Part shown: positions 1 through 64,000 of the stretch, piece by piece | Position numbering within the stretch: the first letter of the stretch is position 1 | Layout of the letters: each line of letters starts with the position of its first letter | Virus record (IMG/VR): IMGVR_UViG_3300033124_000732 | Source: a virus | Lineage: Duplodnaviria > Heunggongvirae > Uroviricota > Caudoviricetes | DNA length: 64,000 nucleotides | Reading direction: 5' to 3' (one strand) | Notes under the pieces: generated by a model | What the model was told of the DNA's origin: nothing | The model's input: only the letters and a program-made list of their open reading frames with translations | The model's database searches: none | Made by a program: the position numbers and the translations under genes

Positions 1-178
1 ACAAGTAACATGGTGGATTACCGCAGTCCATGGCATGATGTTTGGCCAAACGATGTGGTTGTCTTAGGACTTTTGTACTGGCACCATGTGCTTTGGCAAT
101 CTTAACTTGCCGAGCAATGGCCACTTCTGTTTTGTGCCCACGACTTGAATTTTTAAATTTAGCAAATTCGTTAGCCAT
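1..178 (-). CDS. hypothetical small basic protein, N-terminal part only (gene runs off the window start)
   Basis: Minus-strand ATG at 176-178 shares a base with the stop of the upstream ORF (TGATG). Translation MANEFAKFKNSSRGHKTEVAIARQVKIAKAHG... stays open to position 1. No recognisable domain. Confidence 0.3.
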   Translation of the reverse strand, partial: MANEFAKFKNSSRGHKTEVAIARQVKIAKAHGASTKVLRQPHRLAKHHAMDCGNPPCYL

Positions 179-450
179 CAGCCACCTCTTCCACTGGCTT
201 TTCTAACAGGTACTCCTGTGATCATTGGCACGCCGTAGTTTTGTTTGACTTTGGTTTTTTTGTTTTTTGTTGTGGGACGAGTGGCTTCATGTTTTTTAGC
301 AAGAGCCTCTCGCACAGCGTCGGTTAGTTTGGAAGGTTTGGTTTCGTTCATATAACTATTTAACAATGTGTGATCAGTATAACACAGTTCTACATAGTTG
401 TCAACTAAACAGGCCGCGCAATAATGGTTCTTTGTAGAGCATTTGAGCAC
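178..450 (-). CDS. possible small Cys/His-rich protein (start uncertain)
   Basis: 90-aa ORF with a CxxC...C..H pattern. It overlaps the 3' end of the TerC-like gene by 50 nt if started at 450; an internal Met at 351 is the alternative start. No RBS seen. Confidence 0.2.
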   Translation of the reverse strand: MLKCSTKNHYCAACLVDNYVELCYTDHTLLNSYMNETKPSKLTDAVREALAKKHEATRPTTKNKKTKVKQNYGVPMITGVPVRKASGRGG

Positions 451-976
451 CCACTACTGCCAACACAGCTGAACCGATGTAGATAGCACGTGGCCACCGT
501 TCAAGGATTCGATTTACTATGGTAGAACCAAAAAGGATTATGGGAACAGAGACAAGCAGTCCAAATATGATCACCCACCAATTGCCATTGGCAGCGGCTG
601 CAATGCCTAATGCGTTATCTATGCCCATCACAGCATCGGCCATCATGATGGTACCCAACGCCCCCCAAAATGTGGTTGCGGTATGATCTGCATGTTCCGC
701 GTTGTCAGCGAACACCAGTTTCCAAGCAATGTAAAACAGTGCTAGGCCACCAACCAGTCTAAGCCCTGGGATGGTCAACAACCAAGTAAGCACAGCCACG
801 CTGGCAAATCGTATGCCTATAGCACCCACAGTGCCCCATAAGATAGCCTTGCGGCGTAAGTGGGGTGGCAACTTGTTAGCAACCATGCCAATGATCAAGG
901 CATTGTCGCCGGCTAACACTATGTCAATTAATATTACGGCCAGAACGGCCCATGCAGAAGCAAGAAAATACTCCAT
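401..976 (-). CDS. TerC-family integral membrane protein
   Basis: 191 aa with multiple TM segments and repeated GDNA / DNALG motifs typical of TerC/YjbE/Alx-family proteins. Confidence 0.6.
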   Translation of the reverse strand: MEYFLASAWAVLAVILIDIVLAGDNALIIGMVANKLPPHLRRKAILWGTVGAIGIRFASVAVLTWLLTIPGLRLVGGLALFYIAWKLVFADNAEHADHTATTFWGALGTIMMADAVMGIDNALGIAAAANGNWWVIIFGLLVSVPIILFGSTIVNRILERWPRAIYIGSAVLAVVGAQMLYKEPLLRGLFS

Positions 977-1107
977 TGGGAGTCTCCTAAAGAAACTGGT
1001 CTCGCCCGAGACCCATTCTCTCTACACACCGGATGCTGTGGCATCGTATTGACGACGTGTAAAACCTACTGATAGTAGGCAGGCTACTCCCCAATGGAGT
1101 ATTTATA

Positions 1108-1623
1108 TCAACTGTTTAGAACACGTGACACCGAAGTAACAACTGCGGCAATTCGTCCAATATCACGAAGTTGTTCTACTGTGTAGCCTTCCTTCTTGAG
1201 CGTTTCGTAGTGTGCTTTCACACAGAAGTGGCACTTGCCCACAATTGAAGCTGCCAAACTATACGCTTCAAACCGAGCCTTGGTTGTGCCACCGTGACTT
1301 GCAATAGCATTCATGCGCAACTGGGCTGGCAAGCCTTTGAGATTCTCATCATCGGCCATCTCAACATAAGGATACCAGATGTTGTTTTGTGCCATAATTG
1401 AACCGGCGGTGAGTGCCGCATCACGCTCTTTGATGTCCACAATACCGCTAGAAATAAACGTAACCAGTTTGCCATTGCCTGTTGCAAAGGCTGCTGCCAG
1501 AGCAACAGCTTCTGCTTCTTCAGGCGCCAAGGTACTGCGTTTGATCACAGCATCCAAGTTTAACTTGGTATCCTTGGCGTACTCGGGCAGACCTTCTTTG
1601 ATTTGATCTACCCATGCAGTCAT
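1108..1623 (-). CDS. ahpD: alkylhydroperoxidase AhpD (carboxymuconolactone decarboxylase family)
   Basis: CxxCxxxH motif (CHFCVKAH) characteristic of AhpD. The start ATG at 1621-1623 overlaps the ahpC stop (ATGA), mirroring the mycobacterial ahpC-ahpD arrangement. Confidence 0.75.
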   Translation of the reverse strand: MTAWVDQIKEGLPEYAKDTKLNLDAVIKRSTLAPEEAEAVALAAAFATGNGKLVTFISSGIVDIKERDAALTAGSIMAQNNIWYPYVEMADDENLKGLPAQLRMNAIASHGGTTKARFEAYSLAASIVGKCHFCVKAHYETLKKEGYTVEQLRDIGRIAAVVTSVSRVLNS

Positions 1624-2162
1624 TTCAGTGTGTCTCCGCCCACAGTGCGATTGCAAGCACACAGTTCACCAGTTTGCAAGGCATCAAGCACACGCAAAGT
1701 TTCTTCGGGTGAACGGCCAACGTTCAAGTTGTTCACAGTCACATGCTGTATCTCATTGCTGGGGTCAACAATGAATGTGGCACGAAGTGCAGCACCTGCT
1801 GGAGCATAGAACACACCCAGTTGTTCAATCAAGCTCAACTCACCGCGCTGAGTGTCAGCAAATTGATGATGAGTGATTTTTTGTAGATCGGCGTGTGCTT
1901 TTTGCCATGATACTTTGCAAAACTCATTGTCAGTTGAGCCTGTGAGCAACACAGCGTCACGGTCAGCAAAGTCTTGAGCCAGCTTGTCGTATGCAACAAT
2001 TTCAGTTGGGCACACAAAGGTAAAGTCTTTGGGGTAATACACAATCACTTTCCACTTGCCTTCAAAACTCTGTTCGTTGATGGTATAGAAAGCATCATCG
2101 GGTTGCCCGGGTTTTACGCCAGTGATTGCAAATGGTGTTAATTTATCGCCTACAGTTTTCAT
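1620..2162 (-). CDS. ahpC: peroxiredoxin AhpC (typical 2-Cys)
   Basis: FTFVCPTE peroxidatic-Cys motif and a resolving Cys near the C-terminus. AGGAGA RBS 7 nt upstream of the ATG at 2162. A TATAAT-like box (TGCTATATAAT) lies about 45 nt upstream. Confidence 0.85.
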   Translation of the reverse strand: MKTVGDKLTPFAITGVKPGQPDDAFYTINEQSFEGKWKVIVYYPKDFTFVCPTEIVAYDKLAQDFADRDAVLLTGSTDNEFCKVSWQKAHADLQKITHHQFADTQRGELSLIEQLGVFYAPAGAALRATFIVDPSNEIQHVTVNNLNVGRSPEETLRVLDALQTGELCACNRTVGGDTLK

Positions 2163-2285
2163 ATTTTCTCCTATGTTAATGAAACTCAGTGTTTGTACTG
2201 ATACGCTATTATATAGCATAGGAGATGTCTAAGTCAAGGCATTTTGCTATTGTATTTTTTTATGATGGCGTTTGGTATTTTTTAT

Positions 2286-2360
2286 TGGCCGGCCCTGAGA
2301 GGATCGAACTCCCACCACATGGTTCGAAGCCACGTATTCTATCCATTGAACTAAAGGCCG
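2286..2360 (-). tRNA. tRNA-Arg(UCG)
   Basis: Cloverleaf with T-loop GTTCGATCC, anticodon loop CTTCGAA and encoded CCA. Confidence 0.8.
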
Positions 2361-2442
2361 AAATTGGTGCTCCCAACTGGTAACGATCCAGTGTTTCTAC
2401 ATTACCAATGTAGTGTAATACCTTTATACTATGAGAGCTAAG

Positions 2443-2517
2443 TGGAGCAGGATATCGGGTTCGAACCGATGACATTCACGTTGGCAACGTGACATTCTAC
2501 CACTGAATTAATCCTGC
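2443..2517 (-). tRNA. tRNA-Gly(GCC)
   Basis: T-loop GGTTCGAACCC, anticodon loop TTGCCAA, encoded CCA. Confidence 0.85.
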
Positions 2518-2530
2518 GATCCTTTACTTA

Positions 2531-3001
2531 TTAAGCAGCTCGAAGACTTTTAAATCTATCTGCCGCGTATGATGCCGCAAATGCTTCAGGCTTCACAAAC
2601 GGAATCACATTGCATGTTCCTTTGATGTAGCCCACAGCTTGTGAGATCACACAGCTTGAACCGTACTGTTCGTCTGGGTTGATGTCCAGGTGAACTTCAA
2701 CTTGACGTCCTTCCAGCACATCGGCCAGCTTCAAATATAGTTCTGAAACCTTGTAAACTTCAGTCATCAAGCGCATGGCTGGCTTGCCTGGTTTCACGTC
2801 CCACACACGTTCGCGTTGAACTTCACCAAACAGTTTGCAACCATTGTTGCCGTTGATATGTACCACAATGGCCAACACATAGTCAGCATACCACACACCG
2901 TCAAGTTTGATTCGTTCAGAATCGCAGCCAAGGTAGATGCGAGTTTCCGGTGTTTGAGCCTGAATAAATTCTGCTACCGATGCTATGTTGAGCTTTTTCA
3001 T
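2531..3001 (-). CDS. hypothetical protein (156 aa)
   Basis: Clean minus-strand ORF between tRNAs. No motif recognised. Confidence 0.55.
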   Translation of the reverse strand: MKKLNIASVAEFIQAQTPETRIYLGCDSERIKLDGVWYADYVLAIVVHINGNNGCKLFGEVQRERVWDVKPGKPAMRLMTEVYKVSELYLKLADVLEGRQVEVHLDINPDEQYGSSCVISQAVGYIKGTCNVIPFVKPEAFAASYAADRFKSLRAA

Positions 3002-3044
3002 TTTTTACTTTCTATTTAACTCAAGAACTGTTACAGTTATATTA

Positions 3045-3124
3045 TGGTACCCTTGCTCAGATTCGAACTGAGAACATATACTCCCTTTTGAGGAGAGTGA
3101 CTTTACCAATTTGTCCACAAGGGC
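3045..3124 (-). tRNA. tRNA-Leu(CAA), type II
   Basis: 80 nt with a long variable arm. Anticodon stem CTCTC/GGGAG with loop CTCAAAA. Encoded CCA. Confidence 0.8.
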
Positions 3125-3129
3125 GTGGT

Positions 3130-3561
3130 TTAAAAATCTTCAGTTACAGCCGCAAAATCTGCAAGATCGCTTGTGTCTTCGTCGTAGCGCACACTTCCTC
3201 CGTAGTAGCCATTGTGGCTGTTACGAACTTCTATGTCTATGTACCCACGATCGGTACGTATGGTCCAAAACCCATCTTGCACAACTTCGTAGCCATCTTC
3301 GTCGTCACGATTTTCGCTCCAACCTTTGTCTTCTACGCTTACCACGGTTGCGCCGCGTAAGACATCAAACACGTCACTGTGACCAAACACAGTTTCCACA
3401 CCGTTAACGTGATTGAACCATACTGAGTTGCAACAATCGTTTTCGGTGTTAAAACGATAGTGCCGTCCGTGAATGTCGCGAAACACTAGGCTCCACCCAT
3501 CGTTACCTATCAAAAGACCATTGATGCGTTTGCCCACCAGTACATTAAATTCACTCATCAC
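3130..3561 (-). CDS. hypothetical protein (143 aa)
   Basis: ORF directly downstream of tRNA-Leu on the same strand. No motif recognised. Confidence 0.5.
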   Translation of the reverse strand: MMSEFNVLVGKRINGLLIGNDGWSLVFRDIHGRHYRFNTENDCCNSVWFNHVNGVETVFGHSDVFDVLRGATVVSVEDKGWSENRDDEDGYEVVQDGFWTIRTDRGYIDIEVRNSHNGYYGGSVRYDEDTSDLADFAAVTEDF

Positions 3562-3596
3562 AGTCTCCTTTCTTGGTTATAAGACAAATTAAAATT

Positions 3597-3673
3597 TGGT
3601 GCCCCAGAGGAGACTCGAACTCCTAAAATTTGGTTTCTAAGACCAACACGTATACCAATTCCGTCACCGGGGC
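3597..3673 (-). tRNA. tRNA with anticodon UAG (Leu-decoding), atypical type I (short variable loop)
   Basis: Perfect 5-bp anticodon stem TTGGT/ACCAA with loop CTTAGAA. Only 77 nt with a 5-nt variable loop. T-loop TTCGAGT, encoded CCA. Confidence 0.7.
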
Positions 3674-3684
3674 GTAAATACAAC

Positions 3685-3891
3685 ATGCAATCCAAACAAG
3701 ACTCCATTAAAAAAATAGAGCGTTTGCTTGCAATGGAAACATTGGGCAAAACGTTTGTGACCAAACAACAACAGTTGGCCTACGAGCGCGGATATCTAAC
3801 AGGGTTAGTGGCTACCCTAGCCTACAACGACAACTCAATCGAGCATGTTGTAAATCAACGCATCAAACAACTTACACCTAAAATTCTCTAA
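3685..3891 (+). CDS. possible small protein (68 aa) on plus strand between tRNAs
   Basis: Only plus-strand ORF in the tRNA array. No RBS or motif support. Confidence 0.2.
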   Translation: MQSKQDSIKKIERLLAMETLGKTFVTKQQQLAYERGYLTGLVATLAYNDNSIEHVVNQRIKQLTPKIL

Positions 3892-3893
3892 CT

Positions 3894-3968
3894 GGTACCA
3901 GGAGACGGGATCGAACCGCCCACACGCGGATTTTCAATCCGCTGCTCTACCGACTGAGCTATCCTGGC
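3894..3968 (-). tRNA. tRNA-Phe(GAA)
   Basis: Close match to bacterial tRNA-Phe (GCCAGGATAGCTCAGTCGGTAGAGCAG...GGATTGAAAATCC). Confidence 0.9.
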
Positions 3969-3973
3969 ATAAA

Positions 3974-4048
3974 TGGTGGGTGATGAGAGGATCGAACTCC
4001 CGACAAACTGCGTGTAAGGCAGCGACTCTACCGCTGAGCTAATCACCC
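3974..4048 (-). tRNA. tRNA-Val(UAC)
   Basis: GGGTGATTAGCTCAGCGGTAGAGT... with anticodon loop CTTACAC. Encoded CCA. Confidence 0.9.
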
Positions 4049-4053
4049 GTATA

Positions 4054-4145
4054 TGGTGGAAGTGGTGAGATTCGAACTCACGGACCCCTTTCGGAGCCGG
4101 CAGTTTTCAAGACTGCTGCCATAAACCGGACTCGGCCACACTTCC
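4054..4145 (-). tRNA. tRNA-Ser(UGA), type II
   Basis: 92 nt with a long variable arm. Anticodon loop CTTGAAA. Encoded CCA. Confidence 0.85.
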
Positions 4146-4338
4146 TAAAAAATTAAAAAAGATACTGCTTTGCGTTTAAAGGTACTGAACATCCTTTCGG
4201 GCAGCTCACATCCTTCCCGGCACATGGTTCGACTGTGACTAGCAGTCCTGAACTTAATCCCAGCGGTCCTGGATAACGTTAAGGTCCCTAGCAGTTGGGC
4301 CCATAGTCAATGAGTTTTTCACACATCTTTTCTAAACT

Positions 4339-4414
4339 TGGAGTAGGTGACAGGACTCGAACCTGCATTATACGGATTTGCAATCCGGCGCCTAGCCATT
4401 CGGCACACACCTAC
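4339..4414 (-). tRNA. tRNA-Cys(GCA)
   Basis: Anticodon stem CCGGA/TCCGG with loop TTGCAAA. T-loop GGTTCGAGTCC. Encoded CCA. Confidence 0.85.
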
Positions 4415-4415
4415 A

Positions 4416-5276
4416 TTAATACATTGAAGCTTCGTTGCTTCGATATTCATAATCATCGGGCAACACAACAGCCCGACTACGATCAATCAATTGATCAAAT
4501 CCTGCACCAGGAACGCCCATAACTCTTACCTGCCTACGCCGACTGGTAACTACTGGCACTCCGTGTAAAAAATAATCACTGCTGAGATACATCGAGTCAT
4601 CAGCAAACCGGGCAGTCTCGACGTCGTTGTCTAGTCCCCAGTACAGCGGTACTCCACCGTTGGTGATATTCAAAGTAACAACCACATAACCTTTGTGAGC
4701 CATACCGTTGTTTAAAATTGGATTAGAACCATGCGAGTACAACCGCATGCTGTCTCTGTGTATGATAGCACAACGACCTGGTTCAAGACTCACACAACTG
4801 ACCCAAACTATACGACTCAGGCACAGTTTGTTATAAATGAAGTCAATCAGTTTCAAATTTAATTTGGCAAATTCTGATTTTAACCGCCATTCTCTTTCGG
4901 GTGCAAAATTTCTAGCTGCCAGTAGACCTTTACTTCCGGCTTCTTTTAACACAGGCTCGTCACTATCGGTCACAATCATTTCAGTCATTATGGCCTGTAA
5001 CCAACTGGGGTTACCAAGATTCTGCAATGAAGTTCTATCAGTTGGGCGATCTGCCCAGCTAGGATGCAATGTACCATCTTGCTGAGTATACATGTCAGGA
5101 GGTATCATGCCCCATTGACGATTGAGTTCTGTTGTGGCATCTCTGCCTCTAGTGCTATTGTAGATAAGCCGGCTCCGGGGCATGATGTATCGATCGTATT
5201 CGTAAACAAAACGATCGCGATCATACTCCACAGTCATTGGCGCATAAGCAATATTGGCGTAAGGTGCTGTTGTCAT
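4416..5276 (-). CDS. hypothetical protein (286 aa)
   Basis: Long ORF. Start set at the second Met (5276) because the upstream extension overlaps tRNA-Pro. Confidence 0.55.
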   Translation of the reverse strand: MTTAPYANIAYAPMTVEYDRDRFVYEYDRYIMPRSRLIYNSTRGRDATTELNRQWGMIPPDMYTQQDGTLHPSWADRPTDRTSLQNLGNPSWLQAIMTEMIVTDSDEPVLKEAGSKGLLAARNFAPEREWRLKSEFAKLNLKLIDFIYNKLCLSRIVWVSCVSLEPGRCAIIHRDSMRLYSHGSNPILNNGMAHKGYVVVTLNITNGGVPLYWGLDNDVETARFADDSMYLSSDYFLHGVPVVTSRRRQVRVMGVPGAGFDQLIDRSRAVVLPDDYEYRSNEASMY

Positions 5277-5280
5277 AAAT

Positions 5281-5357
5281 TGGTCGGAGTACGAGGGTTC
5301 GAACCTCGGACCTCCTGGTCCCAAACCAGGCGCACTACCAGGCTGTGCTATACTCCG
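5281..5357 (-). tRNA. tRNA-Pro(UGG)
   Basis: CGGAGTATAGCACAGCCTGGTAGTGC... with anticodon loop TTTGGGA. Encoded CCA. Confidence 0.9.
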
Positions 5358-5363
5358 TGTGTT

Positions 5364-5582
5364 TTATTTTACTTTGGGTTCTTGACTTTTGTCAAGTTCA
5401 TGGGGTTCGGCAAATCTTGTGCCGTGACCCAAATTCCAACTGTCTGCTGTGAAAATTCTTACGGGCTTCCAGTAACGATGTATGATGTTGTTGATAGCAA
5501 CCACTGCTGCCACAATCACTACAAATCCTACTGCTGTCAAAATACTGCCAGCTAAGAATACAGCCGCTTGATCTATGTCCAT
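5364..5582 (-). CDS. small membrane protein (72 aa)
   Basis: One strongly hydrophobic segment (FLAGSILTAVGFVVIVAAVVAI). Exactly fills the gap between tRNA-Pro and tRNA-Gly. Confidence 0.4.
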   Translation of the reverse strand: MDIDQAAVFLAGSILTAVGFVVIVAAVVAINNIIHRYWKPVRIFTADSWNLGHGTRFAEPHELDKSQEPKVK

Positions 5583-5595
5583 TGTTTGTTCCTTG

Positions 5596-5669
5596 TGGAG
5601 CAGGGTAGGGGAATCGAACCCCTCGCTTTAGCTTGGAAGGCTAAGGTATTACCACTATACGAACCCTGC
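5596..5669 (-). tRNA. tRNA-Gly(UCC)
   Basis: Anticodon loop CTTCCAA. T-loop GGTTCGATTCC. Encoded CCA. Confidence 0.85.
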
Positions 5670-5717
5670 GTTAAAATACTTATTATACAACACTCAGGCA
5701 TTGTTGTAAAGATCATT

Positions 5718-5792
5718 TGGTTGCCATGGACAGTTTCGAAATGTCGACCTATCGCTTATCAAGCGATTGCTCTTCCTCTGAGCTACACGGCA
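5718..5792 (-). tRNA. tRNA-Ile(GAU)
   Basis: Anticodon stem CGC/GCG with loop TTGATAA. Slightly atypical T-arm (TTTCGAAA). Encoded CCA. Confidence 0.7.
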
Positions 5793-5798
5793 AAAACT

Positions 5799-5872
5799 TG
5801 GCACGGGTACTAGGGCTCGAACCTAGAATGACAGAGTCAAAGTCTGTAGTGTTACCATTACACTATACCCGA
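5799..5872 (-). tRNA. tRNA-Gln(UUG)
   Basis: Anticodon stem CAGA/TCTG with loop CTTTGAC. U1-U72 first pair. Encoded CCA. Confidence 0.7.
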
Positions 5873-6448
5873 ACAATTCTCATAAACATATTGAGCATAG
5901 GCCAAATGTGCGTCAAGATTAAAATGCCCCCATTCAGTGCAAGGATAACCCTGTTGTATTGACCAGTCGCAGAAATTTTTATTTACAGGCCACTTCACAG
6001 AAGCTGGCCATTCAAAACTCACAGGCCAAAAACTATCTATGTTTATGACCTTACACATGGCATTCATTGCCAGAATATTTTTTAACTTATTCAGTCGACC
6101 AGTGGTATCGTCTGTGCAATTTACCAACCATTGCTGTCTATATGCTTCAGCAGTGATAGATAAACCACCAGGCACAATAGGCTGCCAGGCACCGGAGCTC
6201 GGATCCCATACTTCACTGCGATTACAACCAGTCCAACATGCAATTACAATATCATACTCATGATGCTGTTGTTCACAAATTCTAAACATGGCATCATTTG
6301 AGCCACCTGTAATTGCACAATTGGTAGGATTGTATCCTAGCATTCTTGCCAGGTGCATGGCATAACTGTTGTTTTGATCGTCTTGACCCGGATGTGAAAT
6401 TTCATTGCCCGATGCATGACTACATCCTAAAATTAATGCTTTTTTCAT
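5858..6448 (-). CDS. GCSH-motif protein (SGNH-hydrolase-like?), paralog of 42035..42763
   Basis: 196 aa; its N-terminal LILGCSHASG matches the VNGCSHTAA motif of the 242-aa protein at 42035..42763. The 3' end overlaps the tRNA-Gln 5' end by about 15 nt. Confidence 0.55.
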   Translation of the reverse strand: MKKALILGCSHASGNEISHPGQDDQNNSYAMHLARMLGYNPTNCAITGGSNDAMFRICEQQHHEYDIVIACWTGCNRSEVWDPSSGAWQPIVPGGLSITAEAYRQQWLVNCTDDTTGRLNKLKNILAMNAMCKVINIDSFWPVSFEWPASVKWPVNKNFCDWSIQQGYPCTEWGHFNLDAHLAYAQYVYENCSGIV

Positions 6449-6461
6449 GCAATTACTTATA

Positions 6462-6536
6462 TGGTGGATGTAAGTAGAGTCGAACTACCACTTGACTCCG
6501 TATGAAGGAGGCGCACTACCATTATGCTATACATCC
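6462..6536 (-). tRNA. tRNA-Met/Ile2(CAU), elongator type
   Basis: Regular G1-C72 acceptor stem GGATGTA/TACATCC and anticodon loop TTCATAC. Encoded CCA. Confidence 0.8.
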
Positions 6537-6541
6537 ATGTT

Positions 6542-6633
6542 TGGTACCCCCACCGGGAGTCGAACCCAGATGAACCAATTATCTGTTGCTTACGGGATAT
6601 AAATCCGCCGTTTTACCATTAAACTATAGGGGC
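6542..6633 (-). tRNA. atypical 92-nt tRNA-like gene, type II length, anticodon arm unresolved
   Basis: Good acceptor stem, D-arm and T-arm (CTGGGTTCGACTCCCGG) with encoded CCA. About 40 nt between the D- and T-arms; the best anticodon stem is only 3-4 bp with loop TTTATAT or a 9-nt loop ATTTATATC. Confidence 0.45.
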
Positions 6634-6638
6634 ATGTC

Positions 6639-6713
6639 TGGGGTGTCGTATGAGAATCGAACTCATGACAGCGGAATCACAACCCGCGGTTTTGCCACTA
6701 AACTAACGTCACC
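6639..6713 (-). tRNA. tRNA-His(GUG)
   Basis: Extra G-1 pairing with C73. Anticodon stem CGGG/TCCG with loop TTGTGAT. Encoded CCA. Confidence 0.85.
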
Positions 6714-6796
6714 ATATAGGAACACACTCAGGCGTAGTAGTTCGTTAGCCCACTAAGATACACGGCTACCACCCGTGTCATTAGTTGAGTGTGTTT

Positions 6797-6873
6797 TTAT
6801 ATAATGAAATAGTGAACAGGATTTGCACCTGTGCCCACAGCCAACGACTGCACTCTACTACTAAGCTATCACC
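6797..6873 (-). other. tRNA-like remnant / structured spacer element
   Basis: Carries the same flanking motifs as neighbouring tRNAs (GTGTTTTTATAT on one side, TCACCATATAGGAACACACT on the other). T-loop is non-canonical (TGCAAAT) and the acceptor stem cannot be closed. Confidence 0.2.
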
Positions 6874-6940
6874 ATATAGGAACACACTAATTACGTATTG
6901 CCGCCTCCAGCAACAGTCGCTACTTCAATGTGTTTTTATA

Positions 6941-7015
6941 TGGTAGGGGCGCCGGGATTCGAACCCGAAATTGGCAGATTAAAAGTCTGCTGTGATACCG
7001 TTTCACCACACCCCC
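6941..7015 (-). tRNA. tRNA-Lys(UUU)
   Basis: Anticodon stem GCAGA/TCTGC with loop CTTTTAA. T-loop GGTTCGAATCC. Encoded CCA. Confidence 0.85.
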
Positions 7016-7115
7016 GGTATCTTATCACTCTTGTCACTACTCATGACAGTTCTCCTTTTGTAAAAATAAAAATAACCAGGGACCTAACTCGTCAAGGGAG
7101 AGTATGGCTATGAGT

Positions 7116-7193
7116 TGGTACCACCTGAGAGATTCGAACTCCCCGCCCCTGCGTTCGTAGCACAGTGCTCTAATCCAAATGAGCTAAGGTGGC
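7116..7193 (-). tRNA. tRNA-Arg(ACG)
   Basis: Anticodon loop CTACGAA. T-loop AGTTCGAATCT. Encoded CCA. Confidence 0.8.
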
Positions 7194-7404
7194 ATATTGA
7201 ATTTGAGAGTAGTAGCATCACTGTTATTGCTACCATTGACCCGTGTAATAAAGCCGGCCGGGAGGGTGATACGCCACTTGGGATACTTAACACACAGATT
7301 GATAACTTAGTTGTGTACGGAATCACGCCGCCCGTGCTTTACACTAGGTTGACCTTCGAAGAATCTTCCTAGCGTGTCTTTCTCTTGCTGACACTCTCAA
7401 AACT

Positions 7405-7478
7405 TGGTGCCCCACGACAGAATCGAACTGCCATCACAGGATTACAAAACCAGTGTACTACCATTGTACTAGTAGGGC
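7405..7478 (-). tRNA. tRNA-Thr(UGU) (probable)
   Basis: Clean acceptor, D- and T-arms. The anticodon arm has U-U mispairs; the best fold gives loop TTTGTAA. Confidence 0.6.
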
Positions 7479-7484
7479 GAATTG

Positions 7485-7574
7485 TGGTGGAAGACTAGGG
7501 AGTCGAACCCTATGACCCTATTACTAGAATCTACAGATTAGCAATCTGCTGCATTACCGTCCTGCCCGTCTTCC
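7485..7574 (-). tRNA. tRNA-Ser(GCU), type II
   Basis: 90 nt with a long variable arm. Anticodon stem CAGA/TCTG with loop TTGCTAA. Encoded CCA. Confidence 0.75.
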
Positions 7575-7579
7575 TGACT

Positions 7580-7655
7580 TGGCTCCCCAGCGTGGGATCG
7601 AACCACGGACACCTTGATTAACAGTCAAGTGCAACTACCGCTGTGCTACTGGGGA
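7580..7655 (-). tRNA. tRNA-Asn(GUU)
   Basis: Anticodon stem CTTGA/TCAAG with loop CTGTTAA. T-loop GGTTCGATCCC. Encoded CCA. Confidence 0.85.
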
Positions 7656-7695
7656 ATAATCTACTTAGTAGGCACTTGAGCCTACTACAAAAATA

Positions 7696-7788
7696 TGGTG
7701 GAGCAACTTGGAGTCGAACCAAGAATGTTTACCACGAGGGGACGGATTTACAGTCCGCCGATGCACACGCCATAGCATCAATTGCTCC
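7696..7788 (-). tRNA. tRNA-Tyr(GUA), type II
   Basis: 93 nt. Anticodon stem CGGA/TCCG with loop CTGTAAA. Long variable region. Encoded CCA. Confidence 0.7.
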
Positions 7789-7793
7789 ATATT

Positions 7794-7867
7794 TGGTGGA
7801 CCGAGGGAGAATCGAACTCCCAACTGAGGCTTGCAAAGCCACCGTTATCCCATTTAACTACCAGCCC
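7794..7867 (-). tRNA. tRNA-Ala(UGC)
   Basis: Anticodon loop TTTGCAA. T-loop AGTTCGATTCT. Encoded CCA. Confidence 0.75.
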
Positions 7868-7873
7868 AAATTT

Positions 7874-7947
7874 TGGCGTCCAGGGAGGGACTCGAACCCC
7901 CACAAACGGTTTTGGAGACCGTTGTGCTGCCATTACACCACCCAGAC
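7874..7947 (-). tRNA. tRNA-Trp(CCA)
   Basis: Anticodon stem ACGGT/ACCGT with loop CTCCAAA. T-loop GGTTCGAGTCC. Encoded CCA. Confidence 0.85.
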
Positions 7948-7959
7948 ATTAAATACAGC

Positions 7960-8571
7960 ATGAACATTACATTCACACCTGCGTCTAAAATTCTTTACTT
8001 TGCTGACATTCAAGATCCGCCATTTGACTGGCACACTTTGTGTCAAGCCTGCCAGGATCTCGCCTGGAATGTTGAACCCACAATTGGCAATCAAGATCAA
8101 TTTGCTGTGATGTGCTTGGCACCACACTGTGCTGCATTTGACCACCGACTCAATGCGTTTCAACAATATTTTGATGAAGATTTCAAACAACGTCTGTTGA
8201 ACCTGTTGTTTGACAACCCAGAGTTCATGATGACCTGGTGCATGCCTGACCGTAAACACTTTGACCGCATCACCAAACTCAATTGTAACTGGATAGGCAC
8301 TCCGGCCCGCTATGATCATCATCCCTGGCACCTTGACAGTCGCAATCAAGTGGCCTTTGGCATGATCTACTTTACTGAACAAGACAATCCATTGCACAGC
8401 ACTTGGTTTGACACTGGACTTTACGGCCACTTGTTGCGTGTACCTTCAGGTCCAGGACAAGGCTGGCTGGTGATCAATACCGATCAAGCTCGCCATTGCG
8501 GAATGAACAATACTGACAACATTCGCTACAGCTTCAAGTTCAGTCTTGACTTACTGACCAAACAAATCTAA
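7960..8571 (+). CDS. hypothetical protein (203 aa), plus strand
   Basis: ORF track 7873..8571, trimmed to the internal Met at 7960 because the 5' extension overlaps tRNA-Trp. No motif recognised. Confidence 0.45.
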   Translation: MNITFTPASKILYFADIQDPPFDWHTLCQACQDLAWNVEPTIGNQDQFAVMCLAPHCAAFDHRLNAFQQYFDEDFKQRLLNLLFDNPEFMMTWCMPDRKHFDRITKLNCNWIGTPARYDHHPWHLDSRNQVAFGMIYFTEQDNPLHSTWFDTGLYGHLLRVPSGPGQGWLVINTDQARHCGMNNTDNIRYSFKFSLDLLTKQI

Positions 8572-8760
8572 CACACTGTCTGCGGCATTTCAGCCCATGC
8601 CAGCTCAATGTGTGTATTAAAGCACTCTAAAATACTTAGGCTGCCTGTTCTTAAAGAACGCTTTAATACGCTCGGATTTTTTTATGTACAAGAACATAAG
8701 CCATCCCCGAGGCCGCCCATTTGTAGTTTAGAGTGATACAGGCTCGCGTTGCCGTTGCAC

Positions 8761-8792
8761 TAAATGAAAAACCCAGGGTTTTTACGCCTGGG
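8761..8792 (-). terminator. rho-independent terminator (minus strand)
   Basis: On the minus strand, stem CCCAGG/CCTGGG followed by TTTTTCATTTA, about 210 nt downstream of tRNA-fMet. Confidence 0.4.
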
Positions 8793-9001
8793 TCCTTGGG
8801 TAAGATACGGTTGTATACTACTTAGGACCCTCTGCCTCCTGGAATGCTATTCATGCGACCATAGGCGTGTGACCAAACTGGTGTCTGGGCAAACTTGGGT
8901 AGCAGTGAACAGAATTGTATTTTCATCATAAGTCCTATTGTACAGTATTTACCTTTCAAGGTCAACCACTGTGTTAAAGTTATTTAGCCTTTTGGCAAAA
9001 T

Positions 9002-9076
9002 TGGTTGCGGGAGACGGATTCGAACCGCCGATCTCTAGGTTATGAGCCTAGTGAGTTGCCGCTTCTCTATCCCGCG
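9002..9076 (-). tRNA. initiator tRNA-fMet(CAU)
   Basis: 5' CGCGGG... and 3' ...CCCGCAACCA as in E. coli tRNA-fMet. C1 opposite A72 is unpaired (the bacterial initiator hallmark). Anticodon loop CTCATAA. Confidence 0.85.
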
Positions 9077-10494
9077 ATATTTTATTTATATAGAAACACA
9101 TTCTATGCTTTGGGAATGACATTACTGTCAAGCGACCATCAACGGGTACGGAATGCGTTTGTATATAAAGTGGCGGACTGAGAATACATCCTAACCTAAT
9201 AGTGCCTCGAGCATTATTACAAACCTTGCGAGTCTGCTTTCTCTCGACTTCCACTAAGACCATATTGCTATGTATCCTAGTCCACTATCAGTATCGCCGT
9301 TTTTAAAGACAGGCAGTAGTCTTGTCATCACATGCTACTCTACACCATCTATCCCGTTGACCTTTAGAGCCATTCACTGTCGCTAAACAGTTACGAAACT
9401 TCCAGTATAAACAGATTTCACCTTGCGAGTTACGTCTGACTGTATTGCCTTGCGGCTACAGCATTAGATACTTTTCACACATGACCGAGTCAGTCTTTGC
9501 TTTTTTGTTAGATAGTGGTTATGAAGCCACAGCCTATTCCTTAACAGGGAATTGCTCTACGATGAGCTATATCAACCTACTGCGATGTGCTGACTCAGTT
9601 GCTTCATACTCTTTTGGAATACAAAATACAACACACCACGTTCCTTTTGTCTTGCGAACTACTCAGACGTCTTTTGCGATCAGTGTCGGGTCTCGGCTTT
9701 CGCGTACCTCCACCAACCACTAAAACTGCATACGAGCCCTTGGGTGCAACCCCTCGGACAAATACGCTACCCTTTCTCATACCAATTAACTGGGCTGGTT
9801 TTGTATAGAAGTCAGCACCACCTGTTACTTTCCACTGACTCCGGTTACCCTTGCGGGCCGGTAAGTCATTGTTCTTTCCTATACTCCCAGCGTCATTGTT
9901 ACAACCACCGGTCTTATCAGTGATCGGATCCTCACGGACCTGAGCAGGCTTGTTTACACGAACCATTGCTGGCGGAGTTGCGTAGGCTTACCTCCTTTGG
10001 CTGGGTCACCCCAGTTATTCTTCGTACAGCTGGGCGAACCATACTGCACAGGACAATAAACTGCCCTAAGTATCTATTGTATGACAAACGTCTTTTGTTG
10101 TCAAACTATTTTGGATAAACTGCCAAACAATCTATCCAAAATAGTTTCTATAGTCAAGCACCGAGAGCTACCCAATTTATGCGTCCTCCGCTAAGAGTGC
10201 AAAAGCCGATGGCGGTTATGTTAGGATCCGTTCCCGGCCGGTTGGACCCGAATAGTGATTGATCAGACCACGATACCCTTATCGATGCTTGACTATAAAA
10301 ACTAAAAGTTCGGATTTAAAAATCAAATCCTCCCACTGCTAACTACTGCTTCCCAATTTATCGTCCATCGGCACCCGTGGTAGGGCTTGCGATGCTCATC
10401 GGCCCTGAGTTCTAGCTCAGGTGATCCTTGGGATAGGACTGCTGGGCCTTAGCCTGCCCAGCATCAGGAAAATTAAATTCTCTGTATCGCTATG
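9077..10494. ncRNA. 1.4-kb non-coding region; candidate large structured RNA (GOLLD/ROOL-like?) next to tRNA-fMet
   Basis: No ORF above 120 aa in any frame. Higher GC than flanking genes. Numerous GC-rich hairpins (for example CCTGAG..CTCAGG, CTGGGC..GCCCAG, CCGGCCGG). Confidence 0.3.
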
Positions 10495-11310
10495 TTATTC
10501 ACATTTCTGCAATAACTTGGCAACTGCTATTCTAAACACACTTTCTTTCTCAGGCCAAGCATAAATGTATTGTCCTGCAAAGTCATTGACCAACAACCAC
10601 GTAATGCCTGAGGCTGTATACATGTGTGTCTCTGCCTCATAACCTGGGATGGACCTATCAAAGTCGATGCTGCCATTGCCATAGTCCTGACCATGCTCTC
10701 TAACCCAATCTGCCACACTTTGTACTTCTCTATCAGTGTTAGGGCCCATACCACCCAAATTAGCTACTACAAAGATTTTGTTAGTGGGTGTAACGGTCAT
10801 AGTCTTAAACACACTACGTCCCAGCTGTCTAATTTGGTCTTTAATGTTGCCAGGTAGTGCCGCTACTTGGTGAAAGTCTGGTACCAAGTATCCTGCCTTA
10901 CGTAGTGCATATTTTGCTGTGGTTGCCAATGTGGTAGTCTTAACTAACACTGTGGGCAAGGTCTCAGGTGGCCGGGGCTCAACACTACTAGTATGTTTTT
11001 GTGTAAACTTTACAGGCTGTTGCTCAATACTAGCGTCATATGACGGCAGGTCGGCATCAAGTTTGATGTCCAATATCTTACCCAGCATATCCTGCATGGC
11101 CCGAGTAGGTTTAATCTTACCTGCGGCCGCCAATGTTTTACTAACACTGACCTTGTTAACCTTTACAACTTTAGATTGGTCTTGTTTAACCTCAGGTTTA
11201 CCCTTGGGTTTTTCTGTGTGCTTGACAATGGGACGGGCTGTGCCGGTCTTAAAGATGTTGTCAAGATCTATGTTAATCTGCGTTTGAGTTTGTGTTTTTC
11301 TTGTTGCCAT
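10495..11310 (-). CDS. hypothetical protein (271 aa), Lys/Thr-rich N-terminus
   Basis: Clean ORF ending 4 nt before the next gene's start. Confidence 0.55.
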   Translation of the reverse strand: MATRKTQTQTQINIDLDNIFKTGTARPIVKHTEKPKGKPEVKQDQSKVVKVNKVSVSKTLAAAGKIKPTRAMQDMLGKILDIKLDADLPSYDASIEQQPVKFTQKHTSSVEPRPPETLPTVLVKTTTLATTAKYALRKAGYLVPDFHQVAALPGNIKDQIRQLGRSVFKTMTVTPTNKIFVVANLGGMGPNTDREVQSVADWVREHGQDYGNGSIDFDRSIPGYEAETHMYTASGITWLLVNDFAGQYIYAWPEKESVFRIAVAKLLQKCE

Positions 11311-11314
11311 TATA

Positions 11315-12433
11315 TCACCATGATGGAAGTTTCTTCATTTTGGCTGTAAGTTTAATACCAATAGTCTTTAACACTTCCTTACGCATCTTGTCTCTTGCTG
11401 TACGACCTTCTTTTGTCATATTGTTAGTGCCCAAGATCTCTCTACTGTACATTGTCCAACTTACTGCGTGTTTAGCAATAAGAGGTTCTTGTTCTGGCCA
11501 TCTAGCTTTTTTAATGTACATAGCATATTCCTGGCTACTACGTGGGCCCAAGGCCATCTGTGGTTCTATTAGGTCATATTTCTTGTCTAACAAGTCTTTA
11601 CAAAAGCCTTCCATACCACCAGGATAGGACTTGATCTTTTTAACGTGCTTAACGTTAATGCCTGTTTCATCCAAGACATATTTGGTCATGTCGTAGAGCC
11701 TGTCTTGCTCATGCTGGGCCTGCTTCTGCTTAAACAGATAATCTGTGTATGCTTTTATTTGATTTTTTATAATCTGGCCAAGTACAGGATGTTGTTCAAA
11801 TTTTTGTTGCTCTGCCCAATCTAAAACTCTATCTCGGGCATCATATAATGTAATTCTGTTGGCATAGTCATGTTGGATCTGATATTGATACTTGCTACCA
11901 TTGCGGTCTCTCCAAACATATAAATCACTGTGTTCAGTATAGTCTTTAAAGAAACCTGCCTGTGTAGTACACCACTTTGTGCCTGCACCCAAATGTCTTG
12001 CTGCCGCAGGTGTTTGCGGACTGGCCAACTGTCCAAAAGGACCATTGTACAATATCTTTGTGCCTTTAATAATTGGGAAGGCACCCGCTTCTTTTTTAGT
12101 TTTGGTTACTAGTACTTCTTTAATAACAGGATTAAGAACTTGATCGATGGTCTCGTCTAGTTCATAAAAACTAAATTGGTTAATGTCTCGTTTTTCCAAA
12201 CGAGGTTTTAGCTTGTCAAAGTTTTCTAATACAGTCCTAACTCTGGTTGTATCTTCAAACTTGAATTGTTTGTTTATTAGTTGTTTGGCCAACCAAGGAA
12301 CGTACTGCAAGTTCTTGGTAGGATCCATTTTCTCTAAGGCAATGACGATGTCCACCACTTCCATTTTGGTATGGCGGACAACGTCTGTAAATTTGGTTTT
12401 AAATTTTTCTACAGTTATTTCACGTTTGGACAT
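11315..12433 (-). CDS. hypothetical protein (372 aa)
   Basis: Long minus-strand ORF. No confident domain assignment. Confidence 0.55.
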   Translation of the reverse strand: MSKREITVEKFKTKFTDVVRHTKMEVVDIVIALEKMDPTKNLQYVPWLAKQLINKQFKFEDTTRVRTVLENFDKLKPRLEKRDINQFSFYELDETIDQVLNPVIKEVLVTKTKKEAGAFPIIKGTKILYNGPFGQLASPQTPAAARHLGAGTKWCTTQAGFFKDYTEHSDLYVWRDRNGSKYQYQIQHDYANRITLYDARDRVLDWAEQQKFEQHPVLGQIIKNQIKAYTDYLFKQKQAQHEQDRLYDMTKYVLDETGINVKHVKKIKSYPGGMEGFCKDLLDKKYDLIEPQMALGPRSSQEYAMYIKKARWPEQEPLIAKHAVSWTMYSREILGTNNMTKEGRTARDKMRKEVLKTIGIKLTAKMKKLPSW

Positions 12434-12908
12434 TGTATCTCCTTGTGTAAAGATTACAGTATACTATAGAACTTGTTTTGTGTCAACTAAATTAGTTGCT
12501 CTGCATCCCCCGGCGGTAATTATACCATAGTTACTTGCGTACCCAAGGCTTCCACCCGCTTCCCGACAGGGACCGCTATCGTGTTGCTAACGGCCTTTCG
12601 GTAAGAAGACTACCACCCTTGAGAGTCACCTCACTTCTTATCCTGCGGGTCACAGTATCCGCTAACCAAGCGGAACGTTAGGGGAGAGCCACGGTTGCAG
12701 GACCTAGTGCTCCGAAGAGGAAGTATCCAGGCGATGTGGCTCTCAAACTTGGTGCACCTAACAGGAATCAAACCTGTCTGCGTTTAGCTTCAAATCCAAC
12801 TCGCAATGGCAATCCAGCGCATAAACTTGGCGGTCCCAGGGGGTAACGATCCCCCTCCTCAGCAGTGACAGTGCTGTGTGCGTCCATGAACACCTTGAGA
12901 CCAAAACA
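12434..12908. ncRNA. non-coding structured region with a tRNA-like 3' module (T-arm plus ACCA at 12750-12790)
   Basis: No ORFs. On the minus strand, ACAGG-TTTGATT-CCTGT followed by TAGGTGC-A-CCA, but no complementary 5' acceptor strand within 400 nt. Many GC-rich helices upstream. Confidence 0.3.
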
Positions 12909-12983
12909 TGGAAGAGCGTAGGGGAGTCGAACCCCTCTTCTCAGGATGAAAACCTGATGTCCTAACCGATAGACGAACGCTCC
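12909..12983 (-). tRNA. tRNA-Glu(UUC)
   Basis: Acceptor stem GGAGCGT/ACGCTCT. Anticodon stem TCAGG/CCTGA with loop TTTTCAT. T-loop GGTTCGACTCC. Encoded CCA. Confidence 0.8.
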
Positions 12984-13653
12984 ATAGTTTCACTATATGA
13001 AAACACATTAGGATGTTTGATAGAGATCGCAGTTTCGAACCTGCCCTACTGTGTCGTCCACAGACTTGTCTATCAACCACATTACGGGCCAACTGGATCC
13101 GGCGTGCTTCGTCCTCTCAGAGGCTCTGAGTGATCTGCTTTCGTGTAGTCCAAGTAGAGCCTAGCCGTCACTAGGATTTAGTTCTCTACTTGGGTACCTA
13201 CCGGAGTTGGTAACCCAATGCGTTTACATATAGTGCCCAGAACTGAATCTGGGACACTATACAAAATTAAATTTTTAATGAAACCTCGCTAACTAGTCTC
13301 GATCGACTGCGTTATTAGATGGGCTGGAGCGGTCGTCTCCATTTAATGTTCTCCGCCTCGCCCTTAAGCATATTTCAGCGCGGTCTGGCCTTTAGAACAA
13401 CCCTAAAATTTTGCTTAGGCCGAGTCTCCAAACTCGCTTCGAATCCCTTGGTTACAACCCTTTTTGCATTTCTGCTGGGTTCTTACATTCGAGGATCGCC
13501 TTGCTTTCTAACTAGTCTCTAGTATAGCATCTTCTGCTTTACCGGTCAACTTGTTTTGTAAATGCCCCGCCTTGTTGCAGGGTCTTTACAAACTCGGCTG
13601 TTTCTCTAACTTGTATCTAGTATAACACCGATACATTTATTGGTCTACCGCCA

Positions 13654-13686
13654 TAAAAAAACCCGCCTACTTGGCGGGTTTTTTGG
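13654..13686. terminator. bidirectional rho-independent terminator
   Basis: AAAAAAA-CCCGCC-TACTT-GGCGGG-TTTTTT, 18 nt downstream of the porin stop codon. Confidence 0.8.
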
Positions 13687-13703
13687 TTTGTACTACTTCT
13701 GTT

Positions 13704-14585
13704 TTAGAACTGTACGACCAACCCGCCTGCTACTTGTCTAATATCACTGGCTGCTGAGGTTCCCTCAACATTGCGATACAGAACTTGTGCATAGGTCTTT
13801 TTGCTGAAAGCATACTCGGCACCTACGTTGTAGCTCTTGATGCCATTCTCAATGCGACCATAGCTGGCCTTCACTGTGATTGGACCACCAAGGTTGTGTG
13901 CCGCACCAACCAATTGACCACGGTTGGTATTGGCAGTTGCGCCTTTGTTGTCGCTGGCAATGCCATAAACTGTGGTTGCACCAAACTTGGCACGAGCAGC
14001 CACTACGTCACTGGTTTCTGCACCAGCTTCGTAACGAGCATAAGTTACCACTGCTGGACCCACTGCGGCAACCAATGAAGCAGCATAAGGATCGGTCGTA
14101 GCACCAGTGCTACGATCAAAACTAGCAGTCACATTGCCAAGGTTCACAGAAGTGAAAGCGGCATTACTGAAACGCAAACCACGCAGGTTATGCACGTCAG
14201 CGGCTGAGCTACCAATCAATGTGCCAAACGGATCATTGTTGCTGATGGCCAAGAAGTGAGTGTGAACGCTACGGCCTAGATCAACACTTCCCATTTTGTG
14301 AGCAATACCCACAGTGCTTTGACGATCGCCAAATGCAGTGGTGCTGGTTTCTGGGCTGTTGGCCTGGATATAGGTTTCGTATGTGGCACGAGCCTTCAAT
14401 CCGCCACCCAAGTCTTCGGTGGCACGAATGCCAAAGTGACTCAAATCATTTGCCATGCCTTGAACAGCAGCGGCTGTGCCAGTCTTGGTGTTGTCAAGGT
14501 AAGTGCCAACACGACCATAGATACCAACTTGTGCGCTTGCGACACCAGCAACTGCCAGGGTCAACGCAACTAGAACTTTCTTCAT
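13704..14585 (-). CDS. outer-membrane porin (Gram-negative general porin, Betaproteobacterial Omp32-like)
   Basis: Signal peptide MKKVLVALTLAVAGVASAQ. Alternating amphipathic beta-strand pattern, Gly/Ala/Thr-rich, C-terminal Phe (...LVVQF). Own terminator downstream. Confidence 0.75.
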   Translation of the reverse strand: MKKVLVALTLAVAGVASAQVGIYGRVGTYLDNTKTGTAAAVQGMANDLSHFGIRATEDLGGGLKARATYETYIQANSPETSTTAFGDRQSTVGIAHKMGSVDLGRSVHTHFLAISNNDPFGTLIGSSAADVHNLRGLRFSNAAFTSVNLGNVTASFDRSTGATTDPYAASLVAAVGPAVVTYARYEAGAETSDVVAARAKFGATTVYGIASDNKGATANTNRGQLVGAAHNLGGPITVKASYGRIENGIKSYNVGAEYAFSKKTYAQVLYRNVEGTSAASDIRQVAGGLVVQF

Positions 14586-14659
14586 GAATAATTTTCCTTG
14601 TTAAAATAAATGATCAAATGTCGATCATAGAGTAGTATATAGCACAAACACTAAGAATG

Positions 14660-15781
14660 TCAACTATTTTCGGTAAATTCTACAGGATTTTTAAAAGATT
14701 TAAACTGTTGTCCTGTAACTCTAGTGATATCAGCTAGTTCTTCTTCTAGTCGATGTTGGAATTCAGGTTGACAATATGGCTGATACTGATAATCTAATAA
14801 ATTTCTATAGCTGGTGCCCATGCGGTACAACAGGCGATTCTTTACATCGCCCAGTCTGCGATGCTGAGTGATTGAATTATCAAACAGCAACAAATCACCA
14901 TGTTGTGTTTTGTACCAATGATCGTACACATTATTTTCGGCAAACAGTTCAGTTTTGAGCTTGATCAACAATGCATCACTTTCCGGTTGGCTCATGCCCA
15001 CAAATCCTACCACTGTGTTTGGACTAAAATGCAAACCAGCAATTCCGCCGGGACTATTGATCCGCAACGGTAACTGATTGGGAGTTGGACAAAAGTTATG
15101 TTTGAACATGTGGTCTTGAACTAGATTCAATCCAGGATTGATTTTGCCTGGTTGGAATTCATGTTGGCAAACAAGCTCATCTAACTCACTGCGAAATGCT
15201 TCAGACTGATCTTGGTACCATCGAGCAGTGGTACTAAATCCGGTGCTACTGCCAATCACATGATCGATGGCCAACAAGCCCACGCCAGGAGTAAATGCTA
15301 GATGTCCAGATTCATTGCTGTGCCATAACAATTCTCCTTCAGCAAAAATTCCTAATCTACGACCTTGTTCATCTCGTTGTCCGCTAACTCGTTGAGCTTG
15401 TCCTGTACTAACTGGAGCACGAGTATAATCGCTTTCGGTAACAAATGACTGATCCTCAGGAGTTAGTGGATATACACCAGCCTTGAGATCTCTCCACATT
15501 TTATCAAATGCTTGATGTACTGGAAGATTGCTGTCCAGTTGTAGATTGTATTTTTTTAAAAATGTATAAGGACTAAGACTGTTACTTCTACCTAAAGCCA
15601 ACATCAATTCAGACCACCTATCTGGTGTAAGGTTGGTGCCTCTAAAAATTGTAACCAATGTGTCTAAGTGCAGTTTGCCATATACTGTTTGCCATTCTTC
15701 AATGCTGATATTTTCTAAATCAGCGCCGTCGACGAACACGCCGTAGTCACCTAAGCCGGGAATTTTTGTGATAGTTACCAT
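14660..15781 (-). CDS. TauD/TfdA-like Fe(II)/2-oxoglutarate dioxygenase (putative)
   Basis: 373 aa. The WHSNESGH...H pattern resembles the TauD-family HxD/E...H iron-binding site. Assignment from motif memory only. Confidence 0.45.
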   Translation of the reverse strand: MVTITKIPGLGDYGVFVDGADLENISIEEWQTVYGKLHLDTLVTIFRGTNLTPDRWSELMLALGRSNSLSPYTFLKKYNLQLDSNLPVHQAFDKMWRDLKAGVYPLTPEDQSFVTESDYTRAPVSTGQAQRVSGQRDEQGRRLGIFAEGELLWHSNESGHLAFTPGVGLLAIDHVIGSSTGFSTTARWYQDQSEAFRSELDELVCQHEFQPGKINPGLNLVQDHMFKHNFCPTPNQLPLRINSPGGIAGLHFSPNTVVGFVGMSQPESDALLIKLKTELFAENNVYDHWYKTQHGDLLLFDNSITQHRRLGDVKNRLLYRMGTSYRNLLDYQYQPYCQPEFQHRLEEELADITRVTGQQFKSFKNPVEFTENS

Positions 15782-16153
15782 ATGAGATACTTTTTAAGAT
15801 GTGGTAGCTTATTCTGTTACGAGGAAAGCTACCGAAACCCTAAGCAGTGTTTAGGCTGCTAATGCGAACTGTTCGTCGTTTGCGTTTACGTTTTTTGCTT
15901 CTACGGCCAGGAGACCCCAACCCTAACGGCTTCTGCTTTGCCGAGCTGTCCACTCTGTTACTCTTTGCCCTGTCGAAACTATGCAGGCCCATCAAAAACA
16001 TTTTGTAGTTAGAGCCGTTTTCATTCTAACCTTATGGTATTTGACGCATCTTTCGATGGTTACAAAATGTTTATGGTGGACCTGGGGGGATTCGCACCCC
16101 CGTCCAGAACACTTTTCTCTCGGCTTCATACAGCAATAACTTACAGTATATAT

Positions 16154-16342
16154 TTATTCTCGAGGTTTGTCAATAGCTTTGGAGATGATGTCATATACTT
16201 GGGAGTATGCATCTGTTATTTTGTCTAGCTGTTGTTCTGAAACCAAATCTGTATCTTCCAGACTAACCAAGTCCTGGGCCAGATTTTCCTGTAGTTTCTT
16301 TAGTTGATTAATCACATACCTATTTATAGAACAAACGGGCAA
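16154..16342 (-). CDS. possible small acidic protein (62 aa)
   Basis: ORF only. Its start lies inside the terminator hairpin at 16333-16353, so this is doubtful. Confidence 0.25.
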   Translation of the reverse strand: MPVCSINRYVINQLKKLQENLAQDLVSLEDTDLVSEQQLDKITDAYSQVYDIISKAIDKPRE

Positions 16343-16353
16343 AAGCCCGTTTG
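16333..16353. terminator. rho-independent terminator hairpin
   Basis: AAACGGGC-AAAA-GCCCGTTT followed by T-rich sequence, 25 nt downstream of the DctP-like gene's stop codon. Confidence 0.6.
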
Positions 16354-16377
16354 ATGTTTAGGTTGCTTGACGAGTAA

Positions 16378-17322
16378 TTAGGCGTTTTGAATCTTGCCAA
16401 CTAACCCAGCTGTAAAGGTATCTGCAAATTGCTCGTACACTTTGGCTGTTGCCTTGCGGAAAGTTTGCTCATCAGCGTCGCTAAATTTGATAACACGAAT
16501 GCCATCTTGTTCACAACGAGCTTTGGTTGGCTCAACTTCAGCCACAGCAACGGCACGTTCAAAACGACCAGCTTCTAATGCAGCTTCTTTCATGACTTCT
16601 TGCAGATTTTCAGGCAAGCTGGCCAAGAAGTTCTTGTTTACAATAATGTTGGTCAACAGCAAACGATGGTTGGGTTCTAAAATAGTTTCAGCAACTTCGT
16701 TTTGTTGGCAAGCATAGATACGTGGCCATGAGCTTTCGCCACCATCAATAGCACCATCTCGGATGCCTTCAGCCACACGCTCCACATCCATCACAACAGG
16801 ATCTGCGCCCAATGCACTCCATGTAGCAGCCGCCACTGGTGAATTTGACACACGAACTTTGACGCCAGCCATTTCGCTTAGGCTAGCAACTTCACGGTTC
16901 ATGGGCATGTTCATAAAGCCACCTGAGTATGTAAACGCCATACCTTTGATATTGCTGTTTTTGGTGTAGCCATCCAACAAGCTCTCGCCAATTTCACTTT
17001 CAAACACACGTGCCGCATGATTGTGATCACGGAACAAGAAAGGCAAATCAAGTGCGTCAAGGTCATTGTTGTACTTGCTGAGCACATAGGTATACATCTG
17101 ACTCATTTCAATGGCGCCTGAATCCATGATGTCCAACAGGTTGTGTTTGGTGATTGGTTCACCATGATTGTACTTGCTGGTGTACTCGCTCAGAGTCAGC
17201 ACTTCAATGTTGAATTGACCGGGTGCTCGGGCTTCTACTACCTCAGTAAATTTTTCAGCGGCACGAATAAAAATGTCGATAGGTTCATGGGCTAATACCC
17301 ATTTGATGTGGATAGGTTTCAT
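16378..17322 (-). CDS. TRAP-transporter DctP-family solute-binding protein homolog (no signal peptide)
   Basis: GVKVRVSNSPV...ALGADPVVMDVERVAEGIRDGAIDGGE matches the DctP consensus (LKIRV..SP...ALGA.PVPM...EVY.ALQ.GVVDG.EN). 314 aa. N-terminus is not hydrophobic. Confidence 0.6.
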   Translation of the reverse strand: MKPIHIKWVLAHEPIDIFIRAAEKFTEVVEARAPGQFNIEVLTLSEYTSKYNHGEPITKHNLLDIMDSGAIEMSQMYTYVLSKYNNDLDALDLPFLFRDHNHAARVFESEIGESLLDGYTKNSNIKGMAFTYSGGFMNMPMNREVASLSEMAGVKVRVSNSPVAAATWSALGADPVVMDVERVAEGIRDGAIDGGESSWPRIYACQQNEVAETILEPNHRLLLTNIIVNKNFLASLPENLQEVMKEAALEAGRFERAVAVAEVEPTKARCEQDGIRVIKFSDADEQTFRKATAKVYEQFADTFTAGLVGKIQNA

Positions 17323-17452
17323 AATATTTTTCCTTGAGTAATAGCTTGCATGTGTATGCTACGGTGGGCGTTCTAGGCATGTGCTAGTAAAGGGCATTGC
17401 CCAAGCGTCCAGTGTTTCCGACGTCAGCCCCTGCTGGCGTTGCTATTTTTAT

Positions 17453-18376
17453 TTAGCTTCCGCGGGCATCTTGTATTTGTTTGCTGTAGTGCTTTCTTAG
17501 TGTTTTTAAGGATTCTATGCGAGATCGGTAAAATTGCTGTGCGCTTACTCCGTCAAATACAGGACTCCGCATGTCGCTAAGGTGTTGTATTTCTTTTAAT
17601 CCCACGTCTTTTGTTGCTTGGTCAAGAATACGACCAATAGCCGCTTGTTTTTCTGCAGGCATTGACTGATGAGCCATTACAATGTTTATAACCCCGGGTA
17701 AATTTACCCCTTGTTCTTTTAAGGTAGCAACATTCATGTTATCATATCTTGTAGGGCAACTCATGCCCACCACTCTAATGTTGGGATTTTTTTCACGAAA
17801 TTGATCAATTATTGAATATCGTTCAATAGCAAAGTTTACCCCGTGATTACCTACCAAGTTTACCAGCGCATCGTAGTTGCTTTTAAATAATACTACTCGA
17901 ACTGGAACTCCAACCCGCTCGCCAATTGCCAACCCTGTTAAATGTGTGACGTTCCCTACGCCAACAGTTCCTACAGTAATTTCTTGGATGTTTTTTAAAC
18001 TGGAAATTCCCTGAGATTCGTTACCGCCTAATGTAATTACAGCCCAGCATGCTTCACCAATAGCATGAACTGGTTTCCAGTCATTTTCCTGTACTAGATT
18101 GTTTTCTACAAGCTCTACAAAAGCAGCGTTAATTATAGCCAATCGTTGTTCACTGTTCTCGCTTGCTGTCTTTAACGCAATTAGTCCTTGCGCTCCGGGT
18201 TTAAGATCAAATTGAAACCGATACTGAGATTGTGATTGGTTAGCTTTGTCGACTACTCGTTGGAAGGCTGCATTACCGCCATGACTAGCACTGTATGGTG
18301 TATACACCGTGACAGTTTCTTGCGAGTGCGCAAGGCTAGCACAGCACACTAGAATAGTAGTTAAGAGTTTTTTCAT
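17453..18376 (-). CDS. Bug/TctC-family periplasmic binding protein (1 of 3)
   Basis: Signal peptide MKKLLTTILVCCASLAHSQ. YTPYSASHGGN resembles the TctC PFxxGGxxD motif. About 307 aa. Start ATG at 18376, 2 nt after the upstream gene's stop. Confidence 0.65.
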   Translation of the reverse strand: MKKLLTTILVCCASLAHSQETVTVYTPYSASHGGNAAFQRVVDKANQSQSQYRFQFDLKPGAQGLIALKTASENSEQRLAIINAAFVELVENNLVQENDWKPVHAIGEACWAVITLGGNESQGISSLKNIQEITVGTVGVGNVTHLTGLAIGERVGVPVRVVLFKSNYDALVNLVGNHGVNFAIERYSIIDQFREKNPNIRVVGMSCPTRYDNMNVATLKEQGVNLPGVINIVMAHQSMPAEKQAAIGRILDQATKDVGLKEIQHLSDMRSPVFDGVSAQQFYRSRIESLKTLRKHYSKQIQDARGS

Positions 18377-18377
18377 G

Positions 18378-19562
18378 TTAAAATTTATAATGGTTGTTAA
18401 TACCTGAGCTTTCAAAGTCGGCTTCTCCCAGGTAATAAAAGGGCGATAAAAACCCCACAAAGCCGACTGGTTGTCCTATTTCTTTGTTAAAATATTTGTT
18501 GTCAATAGTTTTTACTAGATGTGCAAGGCCTGCTTGCCACTTGGCATACTGTGCAGTTTCTTTGAAGTTGGTGTAAAACCAATGATCCATCTCGTTGTAA
18601 AAGCTATTGGTTGGCTTGCTGGTTTGAAATGTTTCTTGATTGTACTGTGGATAGATCAAGGGTTTGATCAAGTGCTCGTATGTTGTGCGATGGGTGTAGC
18701 TGTAGTTTGGCCAACGGCACACATACTGCATGTGTTTGTTGTGCTCCAGCATAAACCAGTTCTTGACCATGTGGCATTGTTTAATAAACATTTCTGGCAA
18801 GTCAGGGGTCCAGTAAAAATATTCATTAGTCATGTTGGTGTAATCACCAAAATCGCCCATGCTATGGTTGGCCATAACATCGATAAAATAAGCGTACCAC
18901 TTTTTATCCTTGATGCATAGCTTGGGTTTGTCTACCCCGTATAAAATACAAATACGTTGACCAGTGTCTGCTAGTTTTTTGTGGCCTTCGTAACCAGTTG
19001 CTGAATGTTTGAATGCATGTCCAGGTTGGAAATAATCTTTAGTTTTCATGACCCAAGACTCGTCATACACTTGAGTTAGCATGTTTTCACTATAGTCGTG
19101 CGTGGTAATTTTTGTGCGCGGCGACGCAGTAGTTAACCAGTCCAGCACAGGATACGCTGCATACTTTGCTTCGCTTAGAGTGTTCTCAGGTTTACAGTTA
19201 AACGGATCATCGCTAACATTTTTTTCACCAGTCTTAGGATAACGAAACACAACTTCATCAAGGTGTATGCCGTTGTTGATAAAACTATACAATGCAGTAG
19301 TTGAATCTCCCCCGCCAGAAAATTCTAAACGAATATAATCGTACTTGTCTCGTAATTGTTGCGCACGAATTCGATACAGATCTAGGATATTGATATTGGG
19401 TTCAACCAACCAATTTTCAGCGCCAAATACTTCATTGTTGAAATTCCATTCGGGGAATTGATTAGTTTCAGTAGCCTTAGTCAGTGCCATTGGTTTACTG
19501 TAAAATTTTTCTTGTCCCACAGTGTAGTATCCTAATTTGGGATTTTGTTCAATTTTTATCAT
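18378..19562 (-). CDS. PP-loop ATP pyrophosphatase-family protein, paralog A (394 aa)
   Basis: SGGGDS PP-loop motif (LEFSGGGDSTTAL) preceded by YRIRAQQLRDKYDY. Paralogous to 19564..20712 and 24959..26119. Confidence 0.7.
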   Translation of the reverse strand: MIKIEQNPKLGYYTVGQEKFYSKPMALTKATETNQFPEWNFNNEVFGAENWLVEPNINILDLYRIRAQQLRDKYDYIRLEFSGGGDSTTALYSFINNGIHLDEVVFRYPKTGEKNVSDDPFNCKPENTLSEAKYAAYPVLDWLTTASPRTKITTHDYSENMLTQVYDESWVMKTKDYFQPGHAFKHSATGYEGHKKLADTGQRICILYGVDKPKLCIKDKKWYAYFIDVMANHSMGDFGDYTNMTNEYFYWTPDLPEMFIKQCHMVKNWFMLEHNKHMQYVCRWPNYSYTHRTTYEHLIKPLIYPQYNQETFQTSKPTNSFYNEMDHWFYTNFKETAQYAKWQAGLAHLVKTIDNKYFNKEIGQPVGFVGFLSPFYYLGEADFESSGINNHYKF

Positions 19563-19563
19563 G

Positions 19564-20712
19564 CTAGGTTCCTATATCATATGCACGACTGCTCAATACT
19601 TTAAATCCTTTTTTGATGTCTGCTGGATTTCTTTTTAAAAATACTGGAGTCTGATTCCACCGGTATTCTAATCCGGTCTGCCACGTGTGTTTGGCTATGT
19701 CATTGTCTGGTAACGAAAAGAACCAACTGTCTCTGTTACTAAAAATCAAGCTAGACGGCTTGAATTGATATGGTAGAGGCTTCCAGTTTGGATAGAGTGC
19801 AGTATGTATACCATTGGAGGTTACCCAGTAAATTTTGCCGTCGATAGACACTACAGGATTTCTATCATTGTAGATTGTCGACACAAACGGTGAATTAGGC
19901 CTAAGTTGTTTCATAAATTTTTTTAACACATGGGCTTGTTTAATGACCAATGTTGGCATGTCAGGAGTCCAATAAAACATTTCATCAAACAATCCAGGGA
20001 AGCCGTCAATTTGATTATGTGTTACTGTGGCGGCATCCAAAATGTCTCTGAACACCAAACTCCATTTTCCGTTGATACCTACTATCTTGGGTTTGTCAAT
20101 TCCGTGTATAAATCCCACTTTCTTGCCAGCGTTGATCATATCCATCCAGTGAGGTTGTGTTTTTACAACCAATGTTCTTGCATGGTAATTGGGATTCACG
20201 TATTGATTTACTTTATGTACCCAATCAAATTTATTTTGTTGGTTGGCAAAGTAGTCTATAGTGAGTTGACAAATATCAATCAGTGTGTGCCGAATCCATG
20301 GTTGAGATGTTTCTTGCAAATGTTGAATCTTGGGCACTGTGAGATTGAAAATTTCACCGTTGAGATAGTCGTTGGTGTCGCCAGTAGCAGCCACGTTAAT
20401 TAACCCAGCGGCTTCATCAAGTTTGATATTATTTTCTACAAATGTATTGAGAATATTGTCGCAATCCGAGCCTCCTGAATACCATAACACCAGATAATCA
20501 TAGGTATCTCTTAGCTGTTGAGCACGTTCACGGTACAGTTCAGACAGACTTTGTGTGGATGGTCGAGCCCAATCATAAGCACTGAATATTTCATCGTTGT
20601 AGTGCCAAGTTAGTGGTTGATTGATTTTTTCTGCAACCAATGCCGCGTCAAACTTGCTATAAAATTTTAAGTTACCAACGCGATAAAATCCAAACTTATC
20701 TTTATCTTGCAT
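19564..20712 (-). CDS. PP-loop ATP pyrophosphatase-family protein, paralog B (382 aa)
   Basis: LWYSGGSDCDNIL PP-loop and YRERAQQLRDTYDY. Shares motifs with paralog A (FYWTPD, GxDKPK). Confidence 0.7.
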   Translation of the reverse strand: MQDKDKFGFYRVGNLKFYSKFDAALVAEKINQPLTWHYNDEIFSAYDWARPSTQSLSELYRERAQQLRDTYDYLVLWYSGGSDCDNILNTFVENNIKLDEAAGLINVAATGDTNDYLNGEIFNLTVPKIQHLQETSQPWIRHTLIDICQLTIDYFANQQNKFDWVHKVNQYVNPNYHARTLVVKTQPHWMDMINAGKKVGFIHGIDKPKIVGINGKWSLVFRDILDAATVTHNQIDGFPGLFDEMFYWTPDMPTLVIKQAHVLKKFMKQLRPNSPFVSTIYNDRNPVVSIDGKIYWVTSNGIHTALYPNWKPLPYQFKPSSLIFSNRDSWFFSLPDNDIAKHTWQTGLEYRWNQTPVFLKRNPADIKKGFKVLSSRAYDIGT

Positions 20713-21643
20713 CTATGTTTGCTCGATTAAGTATCTTCTTGAACTTTCGAAACTCAATAGACAAAAAAGATCGTGGAATTTGTTTTCCAATACTCTGCAA
20801 GCCTGCGTCTTTCAATTGCTCTCGAACATCAGCTCGTTGCATTAATCGACGTAACGCTTCTCGAACTTGTGTGATTTCTACAGCAGGTGCTGAAGTATTA
20901 ACTACCAACACAAACCAATTGTAAAAATCATAATCGTTATTGCCAATGTCTGTCATACTGGGTAAGTTGGGAAAATCTGAATTACGCATGCGATCCACAC
21001 TTAGCAATGGTCGAAATAATTGAGTATCAATATAAGGTCGAACACTGGTTACAAAATCTGTAACTATATCAATGTGTCGACCTTGCAGATCAACAAGTGC
21101 TGGGCCTACGCCCTTGTATGGTACATGTGTGCTTGAACACTGCAAAGTTTCCATCACAATTGACGATGAAATGTGTGTGGCAGACCCAATGCCTGCGCTG
21201 CCGTATGCGATTGGTCTTCGGCGACATTCACGTTGAAGATCTTGAATGGTGTGTATACTGCTGGCAGCATTTACAACCAACAACATGGGAATGTGTCCAA
21301 GATATTCCAATGGAACAAAATCTGTTTCTAAATTGTAATTCACAGCTGATGCATTTACAATTGATGCAGTGACTACTGCATTTGGAGCCATGAGTATTTG
21401 TAATTTGTCAGACCGTGCTACCATAGATGCCGCAAGAGTACTGCCACCGCCGGGACGATAGCTCAACACAGGATTAAAATTATAATTGGCCAATTCTTCG
21501 CGCATGGGACCGATAAGGCTTACTGCAAGTCGGTCCGCAGTACCACCGGGTGCAAAAGGAACAACAAACTCAATGTTACGTTGAGCTTGTGCTACTGTAG
21601 CTAAAAAAACTAAAGCCAGAGCAAGTAATTTACTTTTGATCAT
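20702..21643 (-). CDS. Bug/TctC-family periplasmic binding protein (2 of 3)
   Basis: VVPFAPGGTADRLAR, YGSAGIGSATHIS and VPYKGVGPALVDLQGRHID match TctC/Bug signatures. Signal peptide MIKSKLLALALVFLATVAQAQ from the ATG at 21643; the ORF-track first codon at 21670 is TTG. Confidence 0.8.
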   Translation of the reverse strand: MIKSKLLALALVFLATVAQAQRNIEFVVPFAPGGTADRLAVSLIGPMREELANYNFNPVLSYRPGGGSTLAASMVARSDKLQILMAPNAVVTASIVNASAVNYNLETDFVPLEYLGHIPMLLVVNAASSIHTIQDLQRECRRRPIAYGSAGIGSATHISSSIVMETLQCSSTHVPYKGVGPALVDLQGRHIDIVTDFVTSVRPYIDTQLFRPLLSVDRMRNSDFPNLPSMTDIGNNDYDFYNWFVLVVNTSAPAVEITQVREALRRLMQRADVREQLKDAGLQSIGKQIPRSFLSIEFRKFKKILNRANIDAR

Positions 21644-21676
21644 AGTACTCTGGTTTGTTGTTGTTTTCAAATTGAA

Positions 21677-23308
21677 TCATGCTATTCCTGCACTGTGATA
21701 TCCGCGATGTATTGTACGTGAATCATCTAAGAATTCTTGCCAACGATCAGCGTATTTGACGCTTAACGCATGATTGGAAAACACTTCTCTAAGAATTTGG
21801 TTGACCACGCGAGGCGATACAGAACCACTATTATACAAGTTCAACAGTAGTTGTGTAAAGTATTTTTTTTCCCAAAGTGGTGGAATACTTTTGTTAAACT
21901 CATCAAACTCTTCCAAAGTTACTCCAAACCATGATAGCATTTTGTAAGTAATTTGAGTGAAGTTAAAATACGCTATGTCCAGCTCGTTAAAACTAAAACT
22001 ACCACTGATCATGCTGTGCTTGTTATTTTTGATTTCTCGTGTGCGTATTTGAAATTTTTTCATATACTCGGGATCATACACCGCTGGCGAATTGGGTATG
22101 ATGATCCAGGTGTAAAACTCCAGGCACAAATTCAATTGGTATGCCTCACGCAACAAATGCTGCCAAGTTTTGCGTGTTTGTCCAGGTAGACCTTTGATTC
22201 CTTCTAACGAAAATGTTCGATCAGGAAACCGTGACTTCAAATGGCGGATGTATGTTTTGTGTTCTTCCCAAGAAATATCTGGACGGTCTATGTTGGCCAG
22301 GATTGTGGGATCTATGTCTTGTACTGCAAATTTGCCACCTTCGCACACTCCTGCGTCTATCCAAATTTCTAAAATTTCGTATGCTCGGTCTTTTTTGTTT
22401 TTGCTGAGGTTGGGGCTTTGTGTTTTGATTCCACGTGGCGGCAAAATTTCAGCCATGAGCCGAGCAATTTCTACATCCACTGGCCATTGTCCAAAGTTGG
22501 CATCACTAATGTGTAGTTGTGTAATGCCTAACTCAGCAATCATTTCCAGTTCCGCTCTGTAATCTACCTTGCGTTTGACTGTGGTTGGCCCAAGCCCCGA
22601 AGTCCAGTCACAGAAACTGCAACTGTAGGGACACCCTCTTGAAGTTTCGTAACTGAGCTCAAACTCATATCCATGATATTCTGGATCACCTACCATTTGT
22701 TTTAGTAGATGTTGACTTTCTAAATATGGACTATACTCGGTATTTTTGATGTAGGCTGCTGGAGCCTTTTGCAGTTGATCGTTTTTGACCCACAGCAAGT
22801 TATGAGTGTTTAGAATATTTAAACTTCTGTCATAAAAATGATGACACAATATGTCGTGGAATGCTTGCTCGCCATCAGAGAACACAGCGTAGTCTGCATC
22901 TTCGTAGTCTTGTCTCCAGTCATACGTGCCATGTGCTTCAATACTAGGGCCGCCCACAATCACAATCACATCATGATTGATTTGACTTTTGAGATTGCGT
23001 GTGAGATTGATAATTGTTGGCCGGTTCCAGTTGTAAACACTAAAACATATCACATTGCACTTGTGTTGATTCACATAGTCCACAACTTGTTGTTGTGTCC
23101 AGGTGTTTACACTGATCTTGTTCCAGGTCAGATCTTCGTACAGTGTGGGATTTTTTATTTTAATGTAACTATCAAGATAGCACGGAACAGTACTGAGATA
23201 CACGCTATAGTCATATTCAAATTCTTGGTCCAATAAATTTGTTTCAGCACGATATCTTGCACCGTGAACTACACTTGGACAACTGAAGAATATTTGAATC
23301 TTTGACAT
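21677..23308 (-). CDS. radical SAM enzyme with N-terminal cobalamin-binding-like domain (543 aa)
   Basis: CxxxCxxC in ETSRGCPYSCSFCDW. N-terminal Rossmann-like B12-binding region (VIVIVGGPSIEAHG). Confidence 0.75.
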   Translation of the reverse strand: MSKIQIFFSCPSVVHGARYRAETNLLDQEFEYDYSVYLSTVPCYLDSYIKIKNPTLYEDLTWNKISVNTWTQQQVVDYVNQHKCNVICFSVYNWNRPTIINLTRNLKSQINHDVIVIVGGPSIEAHGTYDWRQDYEDADYAVFSDGEQAFHDILCHHFYDRSLNILNTHNLLWVKNDQLQKAPAAYIKNTEYSPYLESQHLLKQMVGDPEYHGYEFELSYETSRGCPYSCSFCDWTSGLGPTTVKRKVDYRAELEMIAELGITQLHISDANFGQWPVDVEIARLMAEILPPRGIKTQSPNLSKNKKDRAYEILEIWIDAGVCEGGKFAVQDIDPTILANIDRPDISWEEHKTYIRHLKSRFPDRTFSLEGIKGLPGQTRKTWQHLLREAYQLNLCLEFYTWIIIPNSPAVYDPEYMKKFQIRTREIKNNKHSMISGSFSFNELDIAYFNFTQITYKMLSWFGVTLEEFDEFNKSIPPLWEKKYFTQLLLNLYNSGSVSPRVVNQILREVFSNHALSVKYADRWQEFLDDSRTIHRGYHSAGIA

Positions 23309-24268
23309 TTATTTTGGTAACAGATGCTGATATTTTTTATACAGTCGTTCTCGACTGTCATAGTATGTGTTGTAAAACTGTCTAGCTCGAACTAAGTCAC
23401 CGCCTAATGGCACATTGCCGCGACGCACTAAAGAGGCAGCAGTGTCTGAATCAACAACTGCTTGGTGCCATGCCCAGTTGAGATATTCAAGTACATGAAC
23501 AGGTGTGCCACGAGGCGCAAACAAGCCATTGTAATTTACAGTAACAACTCCATTGTAGATTTCTGCTAATGCAGGAATGTTAGGATGTTGTGCAGAGCGT
23601 GTGCGACTGCCTACTGCTAGTACTTTGACCTTTTTAGCGTCTATCAATCCTTGTGCATCTCCAATGGCTGATAACACAAATGCTGTTTCGTTAGCAGCCA
23701 CTGATCGTAAAGTCTCTGCTTGACTTTTGTACGCCACTGGTTGAATATCTTGCACCCGCGCAGTTTCTAAGAACGCCTCAGTCATCAGTGTTTGAATGCC
23801 GCCCACTGTGGCGTAACTCAATCGTTTTTGTTGTTGAAGATACGCAACAAACTCTTGCACAGTACTAGCTGGTGTGTCTGCACCAACAATCAACGCAAGG
23901 CTGCTTTCTATGCTGGCCGACACTGGTACTAATTGATCTCTTGATGGTGCATTTGGTAACCCTTGAATGGCGTTCACCATGGCTGGACCAGTTTCAAATT
24001 GCCCTAGGGTCAGCCCATTGGGTTCTGATTGCGTCAACGCCTGAGTACCAATGGTGCCACTGGCACCTGGACGATTGGATACTATGATGTTTACCCCAGT
24101 GATTTGTTCCACAGTCTTGGCCAATTGCCTTGCGGTAATATCGCTGTTGCCTCCAGGGCCGTACGGCACAATAACAGTGATGGTCTTGCCTGTCAGTTCA
24201 GCAGGAATGTCTCGTGCGTGTGTGGTCACGCACAGTGATAATAGCAGTAGTGTTAGTAGTTTCTTCAT
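23309..24268 (-). CDS. Bug/TctC-family periplasmic binding protein (3 of 3)
   Basis: Signal peptide MKKLLTLLLLSLCVTTHA. IVPYGPGGNSDITAR motif. 319 aa. Confidence 0.75.
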   Translation of the reverse strand: MKKLLTLLLLSLCVTTHARDIPAELTGKTITVIVPYGPGGNSDITARQLAKTVEQITGVNIIVSNRPGASGTIGTQALTQSEPNGLTLGQFETGPAMVNAIQGLPNAPSRDQLVPVSASIESSLALIVGADTPASTVQEFVAYLQQQKRLSYATVGGIQTLMTEAFLETARVQDIQPVAYKSQAETLRSVAANETAFVLSAIGDAQGLIDAKKVKVLAVGSRTRSAQHPNIPALAEIYNGVVTVNYNGLFAPRGTPVHVLEYLNWAWHQAVVDSDTAASLVRRGNVPLGGDLVRARQFYNTYYDSRERLYKKYQHLLPK

Positions 24269-24269
24269 A

Positions 24270-24965
24270 TTAATATTTCAATTCAAATTGTCCACCAGCT
24301 GAGAACCAGCGGTGCCAGCGATCAGTGGTCATTCCACTCAAACGCAATAATGGTCTGGACCAGTAGCCGTTGTTAAACGTACCATGCACTTCCGTGGGCC
24401 AATTCCAAGCATATACATCACCACGCCGCCAATTGTCCAGCAAGCCGTGTTCAGTTGTAAAGCCTTGGCCAATGCGCCAATCTTCCAGCATGATCAACAC
24501 TCTTGTGGCTGTTTGAGGATCTTGCGCAAATCGCTGTCGATCTTCATCAGTAATTGCAGCCTGATAATAGTGTTCAATCTCGCTGACTTCTCCCAGGTAA
24601 CTGGTAGACAGATCATCTCTGTGTGGCATGACCATTTGTCCTGAGCGTTGCACTTGTACTCTGCCCAGTGTCAGTTTTAATCCAAGGCGTTCTCCAATGC
24701 GTTCAACCACACTGTGATCAGTTATGGCCCACTTCTCAAAGTCCAGTACATCTGCTCCAAATACATCTGTGTCTGTGTTGGTATAGCCATACTTGGCAGC
24801 CATGTCGGCAGCGCATTTGCTACGTACACGAACCCGTAATGCATGAGATGCAGGTGCTTGTTTCACTGTGTGTACATTTTCTGGCTTGGTTCGTAATTCT
24901 GACCATTTGAGATAATCGGGAATGCCAGAAATGTTACCGACGCAACGAAAGGTATTATTTACCAT
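24270..24965 (-). CDS. hypothetical protein, possible cupin/2OG-oxygenase-like (231 aa)
   Basis: MPHRDD...H pattern suggests an HxD...H metal site. Low-confidence call. Confidence 0.4.
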   Translation of the reverse strand: MVNNTFRCVGNISGIPDYLKWSELRTKPENVHTVKQAPASHALRVRVRSKCAADMAAKYGYTNTDTDVFGADVLDFEKWAITDHSVVERIGERLGLKLTLGRVQVQRSGQMVMPHRDDLSTSYLGEVSEIEHYYQAAITDEDRQRFAQDPQTATRVLIMLEDWRIGQGFTTEHGLLDNWRRGDVYAWNWPTEVHGTFNNGYWSRPLLRLSGMTTDRWHRWFSAGGQFELKY

Positions 24966-26119
24966 GGTATGGTTCCTATTGGGTGGAAATTGTCAAAGAC
25001 AGTCATATCACTTTTTACTGATTTCTTGTCATTGAATGCGATTGCAGGATCTAATTGGCGTATTGTATTTATTGCACATGACGCCCAACTTTGATAAAAT
25101 CGTTCTTTCTGGAACTGTTGGGTAAGTTTGTCAAAGTGATTGTTGGCAAAAATACCGCTTTTGTCTACTTGTATTTTGTTAAAGTCCCAGTGTGGGTAGC
25201 AAATTTTCTTTATGGTATGGTCAAACCATTTTTTGCGTTGTTGCCATTCTGCGCCTTTAAGATCCAGCATGGCTTGTGTGCCTGTGGGATCTAACAGTAG
25301 ACTATCCCAAACCAAGTGTGCTTGTTCAGTTACGATAGCAGGAAAGTCTGGTGTCCAGTAGAAGTATTCAATGTTGCGATATTCGTTGCCTTGTGCGTGT
25401 GTTTTAAAAATAGCCGCATTGTCAACAAATCGAAATCCGTACTGATTACCACGTCGAGCTGGATTGACTTTGTCCATGCCGGTGATCACAGCAACTCTTT
25501 GTCCGCGATCCACAAACTGTTGTAGATATCGTGTGATGTATCTGTAGCGTTTGATTGACGTGTATACTGTGGGCACAGAAATAACAGTCATGCTATCTTC
25601 AGCATCTTCTTCTGTTTGCCCAGCAAAGGTATCGCTTACGTGTACATGTATTTCGGGATTGGTAACTGCTAGTTCGTCTAATGCAGGTTTGATCACACGG
25701 AACCATTCTACAGGCATGTTCTCTGGATTGGTTGCATCACTGATTACATAGTTGCTTTTTTCAACAAGGCTAAGTGGCCAGTCACACCACACTTCATCCA
25801 AGTGTATTTTGTTTTGTTGAAAAACTTTTAAGATGTTGTCACTGTCAGCACCGCCACTATATCCTAAAATTAAGTAATCGTATCGGTCGCGAAGTTGCAA
25901 AGCACGTTGTTTGTACAATTCCATCAGTGGAATGCCTAGTCTAGGCATCTGTGCTTGTTGAGCAAACACTGCATGATTGAAATCCCAAGACACATGTTGA
26001 TGTGTACAACTGGCTTCTAGCAAGGCGTTGAGTTTTTTGTCAAATAGTTTTGTTCCTACTTGATAATAGCCTTGTTTGCTGTGTGCCGGATCAAGACTGC
26101 TGTCTTCAAACCTCGTCAT
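24959..26119 (-). CDS. PP-loop ATP pyrophosphatase-family protein, paralog C (386 aa)
   Basis: LGYSGGADSDNIL PP-loop and YKQRALQLRDRYDY. Shares FYWTPDFP and other blocks with paralogs A and B. Confidence 0.7.
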   Translation of the reverse strand: MTRFEDSSLDPAHSKQGYYQVGTKLFDKKLNALLEASCTHQHVSWDFNHAVFAQQAQMPRLGIPLMELYKQRALQLRDRYDYLILGYSGGADSDNILKVFQQNKIHLDEVWCDWPLSLVEKSNYVISDATNPENMPVEWFRVIKPALDELAVTNPEIHVHVSDTFAGQTEEDAEDSMTVISVPTVYTSIKRYRYITRYLQQFVDRGQRVAVITGMDKVNPARRGNQYGFRFVDNAAIFKTHAQGNEYRNIEYFYWTPDFPAIVTEQAHLVWDSLLLDPTGTQAMLDLKGAEWQQRKKWFDHTIKKICYPHWDFNKIQVDKSGIFANNHFDKLTQQFQKERFYQSWASCAINTIRQLDPAIAFNDKKSVKSDMTVFDNFHPIGTIPW

Positions 26120-26633
26120 TATCTACAGGGATCCACCCCAATTTAAAAAAGTCTTCGCGTATTTCTTCTGTGACTGTACCTTCGGGCACATAGCCTTTAG
26201 CACCATCGGCATCACCATTGCCCAATCCATCACCTATGCCCGAACAGTACCAATTGATGTAGTCACCCTCCTCACGCATGTCAGCCACAATGCCGCCGGC
26301 ATATCGCCAACTGCAACTGTAGGTCTCACCCTTCAACAATGGCCATACTTCGTTCTTTTGCCAGTCTTGATTGCACAAGGCAGCGTAGATGTTTTGAGCG
26401 TAGGTGTCACTGGCCTTGGCTTTGTTGCAAATCCACTCAGTACTGCGCAAATCGTATTCAAGATTGTTTTCTCGCCACTTTTCGTCGGCCTCACGTTGAG
26501 CATTGTGTTCGTTGATCATGCGTTCAAGATCTAAAGCTCGTTGAACATCTTCATCAGGGTTGCCTCCTTCCGCAATGACATCTTCAATTCTGCATTGGCT
26601 GTGAAAGGTTCCGCGGGCAGGACTTTTGTTCAT
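26106..26633 (-). CDS. hypothetical acidic protein (175 aa)
   Basis: ORF with ATG at 26631-26633. No motif recognised. Confidence 0.45.
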   Translation of the reverse strand: MNKSPARGTFHSQCRIEDVIAEGGNPDEDVQRALDLERMINEHNAQREADEKWRENNLEYDLRSTEWICNKAKASDTYAQNIYAALCNQDWQKNEVWPLLKGETYSCSWRYAGGIVADMREEGDYINWYCSGIGDGLGNGDADGAKGYVPEGTVTEEIREDFFKLGWIPVDNDEV

Positions 26634-26639
26634 AATATT

Positions 26640-26725
26640 TGGTACCAGAGACGGGTATCGAACCCGTATGCCCTTTCAAGCGGCAGATTTTAAGTCTGCT
26701 GTGTATACCATTCCACCACTCTGGC
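26640..26725 (-). tRNA. tRNA-Leu(UAA), type II
   Basis: 86 nt. Anticodon stem GCAGA/TCTGC with loop CTTAAAA. Long variable arm. Encoded CCA. Confidence 0.85.
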
Positions 26726-26743
26726 TTTGTGTTATTTACTGCA

Positions 26744-26818
26744 TGGTCCGGCCGCCAGGAATCGAACCTGGATTGATTGCTTAGAAGGCAACTGTATTAT
26801 CCATTATACTACGGCCAG
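26744..26818 (-). tRNA. tRNA-Arg(UCU)
   Basis: Anticodon stem TTGC/GCAA with loop CTTCTAA. T-loop GGTTCGATTCC. Encoded CCA. Confidence 0.8.
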
Positions 26819-26822
26819 TGTT

Positions 26823-26897
26823 TGGTGGGCCAACTTGGAATTGAACCAAGACTCGACCGATTATGAGTCGGTTGCTTTACCATTAAGCTATTGGCCC
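26823..26897 (-). tRNA. tRNA-Met/Ile2(CAU), third CAU tRNA
   Basis: Anticodon stem ACCGA/TCGGT with loop CTCATAA. T-loop GGTTCAATTCC. Encoded CCA. Confidence 0.8.
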
Positions 26898-26920
26898 TGT
26901 GCTACATTGTAGCAGGAAAA

Positions 26921-27301
26921 CTATTTAGTGTCAACTGTGCCGTCGGCCAAGTGGTCGTGTTTAATTTCCTTTACTGGATGCCCCAAAATAGTGGCAATGG
27001 AATTTTTGTAAGCAATGCGTTTGTTGTTGTGATCTCTAATGGCAATGGCACGCCGGCCAATTTCTTGTAGACTCAACATCTGTTCCACGCCTGATTTAAG
27101 TTGCCATTCCAAATCCCAGATAGCATGATGGATATCGGTCATGGCTTGAATGTCTGAATCCAGTTCGGGACTTTGTGGTAGTTGTTGAAACTTGTCCTCG
27201 TACCAATCAAGTTCAACTTGGTTGGCACCTTTGGTTCGTGCATGTTTTACTCTGGCAATGCAGAGTCTGTCAATTAGTTCTAATACTGGAAGAAATTCCA
27301 T
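26921..27301 (-). CDS. hypothetical protein (126 aa)
   Basis: ORF with AAGGG RBS. A TATAAT box (TTGTATAAT on the minus strand) sits 25-35 nt upstream of the ATG. Confidence 0.5.
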   Translation of the reverse strand: MEFLPVLELIDRLCIARVKHARTKGANQVELDWYEDKFQQLPQSPELDSDIQAMTDIHHAIWDLEWQLKSGVEQMLSLQEIGRRAIAIRDHNNKRIAYKNSIATILGHPVKEIKHDHLADGTVDTK

Positions 27302-27355
27302 AGCATACCCTTTCTATTTTGTATAGAATTATTATACAAAAATGCGAAGTGTTTG

Positions 27356-27481
27356 TCAACCTTCCATTTCGGCAATCAGCAGATCAGCAAATTGTTGACA
27401 GAAGATAGCAAACCAAAGTTCCGTCATGACTTCTTCGGGTGCGCCAGCGGCCCGCACCAGGCGTTCAAGTTCAGCGTTCAT
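27356..27481 (-). CDS. small protein (41 aa)
   Basis: ATG at 27479-27481 overlaps the upstream gene's stop (ATGA). Last gene of the SPFH operon chain. Confidence 0.3.
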   Translation of the reverse strand: MNAELERLVRAAGAPEEVMTELWFAIFCQQFADLLIAEMEG

Positions 27482-27774
27482 AGCCTGGAATCATAAGTGA
27501 AGGCAGCAAGATATCGCATGCTGGCACGGCTGGGAATGTGCTGGTCACAGAATCGCTGGTACGCCGCCCGCCACTGCGTTTGGACGGGTGCTGGTGCATG
27601 GCAAGCAAGATAATGCAAGTGGCCAAATCTGCGCCCAATGCTGATGTGATTGGGCTTCCAGCCTGCAGGATACCATTTGTTGCGAGTTTGCCAGTTGTAG
27701 TTTACCCAGATACCCATTCGGCGTTCTTGCATGATATACTTTTTAGATATATCTTGTGGTCTAAATCGATTCAT
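27478..27774 (-). CDS. hypothetical protein (98 aa)
   Basis: ORF in the overlapping-gene chain. Confidence 0.4.
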   Translation of the reverse strand: MNRFRPQDISKKYIMQERRMGIWVNYNWQTRNKWYPAGWKPNHISIGRRFGHLHYLACHAPAPVQTQWRAAYQRFCDQHIPSRASMRYLAAFTYDSRL

Positions 27775-28139
27775 TTTTCAACTTCCTCTACGGGTTGATT
27801 GGGAATGTTTTCTGTATCACCATCTTGTGCAGGTACAAAGCCCATGCCTAACATTGTTTCAGTTTCAAAAGGCGTGCAGTGCGGACGGAACACAAACAGT
27901 CGGCAAGTGAGATTATCTTGACTGTAGTAGATCCTATAACTCACACGTTCTACATTTAATACTTGAGCAAGATCGGGTCCATTAAAACTTTCAGGCCATG
28001 CCTCGGTCACACTGGCACGAGTCTTTTCAAAATAGAAATCCTGCATGTGCCGGATGGCCGCTGCCTTGGCTTCCGCTTGCTTTTGCTCACACCATGCAAT
28101 CTTGCGGTCAAGCATTGCCGCAGTGATTTTATTGCTCAT
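27771..28139 (-). CDS. hypothetical protein (122 aa)
   Basis: ORF in the overlapping-gene chain (ATGA overlaps at both ends). Confidence 0.45.
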   Translation of the reverse strand: MSNKITAAMLDRKIAWCEQKQAEAKAAAIRHMQDFYFEKTRASVTEAWPESFNGPDLAQVLNVERVSYRIYYSQDNLTCRLFVFRPHCTPFETETMLGMGFVPAQDGDTENIPNQPVEEVEK

Positions 28140-28312
28140 CTACGACTCCAAGCAATGTACCCACCGTTAGTGTCACTCCATGGGCAGTATCGTTCCCAAA
28201 GTGCTTGACTTGAGTCGGGATTTTCTTTCATCAAACGATCTAGGTCGGGACGAGTTTTATACCCATCCAGACTCCAGTCGTGATTTTTTAGTGCAGTTTC
28301 AAGATCGATCAT
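28136..28312 (-). CDS. small protein (58 aa)
   Basis: ATG 28310-28312 overlaps the SPFH gene's stop. Its stop 28136-28138 overlaps the next gene's ATG. Confidence 0.3.
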   Translation of the reverse strand: MIDLETALKNHDWSLDGYKTRPDLDRLMKENPDSSQALWERYCPWSDTNGGYIAWSRR

Positions 28313-29103
28313 TTTTGCATCATCAGCGCATTGAAGTTTGCAGGAACAACAATCGTTTGCACACGGCCGTTCTTGATACCTTCTGAGATATTCATCATAG
28401 CCTGCGCTTGCATGTAAGCAATTGACTGAGCACCTTGATTACTCAATGCTTGCATACGCTCTGCTTCCATCTTTGCAGTCTTAACTTCAACTTCTTTTTG
28501 TTTCAATTCATTCTTAGCACGAACCAACTCATTTGCACTTGCAACAACTGAATCGGCAGGTACAATATTCCGAATCAACACTTGACCAACAACCAAACTA
28601 CCGTCAAGTTTTTCATCAGCCAAACTCTTTTGAATTTGTTCTTTGATTGCCTGTTCCATCACTTGACGATTGTCAGCCATATCCAATGCCTCATACTTGC
28701 GAGCTTCTTTGTAGATAGCATTACGAGCAGTTTGGACAATATAATTAAACATCAAATAAATGTCGCCGTTTTGTCGAGCATGGAATGCTTGGCTCTTGGT
28801 TGAGTACAGCTCTGCAACCTGTGCTTGATTGATGTTATAGATAACCACAGCATCAAAGTCTTTCATTGTTGAGTTATCTTTGGCCACTGGGGTCATGTCG
28901 TCCAATCTAACATTCACATCCTTGATTGGAAATGTAAGAACATCACCCCAGAAAGTTTGATTAAACGAGCCAGGCAAAAGTTCACCTTGCTGTACTTGTT
29001 TATCAAAGCCAACACGGACACCAACTTCACCTGTTTCAATACGAGTACAACCTGTTGCCAGCACAGCCGCGGCAAGAACGGAGAGAGTCAAAATACGTTT
29101 CAT
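28309..29103 (-). CDS. SPFH/Band-7 (HflK/C, prohibitin-like) domain lipoprotein
   Basis: Lipobox LATGC after the signal peptide. SPFH-like core followed by a long coiled coil (ELVRAKNELKQKEVEVKTAKMEAERMQAL). Confidence 0.7.
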   Translation of the reverse strand: MKRILTLSVLAAAVLATGCTRIETGEVGVRVGFDKQVQQGELLPGSFNQTFWGDVLTFPIKDVNVRLDDMTPVAKDNSTMKDFDAVVIYNINQAQVAELYSTKSQAFHARQNGDIYLMFNYIVQTARNAIYKEARKYEALDMADNRQVMEQAIKEQIQKSLADEKLDGSLVVGQVLIRNIVPADSVVASANELVRAKNELKQKEVEVKTAKMEAERMQALSNQGAQSIAYMQAQAMMNISEGIKNGRVQTIVVPANFNALMMQK

Positions 29104-29112
29104 TTTATATCC

Positions 29113-29289
29113 TTAAAAAAGCACCACAAGGGCGATTAGACTACCAAAAGTAAGTATAGCACAAAATGCACTGTAAGTCAAGAGTTTTACCAAACTCCAT
29201 GTTTCTTTTCCGGACATGTTCCGCATGTACCGAATACCAAAAAAGAACATGCCAAACACCACAACAAAAGCTAGAATTATTCTAATCAT
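29113..29289 (-). CDS. small two-TM membrane protein (58 aa)
   Basis: MIRIILAFVVVFGMFFFGIRY...TFGSLIALVVLF. The ATG overlaps the upstream stop (ATGA). Confidence 0.35.
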   Translation of the reverse strand: MIRIILAFVVVFGMFFFGIRYMRNMSGKETWSLVKLLTYSAFCAILTFGSLIALVVLF

Positions 29290-29513
29290 TCTTCAACTCC
29301 GAAATGTTCTTTAATCTCGCTAATACATTGCGAACCACCATTCAACCAAGTGTCTACCGATTCGGGAACAGGATCACTAATCGCTTGCTCACAACAACCG
29401 ATACATTCTCTTACAATCAACAGGGCAAACTTTTCCAGCTTGGTTGGGATACCATCTGGATTGTATGTTGGTAATCCAGCCTCATGAGCAAGTTCTCTAA
29501 TTCGATCGTTCAT
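29286..29513 (-). CDS. small-protein family member (N-term MNDRIRELAHEAG, core FALLIVRECIG, C-term HFGVEE)
   Basis: Shares N-terminal, core and C-terminal blocks with 29697, 30815, 31822 and 32046. Start taken at the internal Met at 29513. Confidence 0.55.
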   Translation of the reverse strand: MNDRIRELAHEAGLPTYNPDGIPTKLEKFALLIVRECIGCCEQAISDPVPESVDTWLNGGSQCISEIKEHFGVEE

Positions 29514-29700
29514 TTTGTTCTTTCTCATAACAAGGAACACAATATGTATGTTGGGTACCGGGACCACCCATACCACTAATCCAACCACCGCAACAACCGC
29601 AAGTCATAACAGCCGCTGTATACATATAACCTTTAGGCTGAACAATTGATTGCCAATTATCTTTACCAGCTTTACGATAACCTAAAATTTCATCAGTCAC
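29497..29700 (-). CDS. small Cys-rich protein (67 aa)
   Basis: TCGCCGGW...CVPC cysteine cluster. ATGA overlap with the upstream gene. Confidence 0.4.
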   Translation of the reverse strand: MTDEILGYRKAGKDNWQSIVQPKGYMYTAAVMTCGCCGGWISGMGGPGTQHTYCVPCYEKEQNERSN

Positions 29701-29987
29701 TCTTCAACTCCGAAATGTTTCTTAATAAGTTTGGCGTTTTTCTTCAGCAAGAAACTGCCATAATGTTTAACGGCTTCTTCGTAGCCTTCCATCCAATCAG
29801 TGGTTTTGTTGTGTGATTCTGGTTCTACCGTTCTAATAGTAAATTGTTTGTTGCCATTTTCTATTAATATATCAGCACACTCCATAACAATCAATTCGGC
29901 AAACCTTTCTATTGCTTTGTGTCTGGCACCAGGATTATCAAATTCTTTGTCTACTTGTTCAGCAAATAGTTTAATCTTTTCATTCAT
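29697..29987 (-). CDS. small-protein family member (MNEKIKLFAEQ, FAELIVMECA, HFGVEE)
   Basis: Family motifs present. 96 aa. Confidence 0.55.
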   Translation of the reverse strand: MNEKIKLFAEQVDKEFDNPGARHKAIERFAELIVMECADILIENGNKQFTIRTVEPESHNKTTDWMEGYEEAVKHYGSFLLKKNAKLIKKHFGVEE

Positions 29988-30325
29988 ACATTCCTCAATC
30001 CTACTCTACTATAACCCAACTTTGATTTTATCTCTTTACGGCCTTGTTTGTCCAACGGACGAATCTCTGGATACTTTTTGGGTTTGTTTGGCCATCCTCT
30101 TGGTTCAACGGTTTCACCTGTCAATTCATAACGAAAGTCTGGATCGTAAACCATGTTGCCAGAACTCTTGGGCACAACCTTGCCGTCCTTGTGGACAAAG
30201 ATGACGCCTCGTTGCATACAGAAACACCAACCTTTGTCGGTCATTACATTACCATTTATGGTGCCTACATATTTGACAACATTGCCACGGTGCATTTCTT
30301 TAATTGCTTCGTGGTAGTCAATCAT
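29984..30325 (-). CDS. hypothetical protein (113 aa)
   Basis: ORF with ATGA overlaps. Confidence 0.45.
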   Translation of the reverse strand: MIDYHEAIKEMHRGNVVKYVGTINGNVMTDKGWCFCMQRGVIFVHKDGKVVPKSSGNMVYDPDFRYELTGETVEPRGWPNKPKKYPEIRPLDKQGRKEIKSKLGYSRVGLRNV

Positions 30326-30561
30326 TCTTTAACTCCAAACAATCTATTAAATTCGTCAATGATACCCGACCCCATACCACCCACCGCAAAGAAATAATCA
30401 AAATTGTCATAGTCATTGCCCTTTTGATAGTGTTCAGTTCTACCACCAATCACGGCATAGTCATTGGTAATGTATTCATTCCATTGCTTTGCCCATGACA
30501 ATGCTTTATCAGCATTCACTCTGGGAACGGTAACCCAATTCTTTACAATTTCTTCGTTCAT
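30322..30561 (-). CDS. small protein ending LFGVKE (79 aa), distant family member
   Basis: C-terminal FGVKE block and shared 3' nucleotide element. Confidence 0.45.
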   Translation of the reverse strand: MNEEIVKNWVTVPRVNADKALSWAKQWNEYITNDYAVIGGRTEHYQKGNDYDNFDYFFAVGGMGSGIIDEFNRLFGVKE

Positions 30562-30650
30562 TCTTCAACTCTGAAATGTTATATAAATCATTGGTCCAAA
30601 CATTATAACACATACCAAAAGAAAAAGCAAGGCCGATCTCCAATGCCAGA

Positions 30651-30818
30651 TCATTCTTTGCCACTGAAGTTTTGTTCGATCAGAAATTGAGTATGGTAAT
30701 AATCACCTTCAATTTCAACCGCCAGTTCATCGAGTTTTCTTTTAATCAGAGACTGAACCTGTTCGTAAGTTTGTCCAAACCTTGGGGTTGTGATAAAATC
30801 AATTTTGACTTCAATCAT
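30651..30818 (-). CDS. small protein (about 55 aa) ending in KE
   Basis: ATG overlaps the stop of 30815..31033. Ends GGCAAAGAATGA, a variant of the conserved 3' element. Confidence 0.3.
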   Translation of the reverse strand: MIEVKIDFITTPRFGQTYEQVQSLIKRKLDELAVEIEGDYYHTQFLIEQNFSGKE

Positions 30819-31033
30819 TCTTTAACTCCGAAATGTTTCAACATAAACTTTTTCTTGTATCCTGCCATATCCAGTTCATGTTCAGCATACTCGGCACATT
30901 CCCGAACAATCAACTCGGCGAACTTTTCCTGATCCAATGCTTTGATCTCAGTATATCCACCATCAAGGTATCCTACAATCTTTTGCGCCTGTTCAGCAAG
31001 TTTTTGAATTCGTTCGTTCATCACACTCTCCAA
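30815..31033 (-). CDS. small-protein family member (MNERIQKLAEQAQ, FAELIVRECAEYA, HFGVKE)
   Basis: Canonical family member. 72 aa. Confidence 0.55.
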   Translation of the reverse strand: MESVMNERIQKLAEQAQKIVGYLDGGYTEIKALDQEKFAELIVRECAEYAEHELDMAGYKKKFMLKHFGVKE

Positions 31034-31467
31034 ATTTCATCAAAGCCTTCCGACAAGTCTGGCTCTTCCCAGTCTTCAATCATGCGCTCGATCACATCGG
31101 GTGGAATGGTTTTGCCAGGACGGCTGGCCAATCGTCGTTCAAGTTCTGCCGGCTCGGGCGTGGGAAAGACCACAGCAATGGCCGAGTAGTCGGGCAACAA
31201 GCGAAACTTCTTGGCCCGGCTTGCCCGTGTGGTGCTGGTCTGATCCCAGATGATGTCGTTGTTGTTGGCCTGTGCAGTCAACGCATGGTTGGTCATGAGC
31301 CGCACTGCCACAGGCATGTATTCTTCAAACACTTCTGAATAGGTCTTGCCCTGCTGACGAGCATAATCTTCCACCCAGGGATCTGTGCTGACCACACTCA
31401 AGCCCAAGGCCCAGACCTGGTCTTTGATCCAGGTGCTTTTGCCTGATCCTGGCACTCCTACCAACAT
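31021..31467 (-). CDS. P-loop NTPase / kinase-like protein (about 148 aa)
   Basis: Walker A LVGVPGSGKSTW at the N-terminus from the internal Met at 31467. Nucleoside/polynucleotide-kinase-like size. Confidence 0.55.
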   Translation of the reverse strand: MLVGVPGSGKSTWIKDQVWALGLSVVSTDPWVEDYARQQGKTYSEVFEEYMPVAVRLMTNHALTAQANNNDIIWDQTSTTRASRAKKFRLLPDYSAIAVVFPTPEPAELERRLASRPGKTIPPDVIERMIEDWEEPDLSEGFDEIWRV

Positions 31468-31474
31468 GTACAAT

Positions 31475-31699
31475 TTAGGCACTGTGAACTCCAAAATGTT
31501 CTTTGAACAAATCTTTACCACTAATTGCTCTGCCCGTGGTATAAACAATGTCAAAACTATCATTCTCAATGTGATACCGATTGCGGTCGCAGTTTACATA
31601 CTCGCCCCGGTCATCAGTATACACTTGTCGCATCTGGGTAAAGGTACTATCCACAACACCATCAAAGATAACTCGGGTAGTGATTTTACGCTTGTTCAT
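31475..31699 (-). CDS. small protein (74 aa) ending FKEHFGVHSA
   Basis: Degenerate version of the family C-terminus. Confidence 0.4.
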   Translation of the reverse strand: MNKRKITTRVIFDGVVDSTFTQMRQVYTDDRGEYVNCDRNRYHIENDSFDIVYTTGRAISGKDLFKEHFGVHSA

Positions 31700-31821
31700 T
31701 CTTCAACCCCAAATCAATTTTTTAACAAAACTAAAAACGACCATAAAGATCACGAAGTAAGCAGCCGCACCTACCAAGAGTAGGTATACAATGGCCCACC
31801 AGCCTGCCCGCTCACCTGCCG

Positions 31822-32049
31822 TCATTCTTCAACTCCGAAATGTTGTCTAATCTCATTGTGGGCACTATCACCGAATTGATTATGAAACCCTAATACTGTA
31901 TCAGCACATTCCCGAACAATCAACTCGGCAAACTTTTCAACATATTCAGTCAAATCAACATAATCTTCCCACGAGTTGTATACTTTACCATCAGTGGTTT
32001 CATACACTAACTGCGATTGTAGAGCAAGTTGTTTAATTCGTTCATTCAT
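31822..32049 (-). CDS. small-protein family member (MNERIKQLALQ, FAELIVRECADTV, HFGVEE)
   Basis: Canonical family member. 75 aa. Confidence 0.55.
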   Translation of the reverse strand: MNERIKQLALQSQLVYETTDGKVYNSWEDYVDLTEYVEKFAELIVRECADTVLGFHNQFGDSAHNEIRQHFGVEE

Positions 32050-32285
32050 TCTTTAACTCCAAATTGTCGTGCAATCCGATATGCAACAATGCCCACTGCA
32101 TTTGATTCGCTGAGACTGTTGGCATTTTCAAGTTGATCCTGCCAATTTTTAGCAATATTCATACATTCCCGAACAATCAACTCGGCGAACTTTTCCTCGT
32201 CAAACCCAAATGTTAACAGTTCACCATTGACACCATAAGTTTCAATTCGACACTGTTCAGCAAGTTCTTGAATTCGTTCGTTCAC
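32046..32285 (-). CDS. small-protein family member (VNERIQELAEQ, FAELIVRECMN, QFGVKE), probable GTG start
   Basis: Family motifs begin at a GTG (32283-32285) that overlaps the upstream gene's stop (GTGA). The ORF track extends it to 32363 with a non-family leader. Confidence 0.45.
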   Translation of the reverse strand: MNERIQELAEQCRIETYGVNGELLTFGFDEEKFAELIVRECMNIAKNWQDQLENANSLSESNAVGIVAYRIARQFGVKE

Positions 32286-32560
32286 TTCAAGTCGCCTTTG
32301 AGGGTGTGCCACATGCGGGGATCGGTGCCCAAGTAGATGCGATACTTTTGATAATTGCGCCACTGGCTCAGACGGTTCACACCACGCTCAACCCAGTCAA
32401 ACATGGCACTGCGGAACCACAAGGGATTCACAATGGCCACAATCAAGGCTGTGGCCACAGGCACAATCAGCACAGCCACAACCAGCCAATGAAATGTCAT
32501 TGCACGGTAGTAACGGCCACCACCGGGCACCAGTTCAATTTCTTTGTTCATATTTGCCAT
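32282..32560 (-). CDS. small membrane protein (92 aa)
   Basis: Hydrophobic segment WLVVAVLIVPVATALIVAIV. Confidence 0.4.
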   Translation of the reverse strand: MANMNKEIELVPGGGRYYRAMTFHWLVVAVLIVPVATALIVAIVNPLWFRSAMFDWVERGVNRLSQWRNYQKYRIYLGTDPRMWHTLKGDLK

Positions 32561-32961
32561 TCCTTTCTTGTAAAGCGTTTTTTGAGAATCTTGTCAGCCA
32601 CTGCCAACAGGTCTTGCGTGACATCTTCCTCGAGGTCTGGGTCAGTGCTCTTTTTGAGACCCAGTGCAACCTTTTCTTCTGCTGTGAGTTTACGCAGGGC
32701 CGCCCGCCGCAGGCGCACACGCTCTTGTTTGCGTTCTTCCTTTTCGCGGGCCTTGCGGTCTGCTTCTTTGTGTTTGGCCCACCATTCACGCACTTCGTCA
32801 TCACGGAGCAACAGCATATCTTCAATCTTGTTGTTTTCCAGTTCAGTCATGGCCTTGCAGGCAATGCGAGCCAGCAGGTCAGCACGATCTTTGAGATCGC
32901 GATACTGCCTACTGTCAGTGGGGCTGGAATAACTGTCTGACGCATAGTCTCTACAGGGCAT
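32548..32961 (-). CDS. hypothetical basic coiled-coil protein (137 aa)
   Basis: Lys/Arg/Glu-rich ORF. Confidence 0.45.
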   Translation of the reverse strand: MPCRDYASDSYSSPTDSRQYRDLKDRADLLARIACKAMTELENNKIEDMLLLRDDEVREWWAKHKEADRKAREKEERKQERVRLRRAALRKLTAEEKVALGLKKSTDPDLEEDVTQDLLAVADKILKKRFTRKEWQI

Positions 32962-32962
32962 G

Positions 32963-33391
32963 TTACTCTCCTTGTGCCTGGCAGGCTTTCAAAAACTCCA
33001 CACATGCGGCTTCGGTGCGCTTGGTCACCACCACTCGACCACCCCAGAAGCCCACAAACAGATTGCGGTGCGGCACAAACTTCACCTCACCGTCCGCACC
33101 TGTATGCTTTTGACGAGCCACTGGCTTTGCAGGTGCGGCCTTTTTTGCAGGTGCTTTAGGCACTGCAACCACCACAGGCTTTACTGCCACTGCCTTTGCA
33201 GGTGCAGGCACTTTCAACGGTGTCGGCGCAAAGCCATGCTTGGCATCATAGCGGGCTATGGCTTTTTCATCCATGCCCCATGTGGCCAGCAGTCGTTTGA
33301 CTTCCGTGCCGGGCAGTTGATTCCAATGTATGATAGGGTCAGTCCAGTTGGTCATGTTGGGCTCCTTAATAAGATTGATGTGAATGTCCAA
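32963..33391 (-). CDS. hypothetical protein with Ala/Pro/Lys-rich linker (142 aa)
   Basis: ORF with a PAPAKAVAVKPVVVAVPKAPAKKAAPAKP low-complexity segment. Confidence 0.45.
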   Translation of the reverse strand: MDIHINLIKEPNMTNWTDPIIHWNQLPGTEVKRLLATWGMDEKAIARYDAKHGFAPTPLKVPAPAKAVAVKPVVVAVPKAPAKKAAPAKPVARQKHTGADGEVKFVPHRNLFVGFWGGRVVVTKRTEAACVEFLKACQAQGE

Positions 33392-33566
33392 TACGATACA
33401 CGGGTGCGCCTGGCGTCAAATCATTTTCCGGAGTATACACTTCCGGCAACATGATATCCGCAAACTCACTGTAGGAGTAATAACCAGACTCGGTCACTAC
33501 CAAGCGAGCATCAGCGGGCAGGGCACTGAGTGCCTCAATCATTTGTGCTACAGTTATAGTGGTCAT
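33366..33566 (-). CDS. hypothetical protein (66 aa)
   Basis: GGAG RBS and an upstream TGCTATAAT extended -10 (33586-33602). Confidence 0.5.
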   Translation of the reverse strand: MTTITVAQMIEALSALPADARLVVTESGYYSYSEFADIMLPEVYTPENDLTPGAPVYRIGHSHQSY

Positions 33567-33585
33567 ATCGGGCTCCTTTGTTGTC

Positions 33586-33602
33586 TATGTGTGTATTATA
33601 GC
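33586..33602 (-). promoter_or_regulatory. extended -10 promoter TGCTATAATACACACAT (copy 1)
   Basis: On the minus strand reads TGnTATAAT, about 25 nt upstream of the RBS/ATG of 33366..33566. An identical 17-mer is repeated at 33949-33965. Confidence 0.5.
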
Positions 33603-33619
33603 AAAACGGTGATTTGGTG

Positions 33620-33988
33620 TCAACCGTTTTGCTTCACGCGAACATCCGTGTTCAGCGCAGGTGCATACTTTTGTATTAACTCGCGCTCCAACTTGTGTGC
33701 GGCATCTTTGCCACGCACAATGTCGATGATGGTGTAGTTGATAGCCGATTCGCCAGCGGCACGAATTGCTTCGTACAGGTTCCAGGCTTTGTCTTCTGTA
33801 CGGCTACGGTAGATGTGCTTGTTCACACGGCTACGGAGCGACATGTTAATTGTGCGCTGGGTTTTTGCGGTAATACCAATGTAGTACTCAAATCCAATTT
33901 GGATACAGTACACTATGTGGCTTCGATCAGTACGTTTCTTTCGCATCATGTGTGTATTATAGCATTTCGGGCATTTTCCGTCAACCAA
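33620..33988 (-). CDS. GIY-YIG family endonuclease with N-terminal CxxC zinc-finger-like segment
   Basis: [14 protein letters not shown] (GIY...YIG) and downstream [11 protein letters not shown]. The Met-Met pair at 33944-33949 sits directly after the TGCTATAAT copy 2, so the transcript may be leaderless. Confidence 0.6.
33949..33965 (-). promoter_or_regulatory. extended -10 promoter TGCTATAATACACACAT (copy 2)
   Basis: Identical 17-mer. On the minus strand, TGCTATAAT-ACACAC-ATGATG. Confidence 0.45.
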
Positions 33989-34093
33989 AATGTCTGTTGC
34001 AAAAATACAACAAAAGTACTACCTTTTTTGGGTGTAAAAAGTACTACTTTTTGCTATTTTAGCCCAGGGTCATTGGTGTTACTAAGTATTGAC

Positions 34094-35176
34094 ATGACAG
34101 ATTTATACCATCAAATTTATCAGGGAGAAATATTTCAAAAGAGTCAATGTATTTGGCATGAAAATATGCTCATGAATTTCTTTCGAAGCAATTTGTTATC
34201 ACTTGGATATGAACCACTAAGCGACAATAATAAAGTTTATCAACGTGGCACACGCCAAGTTGTGATATGCCTGGTTGATGATTTTTCAACCTGTAGCACA
34301 AATCACAACACATCGTTGCCTTATCTTTTTGATAAAGACACAGTAGTCATCACAGACAATTACATTACTGTCCCAACTCAATATCAAGTGTGCCAACTAC
34401 CTCCTAGTTTTTTTGGCATATACAATCATACACCGTCTGACGCAAAATGGAACCCTGACAGACGTTTTAATTTTAGTGTAAACAGGTTGGATACTAAACG
34501 TATGTTGGTATTATTAGAAATATGGAACCGTGTTATGTTAATGGCACTTAACGGATTCAAGGTTGACAATTTGGATTATATTAATTTTAATTGTTGGTCC
34601 TGGTCTGGCGACAACGGTTCAGTCAATGGATTGAAAGAAAATTTTACACAGCAATGGCAACAATTGGAATTGCAGTATCAAGAAGTTTATCAACATGTAT
34701 ATGACGACTTGTTACCACACATGCCGTTTTGTAATCATGATCTCGAACACAAACAATCACATTTACAAGCCTGGGCTAATATTGTAATAGAAACTTACAG
34801 TTCGGATACCACTGTAGCCCTCAGTGAAAAAATGTTTAGAGCTTTGTGTTTGCCTGTGCCGTGGATTGTGTATTCGGGCAAACATACTGTGGCATACTTG
34901 CACAGTTTGGGATTTGATGTTTTACATGACTTAATCAATCATGACTATGATAGTATAATTGAAAATAAAACTGCTGACCCTGGAGATAAAATGGTAGTTT
35001 TTATCTTTGAAGGACATGATGCTGTCGAAAAGATTAAAGCTACGTCGTGGCCTGAACTATCTCAACGCTGTGAACAAGCCGCACAGCATAACCAAAATTT
35101 ATTAGCGCAAATGCAATCCAACTGGCCTACAGATTTTGCCAACTGGTGGCCCAGTGTAATTGAAAAAATAAAATAA
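34094..35176 (+). CDS. hypothetical protein (360 aa), paralog of 37377..38324
   Basis: ORF 33695..35176 trimmed to the Met at 34094 because the upstream part overlaps minus-strand genes. C-terminal block SEKMFRALCLPVPWIVYSGKHTVAYLHSLGFDVLHDLINHDYD aligns with the corresponding block of 37377..38324. Confidence 0.55.
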   Translation: MTDLYHQIYQGEIFQKSQCIWHENMLMNFFRSNLLSLGYEPLSDNNKVYQRGTRQVVICLVDDFSTCSTNHNTSLPYLFDKDTVVITDNYITVPTQYQVCQLPPSFFGIYNHTPSDAKWNPDRRFNFSVNRLDTKRMLVLLEIWNRVMLMALNGFKVDNLDYINFNCWSWSGDNGSVNGLKENFTQQWQQLELQYQEVYQHVYDDLLPHMPFCNHDLEHKQSHLQAWANIVIETYSSDTTVALSEKMFRALCLPVPWIVYSGKHTVAYLHSLGFDVLHDLINHDYDSIIENKTADPGDKMVVFIFEGHDAVEKIKATSWPELSQRCEQAAQHNQNLLAQMQSNWPTDFANWWPSVIEKIK

Positions 35177-36711
35177 TGTGCGGCATATTGTTTGTGAAAA
35201 GTCAGCGGCCTCTTGACCTTGACCTACACCTACAAGCAGTTGATAAAATACATGCTCGTGGCCCAGACTTCACACATTACCAGCATCATGACAATATTTT
35301 TATAGCGCAAACTGTGTTACATATCACAGGTGAAGATGAGTTTTATCATCGACCACGATCAGACTTCTTGGCCTACAATGGTGAAGTTTATAACTATCGT
35401 TGGTTTGGCCGATACACTACAGACACAGAATTAGTGTATCGCACTGTGCGAGAACAAAACTACAAAAAGATTCCGTACTTTGAAGGTCCTTGGGCTTGGG
35501 TGTACACTGATTTTGAGTCAGTGAGATTTGCAACAGATCCACAAGGCGAGCGTTGTTTGTATCGATATCAAGACGATGATATTTTGATTGTTAGTAGTGA
35601 AGTGTCGGCAATCTTGTGTTATACACAGCCCAAAATTCAAGTTGACGCATGGAGTCAAAAGCACTGGCCTACCATACGCCGCACACCTTATCAGGGCATT
35701 GAACGCTGTGAACCAGGTCGATTGTATACCGAAACTGGCTTGAGTTTTCAGCTTGACAGCATGTTTGACTGGGTCCAAGCACCACAGTCTATGAGTGACT
35801 CAGAAGCTCAAGAAGAATTTGATTGGATATTTAACAAGGTCATAGCAGACATGCGCCCTACGGAACCTGCAGGATTGACCTTTAGTGGTGGCGTGGACTC
35901 TGGAATCATACTGGCTGCCATGCCGGAGTTTGCGGGATTGTATACCACAGTGTGTGAAGGCAAAGACACTGTGAGCATGAGAATTAGAGATTTCTTAACT
36001 GATCAACAATGTCAAAATCTCACTGAGTTGCCCATGACCGAACGTGACTGGGCACAGGACTATGTTGACATCATTGAGTGTTCACAAATGCCTGTGCAGA
36101 GTTGGAGTTTTGTTGGCCAATGGCACATTGCTCATCACTGTCAACAACGTATCTTGTTTACTGGCATAGCCGCTGATGAATTATTTGGCGGATATCCTGT
36201 GTATCGCAACATGGCATTTGACATCAAAACATCTGCAAGTCCTTACAGTTGTTTTGATCCATCAGACACAGACAGTCAACGTCTTTGGGATCAGTGTGTG
36301 TCTGCGTCACAAGGGCATGCAGGTGCTGCCACACTACTAATGGATTACCTTGTGCAGATCACAGCAGTTGATGCACGTGGCGTAGATACCATGACCATGG
36401 CACACAGTATAGAACCGCGTTCGCCATTCATGCATCCTAAGATTATAAAGTTTGCTCTTAACTTACCTTGGCACTTGAGGCAAGGCAAACCATTATTACA
36501 AAACAAGTTTTTAGAAAAATGGCCTAGAGATTTACTGTTGCCCAAACAAGGATTTGCAGGACACTGCAACGACAGTTTGCCTTGGATGGGGGTACATGTG
36601 CCTGCATCTCTTGATCGATCTGAACAGTGGAAACAGATTCAGTTGGCTACTTTTTTACAATATTGTGGTATTGATTCCAGTCAATCACGTGATCAAACCA
36701 CTCAGGAGTAA
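35176..36711 (+). CDS. asparagine-synthetase-like glutamine amidotransferase (class II GATase plus PP-loop synthetase domain)
   Basis: N-terminal MCGI (catalytic Cys2). SGGVDSGI PP-loop in LTFSGGVDSGIILAAM. 511 aa. The ATG overlaps the upstream stop. Confidence 0.8.
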   Translation: MCGILFVKSQRPLDLDLHLQAVDKIHARGPDFTHYQHHDNIFIAQTVLHITGEDEFYHRPRSDFLAYNGEVYNYRWFGRYTTDTELVYRTVREQNYKKIPYFEGPWAWVYTDFESVRFATDPQGERCLYRYQDDDILIVSSEVSAILCYTQPKIQVDAWSQKHWPTIRRTPYQGIERCEPGRLYTETGLSFQLDSMFDWVQAPQSMSDSEAQEEFDWIFNKVIADMRPTEPAGLTFSGGVDSGIILAAMPEFAGLYTTVCEGKDTVSMRIRDFLTDQQCQNLTELPMTERDWAQDYVDIIECSQMPVQSWSFVGQWHIAHHCQQRILFTGIAADELFGGYPVYRNMAFDIKTSASPYSCFDPSDTDSQRLWDQCVSASQGHAGAATLLMDYLVQITAVDARGVDTMTMAHSIEPRSPFMHPKIIKFALNLPWHLRQGKPLLQNKFLEKWPRDLLLPKQGFAGHCNDSLPWMGVHVPASLDRSEQWKQIQLATFLQYCGIDSSQSRDQTTQE

Positions 36712-37357
36712 TAACAATTTCTGGATGAGCATGGGCATAGGCCACAAAGGCCTGCACACAATCTGATTCATTAGGTGTGACCCATCTGGTCTGGTCACTG
36801 TTGTATTCGTACCAGTACATGCCAAATGGTGCAGCGGAATCTGTCAGCCTAAAAGTAAACAACTGTCCAGGCCGTGCTCCGCATAATCGAGCAAACTGAT
36901 CCAACGTGGTCACAGGCTCAAGATGCTGATACTGATCGGCTCTGTTGACATGTGTGCTTATGAATGCTGGTACAGTTTGAATTTCTGGTATGCGTTCCAG
37001 ACATCTCAATCTACTGTCCCCGGTACCAGGGACTAGTGTACCATCTTGATCCAGCAACAACCAAGGTTTCACAATACCTTGTGTTCGAATATCATGTATC
37101 CACAGATTCAATTTGACCAAGTTAGCAATATCATAATGATTGCGAGCATCGGCAGCAAACCCATCTATGCCGTCGTGATCAAGCCATTCCATGGCCCATC
37201 TGCACAGTTCACCAAGTCGTTGGTTGGTTGGTAAGTTTTGAAATTCTGCGGTTGGATTCCAAAATAAACAATGTGTGCCATTGTGTAAACTGTCATGAAC
37301 AGGATCTTGGTCGCCGGGAAAATGTGCTTCAATTAACGGATTATTCCAGTACATCAA
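36647..37357 (-). CDS. hypothetical protein (236 aa)
   Basis: Convergent with the asnB-like gene (65-nt overlap). No motif recognised. Confidence 0.45.
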   Translation of the reverse strand: MMYWNNPLIEAHFPGDQDPVHDSLHNGTHCLFWNPTAEFQNLPTNQRLGELCRWAMEWLDHDGIDGFAADARNHYDIANLVKLNLWIHDIRTQGIVKPWLLLDQDGTLVPGTGDSRLRCLERIPEIQTVPAFISTHVNRADQYQHLEPVTTLDQFARLCGARPGQLFTFRLTDSAAPFGMYWYEYNSDQTRWVTPNESDCVQAFVAYAHAHPEIVITPEWFDHVIDWNQYHNIVKK

Positions 37358-37376
37358 ATACTTAGTAAATACTCCT

Positions 37377-38324
37377 GTGAACTATGCTGAATTAATTGCC
37401 CATACATTTGATCAATTGGGTGTAGAACTTGTGGCTGAATACAACTGTTTTCAACCCCCTTACAACTCACAATCTGGCTGGCCTCTTCGATTGCCCAATG
37501 TTGAGTTTGGTCCACGCACGTTGATACTGCTACACTTTCAAGACTTTGTTACTCCAGGATTAACAGAATTAGCACAAGTACAATCACACTATGGTCAGCA
37601 TTCTAATCAAGTGGTGGTAACATATTGGAGTCATGGGCTAGATCAGCTGTACTCTGGGCCTATCAATCTTATTGAGTTTAGCAATCATAATCTAGCAACC
37701 TGCGAGACTATTAGAAAACGACAAACAGAATGGCAATATCACTTTGAACAACCTAGATCCATGGCCTGGCAATGTCTGAATGGTAGAAAATGCAATCACA
37801 GATTGCAAGTAGTAAACATTCTTAAAACCTGGCCAGATGGTATTTTAAGTTATGGGGACGAAATATTACTTGACCAATGGAACTATTCTAGCTATCGCGG
37901 TACTGAAAATGACAAAAACTTTGTGCGTCTAGCACCATTGTATTCTCAGTGCTCTGTAAACATTGTTACAGAAACACAGTATGAAGACCGACCCGGCATA
38001 ATAACTGAAAAAACATTGCAGGCAATGATTGCCGGACAGATACCTATTTTGATTGGACATCCGGGTATTGTGCAAGACTGTCGAGAACTTGGATTTGATA
38101 TGTTTGAAGATTTAGTAAACACGTCGTATGATTGGTTGCCCAATGACCGTAGAGTCGAAGAAGCATTAAAACTTAATAAAGAGTTAATACTAGGCAATAT
38201 TGATCTCAAGCCATACCAAGAACGATTGCAACATCAAAAACAATTTGTGCTTGATGTGTACCCTAATTGGATACGAGCAAATTTTGTACGCCAGGCACAA
38301 TCATGTGCGATTAAGATACTTTAA
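37377..38324 (+). CDS. hypothetical protein (315 aa), paralog of 34094..35176
   Basis: C-terminal block TETQYEDRPGIITEKTLQAMIAGQIPILIGHPGIVQDCRELGFDMFEDLVNTSYD loosely resembles the EX7E nucleotide-sugar-binding region of GT-B glycosyltransferases. Confidence 0.5.
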   Translation: MNYAELIAHTFDQLGVELVAEYNCFQPPYNSQSGWPLRLPNVEFGPRTLILLHFQDFVTPGLTELAQVQSHYGQHSNQVVVTYWSHGLDQLYSGPINLIEFSNHNLATCETIRKRQTEWQYHFEQPRSMAWQCLNGRKCNHRLQVVNILKTWPDGILSYGDEILLDQWNYSSYRGTENDKNFVRLAPLYSQCSVNIVTETQYEDRPGIITEKTLQAMIAGQIPILIGHPGIVQDCRELGFDMFEDLVNTSYDWLPNDRRVEEALKLNKELILGNIDLKPYQERLQHQKQFVLDVYPNWIRANFVRQAQSCAIKIL

Positions 38325-38666
38325 CCATTTTTCCAAGTCGTTGTACATGGCTAACATCACTGCCTGCTGGCTGCCAAACAGAACAATTTGCGGATTCTTG
38401 CCAATTTTGATGTAGTAAGGACAATCCAACTTTTTGTCCAAGGTCAGCAAATGTCTAGCAATAGCAACTATGTTAGTCGGAACAGCAAATGAGTATGTTT
38501 CAAACTTCCATGTGCTCAAGGCCATGTATCCAGCATTGGTCAGTCTAAACCCGCCGCCTTCTCTAAAGTTCATCCACCATGATTTACACGCTTCTTCATA
38601 AGTGGGACGATCTTCTTCAGGAAGACCTTGGAGAATTTTCTGTGTAATTTCTTCTTTGGTGATCAC
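38301..38666 (-). CDS. hypothetical protein (121 aa)
   Basis: ORF only. Confidence 0.4.
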   Translation of the reverse strand: MITKEEITQKILQGLPEEDRPTYEEACKSWWMNFREGGGFRLTNAGYMALSTWKFETYSFAVPTNIVAIARHLLTLDKKLDCPYYIKIGKNPQIVLFGSQQAVMLAMYNDLEKWLKYLNRT

Positions 38667-38670
38667 CGAC

Positions 38671-39696
38671 TTACAAAGTAGGTTGATTGTGTTGTGCTTG
38701 GAACCGTTCGGGCCATGCTTCAGTCACTTGTTTTTGTTGCATTCGGTCCGGCCAATGGCCATTGCCACACATATTTTTGCAAATTTCCATGGGATTGGTT
38801 TCCCACCGATCACTCACACGATGAAATAATTCAAGAGCATGATCAAGTCCGTGACTGCTGTGATATTGAGAAAAATCTCCTAGCACTTCTTCAATTTCTT
38901 TTTGTGTTGAAGGCATAGCAGGACCGTATGCATTTTCGTTGATAAAACAACACGGCATATAAAGTCCGTTGGCACTTAAAAACAACTCATCAAATTGCTT
39001 GCCTATGCAATTAATTTTGACCGTGCCAGTGCCTTGATTTTCTTTCCAAGTTTTGGGTTGCTTGAGCCATTCAATTGGCCTAATAAGAGTTCGCTGACTG
39101 ACTTTGACCCCGAATGAATAAAATCCCATGCTCTTGGCCAACTTCCGCGCCTTCAACACTTGATGCTCGTTGTGTTCAAATACAATCATATCCCACACAG
39201 CCACCCCACCAGCATCAATGAATGCCTGAGCATTTTCCATGATCTTTTTCCACACAGTGCGTCGACGATATATGTGATTGGTATCTTCTATGCCATCCAA
39301 ACTAAAAGTCACTGTACTGCGTCGTTCCGGATTGTATTGAAAAAATTGTGCAAGCTCGCGCCACCATTCTTTATTTCTTGTACTACCATTGGTATGCAAT
39401 GCAAAGGTAACAGTGGGATTTACTTCTCTAAACCATCTGAGTATGTCAGTGCAATCTTTGGCCATGGTTGGTTCGCCATGAGTGCCTTCGAATTTAACAT
39501 GCTTGGCTTGTTTTAACCATTCATGATCTATCAAAGTTTTTAACACATCCAAGGTCAATGTGTTTTGTGGTAAGTTAGGATTTTCTACAATACCAAGTTC
39601 TGGATCATCATCTAGATATCTAGAACACTGCGGACAGGCTGCGTTACAGGCTGTTGACAACTCGATATTAAGTTTGGTCGGCCATTTGTCAAACAT
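38671..39696 (-). CDS. radical SAM enzyme (341 aa), possibly SPASM/twitch-type
   Basis: CxxxCxxC in LSTACNAACPQCSRY. Additional Cys cluster (PCCF...CKNMCGNGH) near the C-terminus. Confidence 0.65.
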   Translation of the reverse strand: MFDKWPTKLNIELSTACNAACPQCSRYLDDDPELGIVENPNLPQNTLTLDVLKTLIDHEWLKQAKHVKFEGTHGEPTMAKDCTDILRWFREVNPTVTFALHTNGSTRNKEWWRELAQFFQYNPERRSTVTFSLDGIEDTNHIYRRRTVWKKIMENAQAFIDAGGVAVWDMIVFEHNEHQVLKARKLAKSMGFYSFGVKVSQRTLIRPIEWLKQPKTWKENQGTGTVKINCIGKQFDELFLSANGLYMPCCFINENAYGPAMPSTQKEIEEVLGDFSQYHSSHGLDHALELFHRVSDRWETNPMEICKNMCGNGHWPDRMQQKQVTEAWPERFQAQHNQPTL

Positions 39697-39699
39697 ACG

Positions 39700-39987
39700 T
39701 TATGGATAAATTTTATCACCAGTAGTCAACAACACTACTGAAAACTTTGTGGTTTGAAACTGTGTGTTAAGTTTGCGAGCCAGATTTTTGGCATGTCCAG
39801 GATTTGAGAATGAGACTTTTTTGTACTTAGGACCAGGATACTGAGTAAGCATATTTGAAGTTTTTAAGTTGATTGGTTTGTTTTCGTAAAAAACTGCCCA
39901 TACGCCTTCCGAGGCCAACACTTGCTCGGTCTTGTAAGTTTGTTTGTTGGTGATTTCAATTAACACCTGTGGCTTGGGTCGTGACAT
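39700..39987 (-). CDS. hypothetical protein (95 aa)
   Basis: ORF only. Confidence 0.4.
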   Translation of the reverse strand: MSRPKPQVLIEITNKQTYKTEQVLASEGVWAVFYENKPINLKTSNMLTQYPGPKYKKVSFSNPGHAKNLARKLNTQFQTTKFSVVLLTTGDKIYP

Positions 39988-40018
39988 AGATAAACTCCGT
40001 GTTTATTTATCCCAATAA

Positions 40019-40231
40019 CTATGCAGATTTAAAACTGCCACCTGACAAAACTACCTCAATTGGCTCATTTTGCCTGGCCTGTTCTCTGCGTGATTGTTCT
40101 AGCGCCAACAACAACTTGGTTATATCACCATGCAAGTCTTTGGCATCACGCACGGACATGATAAGATCTTTCTGTCCACGGCTTTCTGCTGCCTTGATTG
40201 AGTCAATAAACCGATTGATGTGCAAACTCAT
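40019..40231 (-). CDS. hypothetical protein (70 aa)
   Basis: ORF with an ATGA overlap to the next gene. Confidence 0.3.
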   Translation of the reverse strand: MSLHINRFIDSIKAAESRGQKDLIMSVRDAKDLHGDITKLLLALEQSRREQARQNEPIEVVLSGGSFKSA

Positions 40232-40563
40232 TTTTTAAGATATGGTTCTAAATTAGGAGGAGTCCAGCCTACTGGCTTGAGTACCTTACCATCTTCGCGC
40301 TTGCGAACCTTGCCTGTTTCTTTGTCGATCTTGGCAAAGTTTGTGGTCATGACTTCCTTCCAGCCACCTTCGGCATCAGCACCATAGCTGTGTAATGCAC
40401 CAATTGTAACAACAAGGATATCCAGCAACGCATCGACTATTTCAACTTCGTCGTCCTCGGCAAGAGCAACCTTGAGCTCTTTGTGTTCTTCTTCGATGAG
40501 AGCACAGTACATATCAAACTGTGTGCCATTAAATTTGTCAACGCTTTGGTCACAAGCCTTCAT
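40228..40563 (-). CDS. MazG-like nucleoside triphosphate pyrophosphohydrolase (putative)
   Basis: All-alpha EExxE...D pattern (ALIEEEHKELKVALAEDDEVEIVDALLDIL). Start set at the internal Met; the ORF track extends to 40647. Confidence 0.5.
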   Translation of the reverse strand: MKACDQSVDKFNGTQFDMYCALIEEEHKELKVALAEDDEVEIVDALLDILVVTIGALHSYGADAEGGWKEVMTTNFAKIDKETGKVRKREDGKVLKPVGWTPPNLEPYLKK

Positions 40564-40576
40564 AAATTTTTCTTGA

Positions 40577-41023
40577 TCACGAAAGGGATTCACTAGCCAG
40601 CTCCTTGGTGTAAAATGGTCCTTGATACTTGTAACGATCAAGTGCAATCAGTTTAGGGTTGCGCACAATCTTCCATGAGCGATGTTGTTTTACTGTGTAC
40701 CATCCGGCTGCGAACCATGACTTGGATTTCTCTTGTTTGGTAAACAGCGGCAACTTCAGTCTCACATTCCACAATCCATTGTAGGTCTTACACCCGGTTT
40801 CATAACCGTGAACTGAATCATTAGGTGGTGGGGTGACTGTTTCGGAAGGTTCAAAAGTGATGTCAATCACTTCTCTAACCATGGGCATGGTCTTGTAATT
40901 GGATACTTGATTTTGTATTTTTACAACATAACCATCTGCACTGGCCTCAATGTTACCAATCTTTTGATTGTTTTGTTTGAGAATCCAGTATTGATTGTCA
41001 ATTACTGGTTTTGCTACTATCAT
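40577..41023 (-). CDS. hypothetical protein (148 aa)
   Basis: ORF only. Confidence 0.45.
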   Translation of the reverse strand: MIVAKPVIDNQYWILKQNNQKIGNIEASADGYVVKIQNQVSNYKTMPMVREVIDITFEPSETVTPPPNDSVHGYETGCKTYNGLWNVRLKLPLFTKQEKSKSWFAAGWYTVKQHRSWKIVRNPKLIALDRYKYQGPFYTKELASESLS

Positions 41024-42057
41024 TTTAACACTCCTTGATATGTTTGATTCAGCCAGCGACCAATTGGCTCTGCTTGGTCACTCAGCTTGGTGAGTTCATA
41101 CTTGCCACAGAATTTAAGAAAGTGTGCGCCCACCATGCCCGTGTCTTTAGCACTGACTTGTTCACTGATCACAGCATCCACAGTATCTTTCACTTCTTGT
41201 GGTTGTGCAGTGAGGTCAATCAGTGTGACATTACGTTCGTAGTCGTCAAGCACCTTGTGTTCTTTTTCTTCGTGGTCAGTCCAACGTTGCAACATGAGAT
41301 TGTTCCAATTGTAGCCTTTTTTGTTGCGATCTTCAAATGCTTCTGTAATGCCCACACGATTCTTTGTGCCTTTAACTGGTGCACCAGGGTATGCCGAGAA
41401 CACATTGTCGCCGGGATCACCGCGTACACATTTCAAGAACAACACCCACTTCTGATAGTCAGTTGGAGCCACAAAGTCTTTATCAGCTTTGCCTACTTTG
41501 ATCTTGGAATTGCTTTCAATTGTAAAGCTCAATTTGTTGCCTTTGGCATCTGTTACGCCATTAACACTGAACAGGTGATCGTTTATGCCATTGTACAATT
41601 GCACATTTGGTGCAACCAACTGAACGAAGTCTGAATCACTGCTAACGATAATATGTTCATCTTGGGGGTGTAGTGCAATCCAGCGGCCTATGATATCGTC
41701 CGCTTCTGCTGTTGCGCAACGGATCACGCTACAATTTGTTTTCTCAGACAAGTATTTAGTCAGTTCATCATAGGTTTCCCAAAACAACTTGTCCTCTTCT
41801 GCTTCAGTTTCGCTCATGGCACCACGTGCCACAGCACGATTGGCTTTGTAGGGTTTGTAGTGGTCTTTGCGCCAGCTGCGTCCTTCCAATGCAAAAACCA
41901 CATGGTCTACACCAAAACGTCTAGCTACTTTATTAGCACTCATCATGGTCAAGTGCAGTGCAAAGCCTAATTTAGTCCATGTGTCGCTAGCCCTGTGCGC
42001 CGAATGGCGGGCACGGAAGAACATGTTGGCAGTATCAATCAGTAGATATTTCATCAA
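41020..42057 (-). CDS. 5'-3' exonuclease / flap endonuclease (T4 RNase H-like, FEN family)
   Basis: YLLIDTANMFFRA N-terminal block, EADDIIG and SSDSDFVQL acidic clusters typical of PIN-like 5' nucleases. Confidence 0.75.
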   Translation of the reverse strand: MMKYLLIDTANMFFRARHSAHRASDTWTKLGFALHLTMMSANKVARRFGVDHVVFALEGRSWRKDHYKPYKANRAVARGAMSETEAEEDKLFWETYDELTKYLSEKTNCSVIRCATAEADDIIGRWIALHPQDEHIIVSSDSDFVQLVAPNVQLYNGINDHLFSVNGVTDAKGNKLSFTIESNSKIKVGKADKDFVAPTDYQKWVLFLKCVRGDPGDNVFSAYPGAPVKGTKNRVGITEAFEDRNKKGYNWNNLMLQRWTDHEEKEHKVLDDYERNVTLIDLTAQPQEVKDTVDAVISEQVSAKDTGMVGAHFLKFCGKYELTKLSDQAEPIGRWLNQTYQGVLK

Positions 42058-42763
42058 ATCGGTCCAGAAGTTTGTGTTGCTTTAAGTATTGTAACACATA
42101 TTCCGACCAAAATCTATGACCATTGGCTCCAAAGTGATAACTTTTGGGATTCACATGTTCGAATCCGTTGTTTTTTAGTATGGCATTCCAACTGTGTTCT
42201 CTTGAGTAAGGTTGGATGTAGTGATTTTGCCAATCTCTTTGATTTGGCATATCACTGAATGTGCTGTTACCGCTGTAGAAAAGATGCCGCACATTAAGGT
42301 CTTTTAGTCGACAATGCAGATGCCAGATTTTATTGTGCCACTCATCTGTTTTTTGATTCCAATTCACATCCAAAATGTACTGACGATATCTAGCTTCAAG
42401 TTCTGGTGGCACCATGTCTACACCACTGGCATTTACTTGATAGTGCTTGCCTTCGAACACCCATTCTTCTCGTTCCCATGTGGTCCATTGAATCACCATC
42501 ACAGTATCATACAAGCGGCTATAATTGTTGTGAATCCAATCTGTAGTAGTGCGCAGTATACGATCATTGCTGGCTGCTGTTTCGGCATCACAGTAAAATT
42601 CAGTGTTGAGCAATCGACTCAAATTCTTGCCCCAGCTGGCTTCCAAGTTGATGGGATGAGGGCGGCGGTCAATGCCGTATCGGCCATCATCCACAGCAAA
42701 CGCATCAGGAACCACTGCTTCTGCAGCCGCTGTGTGACTGCATCCATTTACATATAATATCAT
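42035..42763 (-). CDS. GCSH-motif protein, paralog of 5858..6448
   Basis: N-terminal YVNGCSHTAA, 242 aa. Confidence 0.55.
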   Translation of the reverse strand: MILYVNGCSHTAAAEAVVPDAFAVDDGRYGIDRRPHPINLEASWGKNLSRLLNTEFYCDAETAASNDRILRTTTDWIHNNYSRLYDTVMVIQWTTWEREEWVFEGKHYQVNASGVDMVPPELEARYRQYILDVNWNQKTDEWHNKIWHLHCRLKDLNVRHLFYSGNSTFSDMPNQRDWQNHYIQPYSREHSWNAILKNNGFEHVNPKSYHFGANGHRFWSEYVLQYLKQHKLLDRFDEISTD

Positions 42764-43236
42764 CGTTGTAGTAATACTTTTTCTGTTTCGGCAGCCACCA
42801 CACGCTTGCGCAGGCTTGAACTTGAGAATGAATGATCTCTGCTGTTAAACACATGCTCAATGTGTTGCCCAGCACCTTCATTGCGACCAGTAAAGTTAGT
42901 ATCTTCATATTCTCGACCAAGTATGCGTACATCGATTGGCAAGGTTAGTATCAAGTCAATTAGGTCTTGTTCGGTAGTGTACACAACAATTTCGTCTACA
43001 AATCTACATGCACTCAATTGTATCTGGCGTTCCACAATGCTTTGCACAGGGGGATTTTTAATTCCCGGTCGGTCAATGCTGGCATCTGTTTGCAGGCCTA
43101 CAATTAGATAATCGCAATGATTTTTTGCTTCAGCCAACATGGCAATGTGTCCTGCATGTAGCATGTCAAATTGACTGAATGTGATGCCGATTTTTTTACC
43201 TTCGGCTTTGAGGTCTTTAATGTGATTGAATATCAT
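42760..43236 (-). CDS. cytidylyltransferase-like nucleotidyltransferase (HIGH-motif; TagD/RfaE-domain-II-like)
   Basis: FSQFDMLHAGHIAMLAEA (HxGH motif), 158 aa. Confidence 0.6.
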   Translation of the reverse strand: MIFNHIKDLKAEGKKIGITFSQFDMLHAGHIAMLAEAKNHCDYLIVGLQTDASIDRPGIKNPPVQSIVERQIQLSACRFVDEIVVYTTEQDLIDLILTLPIDVRILGREYEDTNFTGRNEGAGQHIEHVFNSRDHSFSSSSLRKRVVAAETEKVLLQR

Positions 43237-43619
43237 CCTATTTCGCTCCGTCCGTCTCCGAGATCACGTTTTTGCACATACATGCCGGAGTTTTTAATTG
43301 CTTGTTCTTGTTCCCATGTTTCCATCACAACATGTCGGCACACATTTTGAAACCATCGATCCACAATCTCGCCGTCACTGTCAGCAGGTTTCAACATATA
43401 GCCAGCCTTGACCAGTCGTGCCACAAAGATTTCGTTCCAGTCTAGTTCAAATGCACCTTGATGCAGGTTGTTGGGATCCACATCCATACTAAGCACAGCC
43501 ACATAAGGCTCGCCCTTTTCTGTAGCAAGTTGCTTTTCTGTTTTTACCGGTACCTTGGGCTTGGTCTCGGCCTTGACCTTGGGCTCAGATTTCTTTTTAA
43601 ATCTATCAAAAAATCCCAT
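43233..43619 (-). CDS. hypothetical protein (128 aa)
   Basis: ORF with ATGA overlap. Confidence 0.45.
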   Translation of the reverse strand: MGFFDRFKKKSEPKVKAETKPKVPVKTEKQLATEKGEPYVAVLSMDVDPNNLHQGAFELDWNEIFVARLVKAGYMLKPADSDGEIVDRWFQNVCRHVVMETWEQEQAIKNSGMYVQKRDLGDGRSEIG

Positions 43620-43628
43620 ATAGTTTCC

Positions 43629-44729
43629 TTAGAATAAATCCACAGTTTCCCAAGGCAAATAGTCTTTGCCAAAATGCCCGTAGTTAGTTGTTGTACTATA
43701 GATAGGGCGGAACAAGTCAAAACGTTCAATAATACCCTTGGGTGTCAAGTCAACGTTATCCTGAATCCATTTAGTTAGATCACGTCCTTGTTGTGCGTCA
43801 GCTGTTTCCACGTAGAAACTCATGGGTTGTGCAAGTCCAATTGCGTAACTGATCTGCACTGTAGCCCACGGTGCTTGACCACTTGCCACAATGTTCTTGG
43901 CAATCCAGCGTGTTAAGTAGGCAGCACTGCGATCCACTTTAGTAGGATCTTTGCCGCTGAAGGCTCCGCCACCATGAGGACTATACCCGCCGTAAGTGTC
44001 AACAATAATCTTGCGGCCAGTAAGCCCAGTATCGCCATCAGGCCCACCAATAACAAATCTACCAGTAGGGTTAATATAAAATTCAGTTTTGTCATCAACA
44101 TATTTTTCAGGAAGAGTACCACGGATTACACTTTCAACAGACATTCGAACTTGGTCGATGTCCACGGACTCATGATGCTGAGTTGAGCAAACTACTTTGG
44201 CAATGCGTTTGGGAGTACCATTGTCGTTGTATTCAAACGTTACTTGACTTTTGGCGTCTGGTCCTAACCACGGCAGTGCTAAACTTTTTCGTACACGAGT
44301 CAAAGTTTCTACAATACGATGGCTCCAATAGATTGCACTGGGCATATGATTATCAGTTTCGTTGCAGGCATAACCAAACATCAAGCCCTGATCGCCTGCG
44401 CCAAACGTATCTGTACCCAGTGCAATATCTGCACTTTGCCCGTGTAACAAGTTGGTAATTTCTGCCGTACGCCAATCAAAACCTGACTGTTCGTAACCCA
44501 CATCCTTGATAACTTTTCTCACTGCTGATTCAACTTCCTCAGCATGTAAAACGCCTTTGTATTCTCCTGCCACCACCACACGATTGGTAGTAACCAACGT
44601 TTCGCATGCGCAACGTAGAGCGGGATCCTGTTTAGCCATCACAATGTCTAGCACTGCATCGCTAATAGCATCCGCGATTTTGTCCGGATGTCCTTCTGAC
44701 ACACTTTCACTTGTAAATAGATAACTCAT
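43629..44729 (-). CDS. metK: S-adenosylmethionine synthetase
   Basis: SEGHPDKIAD signature. GAGDQG and DxGxTGRKII blocks. 366 aa, full length. Confidence 0.9.
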   Translation of the reverse strand: MSYLFTSESVSEGHPDKIADAISDAVLDIVMAKQDPALRCACETLVTTNRVVVAGEYKGVLHAEEVESAVRKVIKDVGYEQSGFDWRTAEITNLLHGQSADIALGTDTFGAGDQGLMFGYACNETDNHMPSAIYWSHRIVETLTRVRKSLALPWLGPDAKSQVTFEYNDNGTPKRIAKVVCSTQHHESVDIDQVRMSVESVIRGTLPEKYVDDKTEFYINPTGRFVIGGPDGDTGLTGRKIIVDTYGGYSPHGGGAFSGKDPTKVDRSAAYLTRWIAKNIVASGQAPWATVQISYAIGLAQPMSFYVETADAQQGRDLTKWIQDNVDLTPKGIIERFDLFRPIYSTTTNYGHFGKDYLPWETVDLF

Positions 44730-44782
44730 TAATTCCTTTTAATTTTAAAAATAACATGTTTGTTTGCTTTGGAGACTGGTCA

Positions 44783-44986
44783 TTACTTGAGTCCCCATTT
44801 GATTTTCAACCATATACGTTCGTGTATGTAGTAATCAACACTCAACAGAATGTGTAATGCAGTAGCAAACCCTGCTGAGTTGCCTAGATTACCTGTAAAT
44901 AGGTATGTCCAAAAGATTGTGAACAGCCAGGCTGTCAATCTATATGTAAGCATCCTTGCTACTGTACGTTTTTTTGTTTCGGACAT
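44783..44986 (-). CDS. small membrane protein (67 aa)
   Basis: Two hydrophobic segments. Confidence 0.35.
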   Translation of the reverse strand: MSETKKRTVARMLTYRLTAWLFTIFWTYLFTGNLGNSAGFATALHILLSVDYYIHERIWLKIKWGLK

Positions 44987-45859
44987 TTATTTGCCCCAGC
45001 CATTGCCCCAGAGATCCACATGCAATCTTGGGCTATAGTTATAACCACGAGCCAGTGCCCAGTCAGCTACATTCACTCGGTTGCGTTCGTATGGAGTGAC
45101 CACACCGCCTTGTGGCATCACATAGGTAACACCACGGAAACCTGCTTCACGATATGCAGCCACAGCACGATCAACTTCTTCAAAGTGTGCCAGTGTTTCT
45201 ACCACAAATTTTAAATATACTGTGCCATGCATTTGATAGTCTGCCACAATCTCGGGCTTGATAGCATCCGACCACGATTCGCCTGACGCTGATAGCTTGG
45301 GACTTACTGAGAAAGTAATTTCTCGCGTGGGCACGGCCCCTAGTGCAGGGCGACGCCATTCGTGCAAAAATGTTCGAAATGCTGGCTGTAACTTTTGAGT
45401 GCCATTGGTTTCGAATGTGATGTTCTTTAAGTCACCCATACTGCCTTGCGACAGCAGTTCTTCGTATCCACGCTGCCAACCCAACAGCGGTTCACCACCT
45501 GTGATCACAAGATGCACATCATTGCCGTTGTCTTGTTGCCAGTGATGATTGGGTGTAAGAACCAACATCTTTTCAATCAGTTCATCATGTGTGAGTGTGT
45601 GACTTAGTTCCTTAAATGCAGGATGCCACGAAGCGTAGCTATCACATCCGGTGTTCACAAGCGGCAGTTCAAGAAAATCCTTGTACAGGTGTATGTTCTT
45701 TGCCACTTGGTCTGCTTCGGTAGACTGTACGCCCGGAGCGCAGCCAAAGCCTGAGCAAGTGAAGTTGCATCCGTATGTGCGTAGGAACACTGAAGGAACA
45801 CCAACAAAGCGTCCTTCGCCCTGTGCAGAATAAAATAACTCACTAACTTTTAATTTCAT
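44987..45859 (-). CDS. queE: 7-carboxy-7-deazaguanine synthase QueE (radical SAM)
   Basis: ELFYSAQGEGRFVGVPSVFLRTYGCNFTC matches the QueE N-terminal consensus (E.F.S.QGEG...G.P..F.R..GCN..C). Cys cluster C31/C35/C40. Confidence 0.75.
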   Translation of the reverse strand: MKLKVSELFYSAQGEGRFVGVPSVFLRTYGCNFTCSGFGCAPGVQSTEADQVAKNIHLYKDFLELPLVNTGCDSYASWHPAFKELSHTLTHDELIEKMLVLTPNHHWQQDNGNDVHLVITGGEPLLGWQRGYEELLSQGSMGDLKNITFETNGTQKLQPAFRTFLHEWRRPALGAVPTREITFSVSPKLSASGESWSDAIKPEIVADYQMHGTVYLKFVVETLAHFEEVDRAVAAYREAGFRGVTYVMPQGGVVTPYERNRVNVADWALARGYNYSPRLHVDLWGNGWGK

Positions 45860-46629
45860 ATTTTTGTTGCTTTAACCAGTAGATGCCAACCCAAGTATTC
45901 GCGAACTGCTTGACGCATTTCTTCGCTCATTGCCGCAAACCAAGGTTCCAGTTCATAGATACCTTGCTTGTACTTAGGTACATTATACATGAAACAATGC
46001 GCTTGTCTAATGCGTCCGATATGGAATTTGCCCTCTAGCAACTGATAGACTTCTTCTTTTGTGTAGGCTTTGGCATACGGACATCCGGCTTGTGCTTCGT
46101 ATTGGTCCAGACCTTTTTGGATCATGGCATACTTCCAACTGTCACGAGCATACACTAGCATTTTGAACTCGCCACCGTCCACGGTCAAACTGTGTATGTT
46201 TTCAATCACACGATCAATGTCTGGATAGTGATGTAACACACCACAACTGTAAACCAAATCAAATTTGCCCAAGTGTGACAAGTCATCATCGCCGCTACCT
46301 TGAATGAATTGACCTTCCAGTCCCAAAACTTCAAATCGTTTCCGGGCCAATGCAATGCTTTCACTGCTGAGATCGATACCAACATACTCGGCACCATGCT
46401 TGGCAAACTCAGCTGCATCGGCACCAATGCCACATCCAATTTCTAACACACGTTTGCCAGCATACAAATGAAACTGTGCTAGATCTTTGAGATGTGGTTC
46501 AACAAAGTAGCGTTTTTCGCTATTCTCGTTAAAGAATTGTTCAGTACCAACTTCACTGGCGCTGTGGTTGATGTTACAGGGCTGGCGATCCCAGTACTGC
46601 ACAATCTTGTCTATTAGTTCATTGCTCAA
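45856..46629 (-). CDS. class I SAM-dependent methyltransferase
   Basis: VLEIGCGIGADAAEF (motif I) and downstream DLVYSCGVLHH (motif II region). Confidence 0.7.
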   Translation of the reverse strand: MSNELIDKIVQYWDRQPCNINHSASEVGTEQFFNENSEKRYFVEPHLKDLAQFHLYAGKRVLEIGCGIGADAAEFAKHGAEYVGIDLSSESIALARKRFEVLGLEGQFIQGSGDDDLSHLGKFDLVYSCGVLHHYPDIDRVIENIHSLTVDGGEFKMLVYARDSWKYAMIQKGLDQYEAQAGCPYAKAYTKEEVYQLLEGKFHIGRIRQAHCFMYNVPKYKQGIYELEPWFAAMSEEMRQAVREYLGWHLLVKATKI

Positions 46630-47476
46630 AGGGACTGTCCTTCCATTGTCTTAATCGTTTGTGTGGATCTTGCAGGACCATTCTGGCCCAGATGTTTGGA
46701 TTTTTACCGGTCATTGAATCTCTAAACCACGTGGTATCGCGGCCTATGCTGTCAAGATAGTCTGCAATTTTTTCAGTTTCTTCAACCCTGCGTTTGCGCC
46801 AGGTAATGTGATTGAAATCTCTAGGATCATTGCCGGGCATGTTTTCCAACATGATACGTTCTTTGAATGTTTCATCCAAGTTCTCGCCAGTAAGATCATA
46901 GCGTTCATGGTGTACCATTACAGGAATTGTTTTCACAATATCCAACATCCAAGCCACTTGGCTGGTCCAGGCATCGTTGATTTGATGCGGACTCAAATGG
47001 CCAGTAATTTCCACCCACTTCTTTGGCAGGATAGGAAAGATAGCATAAGGGTGTTCGTGATTGGTTTCGGCACGGAGCAAATTGAATTCTTGCCCGTTGT
47101 CTCGAATCACCTGATCCCAATCCTGTGTTTTCATCACAGCATCGTCATTCCAAAAGAACAACCAAGAGCCTTGACTGTGCTTGGCCAACTCGTTAAGGTA
47201 CTCGTTTAGTCGCATGTACCCTAATCTTTCAAACTGTATGGCGCTGTATTCTACACCAAGGTCATCAAGATAAGGTTGTACGACATCCACAAAGTGTTTG
47301 ATGTTTTCACTATCATCATTATCAAATGCCAACATCACTTCTATTCGACTGGGGTCTTTGGCCCGGTCAAGTAGAGTGCGTAGGCATTGTTCTAGTGGTT
47401 TTGGTCTGCCACGAGTGGGCAATAAAATACTGATGTCGATGGGATTGTCAAGGGGTAATAAGTTCTCTGTTGTCAT
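46619..47476 (-). CDS. glycosyltransferase family 2-like protein
   Basis: ISILLPTRGRP...MLAFDNDDSE, a GT-A DxD-containing N-terminal fold. 285 aa. Confidence 0.6.
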   Translation of the reverse strand: MTTENLLPLDNPIDISILLPTRGRPKPLEQCLRTLLDRAKDPSRIEVMLAFDNDDSENIKHFVDVVQPYLDDLGVEYSAIQFERLGYMRLNEYLNELAKHSQGSWLFFWNDDAVMKTQDWDQVIRDNGQEFNLLRAETNHEHPYAIFPILPKKWVEITGHLSPHQINDAWTSQVAWMLDIVKTIPVMVHHERYDLTGENLDETFKERIMLENMPGNDPRDFNHITWRKRRVEETEKIADYLDSIGRDTTWFRDSMTGKNPNIWARMVLQDPHKRLRQWKDSPFEQ

Positions 47477-49421
47477 ATTCTATTTCAGGTAAGTTGGCTG
47501 AATTAGTTTTTGTTATTGTTGTTTTTCCAAAATTCCGCTTGCGAGCAAAATACATGTTCTCTAAGAACCGATCCATGCTCATGGTTTTATCTTCCACGCT
47601 GTCAAATTTGTACAAGCATGGTGTGTTGATGTCAGCATCGTCCAGTAGATATCCAAGAAAGTCATAGTCAAACTTTTGTTGAATTGGCAATGCTGGTAAA
47701 TCTTTGTAATCAATCACATAGTTTCTCTGAAACTGCAACAACTGATTTAGTATGTTGCTGTCAATAGTATACGTGGTTCTTACAAAGTTGTCAATGATAT
47801 CGAACACATGATTGATCTTTTGTTGCTGTTGCATATACAAAGTGGTTCGATGCACAAGATTCCATCCAAACACTTCGATGTTGCCAATTCGAGGATGATT
47901 GATACGACCGTCTGTGGTCCAGTTTCTAAAGTAACTGCGTGTCTCATCAAACTGTTGTTGAAACCATGCATCGCTTTCAATATACTTGTACAAACTGTCG
48001 TAGAACTCACTGTAGTCAATGTCATGAGCTTTGGCCAAGTATCTAGCAATGTACGTGGTCAACCCGTTGATGTGAAAAGTTTGAATAAAACTGTTCCATA
48101 CCAGTGTGTCCAACATCATTTCTCGTGGAATGTCTTTGGTTCCTACCACAACATCCACACACTCGTCCATGTCTACATCACCATAGCTGCCACTCATGTA
48201 GTCATACACTGGCACTGAATCCAGCTTCCACATTCGTTTTTGCAAGAGATTCATCTCGGCATTTTCCAACAACTGCGCTTGGAGAATGTTCACACCAGTA
48301 TGGTTACCTGCACGGAAGATTTGCCAAAAAGCATTTTTCCAAGTTTCCACAGTTTCACCTGGCAAGCCCAAGATAACTTCTGTGTACACAGGAATATTGT
48401 TGCGATCACACAAAGCAAAGATTTCGTCAATCTTGTGTTGATCAAGATTTCTACGCTTGATGTTTTCCAACACATCGTGGTCCATGCTTTGCACACTCAC
48501 AGTAAGGCCTTGACCAAAGTTGGGGCTTTCGTCGATCAATTTCTTTACAATGCCCACTACTTCGTTCTTTTGATTCTTGGCCCATGTCATAGAAAATGAC
48601 GCCAGCTTGGCCCATTGCTTTTGTACTTCAATCAACTTGTCCACAATCATGTTGTCACGTTCAATGAACATGCCAAAGTTGGCATCTGTGATTGTGACAA
48701 ATCCGCAATGGCGACCAATCCATTCTAATTCATGGAACACTCTAGTGAGTTCAAATTTCTTGACCTTGTTGTAAGTGAGACTGCCCCAGTCACAAAAGGT
48801 ACACTGATAAGGGCAACCGCGATTGGTTTCCAATGTAGCATTCCAAATTACATCAGGATTTTCAGCTATGATTCGATCAAAGATGCCGGCAAGGTAAGGA
48901 CTGGGGATTTGATCTAGATTGTCGATTCTGGCACAATCTCCAGTGTCTACTAGCCCTGCTGGTGTGTTAATCAACAAGCCAGGAATGTGCGTAAAGTCTG
49001 TGTCAAAATCTTCTAGGATGCGTTTGAATGTGATCTCGCCTTCCATCTTGCTCACAAGATCCATGAAAGGTTCTTTCACAAACAATTCAGGATCCGTAAT
49101 AGCAGGCTCGGGTCCACCAAATATAATTTTTACTTTGGGATTGAGTTCTTTGATTCGACGTGCTAGTTTGTAGTTGTATCTGTGATTCCATACATAGGCA
49201 CTAAACGCCACAATGTCATTGTGTTGCAATCTTGCGGCTGCTTCTTCAATGGGCTCTCTACGCCAAATTAATTCATCAATTTCCCAGGCATTTTTAATAT
49301 GCTCAAACCCAAAGGCGTAACTCAAAATCACACCTGCAGAATACGGCAAGTAGTAGGCATTGAATTCTTTAGGCCCTTGTTGAAAGTTGGGCTGTACAAA
49401 ACTTATTGTTTTTTTGTTCAT
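47448..49421 (-). CDS. cobalamin-binding-domain radical SAM enzyme (657 aa)
   Basis: N-terminal B12-binding-like Rossmann segment (KVKIIFGGPEP). CxxxCxxC in TNRGCPYQCTFCDWGS. Confidence 0.75.
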   Translation of the reverse strand: MNKKTISFVQPNFQQGPKEFNAYYLPYSAGVILSYAFGFEHIKNAWEIDELIWRREPIEEAAARLQHNDIVAFSAYVWNHRYNYKLARRIKELNPKVKIIFGGPEPAITDPELFVKEPFMDLVSKMEGEITFKRILEDFDTDFTHIPGLLINTPAGLVDTGDCARIDNLDQIPSPYLAGIFDRIIAENPDVIWNATLETNRGCPYQCTFCDWGSLTYNKVKKFELTRVFHELEWIGRHCGFVTITDANFGMFIERDNMIVDKLIEVQKQWAKLASFSMTWAKNQKNEVVGIVKKLIDESPNFGQGLTVSVQSMDHDVLENIKRRNLDQHKIDEIFALCDRNNIPVYTEVILGLPGETVETWKNAFWQIFRAGNHTGVNILQAQLLENAEMNLLQKRMWKLDSVPVYDYMSGSYGDVDMDECVDVVVGTKDIPREMMLDTLVWNSFIQTFHINGLTTYIARYLAKAHDIDYSEFYDSLYKYIESDAWFQQQFDETRSYFRNWTTDGRINHPRIGNIEVFGWNLVHRTTLYMQQQQKINHVFDIIDNFVRTTYTIDSNILNQLLQFQRNYVIDYKDLPALPIQQKFDYDFLGYLLDDADINTPCLYKFDSVEDKTMSMDRFLENMYFARKRNFGKTTITKTNSANLPEIEYDNRELITP

Positions 49422-49504
49422 GTCTTATTTAATCTGTTCTGTGCCCTGGATATAACTTGTTAAAAACCCAGAGTTACCTGGGTTTTTGTTATGGTCAATG
49501 TCCA

Positions 49505-50131
49505 TTAGTTAGGTTGTTTAATATCTTCTACTATTTTTTTCTGCAAGTGACTCAACAACAATCCATAAGCAGGTAGGATAACCAATAAGCTCACAATGAC
49601 TTTGCTGATTGAATTGTTGGTTGCAACAATGTGCCAGTTAGCAGCCATAAACTCATTGGCACCACCGGCAAATGCAGTAAAGAAGAACACATAGGTATCA
49701 AAGAATGTGCTCACAATTGAACTCAACGCAGGTGCAATCCACCAAGTAGCATACTTCTCACGAATGTATTGGAACACGTACACATCAAGCAAATTGCTCA
49801 CAAAGTATGCAACACCTGAACCAAGACCAATCCGGAAAGCCACTGAGTCAGGAGCACCGCCTAATTTGACTACCGCCATTGATACAATGATGGCAGGGAT
49901 GAATGCCAAGGCAATCACGGCACGACCAGTTTGTTTGCCTAACATTCGCACAGTCAAGTCGGTCAACACAACCACTAGTGGAAATGTGAACGCGGCTGCT
50001 GCCAATGGTGCACCAAACACTGAGAATTTAAATTGCACGATGTAATTGCTAACAGCAATAATAATGATATGTGCCAGCATGAGCTTGTAGGCCAATGCAC
50101 GGTCAACACCATTTAAGATTCGATCTAACAT
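49505..50131 (-). CDS. YhhQ/VUT-family queuosine-precursor (preQ0) transporter homolog
   Basis: 208 aa with about 6 TM segments. FPLVVVLTDLT resembles the DUF165/YhhQ FPLTYLLSD block. Sits among queuosine-precursor genes. Confidence 0.55.
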   Translation of the reverse strand: MLDRILNGVDRALAYKLMLAHIIIIAVSNYIVQFKFSVFGAPLAAAAFTFPLVVVLTDLTVRMLGKQTGRAVIALAFIPAIIVSMAVVKLGGAPDSVAFRIGLGSGVAYFVSNLLDVYVFQYIREKYATWWIAPALSSIVSTFFDTYVFFFTAFAGGANEFMAANWHIVATNNSISKVIVSLLVILPAYGLLLSHLQKKIVEDIKQPN

Positions 50132-50148
50132 GATTTTTCCTTGTTATA

Positions 50149-50646
50149 TTAAACGAACAGATCTTCCATCCACTCGCGATGGCCTTCTCGGAAAGCCATG
50201 TTGCTCTGTGTTTCACGCACTTCTACACGATAGCACCAGAGACGCTCTGCTTCACCCGGTCCCCACAGGTCCGGAATGTAAACACCGTTCACATACTTGT
50301 ACAGCATGTCTGCTAGGCCTTCACAGCCCAGCCGTGGTAGGATGGTGAGTTTGGCCATTTTCTTCTCTTGCAAGAGCTTGTATGTTTCCAGCTCTGGATC
50401 ATCTGCAGATACTAGTAAGGTATGATCAAATTGATCTTCCAATTGCTTCTTGAGTTCTTTGAGACCACCATAATCGGCTGCCCAATTGCGTACATCCAGG
50501 TTGTCTGTGCCAAAGTAAAACTTCATCGAAAAACTGTAACCATGAATTAGATTGCAGTGGCTGTCAGCCCTCCACTGTCTATACGCACATGGAAATGCGT
50601 CATGGTACTCTTTGGTTGAAGTAAATTTGTATGTTATCGGTTGCAT
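50149..50646 (-). CDS. queD: 6-carboxy-5,6,7,8-tetrahydropterin synthase QueD
   Basis: CxxxHGH zinc motif (SHCNLIHGYSF). AGGAGG RBS 7 nt upstream of the ATG at 50646. The ORF track's extension to 50814 is rejected. Confidence 0.75.
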   Translation of the reverse strand: MQPITYKFTSTKEYHDAFPCAYRQWRADSHCNLIHGYSFSMKFYFGTDNLDVRNWAADYGGLKELKKQLEDQFDHTLLVSADDPELETYKLLQEKKMAKLTILPRLGCEGLADMLYKYVNGVYIPDLWGPGEAERLWCYRVEVRETQSNMAFREGHREWMEDLFV

Positions 50647-50729
50647 TATTTGTCCTCCTATGACATTATAGCATAGGCAGCAGAGTTTGTATAGCGGGAT
50701 GATGCCGGACAGGCCGCTTAGAGAAATAC

Positions 50730-51125
50730 TTATGCAGGTTGTTGATAGCCTGTTGTTTTGTAGTTGGCTTGTCCGTGAATAACTCCACGTACCCCACCCA
50801 CAGGATCTGCACAATCGCCCACACGTCGTGGAATCAAATGCACATGCGGATACATTACAGTTTGCCCTGCTTCTCGCCCCATGTTGATGCCAATGTTGAA
50901 CGCATCACACTTGCCATCAGCTACCATACGCCGACCATGCAACATGGCTGATTCAAAACATTCCATGATTACATCATCAGTATTGTATTGTGGCACAAAC
51001 AACAAATGTCCTGAAGTTACTGGAAAGCGATCACGGAACGCAGCTACATGAAAGTCCGAAAGTTCTTCCACACGGTCGTCCCAGGGTGCAATGCCTTGTT
51101 GACGTGCAATTTCTAAATCAGTCAT
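50730..51125 (-). CDS. HIT-family (histidine triad) protein
   Basis: HVHLIP histidine-triad motif. 131 aa. Confidence 0.7.
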   Translation of the reverse strand: MTDLEIARQQGIAPWDDRVEELSDFHVAAFRDRFPVTSGHLLFVPQYNTDDVIMECFESAMLHGRRMVADGKCDAFNIGINMGREAGQTVMYPHVHLIPRRVGDCADPVGGVRGVIHGQANYKTTGYQQPA

Positions 51126-51955
51126 TTAACTCCTTTTAATACGTTGATTACATCTTGTTTGTTACCAAACTGGTGTGGTTGAGAATTTGGTACATGTGTA
51201 TACCAAAAGTCTAACATGCGAAACAGTCGTGTACTACTAGAAATCACTTGTTCTACCCAGGCAATTTTAGGCCTTGGCGACACATTATAAAATCTTAGTT
51301 TATTATACTGCTCATTTATTGCTGAATCAAACATTTTGATATATGCCAATGCTAATTCGGCAGTATACATAAAAAATCCTGTAGGGTGTTGACCGGATCT
51401 AAACACATCTAACGCAAAGTCCACAATGTTACAATAAAAGTGATCTTGATCTTGATCTTGATTGATATCACCCACACCATTTACATAGTATCCGCCAAGA
51501 GCTTGAATTTCGTCAGCTAGATATAAATTAGCTACAATACCAGTTTGGTGAGTGTTTCTTAACACTAACAAATACTTTTTAACAATGTCCTCATACTCAG
51601 AAATAGTTACTGTTTTAATTAACGGAGTTACGTTGTGTTGTTGGCACCAATATTCAGCATACCAAGACTCTGCGGCATTGAGATTGCTAACTTGAAGGAT
51701 CACTGGTGTAAATGAAATATGGTTTCTAACAAAAGTGTTGGCAATCAATTCACTGTCGAGTCCGCCACTAAGGCTGAGATATAGTGGCCGGTTGCTCCAC
51801 TCCTGGCATAGCATTTGTGCAGCAATGTCACATGCTGATTGAAAATCCAATTCTTCAGTAGCAGGATTGTTAACTCGAAATGAAAACTGTTCAGGTGTAA
51901 GATTTACACTGCACCAGCCATTATGGCCAGCTGGATGCCATGTGTTAACGCTCAT
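51122..51955 (-). CDS. PP-loop ATP pyrophosphatase-family protein (277 aa)
   Basis: LSLSGGLDSELIA (SGGxDS). No C-terminal Cys cluster, so not a canonical QueC. Confidence 0.6.
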   Translation of the reverse strand: MSVNTWHPAGHNGWCSVNLTPEQFSFRVNNPATEELDFQSACDIAAQMLCQEWSNRPLYLSLSGGLDSELIANTFVRNHISFTPVILQVSNLNAAESWYAEYWCQQHNVTPLIKTVTISEYEDIVKKYLLVLRNTHQTGIVANLYLADEIQALGGYYVNGVGDINQDQDQDHFYCNIVDFALDVFRSGQHPTGFFMYTAELALAYIKMFDSAINEQYNKLRFYNVSPRPKIAWVEQVISSSTRLFRMLDFWYTHVPNSQPHQFGNKQDVINVLKGVK

Positions 51956-52868
51956 CTACTACTAACTTTCCAGACTCATAGTAGCGACTAAAACACAATC
52001 TATTGGTTTGCAAACTGCCACGATTGTAGTGATCATATTTGTGCTCGGTGTCTATGCCAAACAGTACTGTATCACTTGGTTCAAGATCTAACTGATTGCA
52101 AAACTCCAATTGTTTAGAACGCCATTTGGTAAACGTGGTATCTGGATTTCTACTGGCCATTAATTTGAGACCAATTGCAGCCGATAACTTGTTTACGTAC
52201 TGAGTGCTGTGATAGATTTGCATGCCGTCTTCAAAATCTTCTCTAGCAAATCTAATACCAATACGCAAGGCATTTACCGGAAAACTTTTGCTAAGACTAA
52301 ACACCACCTCTTGAATAGCTGGATGAGAAAAGTCATAATGTTGATTTGCGCACACACCAAAGAAGGCAGCGTCAATCAGTACAGGCACGCCCAATTCATA
52401 ACACTTGTCCAAGAACTTCTGATTAAAATGTTCGTGTGTGTTTCCGGTATCAGCAAATGGCCAACTCACAATCACTGCATCATTTGTTTTGATATCATCA
52501 ACATCTATAAACGTCCATTGGTCTGCATAGTGACGCTGCCATATACGTTTGTGATAGATGTATTCTCCACGAAATACTCTAAACCGTCGATCATGATGTC
52601 GGATATAAAAATTATCAAAGGCTTCTGTAGTGCCTTGACTAAATGCCACAACTGGCAATGTATCCAACCCAGTCACAGTGTTTAGTTGGCTGCTCAAAAT
52701 CCAATTTTGAAATTGAGCACAGTAGTCGGGTACTACTGAATCGCCCAAGTTGTTAAGTGCAGTAGATTGCAACACTTGATGGGTTAGATCAAGTTGCTGT
52801 TGCTCCACAACACATTCAGCCGGCGCATAAGGCCGTCCAATCAATTCAGGCTGTAATGGTAGGGTCAT
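51945..52868 (-). CDS. PLP-dependent aminotransferase-like protein (class I/II-like)
   Basis: FSLSKSFPVNALRIGI resembles the SxSK...G.RxG PLP-lysine block. Low-to-moderate support. Confidence 0.45.
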   Translation of the reverse strand: MTLPLQPELIGRPYAPAECVVEQQQLDLTHQVLQSTALNNLGDSVVPDYCAQFQNWILSSQLNTVTGLDTLPVVAFSQGTTEAFDNFYIRHHDRRFRVFRGEYIYHKRIWQRHYADQWTFIDVDDIKTNDAVIVSWPFADTGNTHEHFNQKFLDKCYELGVPVLIDAAFFGVCANQHYDFSHPAIQEVVFSLSKSFPVNALRIGIRFAREDFEDGMQIYHSTQYVNKLSAAIGLKLMASRNPDTTFTKWRSKQLEFCNQLDLEPSDTVLFGIDTEHKYDHYNRGSLQTNRLCFSRYYESGKLVVDER

Positions 52869-53248
52869 GCTTGTTCCAGTTCCAGTTCACCGTAGAACCA
52901 GTATTCAGTATCATCATTGCTCCAGCCTAGACCTTCCATACCATCGTAAAAGTCTTCGTCCCAGGCTGCTTCGATTGCTTGTTGTTCTTCTTCAGTCATG
53001 TCATCTGGAAATGTCCAGTCTGCCCAACAGCCATCATCAAGATGGTCAAGTTCCCAGTCATACTCACTGTCGCCAAGTTCATAGCCATCTGGGTTGGCAA
53101 GATCCACATCAGGGCGCTCGTCGTTTTCGCAGTAGAACTTGCCCCAACGATAGCCTTCTTCACGGATGATAGTTCGCCCATCCTTGGTCCAAAACTGCTT
53201 TTCAACAGCGTTCTTTTTGGTCTTGGTAGTTAGCACCCAGGTGGACAT
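52865..53248 (-). CDS. hypothetical acidic protein (127 aa)
   Basis: Asp/Glu/Trp-rich ORF. Confidence 0.45.
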   Translation of the reverse strand: MSTWVLTTKTKKNAVEKQFWTKDGRTIIREEGYRWGKFYCENDERPDVDLANPDGYELGDSEYDWELDHLDDGCWADWTFPDDMTEEEQQAIEAAWDEDFYDGMEGLGWSNDDTEYWFYGELELEQA

Positions 53249-53574
53249 TAGTCTGCTCGCTCAATTTCAGTTGCTTCGCGAACCAACAACAACAGTTCTT
53301 CCACAGTGTCAACAATGATCTTGGCAGTCTTCCAGTTGTCTTCGTCGTCTCTGCCGCCCACCTCGATCATGTAGCCATTGTCATACATGTTGATGGTAAA
53401 GTTTTCATTGACCTTGGTCAACTTGTCGCTGAGTTTTTTAACAGACCCTGCGGCCTTTGTTTTTGATTTTGCCATTTGATTTTCCTCTGTAGTTAATGCT
53501 TCAAATTCCTGTTTCAACTCTTCAAGAGCTGCTGCCAGTTCTGCTTCGGATACCTTTGGTTTTTTTCGAGTCAT
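53248..53574 (-). CDS. hypothetical protein (108 aa)
   Basis: ORF with an ATG/stop overlap. Confidence 0.45.
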   Translation of the reverse strand: MTRKKPKVSEAELAAALEELKQEFEALTTEENQMAKSKTKAAGSVKKLSDKLTKVNENFTINMYDNGYMIEVGGRDDEDNWKTAKIIVDTVEELLLLVREATEIERAD

Positions 53575-53684
53575 TTAAATCTCCGCCAAGTGGTACTGAG
53601 AGTAGGGATAGGTTGCTTGCAACCATTCCAACAATCCTTCTTCAACTGGAAATTGAATGTTACCAGTTTTGTTAGATATAATAA

Positions 53685-54377
53685 TCATCGTGGTGCAAAG
53701 TCCTGTTGTAGTTTGATGTTGTCAAAGAATTCTTTCTTCACGCTTTGGTCTGACTTAAACGCACCGTGTAAAACTGTGGTTTGTGTAAGACTAGAGTGTG
53801 CCATGATACCGCGATTCTCACAACAACCATGGGTAGCTTGAATATAAACTGCGACATCTTTTGACCCGGTCGCAAATTCAATTTCGCGAGCAATATCCAT
53901 ACATAGTTCTTCTTGGAGAGTCCCACGTCTTGCACACCACTGCGCGATCCGCGTGTACTTGGATAGACCAATGAGCACGGGTCCAGCAATGATTCCAATA
54001 TAAGCCACACCCGTAACAGGTTGGTGATGATGGCTACACATGCTCTTAAGCTCTGAACGCACCACCAACATACCTTCGTACGCTCCTTCTGTGTCATTTG
54101 GAAACGCTGTAGCATTAGGGCTCTCCTCATAACGGCCAGCCATAATTTCATTGAAGTACATTTTGGCAAGACGCTGTGCGGTACCTTTTGAGTTTGGATC
54201 ATTTTCCCTGTCGATTAGTAATACATCAAGCACTTGTTCAAATGCGTTGGTAGCTTCGTTGATTAAACTGTGTTTGGTCTCTTCATCAACATACTCACTG
54301 ATGTTGTCTCCTGCCCAAAATCTTTTGCCTTCTGCCTTCATCTGTTCGCGAAGGACTTGTGATAAGTGTTTTTCCAA
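53685..54377 (-). CDS. folE: GTP cyclohydrolase I FolE
   Basis: CSHHHQP (CEHH-type zinc site) and HGCCENRG (HMCM-type) blocks. 230 aa. Confidence 0.85.
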   Translation of the reverse strand: MEKHLSQVLREQMKAEGKRFWAGDNISEYVDEETKHSLINEATNAFEQVLDVLLIDRENDPNSKGTAQRLAKMYFNEIMAGRYEESPNATAFPNDTEGAYEGMLVVRSELKSMCSHHHQPVTGVAYIGIIAGPVLIGLSKYTRIAQWCARRGTLQEELCMDIAREIEFATGSKDVAVYIQATHGCCENRGIMAHSSLTQTTVLHGAFKSDQSVKKEFFDNIKLQQDFAPR

Positions 54378-54429
54378 TTTTATTCTCCGAGTTTAGGTCG
54401 TGGATGACCTTTGTGTAATTGTAAAGTAT

Positions 54430-55026
54430 TTAGACGGAATCGTCAACGATTTTGATATTTCTCAAGTCAGGGTATGGCACATGTACGGGTTTGGGATTGT
54501 GTTCTTTGACACCTTGCAACAATGCCATACCTTGAACAGCATCTTCGATACTGGGTTTGTAATGATAGCCCACATGAAAAGTCTTTTGGTCTTGCCACGG
54601 AACCACAGTTAAGTCTCTGCCATCATAGCGTTGACGCAATATAGTTTCATATGCTATCTTGTCATCTAACAATATGGCACCACCATGCCCAATTGCCAAT
54701 GGCTTGTTATGGCCAAAGCTCAAACACTGCATGGTACCCAGGCGATACATGCCTGATTCGAGTCTACGAGCCGAGTCCCATATGCGGGTGCCATGGAACC
54801 GATATTCGCCGGTCCACTCCTCTTCTCGGTAGTAGTATTTGATACCCAATTTGTGCATGGTCATAGGTATGCTGAGATAGGTATATGGAGTCATTACAAC
54901 TTCTCTCACTCGATTATATCGCAAGCAAAGTTCAATGGCATGTGTACAGCAATCAGTCATGACAGCATACGGTGCTCCTGTGAACTCTGCTAGTTCGTCT
55001 TCAAACTTTTTTATCTTGTCGAACAT
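54430..55026 (-). CDS. DegT/DnrJ/EryC1-type aminotransferase-like protein, short form (198 aa)
   Basis: SFGHNKPLAIGHGGAIL resembles the DegT PLP-lysine block (SFHxxKxxxxGEGG). Only about half the normal length. Confidence 0.5.
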   Translation of the reverse strand: MFDKIKKFEDELAEFTGAPYAVMTDCCTHAIELCLRYNRVREVVMTPYTYLSIPMTMHKLGIKYYYREEEWTGEYRFHGTRIWDSARRLESGMYRLGTMQCLSFGHNKPLAIGHGGAILLDDKIAYETILRQRYDGRDLTVVPWQDQKTFHVGYHYKPSIEDAVQGMALLQGVKEHNPKPVHVPYPDLRNIKIVDDSV

Positions 55027-55963
55027 ACCAGTTCCATGCGTGTTGAATCATGTCATCTAAATCATGATGCCGCCAAGCCCCTGCAACCAGGTTAAACTTG
55101 TCTGGACTTGCAATCAGTTCAGGTGGATCGCCTGCTCGACGAGCCTCTGTGCCAATGTGAGGCATCTTGCCAGTGATAGTTTTTGCCTGCTCTATTACCT
55201 GTTTGACACTGAACCCTTGATTTGATCCAAGGTTGTAGACCCCTGCAGGGATTTTGTGATACAACGCCAAAGCGTGGGCTCGGGCGATATCATCCACATG
55301 CACATAATCGCGAATGCAAGTACCATCAGCAGTAGGGTAATCATCACCATATATTCTGAACTGTCCATCATCTCTTGTGGCCTCTAAAAATTTAGCAATC
55401 AAGTGTGTGGCACCTGGCTCTTGTCCGTGCCTACCTTCAGGATCGGCACCACAAGCATTGAAGTAACGAAAGCCCACATAGTCAAGACCGTATGCCCGGT
55501 GATAGCTTTCCAGCATCATGTCACTCATCAGATTAGATTCACCATACGGACTGACAGGCTCTTTAGGATCCACTTCGTGTATGGGATTCATGATAGGTTC
55601 GCCGTATGTGGCAGCACTAGAACTAAACACCAACTTACAACGAGGCATGCTTTGTTTAACAATGTCCAACAACTTCAATGTTTTGGCCACATTGTTGTTG
55701 TAGTATTCTGAAGGATTCTTTACTGAAGGACCCACAAGACTGGTGCCAGCACAATGGATAATAGCATTGGGTTGTTTTTGTATGATCCAACTTAGGGCAG
55801 TATCAGTAGAAAAATCTTCACACAAGAATCCGTCGGGCACACCTTGAAGATGCTTGGGAGGATCTCTACGGTCAATGCCGTACACTGTATGCCCAGCATC
55901 TTTCAATGTGAGCATGGTCTGACCACCAATATATCCAGCTGAGCCGGTTACAATTACAATCAT
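55001..55963 (-). CDS. NAD-dependent sugar epimerase (UDP-glucose 4-epimerase GalE-like)
   Basis: GSAGYIGG Rossmann motif and overall GalE-like blocks. The YxxxK catalytic motif aligns to PYGESNLMS with both lysines replaced; worth checking. Confidence 0.7.
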   Translation of the reverse strand: MIVIVTGSAGYIGGQTMLTLKDAGHTVYGIDRRDPPKHLQGVPDGFLCEDFSTDTALSWIIQKQPNAIIHCAGTSLVGPSVKNPSEYYNNNVAKTLKLLDIVKQSMPRCKLVFSSSAATYGEPIMNPIHEVDPKEPVSPYGESNLMSDMMLESYHRAYGLDYVGFRYFNACGADPEGRHGQEPGATHLIAKFLEATRDDGQFRIYGDDYPTADGTCIRDYVHVDDIARAHALALYHKIPAGVYNLGSNQGFSVKQVIEQAKTITGKMPHIGTEARRAGDPPELIASPDKFNLVAGAWRHHDLDDMIQHAWNWYVRQDKKV

Positions 55964-57174
55964 GCTTCGATCTTTACAACTTGATATTTTTCGTGAGAAG
56001 CGTGGTCACGATAGCGATTGCCCGCTCTATTCCATTGCTCACCCACACCGCTAATAATATCCACAACACGATCCACAGTGGAATTGTTCCAGTCGGAAAT
56101 AAGTCCCATGTTGTGGTGCGGCTCGCGAAGTAGGTTTTGCATTTTGTGATAAGCATCATCTATGCTCCAGGGAATATACAGTCTATTGGGATCGTTTGCG
56201 AAGGTTTCAGGAAAACTGCGATACGCTGGATATAACACATTGCATCCAAGAGTATCGGCCTCTGATACGGTGTTTGAAACCCAATCTTGTAAAGCACAAT
56301 TAAACAACACACGAGTATTGTTAAGATGAGCATAGTATTCATTTTTGCTTATGTTGTCGTAGATTTTGAGCTTGCCTTGTGCCTCCATACGGCGGGCACG
56401 TTCAATATACTCTGGATTGTTGGATCGGAGAGGTCCGCCACTGTATATTGCAAACTCACATGGCTCGCTGGTGAGCTCACCATACATCTCAATGAGGTCC
56501 ATAAAGAAGCCAGGTTGCTTCTCTTGATCGAACCTTGCTGCGAAACCCACCCTCCGCGGACGCGAAGCAAACGGCGTGATATTTCCCGTTCCGCCAATTC
56601 TCTCCAGAACTTCTGATTTGCCAAATGCCAGGCCGGAAATGTTGTAGATTGGAGCAGTCCATCCAGCGATGCGCATGTGCGCGACCATTTCTTCATTGGT
56701 AGCCAATACTGCACCCCCCGAGAAAGCCACCATCTCATTGACCATTTGTTCATACAAGTTCATCCACTTTGCCATTCCCCACACATGCACGAAGTCATCA
56801 GGATCAATGGCCTGTGCCAAACAACGAACATAGATCTTTGGACATTGTTCTTGTGGAATCTGGTTCATGATGTAGCCAAGACTTTCAAAGCCTGGTTGGA
56901 ACATGTCTTCAAAGTAGATCACATCATCACCAGTTACATCACCGTTCTTCATGAGCTGAACCAAGTTCATCATCTGGCTCATGGCAAAGTAACTGCGTCC
57001 GTGTGCGTCCAACACCTGGCCTACCGAGATGGCTTGTGTGTTGTCGATTGTGGTGCCAGGCACATACACAACATCTAGTCCTCTGCGGTCAAACACACGT
57101 CGATTCCATTCTGTCAGTTGCAGTGTGTAGCGGGCTTCATAACTTTCCAAGCCCATGTAGAATAGTTTTCTCAT
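55960..57174 (-). CDS. T4 alpha-glucosyltransferase (AGT)-like GT-B glycosyltransferase (about 404 aa)
   Basis: N-terminus MRKLFYMGLESYEARYTLQLTEWNRRVFDRRGLDVVYV parallels T4 AGT MRICIFMARGLEGCGVTKFSLEQRDWFIKNGHEVTLVY. Start at the ATG at 57174. Confidence 0.5.
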   Translation of the reverse strand: MRKLFYMGLESYEARYTLQLTEWNRRVFDRRGLDVVYVPGTTIDNTQAISVGQVLDAHGRSYFAMSQMMNLVQLMKNGDVTGDDVIYFEDMFQPGFESLGYIMNQIPQEQCPKIYVRCLAQAIDPDDFVHVWGMAKWMNLYEQMVNEMVAFSGGAVLATNEEMVAHMRIAGWTAPIYNISGLAFGKSEVLERIGGTGNITPFASRPRRVGFAARFDQEKQPGFFMDLIEMYGELTSEPCEFAIYSGGPLRSNNPEYIERARRMEAQGKLKIYDNISKNEYYAHLNNTRVLFNCALQDWVSNTVSEADTLGCNVLYPAYRSFPETFANDPNRLYIPWSIDDAYHKMQNLLREPHHNMGLISDWNNSTVDRVVDIISGVGEQWNRAGNRYRDHASHEKYQVVKIEA

Positions 57175-57395
57175 TAGTATCTTCCGGCAAAGCGACGAGT
57201 GTCTTCGTCCCACATGTTCTTGGCGTTTTTGCCTTGTGAGTATTTGTTAAACTGTTGCCACGCATAACTCTTAAAGTTGTACAAATCGGCCTCATTGTAA
57301 CGGTAACCATAGTCCTGACAGAACTCCAAAAGTTTTTCCAAGTCTTCTTGGATTTCAATCACGCGGGGATTAGATTTGTATGTAATTTTTGCCAT
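57174..57395 (-). CDS. hypothetical protein (73 aa)
   Basis: ORF only. Confidence 0.4.
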   Translation of the reverse strand: MAKITYKSNPRVIEIQEDLEKLLEFCQDYGYRYNEADLYNFKSYAWQQFNKYSQGKNAKNMWDEDTRRFAGRY

Positions 57396-57406
57396 TTTGT
57401 TTCCTA

Positions 57407-57883
57407 TTAGATAGCAATGTTGATATTGGGGCGGTGAGTTTCATATTTAATAAGGGCTCCATTTTCACCATCTTCAGAGACCTCAATCCAGACTGAGCGT
57501 CCGGGATACCTGCCAGCGATTTGCAAATACAAATCGTCCGACATCATTTCACATGACTTGTAGTCAAGTTGGATGGTTCCTTCTTTGTAGAGCTTTTCGA
57601 GCCATCGCTTGAACTGGATGAATTCAATGTCTCTATCATTGTGTACAACAGAAATCCACACCCGGAAGTGGAAGATATGACGGTGAGGAGTACCAAGGAA
57701 ACTAACGTCATACTCATCGCCCGTCTTAAGGGCTGGATCTGTTGCGGCTGCTGGGTAACAGTGGATGCCTTCTCTTTGGAAGGTAACCCAGATTTGTCTT
57801 TGAGCGGCATGCTTGATTCTTTCTACAGTGTCTCGTTCAGCTTGTATCATTTGATTACTTCGTCCTTTGTGTATTGATCCCAT
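57407..57883 (-). CDS. hypothetical protein (158 aa)
   Basis: ORF only. His-rich patch TPHRHIFHF. Confidence 0.45.
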   Translation of the reverse strand: MGSIHKGRSNQMIQAERDTVERIKHAAQRQIWVTFQREGIHCYPAAATDPALKTGDEYDVSFLGTPHRHIFHFRVWISVVHNDRDIEFIQFKRWLEKLYKEGTIQLDYKSCEMMSDDLYLQIAGRYPGRSVWIEVSEDGENGALIKYETHRPNINIAI

Positions 57884-58380
57884 GAGGTAAATGTTTTTCT
57901 ATCCAGCAAATTATGCAGGCTGTGACACCATACTCCGGGGTTGGTTGCTTTGAAATCTTTGTCGTCCAGTTTGATTGTGGTATTGTAACCTAGCAGTTTG
58001 ACGTAAGGTAGTTTTACAGATATCATTGGGATAAATTGTGACTGTTCGCACAAACTGCCTTCAGCTAGGCCTTCCACAGCACTGACATCAAGATCTAGTG
58101 TACACCAGTATCCTTTGTCCAACCACGGTTGAATCATGCGTTCCCACGCAGTCCAGGCTTCAGCATCATTGATAGTGGGATTTGGAAAACTTTGATTGGC
58201 ACCAAAATAGATGTGTGTGATTGGTAGTTTTGATCGTGCATCAATTTCGCCACGCTTCCAGTCAATATCTGATGCAGTTTGCAATCCTACCACAAACAAT
58301 GTGCGGTGTCCAGCAACAGGGCTGGCCTCAACTTCTGTACCTACAAAGAAGTTGGTGTCTGCGTGTCCTTGGCGATTCAT
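57847..58380 (-). CDS. hypothetical protein (177 aa)
   Basis: ORF only. Confidence 0.45.
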   Translation of the reverse strand: MNRQGHADTNFFVGTEVEASPVAGHRTLFVVGLQTASDIDWKRGEIDARSKLPITHIYFGANQSFPNPTINDAEAWTAWERMIQPWLDKGYWCTLDLDVSAVEGLAEGSLCEQSQFIPMISVKLPYVKLLGYNTTIKLDDKDFKATNPGVWCHSLHNLLDRKTFTSWDQYTKDEVIK

Positions 58381-59927
58381 TTGATTTGCTCACTTTCAAG
58401 CAGTTGTAATGCTTCTAATTGTAACTGGTCTTCGGGTTCTGTGTCAACTTCTGGTTGTTCGAAAGAGAACAGTGCGTTGAATTGTGTGCGAGCGTTTTTG
58501 GTCTTCTTACCTTTGAATCCTCGTGTGCCCACAATCTCCATCCAATAACTATCATATGTTTCAATAATAGCGTCAGCAGTTTCTCGATCTGGTGCGGCAA
58601 AGATTGCTTCCACAATGTCTTCAAATCGAGCATAATCGCCTGTGCTACGGCGCATCATGGCAGGATGTTCACCTGCATCAAATCGTCGATTGGCTTCTTG
58701 CACAGCAGTTAGATGCATCCAAACATTGTGCCCCATCAGCAGTGCATATGAGAATGAATCCCATGATGTCTTGCCTTCTTTGCCAATCTTATTTAGGTCG
58801 CCGGGCTTGTAAATGCAAATATCTTTCATCTGAAACAAGTCACTTAGTGGGCTGTCTTCCCAGCGTGGATAGATTCCATCTGCTACCACGCCAGTTGACC
58901 ACTTGCGTGTGTCTAGGCTGTATTTTTTATCGTCGGCACTAGGACCCATGCGATACGACCACTTTGAATCATGTTCAAATACATTTTCGTAATACACTTG
59001 TCCGTTGGCTGTGGCAAGGAATGGACTGGCACAATCAAAACTAATAGTAAAAGCCGGATTAACGTATTTTCTAACTGCTCGTTGAATTACGGTCAGTAGC
59101 ACAGCCCATTCTAACTTTGATGTGCCCAAGAAGTGCATCCAATCATGCACACCTTCTTGCAACAAATTGTCATAGCGCAGGGCTACCAGGCGACGTAGAA
59201 CCAAATGAACGTCACACATGTTTTGTCCACCCATTGACCAACCGTCAAAATGTGTGTCTGGATACTTGACAGGATCACAGTATTCTTTCATGGTTTCGTA
59301 CCATTGGTCTGCACTGCTGTGGTTGTCGCCTTGCAATACATTTAGAATCCTAGTACCACCATTACGAATACCCTTACGATGTTTCATAAAGTATTCGTTG
59401 TTGAACTTGGTAGCGTCTACTGCTTCTTGCAGTGTGGAGATTTGACAGGCCTTGCTGGCTTTTTTATCGTGAATGACCCAGGTTGGAATATCAAGTGTCA
59501 TGCAGTAATCAGACACATTGTCCAGCCAATTAAGCACAAGCTCGCGTTTCTTTTGAGCTTTAGCACAACCTGAGTTGGCCTTCCAATCACCTTCCCACAG
59601 ACCTTTGGCAATCTGGAAACCACCAGAGTCGCCCAGGAGAAATGTACCAGGCTCTCGGTTTCGTACCATGTCCTCAGACCAGTCTTGTTTTGAGAGATCG
59701 AGGTTAGCATGTCCTCCAGACGCAAGTGACCAACGATACGGAAATAAAGCCTTGGTGGAGTTGAGCCAATTAAGCTGTTCCATGTCTGTAAGGCCCTGTG
59801 GAAACCGTGCGGGATCTACATATTGTTCATTCCTTTGCTTGCCCACAAATGTGGAATAGAATCCGCTGATGGCTGGAAGAAACACAGCGTAATCCAATTG
59901 CTTGGTAGTTAAGTTATCTTGTGTCAT
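58377..59927 (-). CDS. tRNA-guanine-transglycosylase-like protein (DpdA-like candidate DNA 7-deazaguanine transglycosylase)
   Basis: FLLGDSGGFQIAKG matches the TGT catalytic-Asp block (xDSGGFQ). 516 aa. Lies within the FolE/QueD/QueE cluster. No obvious CxCxxC zinc site. Confidence 0.65.
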   Translation of the reverse strand: MTQDNLTTKQLDYAVFLPAISGFYSTFVGKQRNEQYVDPARFPQGLTDMEQLNWLNSTKALFPYRWSLASGGHANLDLSKQDWSEDMVRNREPGTFLLGDSGGFQIAKGLWEGDWKANSGCAKAQKKRELVLNWLDNVSDYCMTLDIPTWVIHDKKASKACQISTLQEAVDATKFNNEYFMKHRKGIRNGGTRILNVLQGDNHSSADQWYETMKEYCDPVKYPDTHFDGWSMGGQNMCDVHLVLRRLVALRYDNLLQEGVHDWMHFLGTSKLEWAVLLTVIQRAVRKYVNPAFTISFDCASPFLATANGQVYYENVFEHDSKWSYRMGPSADDKKYSLDTRKWSTGVVADGIYPRWEDSPLSDLFQMKDICIYKPGDLNKIGKEGKTSWDSFSYALLMGHNVWMHLTAVQEANRRFDAGEHPAMMRRSTGDYARFEDIVEAIFAAPDRETADAIIETYDSYWMEIVGTRGFKGKKTKNARTQFNALFSFEQPEVDTEPEDQLQLEALQLLESEQIK

Positions 59928-60916
59928 AGTAATTGTTTAAGACTCGATCCAATGGTTATGTGTTTATATGTTGAAATCTCGAGCAATTTTTGTACAGCCA
60001 ATTCATGATTTGGATGTTGCTTATTACCAATAACATCGTGACTATCAAAATCCTTGATATTCCATTTATCAATTTTAGTAACTTCTCCTAGAAATCCATA
60101 CTCAAGACACATATTAGAAAAGTTTTCAAGATCATTAAAGTTTTTTGATTGTAACACAAATTTTAATAGTACATTTGTGTTCGGTCTACGGTTTTTAGAT
60201 AACCAACTAAGATTATCCTGTAGTACATCAAACCGCCCAGGACGCCTGACTACTTCGTAAACTTCTTTACTACCAGCATCTACACTAATTAGAAATTCTT
60301 GAATGTTTGGTAATATACCACTGTCTGGTAATAATTTTTTCATCAACAATCCATTGGTAAAAAGTATAACACTTTGATTTGATTTTGGTTTCCAATTTAA
60401 CACCAATGGGCGCATGATCAAACTGGCCAATGGATCACCATTACCTGTCATAACGATTGACATCGGTTCTGTAAATTCATTAATCAGTTTAACAAAATGT
60501 TTAACCTGTGCAAGTTTACGTTCAAACACAGGGCCTTCGATATAGTTAATAGCACCGACGCGACAACTTGGACAGGCCAAATTGCAACTATCATCAATGG
60601 CAAAATTAATTCTGTAGTCCGGTGTTGTTATATTTCTGTCCATAACACCGCACGTATCTACAGCACAATAGGTAAATTTACGATCCTTGACAGTTTGTTG
60701 TAGTTTCTGTGCTATAGGATTGTTCCAAATATCACTCAGTGATTCAAAATCGAGTACGTTGCCTACACTAACCGGTAACCATGCATCACATATACATAAA
60801 AAACAATTTCCCTCAAGATTGACGGTCAAAGTTTTAAACGGTCGATCACAGTCGTGTGCAATCTCAGTACTTCCTCTTGAATAACTTGAAAAAATAAAAG
60901 GATTTACTTGTATCAT
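59924..60916 (-). CDS. radical SAM enzyme (330 aa)
   Basis: CxxxCxxC in DDSCNLACPSCRVG. A second Cys pair (GNCFLCICD) near the N-terminus. Confidence 0.6.
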   Translation of the reverse strand: MIQVNPFIFSSYSRGSTEIAHDCDRPFKTLTVNLEGNCFLCICDAWLPVSVGNVLDFESLSDIWNNPIAQKLQQTVKDRKFTYCAVDTCGVMDRNITTPDYRINFAIDDSCNLACPSCRVGAINYIEGPVFERKLAQVKHFVKLINEFTEPMSIVMTGNGDPLASLIMRPLVLNWKPKSNQSVILFTNGLLMKKLLPDSGILPNIQEFLISVDAGSKEVYEVVRRPGRFDVLQDNLSWLSKNRRPNTNVLLKFVLQSKNFNDLENFSNMCLEYGFLGEVTKIDKWNIKDFDSHDVIGNKQHPNHELAVQKLLEISTYKHITIGSSLKQLL

Positions 60917-60919
60917 CTA

Positions 60920-61642
60920 TTACTTGCTTTGTGCCGGTAAGATGTAGTTATAAACAACAATGCCTGAATCCACAGTGATCTTGGCAGCACCATCATCACT
61001 GATGCGAATGGTCTTGTCACCGGTGAGGGCCAAGATACTCATGACTTGTTGAGCAGGCCAAGACCATGCACGTTTCAACTGACCATTCACACCAGGGTGG
61101 AACACAAAGTTGCCAGAGTGTGTGCTATGGTCACCAAAGAAAAACTTCAAGTCGCCGTTTTCGGTCTTGGCTTGAAAATGTGGTTCCTCGGCATTGGCCT
61201 GTGCCTGCATACGCAATCGATTGATTGCAGCCACAGTGGGTTCAAATTCAATATGCCAGTTAACACCTTTGAACTTGGGCGTCTTGAGCTTTTCAGTCAC
61301 AATTGCTTCGGCCATAAACCGATAGTTGTTTTTAAAGTCGCCCACAGCATTTTCAAAGTTGATGCCATCGGGTTCTCCACCTGCACGACGACTCAAGCTG
61401 AGTTTGGCATTTTCTTTGTACTCTTGCAAGCTCAACAGAATTTTCAACTTGCTCAAGTTTGGCATGCCAAATGTGCCCACAAAATCAGGGTGTGGGTTTT
61501 TAAATTCACCTTCCACAACCACACTCATATCTTCGGCCAAGCCTACGATCTGTGTGGATTTGTCATCACCCACAATCTTGATCAAGTCAATGCAACCAAG
61601 GTCATGTGTGTGTTGTACTAAGTCTAATAGATAATCTCTCAT
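60920..61642 (-). CDS. possible sliding clamp (gp45-like), 240 aa
   Basis: Size and beta-rich, acidic composition like T4 gp45. Located between RNase H-like/pol genes. No sequence motif verified. Confidence 0.35.
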   Translation of the reverse strand: MRDYLLDLVQHTHDLGCIDLIKIVGDDKSTQIVGLAEDMSVVVEGEFKNPHPDFVGTFGMPNLSKLKILLSLQEYKENAKLSLSRRAGGEPDGINFENAVGDFKNNYRFMAEAIVTEKLKTPKFKGVNWHIEFEPTVAAINRLRMQAQANAEEPHFQAKTENGDLKFFFGDHSTHSGNFVFHPGVNGQLKRAWSWPAQQVMSILALTGDKTIRISDDGAAKITVDSGIVVYNYILPAQSK

Positions 61643-61691
61643 TGTATACTCCTAAGTGTTTAATTATAACAGATGTATTTAGAATTTGCAA

Positions 61692-62633
61692 TCATTCTTG
61701 GCGAATTACTTTTGCCAGAACTTGCCCGCCACGCAAGCTACGGACTTCTCCGGGCTTGTGCATTTCAAACCAAGCAATGTCACCAGTACCGGTACATTGT
61801 TCGATAATTTTATAGCCAAGATTTCTGGCTATTGTTTGTATCCGACTGCCTGGTGTATAACACATCCAAGCGTTTTCTACTGCTCCAACACCGTTCCAGT
61901 TGTCGCATTCATTGTAGGTAAACACTAATGCACCACCAGGACGTAGTTTTTGGTATATCTCTGTGAGAAACTTTTCAATCATCTCAATGGGTTTCCAATT
62001 AAAATAGTTGTAGGCAAAAACTAGTCCAAATTGGTTAGACGGAAGTGCTGTAAAAATTTCTGTGTTTTTCCAGTCGTTGATCACATAAGGTCTCAGTCGC
62101 CGTTGGTATTCTTGAGTAAACGGACTCATTGCAACGTTAATTAATTCTCGATCATGGTCCACAAGATACAGCGGATCCATAGGCACCATATCTTCTATAA
62201 ATGTTTCGCGTCTGGCACCAAGAACCATACCGGGTAATCTCCAATCGGTATAGTTTTTTATTGTGTTGCGCAGGCGTTCGTGATCGTCAAAATCAATATT
62301 CAACTTGCGATTGATCAGATGTTCTACTGTTTCAAAACACATCTCCTGCTCGTATCTCTTCCAACTTTCTGCATAATATTCAGGGGCCAAGCGATCAACG
62401 TCGTTTTGTAATTGTTGTTTTAATGCCTGAAGTGATTGATCAAATTTACCAATAGAATGTTTGACACCTGCAAGTTTTTCATCAAGATCTGAGTTTGCGG
62501 AATGATATTGCAAGTCTCGATTTTTTACCGCATGCAAAATGTTATCTAACTTGTCAGTTATATTACCATAAGAAGGATCCATGTCAGTACTGTCTAACAT
62601 GTTTAAGTATGCAACAACTTGGCTTAGCTTCAT
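61692..62633 (-). CDS. SAM-dependent methyltransferase with N-terminal coiled-coil region
   Basis: C-terminal LRPGGALVFTY (MTase post-I/II block). Start at the Met whose ATG overlaps the polymerase stop. Confidence 0.55.
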   Translation of the reverse strand: MKLSQVVAYLNMLDSTDMDPSYGNITDKLDNILHAVKNRDLQYHSANSDLDEKLAGVKHSIGKFDQSLQALKQQLQNDVDRLAPEYYAESWKRYEQEMCFETVEHLINRKLNIDFDDHERLRNTIKNYTDWRLPGMVLGARRETFIEDMVPMDPLYLVDHDRELINVAMSPFTQEYQRRLRPYVINDWKNTEIFTALPSNQFGLVFAYNYFNWKPIEMIEKFLTEIYQKLRPGGALVFTYNECDNWNGVGAVENAWMCYTPGSRIQTIARNLGYKIIEQCTGTGDIAWFEMHKPGEVRSLRGGQVLAKVIRQE

Positions 62634-64000
62634 TCGAATGAAAATAGTGATGTAAAAGTGTTTTCTGTGTTGGTAGCAGCCGCAAGGTCCCACTCCAACA
62701 CACCCAGCAAGTTATCGACCTTTTGATCCACAACAGTTGCTTCCATTAACCCATCGTCAAACGGCAGTTCAGTAAACCATGCAGGCAATCTTTGTTCATC
62801 GGTAGGATAGCCAATTGACGTCCATCCAAGTGCATTTGATTTGAGTTTGCACACAATGGTTTTCATACCATCCACGACCTGCATTGAGTAGTTGTCTGAA
62901 TTCATTCTACGCATTTGATTCCAGTTCATTGCGGCTCTAACGTGCCCGGGCATGTTTGCTTTGCCAAGACGTGCTTCTTCTGCCGCATACTTGGTCAAGT
63001 TGTTCACACGCTTGGGTGACCCTTTCTCCCAGCCTGGCCGCTCTTTGAATTCATACTTGAATTCTCTAATGCGTTCAATAATTTCATCTCGTTGTGTACC
63101 TGCCAGTACTTTATTTAGAATTTCTAGCAAGAAGTCTTGAATTACTTTGGGAGTATCACTGCGTTTCAAATCCAAGCCCATAGCCTTGGTCTTGCCAATC
63201 TTGCCATCCACATCCAATCGCTTGCCTTCCAAGTCAATGATGTTCACAGCATAACGCTTCTTGGTAATGAACAAACTGCGGTCAGCAACCAGTTCACGGC
63301 CAGCTTTGATCAAGGATCCCATGTCTCTGGGACAATGGAATGCCTGTTCCATAAACGCTGGAAAGCTCTCGTTTACCTGATCAGCAATTGAGTCATACAG
63401 TTGGATGCAAGTTTCTTTTGACCATTCCATACGTCCTTCTGCAACTTCTTTTTCCAGTATGGGCCACGCAGAGAAATAGCATGAGTCTGTATCACCATAG
63501 ATGATGGCCTTGCCTGTGTGATCATATTCGCCTGTGATACACTCGTTGATGTGAGCATCCATGTGCTTGGCAATTGATCTGCCTGCCAGTGTGGTTGACT
63601 GCCCAATGCGCTTGTCAAAGAATCTACAGCCTGGATTCAAAATAGCACCATACAAGGAGTTAAGGTTAATCTTCTTGACCAGCTGACGCTTGTCCCAGAA
63701 CGCAATCTCTTTGGGATCCTTGGTTTCTTTCTTCTTGGCCTGTAGCTCTTGTCGCTCACGATACCAGCGTTCTAGCAAGCCGGGGATGATACCTTTCTTC
63801 TCGTAAGTGAGAATGGTACCATTGGCAGTGAGGATCCAGGGCTGGTTGCTATCAAAGATCATGTGCCAGATTTCCATGGCCGAGTGGACTGACTCTTCGC
63901 CGCCTTCCCAGTCAATGGTAATTTCTGTGCCACGTTGCTGTTCCATTACGGCTGTGTATTCTAAGCTGGCAAACAGGCCTTCCCATGCAGCCGCAAAACT
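62630..64000 (-). CDS. family B DNA polymerase, C-terminal portion (gene continues beyond window end)
   Basis: Motif B KINLNSLYG and motif C IYGDTDS. The reading frame stays open upstream of 63946 through position 64000. Confidence 0.85.
   Translation of the reverse strand, partial: SFAAAWEGLFASLEYTAVMEQQRGTEITIDWEGGEESVHSAMEIWHMIFDSNQPWILTANGTILTYEKKGIIPGLLERWYRERQELQAKKKETKDPKEIAFWDKRQLVKKINLNSLYGAILNPGCRFFDKRIGQSTTLAGRSIAKHMDAHINECITGEYDHTGKAIIYGDTDSCYFSAWPILEKEVAEGRMEWSKETCIQLYDSIADQVNESFPAFMEQAFHCPRDMGSLIKAGRELVADRSLFITKKRYAVNIIDLEGKRLDVDGKIGKTKAMGLDLKRSDTPKVIQDFLLEILNKVLAGTQRDEIIERIREFKYEFKERPGWEKGSPKRVNNLTKYAAEEARLGKANMPGHVRAAMNWNQMRRMNSDNYSMQVVDGMKTIVCKLKSNALGWTSIGYPTDEQRLPAWFTELPFDDGLMEATVVDQKVDNLLGVLEWDLAAATNTENTFTSLFSFE

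Follow-up and report, generated by a model that had tools for sequence, protein, structure and literature searches.

A phage GT4-like glycosyltransferase linked to a DpdA-type 7-deazaguanine DNA-modification cluster, with a predicted deazaguanine acceptor

We analysed a 64,000-nucleotide stretch of DNA from a virus of the Caudoviricetes (IMG/VR record IMGVR_UViG_3300033124_000732; hereafter the window) and found that, in many phage lineages, one of its glycosyltransferase genes is genetically tied to a cluster for 7-deazaguanine DNA modification of the DpdA type. Our preferred reading, to which we assign a probability of roughly 0.55, is that this enzyme (hereafter the GT) glycosylates a 7-deazaguanine derivative in, or destined for, phage DNA as a dedicated component of the DpdA-type pathway. 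The analysis itself establishes the fold of the GT, its donor-binding motifs, its gene linkage and its phyletic pattern.

Fold and family of the glycosyltransferase

The GT gene spans positions 55960-57174 on the minus strand, which also carries every gene given below with coordinates, and encodes 404 amino acids. Its ATG start (57174-57172) overlaps the stop codon of the upstream gene (TAATG), and its TGA stop (55962-55960) overlaps the start of the following GalE gene (ATGA). The open reading frame has more than 8000 close relatives, forming 746 clusters at 50% identity, and is therefore a genuine gene. The window's protein scored below threshold in Pfam, PHROG and NCBIfam, and PADLOC also gave no match. 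Its homologue in phage BUCT-ZZ01 (64% identical) passes the Pfam glycosyltransferase cutoff with 28.3 bits against 27, and a homologue that is 31% identical (P0195) also lies above the Pfam gathering score (Glycos_transf_1/Glyco_trans_1_4). In one relative, the 655-aa fusion P0157, the extra part is a low-complexity tail and uninformative. Megablast of 5 kb of the window had no match in the phage collection. When 185,579 species genomes were scanned for the GT family, eight matches were obtained, every one on contigs of metagenome-assembled genomes. The family is essentially confined to phages.

A fold search assigned the GT to the GT-B fold with high confidence, with two Rossmann-like domains, a cleft between them and GT4 enzymes as the nearest structures; a single-sequence AF2 model was unusable (pLDDT 37). 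The initial annotation had described a GT-B enzyme resembling T4 alpha-glucosyltransferase (AGT). The fold is confirmed, but the kinship is not, as the likeness extends only to the general fold. Twenty-two structures are closer to the GT than AGT, which ranks 23rd, and T4 beta-glucosyltransferase (BGT) ranks 53rd. Sequence identity to AGT (GT72; PDB 1y6f) is 10%, and neither the single GT sequence nor the family profile retrieved AGT from the PDB at E<=10.

Residues R214, E218, K219 and P221 do not vary in the family and correspond in the alignment to GRLDxxKN of PglH. The pair D297-x7-E305, also invariant, falls on the LEA motif of GlgM, the first acid of the EX7E motif being Asp. Judged from these alignments, the C-terminal motifs match the donor-binding type, with Arg/Lys for the diphosphate and EX7E. 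The GT is thus predicted to be a nucleotide-sugar-dependent, phage-specific, GT4-like enzyme, probably of the retaining type. Its N-terminal acceptor domain is unusually conserved by GT4 standards, which suggests that the family shares one acceptor; R15, D90, D127, W137 and E142 of this domain are invariant. The GT is acidic (pI 5.3), particularly in the acceptor domain (pI 4.8), which is unexpected for a DNA-binding surface and counts against a DNA acceptor. The DpdA-like protein described below is acidic too, and neither pI nor charge separates DNA from small-molecule acceptors.

The 7-deazaguanine cluster and its linkage across phages

The GT lies in a translationally coupled operon that runs in the order DpdA-like, p177, p158, p73, GT, GalE, mini-DegT and FolE. 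This module is placed in the replication region, between the polymerase and clamp genes and RNase H. A suspected split in the DNA polymerase was rejected, as the reading frame merely runs past the end of the window. The 7-deazaguanine context of the GT had been overlooked in the initial annotation. It comprises a GTP cyclohydrolase I (FolE; 53685-54377; Pfam 1.3e-38), a member of the QueD/6-pyruvoyl-tetrahydropterin synthase (PTPS) family (50149-50649; Pfam PTPS 2.3e-16) and a QueE-like radical SAM enzyme (7-carboxy-7-deazaguanine synthase; 44987-45859). The last was identified from annotated homologues, with 45% identity to the QueE of BUCT-ZZ01 and 30% to that of PA5oct, and it has a weak Pfam Radical_SAM match. 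The window also encodes a YhhQ/Vut_1-type queuosine-precursor transporter (49505-50131; Pfam 1.3e-21), a lineage-specific accessory present in only 5 of 85 close loci. With this transporter, preQ0 could still be salvaged, which counts against our preferred reading.

The first gene of the operon (58377-59927) encodes a predicted DpdA2-like DNA-guanine transglycosylase of 516 amino acids with the motifs GDSGGFQ, H..LG and ISFDC. Residues D100-S-G-G-x-Q and S296-x-D298 are invariant in the family alignment. The Asp residues of DSGGFQ and the FDC-like motif presumably correspond to the catalytic residues of tRNA-guanine transglycosylases (TGT). Neither the single sequence nor an eight-sequence profile matched the PDB, no family member matched Pfam, and PADLOC gave no match either. 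The protein is 35% identical to gp316 of PA5oct. Using hhalign, we aligned the family with a profile of the DpdA2 group (nt-1 YP_008125322, the BUDD 'queuine tRNA-ribosyltransferase', BUCT-ZZ01 and L101) at a probability of 98.5 (E 3.8e-15; 298 columns). Against nt-1 DpdA2 the probability was 97.5 with BUCT-ZZ01 in the profile. The match depends on comparing profile with profile: without BUCT-ZZ01, the probability against the single nt-1 DpdA2 or BUDD TGT sequence was only 21-31. The comparison with the DpdA of phage 9g was negative. From these profile alignments, we regard the protein as a homologue of the DpdA2 subfamily, whose nt-1 member represents the published DpdA2 family (PMC6884629). 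Among DpdA2 enzymes, DNA data have been published for that of nt-1 alone, and the modification of about 0.1% of G reported for it (PMC6884629) counts against our preferred reading.

Two small genes of the operon have no assigned family. The 177-aa protein p177 (57847-58380), encoded between the DpdA-like protein and p158, had no family match. It is kept in 76 of 85 close loci and in five further loci (L004, L094-L096 and L098), and is missing from PA5oct, BUDD, ACP17 and BUCT-ZZ01. The 73-aa protein p73 (57174-57395), whose stop overlaps the GT start, is kept in 83 of the 85.

Between these two genes lies p158 (57407-57883), a putative PTPS/QueD-like T-fold protein that matches phrog_17812 (4e-35). 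Translation probably begins at the ATG at 57850, which gives 147 amino acids. Identity is 57% with PA5oct gp318 and 51% with the BUDD homologue, and H41, H67, H69, C111, E112, E137 and D138 are invariant in its family. Pfam PTPS was matched by 3 of 15 family members (best 9.5e-7), not including the window's protein. The best PDB match, aligned over the full length, was the PTPS homologue 2dj6 at an E-value of 0.16, and hhalign against the window's own QueD gave a probability of 31-34. A p158-like gene adjoins the GT in 16 of 17 loci and in 72 of the 80 census loci described below; p158 is obligately linked to the GT.

The same association recurs in cultured carriers of the GT, which include PA5oct, ACP17, BUDD/X1 and BUCT-ZZ01. 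In Pseudomonas phage PA5oct, the DpdA-like, GT and p158-like genes (gp316, gp317 and gp318) follow one another, stop codons overlapping the next starts, and QueE is nearby. ACP17 carries DpdA2-like, GT, p158-like and QueE genes consecutively, and only two bases separate the GT from an annotated TGT in Xanthomonas phage BUDD. Linkage to deazaguanine genes was also found in BUCT-ZZ01 and in four further loci (L004, L091, L101 and L103). We then have a census of 80 further diverse IMG/VR loci bearing the GT, which are partly non-independent, as they include several near-duplicates. Two family alignments (A1 and A7) were too diverse to serve in locus scans. DpdA was found in 68 loci (61 classical 9g-type and 7 DpdA2-type), directly adjacent to the GT in 42 and within 3 kb in 67. 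Most of the 12 loci where no DpdA was seen are cut by contig ends. FolE was present in 61 of the 80, QueE in 54, QueD in 50 and QueC in none.

Neither QueC nor QueF was found in the window or at any GT locus, a statement that covers the window and the fetched neighbourhoods rather than whole genomes. For PA5oct and ACP17, the tblastn organism summaries lacked the resolution needed to exclude QueC elsewhere in the genome. All three phage lineages examined that have a DpdA2-type enzyme and lack the GT (nt-1, Vibrio phage 2.275.O and Moby) have QueC. In Vibrio phage 2.275.O, the gene beside the DpdA-like gene was considered as a GT homologue and rejected, as it is no homologue. That the GT adjoins a 7-deazaguanine-inserting enzyme in many lineages suggests a sugar-bearing modified guanine. 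PA5oct DNA shows resistance to restriction enzymes whose sites contain G and is a target of modified-G-sensing nucleases, the modified G being of as yet uncharacterised chemistry (PMC12191111); for guanine exchange in DNA by the DpdA-like enzyme, this support is indirect.

Other genes of the window encode putative sugar-tailoring enzymes. The GalE gene (55001-55963) encodes a UDP-glucose 4-epimerase that scores 297.7 bits against TIGR01179 (cutoff 262.3). Its catalytic YxxxK motif reads Y140-G-E-S-N144, with N144 encoded by AAT at 55534-55532. Alignment to solved GalE structures did not restore the motif: Tyr140 of the Ser-Tyr-Lys triad is kept and Lys144 is replaced by Asn. The loss of this lysine, suspected earlier, is thus real, but it is no trait of the family. 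All 80 GalE orthologues from related phage loci have Lys144, so the family is normal, and K144N is a singleton of the window, whose copy is either mutated or mis-sequenced.

The DegT-like neighbour (54430-55026) is also present as first described, but it is a miniature DegT/DnrJ/EryC1-like protein of 198 amino acids, compared with about 370 normally. It matches PF01041 in two fragments (Pfam 1.7e-16), aligns only with residues 36-101 and 172-209 of WbpE, and falls short of the roughly 360 amino acids of a full fold-type-I PLP domain. Its HNKPL aligns with PSKPL of WbpE, so that the Schiff-base (PLP) lysine is kept. Relatives have 195-204 amino acids, and the gene occurs in 75 of 85 close loci. 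The window further encodes, as accessories, a HIT-family nucleotide hydrolase/transferase (50730-51125; Pfam 1.1e-10; 50 of 85 close loci), a GT2-family glycosyltransferase (46619-47476; PF00535, 4.1e-6; 52 of 85) and a cytidylyltransferase-like nucleotidyltransferase (42760-43236; PF01467, 2.7e-10). The latter two had been correctly placed in the cluster by the initial annotation. GalE and mini-DegT are lineage-specific accessories, being absent from L004, BUCT-ZZ01, PA5oct, BUDD and ACP17, and the central role first given to the epimerase and aminotransferase is not supported. The accompanying idea that a GT-B enzyme puts a sugar on phage DNA, perhaps on a modified base, survives and is sharpened by the DpdA linkage.

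Proposed pathway and alternative readings

The acceptor, step order, donor and biological role that we infer for the GT are as follows. FolE, QueD and QueE would convert GTP to 7-carboxy-7-deazaguanine (CDG), and the DpdA2-like transglycosylase would insert the deazaguanine base into phage DNA in exchange for guanine. Instead of passing through QueC to preQ0, as is usual, the base would be converted by the GT and its obligate PTPS-like partner to a glycosylated form. Transfer of the sugar most likely follows insertion of the base into DNA; transfer to the free base beforehand is less likely. For the lineage of the window, a UDP-hexose supplied or interconverted by the adjacent GalE is the probable donor. 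Mini-DegT, the GT2 enzyme, the HIT protein and the nucleotidyltransferase would perform lineage-specific sugar tailoring, in which the GT2 enzyme may add a second sugar. The final product would shield the DNA against restriction. CDG has no hydroxyl and offers only its carboxylate and exocyclic amine as acceptors, which counts against this pathway.

The GT might alternatively make a soluble pterin or 7-deazapurine glycoside that never enters nucleic acid, comparable to cyanobacterial biopterin glucoside or huimycin-type products, with FolE and the two PTPS-like proteins providing the aglycone. We consider this unlikely, since QueE, which commits the pathway to deazaguanine, occurs in 54 of the 80 loci and a DNA transglycosylase in 68, in most cases as a direct or translationally coupled neighbour of the GT. 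The position of the module in the replication region and the absence of the GT family from the cellular genomes scanned, those of cyanobacteria included, also argue against it, and a dozen other GT4 enzymes are at least as near to the GT as the biopterin glucosyltransferase BGluT. Like the eukaryotic enzymes that make mannosyl- and galactosyl-queuosine, the DpdA-like protein and the GT could instead act on tRNA and place a glycosylated queuosine-like base at G34 of phage tRNAs with GUN anticodons. Mannosyl-queuosine synthase is a GT4-type enzyme, the TGT superfamily mainly modifies tRNA, and the window encodes 30 tRNAs that include all four of the queuosine family (His-GTG, Asn-GTT, Tyr-GTA and Asp-GTC). 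The very small amount of DNA modified by nt-1 DpdA2 (PMC6884629) points the same way. We nevertheless find a tRNA target quite improbable, as the virion DNA of PA5oct is itself G-modified (PMC12191111), classical DpdA1-type enzymes, whose family has a demonstrated action on DNA (PMC6884629), are present in 61 of the 80 GT loci, and many contigs bearing the GT are 20-100 kb long.

Genes such as GalE, DegT, GT2 and cytidylyltransferase are typical of surface-glycan clusters, and Iyer et al. read the glycosyltransferase clusters of cyanophages and jumbo phages in this way (PMC7824862). The GT could then join GalE, mini-DegT, the GT2 enzyme and the nucleotidyltransferase in modifying an envelope polysaccharide of the host or a protein of either host or phage, and its deazaguanine neighbours would be coincidental. 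This is less probable still, considering that the sugar-tailoring genes are lineage-specific, whereas the linkage of GT, DpdA and p158 is near-universal in very distant lineages. The unusually conserved acceptor domain, which implies one acceptor, and the restriction of the family to phages argue likewise. Least probable of all is a T4-AGT-type glucosylation of 5-hydroxymethyl-pyrimidines in DNA. Beyond the low ranks of AGT and BGT in the fold search and the lack of sequence similarity to AGT, no thymidylate-synthase-like hydroxymethylase was found among the ORFs scanned in the window, which is only part of the genome. The conserved partners of the GT are deazaguanine genes, not pyrimidine-modification genes.

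Relation to known systems

Mannosyl-queuosine synthase (QTMAN/GTDC1), of the GT4 type, adds a sugar to a 7-deazaguanine derivative placed in nucleic acid by a TGT-family enzyme. It differs from the GT in being eukaryotic and tRNA-acting, and it modifies the cyclopentenediol of queuosine, a group that these phages are unable to produce. T4 AGT belongs to a 5-hydroxymethylcytosine pathway, whereas the GT is associated with a deazaguanine pathway. BGluT (UDP-glucose:tetrahydrobiopterin glucosyltransferase; PDB 5zer) comes from cyanobacterial cells, acts on a soluble pterin and has no QueE/DpdA context; structurally, it is no nearer to the GT than generic GT4 enzymes. The arabinosyl-5-hydroxycytosine glycosyltransferases of RB69, DLP3 and HY126 (PMC13326640; PDB 9iqz) are likewise phage GT-B enzymes that act on a modified DNA base and are accompanied by dedicated sugar-nucleotide genes. 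Attachment of a sugar to a 7-deazapurine base by a GT4-type enzyme has a precedent in HuiG (PF13439) of huimycin, which adds GlcNAc to a preQ0-derived 7-deazapurine (bioRxiv 10.64898/2026.04.15.718813). By its description, HuiG is a GT4-type GT-B enzyme that occurs with FolE/QueD/QueE-type genes; however, it belongs to actinomycete secondary metabolism, with QueC present, DpdA absent and a free small molecule as product.

FolE, QueD, QueE and a DpdA-family transglycosylase are common to the window and the described phage 7-deazaguanine systems (Hutinet 2019, PMC6884629; Cui 2023, PMC10516641), and the cluster of phage 9g lies beside the polymerase and clamp, the same placement as here. The QueC, QueF, Gat-QueC, ArcS and DpdL/M/N of the known systems are absent here, and a GT-B enzyme and a second PTPS-like protein are found instead. 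Eight 7-deazaguanine DNA derivatives have been described, none of which carries a sugar, and no glycosylated 7-deazaguanine DNA modification was found in the literature searched. We tentatively propose, at a little short of even odds, an undescribed class of DNA hypermodification in which a module of phage DpdA, GT-B and PTPS-like enzymes, widespread in environmental phages, would make a glycosylated 7-deazaguanine by branching from CDG in the place of QueC, and would account for the modified G of PA5oct.

Known phage DNA camouflage is of two kinds, glycosylated pyrimidines and sugar-free 7-deazaguanines, and a sugar-bearing 7-deazaguanine, if confirmed, would unite both. It would also reveal a new chemical branch point at CDG, where a GT-B enzyme acts together with a PTPS-like enzyme put to a new use. 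The co-occurrence of DpdA, the GT and the PTPS-like partner without QueC provides a signature by which the modification could be sought in metagenomes, and the enzymes are possible tools for site-specific DNA glycosylation. If true, such a modification would explain the restriction resistance at G sites of abundant environmental phages and of therapy-relevant Pseudomonas jumbo phages.

Glycosyltransferase gene and its sugar-gene neighbors

The initial annotation placed a glycosyltransferase (GT) gene at 55960-57174. The 404-aa ORF is present on the minus strand and is clearly a real gene. Its start codon (ATG, 57174-57172) shares bases with the stop of a 73-aa gene upstream (TAATG), and its stop codon (TGA, 55962-55960) shares bases with the start codon of the epimerase gene that follows (ATGA). 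These overlaps on both sides make GT one cistron of a tightly packed operon. A word-indexed search returned about 8000 relatives, the best 120 of which were 86-97% identical, and an exhaustive HMMER search yielded 746 family clusters at 50% identity. GT had no match in Pfam, PHROGs, NCBIfam or PADLOC, and a DNA search of the phage collection found nothing near-identical to it. When one genome per species was scanned (185,579 species), the family turned up at just 8 loci, each on a MAG contig, so it is essentially limited to phages.

An AlphaFold model of GT from the single sequence had a pLDDT of 37, and one built from 105 aligned, diverse members of the family reached a pLDDT of 94.9 and a pTM of 0.93. 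The family profile matched PglH (6eji; E-value 6e-4) over the stretch that holds the invariant SSRxDxEKxP motif (R214, K219), and in GlgM it placed the EX7E region opposite GT D297-x7-E305. Two GT homologs passed the Pfam GT1 cutoffs, that of the Synechococcus phage BUCT-ZZ01 (64% identity) and another at 31%. These results show that GT is a GT-B enzyme of GT4-like type whose donor-binding motifs are intact. The GT-B fold proposed earlier was thus borne out by the confident model and the PglH and GlgM matches, but the specific resemblance to T4 alpha-glucosyltransferase (AGT) was not: AGT was not returned by any GT sequence search and shares only the fold class. The N-terminal acceptor domain is unusually conserved: E10, R15, Y16, T17, Q67, D90, D127 and E142 vary little or not at all, even in the divergent set.

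The adjacent GalE (55001-55963) scores above its NCBIfam equivalog cutoff. Alignment with solved GalE structures placed an asparagine at the YxxxK lysine (PYGESNLM versus PYGATKLM), encoded by AAT at codon 144. The reported YGESN replacement is therefore real in the window copy, but it is not family-wide: the lysine is kept in 80 of 80 orthologs from related phage contigs, which makes K144N a singleton. The closest relative, L005, also keeps it, with 92% identity to the window in GalE, 95% in GT and 97% in the polymerase. On these alignments K144N is no feature of the family; a sequencing error could explain it, as could a minor variant or recent loss of activity. The DegT-like neighbor (54430-55026) was likewise correctly noted and retains its PLP-lysine motif, but it is a miniature of 198 aa that aligns with two segments of WbpE (residues 36-101 and 172-209); this form is stable among relatives (195-204 aa). 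The GT2 (46619-47476) and cytidylyltransferase-like (42760-43236) genes are both real. The genes for GalE, mini-DegT, GT2, HIT and nucleotidyltransferase were absent from contig L004 and from phages BUCT-ZZ01, PA5oct, BUDD and ACP17.

A 7-deazaguanine cluster around GT

GT is located within a 7-deazaguanine cluster, a context that the initial annotation overlooked. Encoded on the same strand are FolE (53685-54377), QueD (50149-50649), a YhhQ-type precursor transporter (49505-50131), a HIT protein and a QueE-like radical SAM protein (44987-45859), which shares 45% identity with the QueE annotated in BUCT-ZZ01 and 30% with that of PA5oct. Upstream of GT, also on the minus strand, lies a 516-aa protein (58377-59927) with the motifs GDSGGFQ, H..LG and ISFDC. 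It had no match in Pfam, PDB or PADLOC and is 35% identical to gp316 of PA5oct. Profile-profile comparison linked its family to the DpdA2 group (probability 98.5, E-value 3.8e-15, 298 columns), represented by Vibrio phage nt-1 YP_008125322, a 'queuine tRNA-ribosyltransferase' of Xanthomonas phage BUDD, BUCT-ZZ01 and L101. The second subfamily of phage DNA-guanine transglycosylases, DpdA2, has been published (PMC6884629). The genes for DNA polymerase, sliding clamp and DpdA come in this order in siphovirus 9g (L089), the jumbo phage PA5oct (L086), L002-L005 and the window (58377-63946). The transglycosylase seems to have belonged to the replication module for a long time.

Several other genes in the window were noted. 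A MazG/PRA-PH-type nucleotide pyrophosphohydrolase is encoded at 40228-40647, just past the RNase H gene; such enzymes remove canonical dNTPs in some modified-base phages. A 511-aa asparagine-synthase-like glutamine amidotransferase lies on the plus strand (35176-36711), and amidotransferases of this general kind complete some deazaguanine pathways. Besides QueE there are four radical SAM enzymes (21677-23308, 38671-39696, 47448-49421 and 59924-60916), including two B12-binding ones (one KedN5-like, of the C-methyltransferase type) and one of SPASM type. Together with the SAM synthetase MetK (43629-44729) and a class-I methyltransferase (45856-46629), these may tailor the modified base or sugar further. 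Two proteins are encoded at 51122-52868, between HIT and the small ORFs: a PP-loop-like one of 277 aa, which has an SGGLDS motif and no family match, and a class I/II aminotransferase-like one of 307 aa with a weak CobD-like match. Both are rare in relatives, occurring in 7 and 3 of 85 close loci, respectively. Dense host-like auxiliary genes (401-2219, 13704-24268 and 28309-29103) encode a porin, a TauD dioxygenase, a TRAP DctP binding protein, two TctC receptors, TerC, AhpC with a CMD-family protein, and an SPFH protein, which points to a large phage from the environment whose Gram-negative host relies on TctC-type uptake.

Linkage of GT to DpdA and a PTPS-like partner

GT travels with the transglycosylase across very distant lineages. 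In PA5oct, gp316 (DpdA-like), gp317 (GT, 22% identical to the window GT) and gp318 are consecutive with overlapping stop and start codons, and QueE lies four genes beyond gp318. The order in Acidovorax phage ACP17 is QueD, FolE, an unassigned gene, DpdA2-like, GT, p158-like, QueE. In BUDD, two bases separate the end of GT from the annotated TGT gene. The association also occurs in BUCT-ZZ01 and in metagenomic contigs L004, L091, L101 and L103. BUCT-ZZ01 additionally carries a gene annotated as xanthine-guanine phosphoribosyltransferase, located between QueE and QueD (L001 7093-7554), and a second GT-B (447 aa; L001 9010-10353) beside its DpdA2-like gene, which hints that this lineage may use a nucleotide-level step and add a second sugar.

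The most faithful partner of GT is p158, a small protein (57407-57883; phrog_17812) with 57% identity between the window and PA5oct, far above the conservation of GT. Invariant in its family are H41, H67, H69, C111-E112 and E137-D138. Pfam PTPS was matched by 3 of 15 members (best 9.5e-7), and in the PDB the family profile matched best to the PTPS homolog PH0634, aligned over its full length (E-value 0.16). We read p158 as a probable divergent PTPS/QueD-like T-fold enzyme, additional to the ordinary QueD.

A second IMG/VR scan, seeded with divergent GTs, gave a census of 80 loci on contigs of 5-310 kb, with GTs 24-41% identical to that of ACP17 and genes called by HMM and phmmer searches of locus ORFs. 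A DpdA-type gene was present in 68 loci (61 classical 9g-type, E-values down to 1e-39, and seven DpdA2-type), within 150 nt of GT in 42 and within 3 kb in 67, although near-duplicates among the loci mean that these and the following counts overstate independence. Most loci without a DpdA match are cut by a contig end. The p158-like partner occurred in 72 loci, GT, p158 and DpdA together in 63, FolE in 61, QueE in 54, QueD in 50 and QueC in none. The census shows near-obligate linkage of GT to DpdA, the PTPS-like protein and the genes forming 7-carboxy-7-deazaguanine (CDG), with QueC absent. By tblastn (four QueC queries and one QueF query), neither gene was found in the window or any GT-bearing locus. 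The picture is complementary in DpdA2-type phages without GT: the three examined, Vibrio phages nt-1 and 2.275.O and Stenotrophomonas phage Moby, all carry QueC. The Moby cluster also has an inositol-3-phosphate synthase gene between FolE and QueC (L105 4454-5704).

A proposed route to glycosylated deazaguanine

We propose that FolE, QueD and QueE would make CDG, that DpdA would place a deazaguanine base into phage DNA, and that GT and the PTPS-like enzyme would replace the QueC branch, giving a glycosylated derivative. Glycosylation could occur on DNA, in the manner of T4 AGT on hmC, or could precede insertion and take place on the free base, in the manner of HuiG, which acts on a preQ0 derivative (bioRxiv 10.64898/2026.04.15.718813). 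GalE, mini-DegT, GT2, HIT and the nucleotidyltransferase would then be lineage-specific sugar-supply or tailoring genes. Indirect experimental support comes from PA5oct, whose DNA withstands restriction enzymes at G-containing sites and is attacked by nucleases that sense modified G; the authors of that study inferred a modified G (PMC12191111). The main weakness of the proposal is chemical, as CDG has no hydroxyl group to serve as acceptor. None of the eight known 7-deazaguanine DNA derivatives bears a sugar (PMC10516641). Neither a glycosyltransferase in a DpdA cluster nor glycosylated deazaguanine in DNA is described in the literature searched, which covered papers available without subscription.

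A soluble pterin or deazapurine glycoside would fit the FolE/PTPS/GT4 gene logic and the presence of BGluT among the structural neighbors of GT, but the linkage to QueE and DpdA speaks against it, as does the family's absence from cellular genomes other than the MAG-contig loci. The window also encodes 30 tRNAs for nearly all amino acids (2286-26897, minus strand), and these include all four GUN-anticodon species (His-GTG, Asn-GTT, Tyr-GTA and Asp-GTC). Among them lies a tmRNA (15760-16166, minus strand; tag ANDEQFALAA). This content would suit a tRNA target, which is disfavored by the findings on PA5oct DNA and by how common classical, DNA-type DpdA is among GT loci. T4-style glucosylation of hydroxymethyl-pyrimidines has the wrong conserved partners, and no hydroxymethylase was found among the window ORFs scanned. 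GT clusters in phages are customarily read as serving envelope or protein glycosylation (PMC7824862), a role with which the conserved linkage is inconsistent.

The glycosylated-deazaguanine proposal is directly testable in cultured phages, namely the PA5oct group, ACP17, BUDD/X1, BUCT-ZZ01, Phosso and BCSR5. If it holds, the GT module would combine deazaguanine base exchange with DNA glycosylation.

Follow-up and report, generated by a model that had tools for sequence, protein, structure and literature searches.

A candidate zinc-less DpdA-type DNA-guanine transglycosylase with a polymerase-like C-terminal tail in an uncultured tailed phage

Here we have examined a 64,000-nt stretch of DNA from an uncultured tailed phage (Caudoviricetes; IMG/VR record IMGVR_UViG_3300033124_000732), hereafter the window, in which ORF, profile and fold evidence mark a 516-aa open reading frame at 58377..59927 (-) as a candidate DpdA-type DNA-guanine transglycosylase of the TGT superfamily. 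The ORF lies in a phage replication module and is joined to both flanking ORFs by ATGA start/stop overlaps, an arrangement that suggests translational coupling of the three. The module includes a family-B DNA polymerase, PolB, whose N-terminus is past the window edge (62630..64000 (-); Pfam DNA_pol_B, E 1e-22; 28% identical to T4 gp43), and a conserved 240-aa protein (phrog_12062; 60920..61642 (-)) that separates PolB from the transglycosylase in 82 of the 85 loci compared. The PA5oct homolog of this protein, gp314, carries a structural-protein annotation; the protein itself has no similarity to any PDB sequence, and its single-sequence AF2 model (pLDDT 35.8) is unusable. Directly adjoining the candidate is a radical SAM/SPASM protein (59924-60916), which we rejected as QueE or as a core partner on the grounds that it occurs in just 8/85 loci and that the real QueE lies elsewhere in the window. 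The putatively coupled downstream gene encodes a conserved 177-aa protein (57847..58380 (-); 77/85 loci) with homologs in PA5oct and in ACP17, there between FolE and DpdA2; it has no Pfam, PHROG or NCBIfam match, and its PDB matches to designed 'Cake' repeat proteins are spurious.

The original prediction placed the candidate among queuosine-precursor genes, and the window indeed holds a set of them: FolE, GTP cyclohydrolase I (53685..54377 (-); Pfam E 1.3e-38); QueD, 6-carboxytetrahydropterin synthase (50149..50646 (-); Pfam PTPS E 2e-16; 52% identical to ACP17 QueD); QueE, 7-carboxy-7-deazaguanine (CDG) synthase (44987..45859 (-); QueE-like phrog_2076, E 5e-52; 32% identical to Vibrio phage QueE); and the QueD paralog DpdL (57407..57883 (-)). 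QueC and QueF are absent. The DpdL is 33% identical to phiST DpdL (E 5e-19) and 57% identical to PA5oct QCG76199, itself catalogued as DpdL (Cui et al., 2023; PMC10516641), and its LGTPHRHIF segment fits the LxxxHRHxF signature; DpdL is a published candidate CDG decarboxylase whose role is unproven. DpdL lies within ~2.5 kb of the transglycosylase homolog in 71/85 loci, and the association with deazaguanine genes extends to PA5oct and Vibrio phage 2.275.O. Two further genes belong to this neighbourhood. A Vut_1/YhhQ-like transporter (49505..50131 (-); Pfam Vut_1, E 1e-21) corresponds to YhhQ, a column of deazaguanine-linked genes in published tables (PMC10516641). A GT-B (GT4-like) glycosyltransferase (55960..57174 (-)), which probably starts at the MRKLF methionine at 57174, is a conserved neighbour of DpdL and DpdA across five phage lineages and has orthologs in PA5oct, ACP17, BUDD and BUCT-ZZ01; Pfam Glycos_transf_1 matches 6/6 members of its family (best E 7e-12), and its informative PDB matches are GT-B enzymes. 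A HIT gene is also present in the window.

The AF2 model of the candidate (pLDDT 87.6) is a (beta/alpha)8 TIM barrel of TGT type which, in fold searches, is nearer to TGTs than to other TIM barrels, and hhalign links it to E. coli Tgt at 92%. The alignments to TGT and DpdA bring three motifs into register. DSGGFQ (residues 100-105; 59613..59630 (-)) aligns with E. coli Tgt D89-Q94; across 58 diverse homologs at 26-60% identity, D100, S101 and G103 are invariant, while G102 and Q105 are kept in at least 90%. LDIP (residues 145-148; 59484..59495 (-)) aligns with Tgt FDEC (D143), with D146 and P148 each conserved in 57/58. ISFDCAS (residues 295-301; 59025..59045 (-)) aligns with Tgt MFDCVMP (D264) and with ISYDST of DpdA2, and its D298 is invariant (58/58). 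All three active-site Asp of the TGT superfamily, namely the acid/base, the base-recognition residue and the nucleophile after beta8, are thus kept as D100, D146 and D298. By analogy with D95 and F99, D130, and D256 of bacterial DpdA (PMC10164549), respectively, D100 is predicted to be the general acid/base and F104 a base-stacking gate, D146 is the base-recognition counterpart, and D298 is predicted to be the covalent nucleophile.

These results bear out the original prediction of a TGT-superfamily protein with a DSGGFQ block that is larger than bacterial TGT and has no evident zinc site. Bacterial Tgt (E. coli, Z. mobilis) has a Cys3-His zinc site, whereas the CxCxxC motif is missing from the candidate and from every long-form homolog, with only partial conservation at C371 (39/58) and H400 (50/58); CxCxxC is likewise missing from the phage DpdA1, DpdA2 and DpdA3 sequences compared. 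The candidate is 141 aa longer than bacterial Tgt, mostly after the nucleophile, and it lies in a setting of DNA replication and deazaguanine synthesis rather than of queA/yajC. In comparison with archaeal ArcTGT it lacks the C-terminal tRNA-binding domains, including the PUA domain. Bacterial DpdA (Salmonella Montevideo, PDB 7ui4) is 14% identical to the candidate, which is without its Zn2+ site and has a TGT-type Gln at residue 199 in place of His181. Bacterial DpdA also needs the ATPase DpdB and works within a restriction-modification system (PMC10164549); in contrast, no DpdB-like or ParB-like ATPase was seen among the neighbours scanned, and the PADLOC Dpd models were also unmatched.

A direct homolog in a cultivated phage is QCG76197.1 (gp316) of PA5oct (80% of the length aligned at 35% identity; tblastn E 1e-69, BLASTP 2e-83), a protein that Cui et al. 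(2023, NAR 51:9214, PMC10516641) enter under DpdA3 in their Supplementary Data S1. Although the window comes from an uncultured phage with relatives on ~350 kb contigs, the two clusters have the same composition (FolE, QueD, QueE and DpdL, without QueC) and share PolB, the 240-aa protein, the glycosyltransferase and DpdL in synteny, the window adding accessory genes that are missing from this locus in PA5oct, for the radical SAM/SPASM protein, a PP-loop protein and aminotransferases. Both proteins carry DSGGFQ, lack CxCxxC and possess an F..LF tail peptide. Judged by this homology, the candidate is most likely a member of the already catalogued DpdA3 family (sensu Cui et al., 2023) that standard annotation libraries have missed.

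Its place relative to the other phage families is less straightforward. The DpdA3 type member, phiST CGPG_00065 (gp042), has 259 aa and reads DNGAGD where the candidate has DSGGFQ, and BLASTP finds no match between them. A phiST-type profile aligns to the candidate's family only weakly (hhalign 12%, E 0.0025, 121 columns), albeit in a motif-consistent register, and among the matches listed from a deep phiST-type profile search there were only proteins of ~250-380 aa. The phiST type is the only DpdA3 phage group with DNA analysed among the groups compared. The idea that the candidate is a phiST-type DpdA3 with extensions was rejected as the closest tie, given 12% against 97% for DpdA2 and the short proteins listed by the deep search. 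Indeed, DpdA2 (ACP17 ASD50403, BUDD USV40850) is closest by profile (97.4%, E 1e-11), the alignment spanning the 187 columns between the DSGG(F/L)Q motif and the IS(F/Y)D nucleophile; it too lacks CxCxxC, adjoins DpdL and the same glycosyltransferase family, and copies at its C-terminus the end of its own polymerase. DpdA2 has been experimentally validated in Vibrio phages nt-1 and VH7D, and the candidate has a significant structural neighbour in a 464-aa protein of nt-1. The families nonetheless differ in length (416-437 aa in DpdA2 against 516 aa), and BLAST between ACP17 DpdA2 and the long form of PA5oct is marginal (E 0.003). The DpdA1 of CAjan, compared as a single sequence by hhalign, matched over just a 21-column nucleophile motif (2%) and was set aside.

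Beyond the barrel, residues 468-502 of the candidate form a disordered C-terminal tail (pLDDT <50) in which the peptide FNALFSFE (residues 483-490; 58458..58481 (-)) resembles the C-terminus of the adjacent polymerase: the tail includes TQFNALFSFEQPE and PolB ends in ...NTFTSLFSFE*. The F-x-x-L-F-x-[FW] terminus of PolB is kept across 73 distinct loci. Furthermore, the DpdA tail co-varies with that of its cognate polymerase in five lineages: ACP17 and BUDD with their DpdA2, and PA5oct, Vibrio phage 2.275.O and the phage of the window with their long DpdA3. The true pairing was the best of 120 permutations. In DpdA2 the peptide forms the very end of the protein, whereas in the candidate it lies 26 residues from the end. 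We predict that FNALFSFE docks onto the replisome or a clamp; in T4-like phages the docking partner of the polymerase is the sliding clamp. No sliding clamp was identified within the window by PDB profile search, by hhalign with T4 gp45 or by tblastn/phmmer with T4 gp45, gp44 and gp62, and the notion that the 240-aa protein is one went unsupported (T4 gp45 hhalign 0.6%, no PDB profile match, no tblastn/phmmer match with the same three T4 proteins).

Taken with the conserved catalytic residues, the synteny and the homology to DpdA2 and DpdA3, the fold makes it probable, in our assessment with good confidence, that the product of ORF 58377..59927 is a DNA-guanine transglycosylase of the DpdA type, a TIM-barrel protein of the TGT superfamily that is enlarged and has no zinc site. 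This agrees with the original prediction, with DNA as its substrate being what we infer from these relationships. In the proposed pathway, phage FolE, QueD and QueE would convert GTP to CDG, which DpdL would probably take on to 7-deazaguanine; the lack of QueC and QueF, together with the presence of DpdL, favours 7-deazaguanine or CDG over preQ0 or preQ1 as the base that is inserted. Acting on double-stranded phage DNA, the enzyme would flip out a guanine, read its Watson-Crick edge with D146 and Q199 and sandwich it between F104 and L267; D100 would deprotonate the incoming deazaguanine, which would then resolve the intermediate. DNA modified in this way would evade host nucleases. Given the conserved glycosyltransferase, the modification finally formed may be something other than plain dDG.

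More tentatively, and with somewhat less than even confidence, we propose that the DpdA tail mimics the polymerase docking peptide and so places the enzyme on the same replisome partner, such that exchange would take place right behind the fork, and that two proteins conserved in DpdL-type clusters, the 177-aa protein and the GT-B glycosyltransferase, may be what the failed dDG reconstitution was missing or may make an undescribed glycosylated deazaguanine. If true, such tethering would join a post-replicative base-exchange enzyme to the replication fork and would explain why all or nearly all G is replaced in some DpdA-encoding phages; given its presence in both DpdA2 and long DpdA3, the polymerase-mimicking tail would be a general feature. 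To our knowledge, activity has never been demonstrated for any DpdA3. DpdL, the glycosyltransferase, the 177-aa protein and the docking tail are candidates for what failed reconstitutions lacked, expression of DpdA3 in E. coli having been unsuccessful (Cui et al., 2023, NAR 51:9214, PMC10516641).

Several observations weigh against this explanation, among them the missing Zn site, Gln199, the want of any library match, the weak phiST-type similarity (12%), the tRNA genes of the window, the unproven role of DpdL and the lack of an identified sliding clamp in the window. One rival reading is a tRNA-guanine transglycosylase that inserts phage-made 7-deazaguanine into phage or host tRNAs, at G34 of His/Asn/Asp/Tyr or elsewhere, and thereby tunes translation. 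There are 30 tRNA genes and one for a tmRNA in the window, with the Q family represented in full (His-GTG, Asn-GTT, Tyr-GTA and Asp-GTC), the DSGGFQ motif and the Gln at residue 199 are those of bacterial Tgt, and the Foldseek PDB matches are all tRNA enzymes. We regard a tRNA substrate as unlikely. An enzyme that acts before replication, on dGMP, dGTP or deoxyguanosine, with the polymerase then incorporating the modified dNTP, would explain complete G replacement: DpdA3-type phages show 100% replacement and the ADG nucleoside has been detected in CP220-infected cells (PMC10516641), the cluster of relatives holds a phosphoribosyltransferase, a metallophosphatase, a HIT protein and a cytidylyltransferase, and XGPRT occurs in BUCT-ZZ01, to which the window's own HIT gene can be added. 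However, all characterised TGT/DpdA enzymes act on polymers (PMC10164549), Cui et al. argue for post-replicative insertion (PMC10516641), and a polymerase-like docking tail better suits an enzyme working on DNA at the fork, leaving this possibility quite improbable. A last reading, in which the protein would be a TGT-like scaffold without catalytic activity, akin to the QTRT2 accessory subunit, and would bind DNA or modified bases with no exchange, is very improbable: the three catalytic Asp, like the residues that sandwich the base, are unchanged or almost unchanged among homologs at 26-60% identity, which would be unexpected for a scaffold, and no second TGT-like catalytic partner is found in the window or listed for PA5oct.

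The DpdA-type transglycosylase favoured here belongs to a family that annotation libraries rarely touch. The candidate has no match in Pfam, PHROGs, NCBIfam or PADLOC at E up to 1, including to the Pfam TGT model PF01702, which matches just 2/58 members of its family (E 0.043); Pfam PF20314 (DUF6610, the DpdA4 of archaeal viruses) is absent from the candidate and all 58 members, and PDB sequences gave nothing relevant with either the protein (phmmer) or the family profile (hmmsearch). A collection of 50,697 phage records gave no megablast match to the 50-64 kb part of the window and so does not contain the phage itself, and the exact protein is not on record. A profile built from the family would mark many jumbo-phage genomes as probably G-modified, which matters to sequencing, restriction-based cloning, phage therapy and studies of defence systems (e.g., END nucleases targeting PA5oct). 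The family comprises at least 7,300 metagenomic members, with at least 597 relatives in IMG/VR and 930 clusters at 50% identity, and every member named by any source carries the label 'hypothetical protein'.

Three independent and more sensitive tests, namely comparison of a family profile with a sequence, structural comparison and residue conservation, agree that the 516-aa protein encoded at 58377..59927 (minus strand, ATG start), an ORF placed correctly by the original prediction, belongs to the TGT superfamily. Standard searches gave no such indication: zero matches were found in Pfam, PHROGs, NCBIfam or PADLOC even at E-values up to 1, PDB sequence searches with the protein or with a 58-member family profile returned nothing relevant, and Pfam TGT was reached by only 2/58 family members (E 0.04). 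The family profile nonetheless aligns to the single E. coli Tgt sequence with a probability of 92% (E 7e-7, 182 columns), all six motifs being in register. The DSGGFQ block noticed originally (encoded at 59613-59630) matches residues 89-94 of E. coli Tgt exactly, and the FDEC, IIQG, GYAVGG, YLMGVG and MFDCVMP motifs of Tgt correspond to LDIP, VLQG, GWSMGG, HFLGTS and SFDCASP, respectively. Furthermore, an AlphaFold2 model built with 122 homologs is confident (pLDDT 87.6, pTM 0.86); its top 16 Foldseek matches in the PDB are tRNA-guanine transglycosylases (best E 1.5e-8), with generic TIM barrels appearing only at E >2e-3, and all 14 significant matches in a viral structure library are TGT/DpdA-like.

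Among 58 homologs with 26-60% identity to the window protein, S70, G72, D100, S101, G103, H265, G268 and D298 are invariant, and conservation is 90% or higher at D146, Q105, G200 and G229. The conserved residues map onto the catalytic and base-binding residues defined by the bacterial DpdA crystal structure (PMC10164549): D100 corresponds to the general acid/base D95, F104 and L267 to the base-stacking F99 and L236, D146 to the base-recognizing D130, Q199-G200 to H181-G182 (base recognition and Gly), G233-G234 to the Gly-rich loop G206-G207, and D298 to the nucleophile D256. With the Asp nucleophile and substrate-binding residues retained, and with TGTs rather than unrelated TIM barrels leading the structural matches, the observation behind the original prediction is confirmed and its interpretation as a DpdA-type enzyme is supported. 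Such an enzyme would exchange bases on duplex phage DNA by double displacement, as in DpdA and TGT, with D298 acting as nucleophile and D100 as general acid/base, D146 and Q199 reading the edge of the base, and the base itself sandwiched between F104 and L267. It is improbable that the protein instead works pre-replicatively on nucleotides; that it serves as an inactive scaffold is less probable still, as the catalytic residues are invariant across homologs.

The predicted lack of a zinc site is borne out for this putative DNA-modifying enzyme. The protein has no Cys3-His site, none of its seven cysteines forms a CxCxxC motif, and the former zinc region is partially conserved only at C371 (39/58) and H400 (50/58). 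Judged by sequence, this loss is not unique to it and is common to the phage DpdA1, DpdA2 and DpdA3 proteins examined; E. coli Tgt carries CxCxxC, which is missing from CAjan DpdA1, ACP17 and BUDD DpdA2, phiST DpdA3 and the long forms examined. The protein is also larger than Tgt, as predicted: of its 141 additional residues, 11 lie ahead of D100, 23 fall in the stretch from one catalytic aspartate to the other, and 107 follow the nucleophile. The suggested extra C-terminal domain did not hold up: the post-nucleophile part of the AlphaFold2 model has no separate folded domain. It is made up of an enlarged insertion after beta8, which can be compared with 'Ins8' in DpdA, of three short helices spanning residues 435-465, and of a tail that is disordered at 468-502.

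The identification itself is not new, since the family is already catalogued: QCG76197.1, the exact PA5oct homolog of the ORF, stands in the DpdA3 column of Supplementary Data S1 of Cui et al. (2023), who introduced DpdA3 and DpdA4. The same row lists FolE, QueD, QueE and DpdL (QCG76199) for PA5oct, and no QueC, and is of the same type as that of phiST, in whose DNA all G is replaced by 2'-deoxy-7-deazaguanine (Cui et al., 2023). The DpdA3 label is debatable, as phiST-type DpdA3 is compact (~260 aa), carries DNGAGD in place of DSGGFQ and is only weakly related to the window family (12%, E 0.0025), whereas DpdA2 of ACP17, BUDD and BUCT-ZZ01 is strongly related (97.4%, E 1e-11). The sequence comparisons thus support a phage DpdA that is catalogued as DpdA3 and lies nearest to DpdA2. 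Activity has yet to be shown for any DpdA3: attempts in E. coli failed, and other unknown enzymes are perhaps needed (Cui et al., 2023). DpdA2 of Vibrio phages nt-1 and VH7D inserts preQ0, preQ1 and CDG into DNA in vivo (Cui et al., 2023), which strengthens the assignment of the window enzyme to DNA, the substrate polymer that we infer for it. Vibrio phage 2.275.O had been placed among phages with deazaguanine synthesis genes and without DpdA (Hutinet et al., 2019), and one further work named QueE and PTPS but no transglycosylase.

The family is large, invisible to standard annotation and never demonstrated to be active. More than 7,300 homologs came from a word-indexed search. They lack Pfam domains, those named in their sources are all called 'hypothetical protein', and several are on contigs of ~350 kb. 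An exhaustive search gave 930 clusters at 50% identity, at least 597 relatives are in IMG/VR, and the only cultured phages represented (29-35% identity) are PA5oct-like Pseudomonas jumbo phages, Sinorhizobium phage Phosso and Vibrio phage 2.275.O. Gene order is conserved over 85 loci, with counts dropping mainly at contig ends: a family-B DNA polymerase (82), a methyltransferase (71) and a 240-aa protein (82) precede the DpdA, which is followed by a 177-aa protein (77), DpdL (71), a 73-aa ORF (53) and a ~400-aa protein (57) and, further along, by an epimerase (42), DegT (36) and FolE (36). The radical SAM/SPASM gene adjoining the DpdA in the window is present in only 8/85 loci, and is therefore not core. 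Both ends of the DpdA ORF overlap its neighbors in ATGA, its start with the upstream stop and its stop with the start of the 177-aa ORF, which suggests translational coupling.

The predicted deazaguanine-precursor neighbors are real. The window encodes FolE, QueD/PTPS, a Vut_1/YhhQ-type transporter, QueE (44987-45859; PHROG QueE-like, E 5e-52) and the QueD paralog DpdL (57407-57883), which has the published LxxxHRHxF signature and is 33% identical to phiST DpdL (E 5e-19); local tblastn across the 64-kb window found no QueC, QueF or Gat-QueC homolog. Given this gene set, we infer that 7-deazaguanine or CDG is a likelier inserted base than preQ0 or preQ1. The PA5oct homolog of the DpdA has DpdL and QueE close by, and that of Vibrio phage 2.275.O is located just upstream of QueF, a Vut transporter, QueC, an amidotransferase and FolE.

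Two testable leads emerge, a proposed replisome-docking tail and the conserved glycosyltransferase and 177-aa partners. FNALFSFE lies in the disordered tail of the window DpdA, at residues 483-490 (58458-58481, minus strand), and the adjacent family-B polymerase terminates in NTFTSLFSFE (TFTSLFSFE at 62630-62656, minus strand). The minus-strand ORFs of the window, which total 15,773 residues, contain F..LF only four times, and only in these two proteins does it fall within 40 residues of a C-terminus (0.36 expected). The polymerase terminus reads F-x-x-L-F-x-[FW] in every one of 73 distinct loci, in which most DpdA tails carry [QM]F[ND]xLF ~20-30 residues from the end. Distant lineages have their own versions, matching between polymerase and DpdA within each phage: terminal PSLDDLFE and TTLDELFE in ACP17, SSLESLFG and QSLEELFG in BUDD, and NNTDLFDW and NNNDLFGW in Vibrio phage 2.275.O, with terminal HFDSLFGW and internal SFNSLFDV in PA5oct and terminal FTSLFSFE and internal FNALFSFE in the window. 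When the five lineages are permuted in all 120 ways, the true pairing comes out with the highest score. The window tails resemble the C-terminus of T4 gp43, KASLDFLFG, which is reportedly a gp45 sliding-clamp-binding peptide; the polymerase tail of RB69 is likewise said to bind the sliding clamp. We propose that, at the fork, DpdA2 and long-DpdA3 enzymes may dock on the same partner as the polymerase, a connection made in no paper found in the searchable literature and apparently unreported so far. No sliding clamp was identified in the window. The 240-aa protein (60920-61642, minus strand; phrog_12062) lies between polymerase and DpdA in 82/85 loci, a position it also has in Vibrio phage 2.275.O and in PA5oct, whose gp314 is labeled a 'structural protein' on MS evidence; its position and size prompt the idea of a processivity factor, but no similarity to T4 gp45 was found.

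The ~400-aa protein (55960-57174, minus strand) is a GT-B (GT4-like) glycosyltransferase: all six members searched match Pfam Glycos_transf_1 (best E 7e-12), and its informative PDB profile matches are GT-B enzymes. Orthologs adjoin DpdL and DpdA in PA5oct (gp317, L001:10617-11678), ACP17 (ASD50404, L093:7709-8737), BUDD (USV40851, L094:6950-8107) and BUCT-ZZ01 (UTS52032, L095:9001-10167, 64% identical), so that the association spans five phage lineages whether the subfamily is DpdA2 or long DpdA3. Homologs of the 177-aa protein (57847-58380, minus strand) occur in ACP17, between FolE and DpdA2, and at another place in the PA5oct genome; searches of Pfam, PHROGs and NCBIfam gave no match for the protein, and its PDB matches were all spurious. 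Neither protein is named in Cui et al. (2023), no paper linking a glycosyltransferase to DpdL was found in the searchable literature, and this second lead also appears unreported. The glycosyltransferase may be a component that the published pathway lacks, or it may add a sugar to the modified base; together with the 177-aa partner and the epimerase and aminotransferase genes, it points to a possible final modification beyond plain dDG.

Other neighbors vary in their conservation. A UDP-sugar 4-epimerase/dehydratase (55001-55963, 42/85 loci), a possibly truncated, 198-aa DegT/sugar-aminotransferase-like ORF (54430-55026, 36/85) and a HIT-family protein (50730-51125, 19/85), all on the minus strand, travel with the deazaguanine cluster, as do a cytidylyltransferase, a phosphoribosyltransferase and a metallophosphatase in relatives (locus L011); these genes suggest sugar-nucleotide or nucleotide chemistry linked to modification. 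At 51122-52868 (minus strand), a 277-aa PP-loop-like SGGLDS protein with no family match adjoins a 307-aa class I/II aminotransferase or CobD-like PLP enzyme, a pair found in only 2/85 loci that could amidate or elaborate the CDG carboxylate, like QueC or ADG synthase. The radical SAM protein (59924-60916, minus strand), which is not QueE and sits between the 240-aa protein and DpdA, has SPASM (residues 23-89) at its N-terminus rather than the usual C-terminus, followed by Radical_SAM (110-264). The 333-aa SAM-dependent methyltransferase-like protein (61692-62693, minus strand) lies between polymerase and 240-aa protein at ~35% identity among loci. In the T4-like cyanophage BUCT-ZZ01, a Synechococcus phage, 3233-10692 (L095) carries a full DpdL-type cluster, all annotated hypothetical, with QueE, XGPRT, QueD, FolE, a DpdL-like protein, the glycosyltransferase, a 174-aa protein and two ~416-447-aa proteins ending in the clamp-motif-like SLDSFFD and SLEDFFND; its DNA is probably G-modified. 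Finally, the window carries 30 tRNA genes (2286-26897, minus strand), most of them packed densely at 2.3-9.1 kb and the four Q-family tRNAs among them, and a tmRNA (15760-16166, tag ANDEQFALAA), which together form a translation-support set of unusual completeness, as is typical of jumbo phages.
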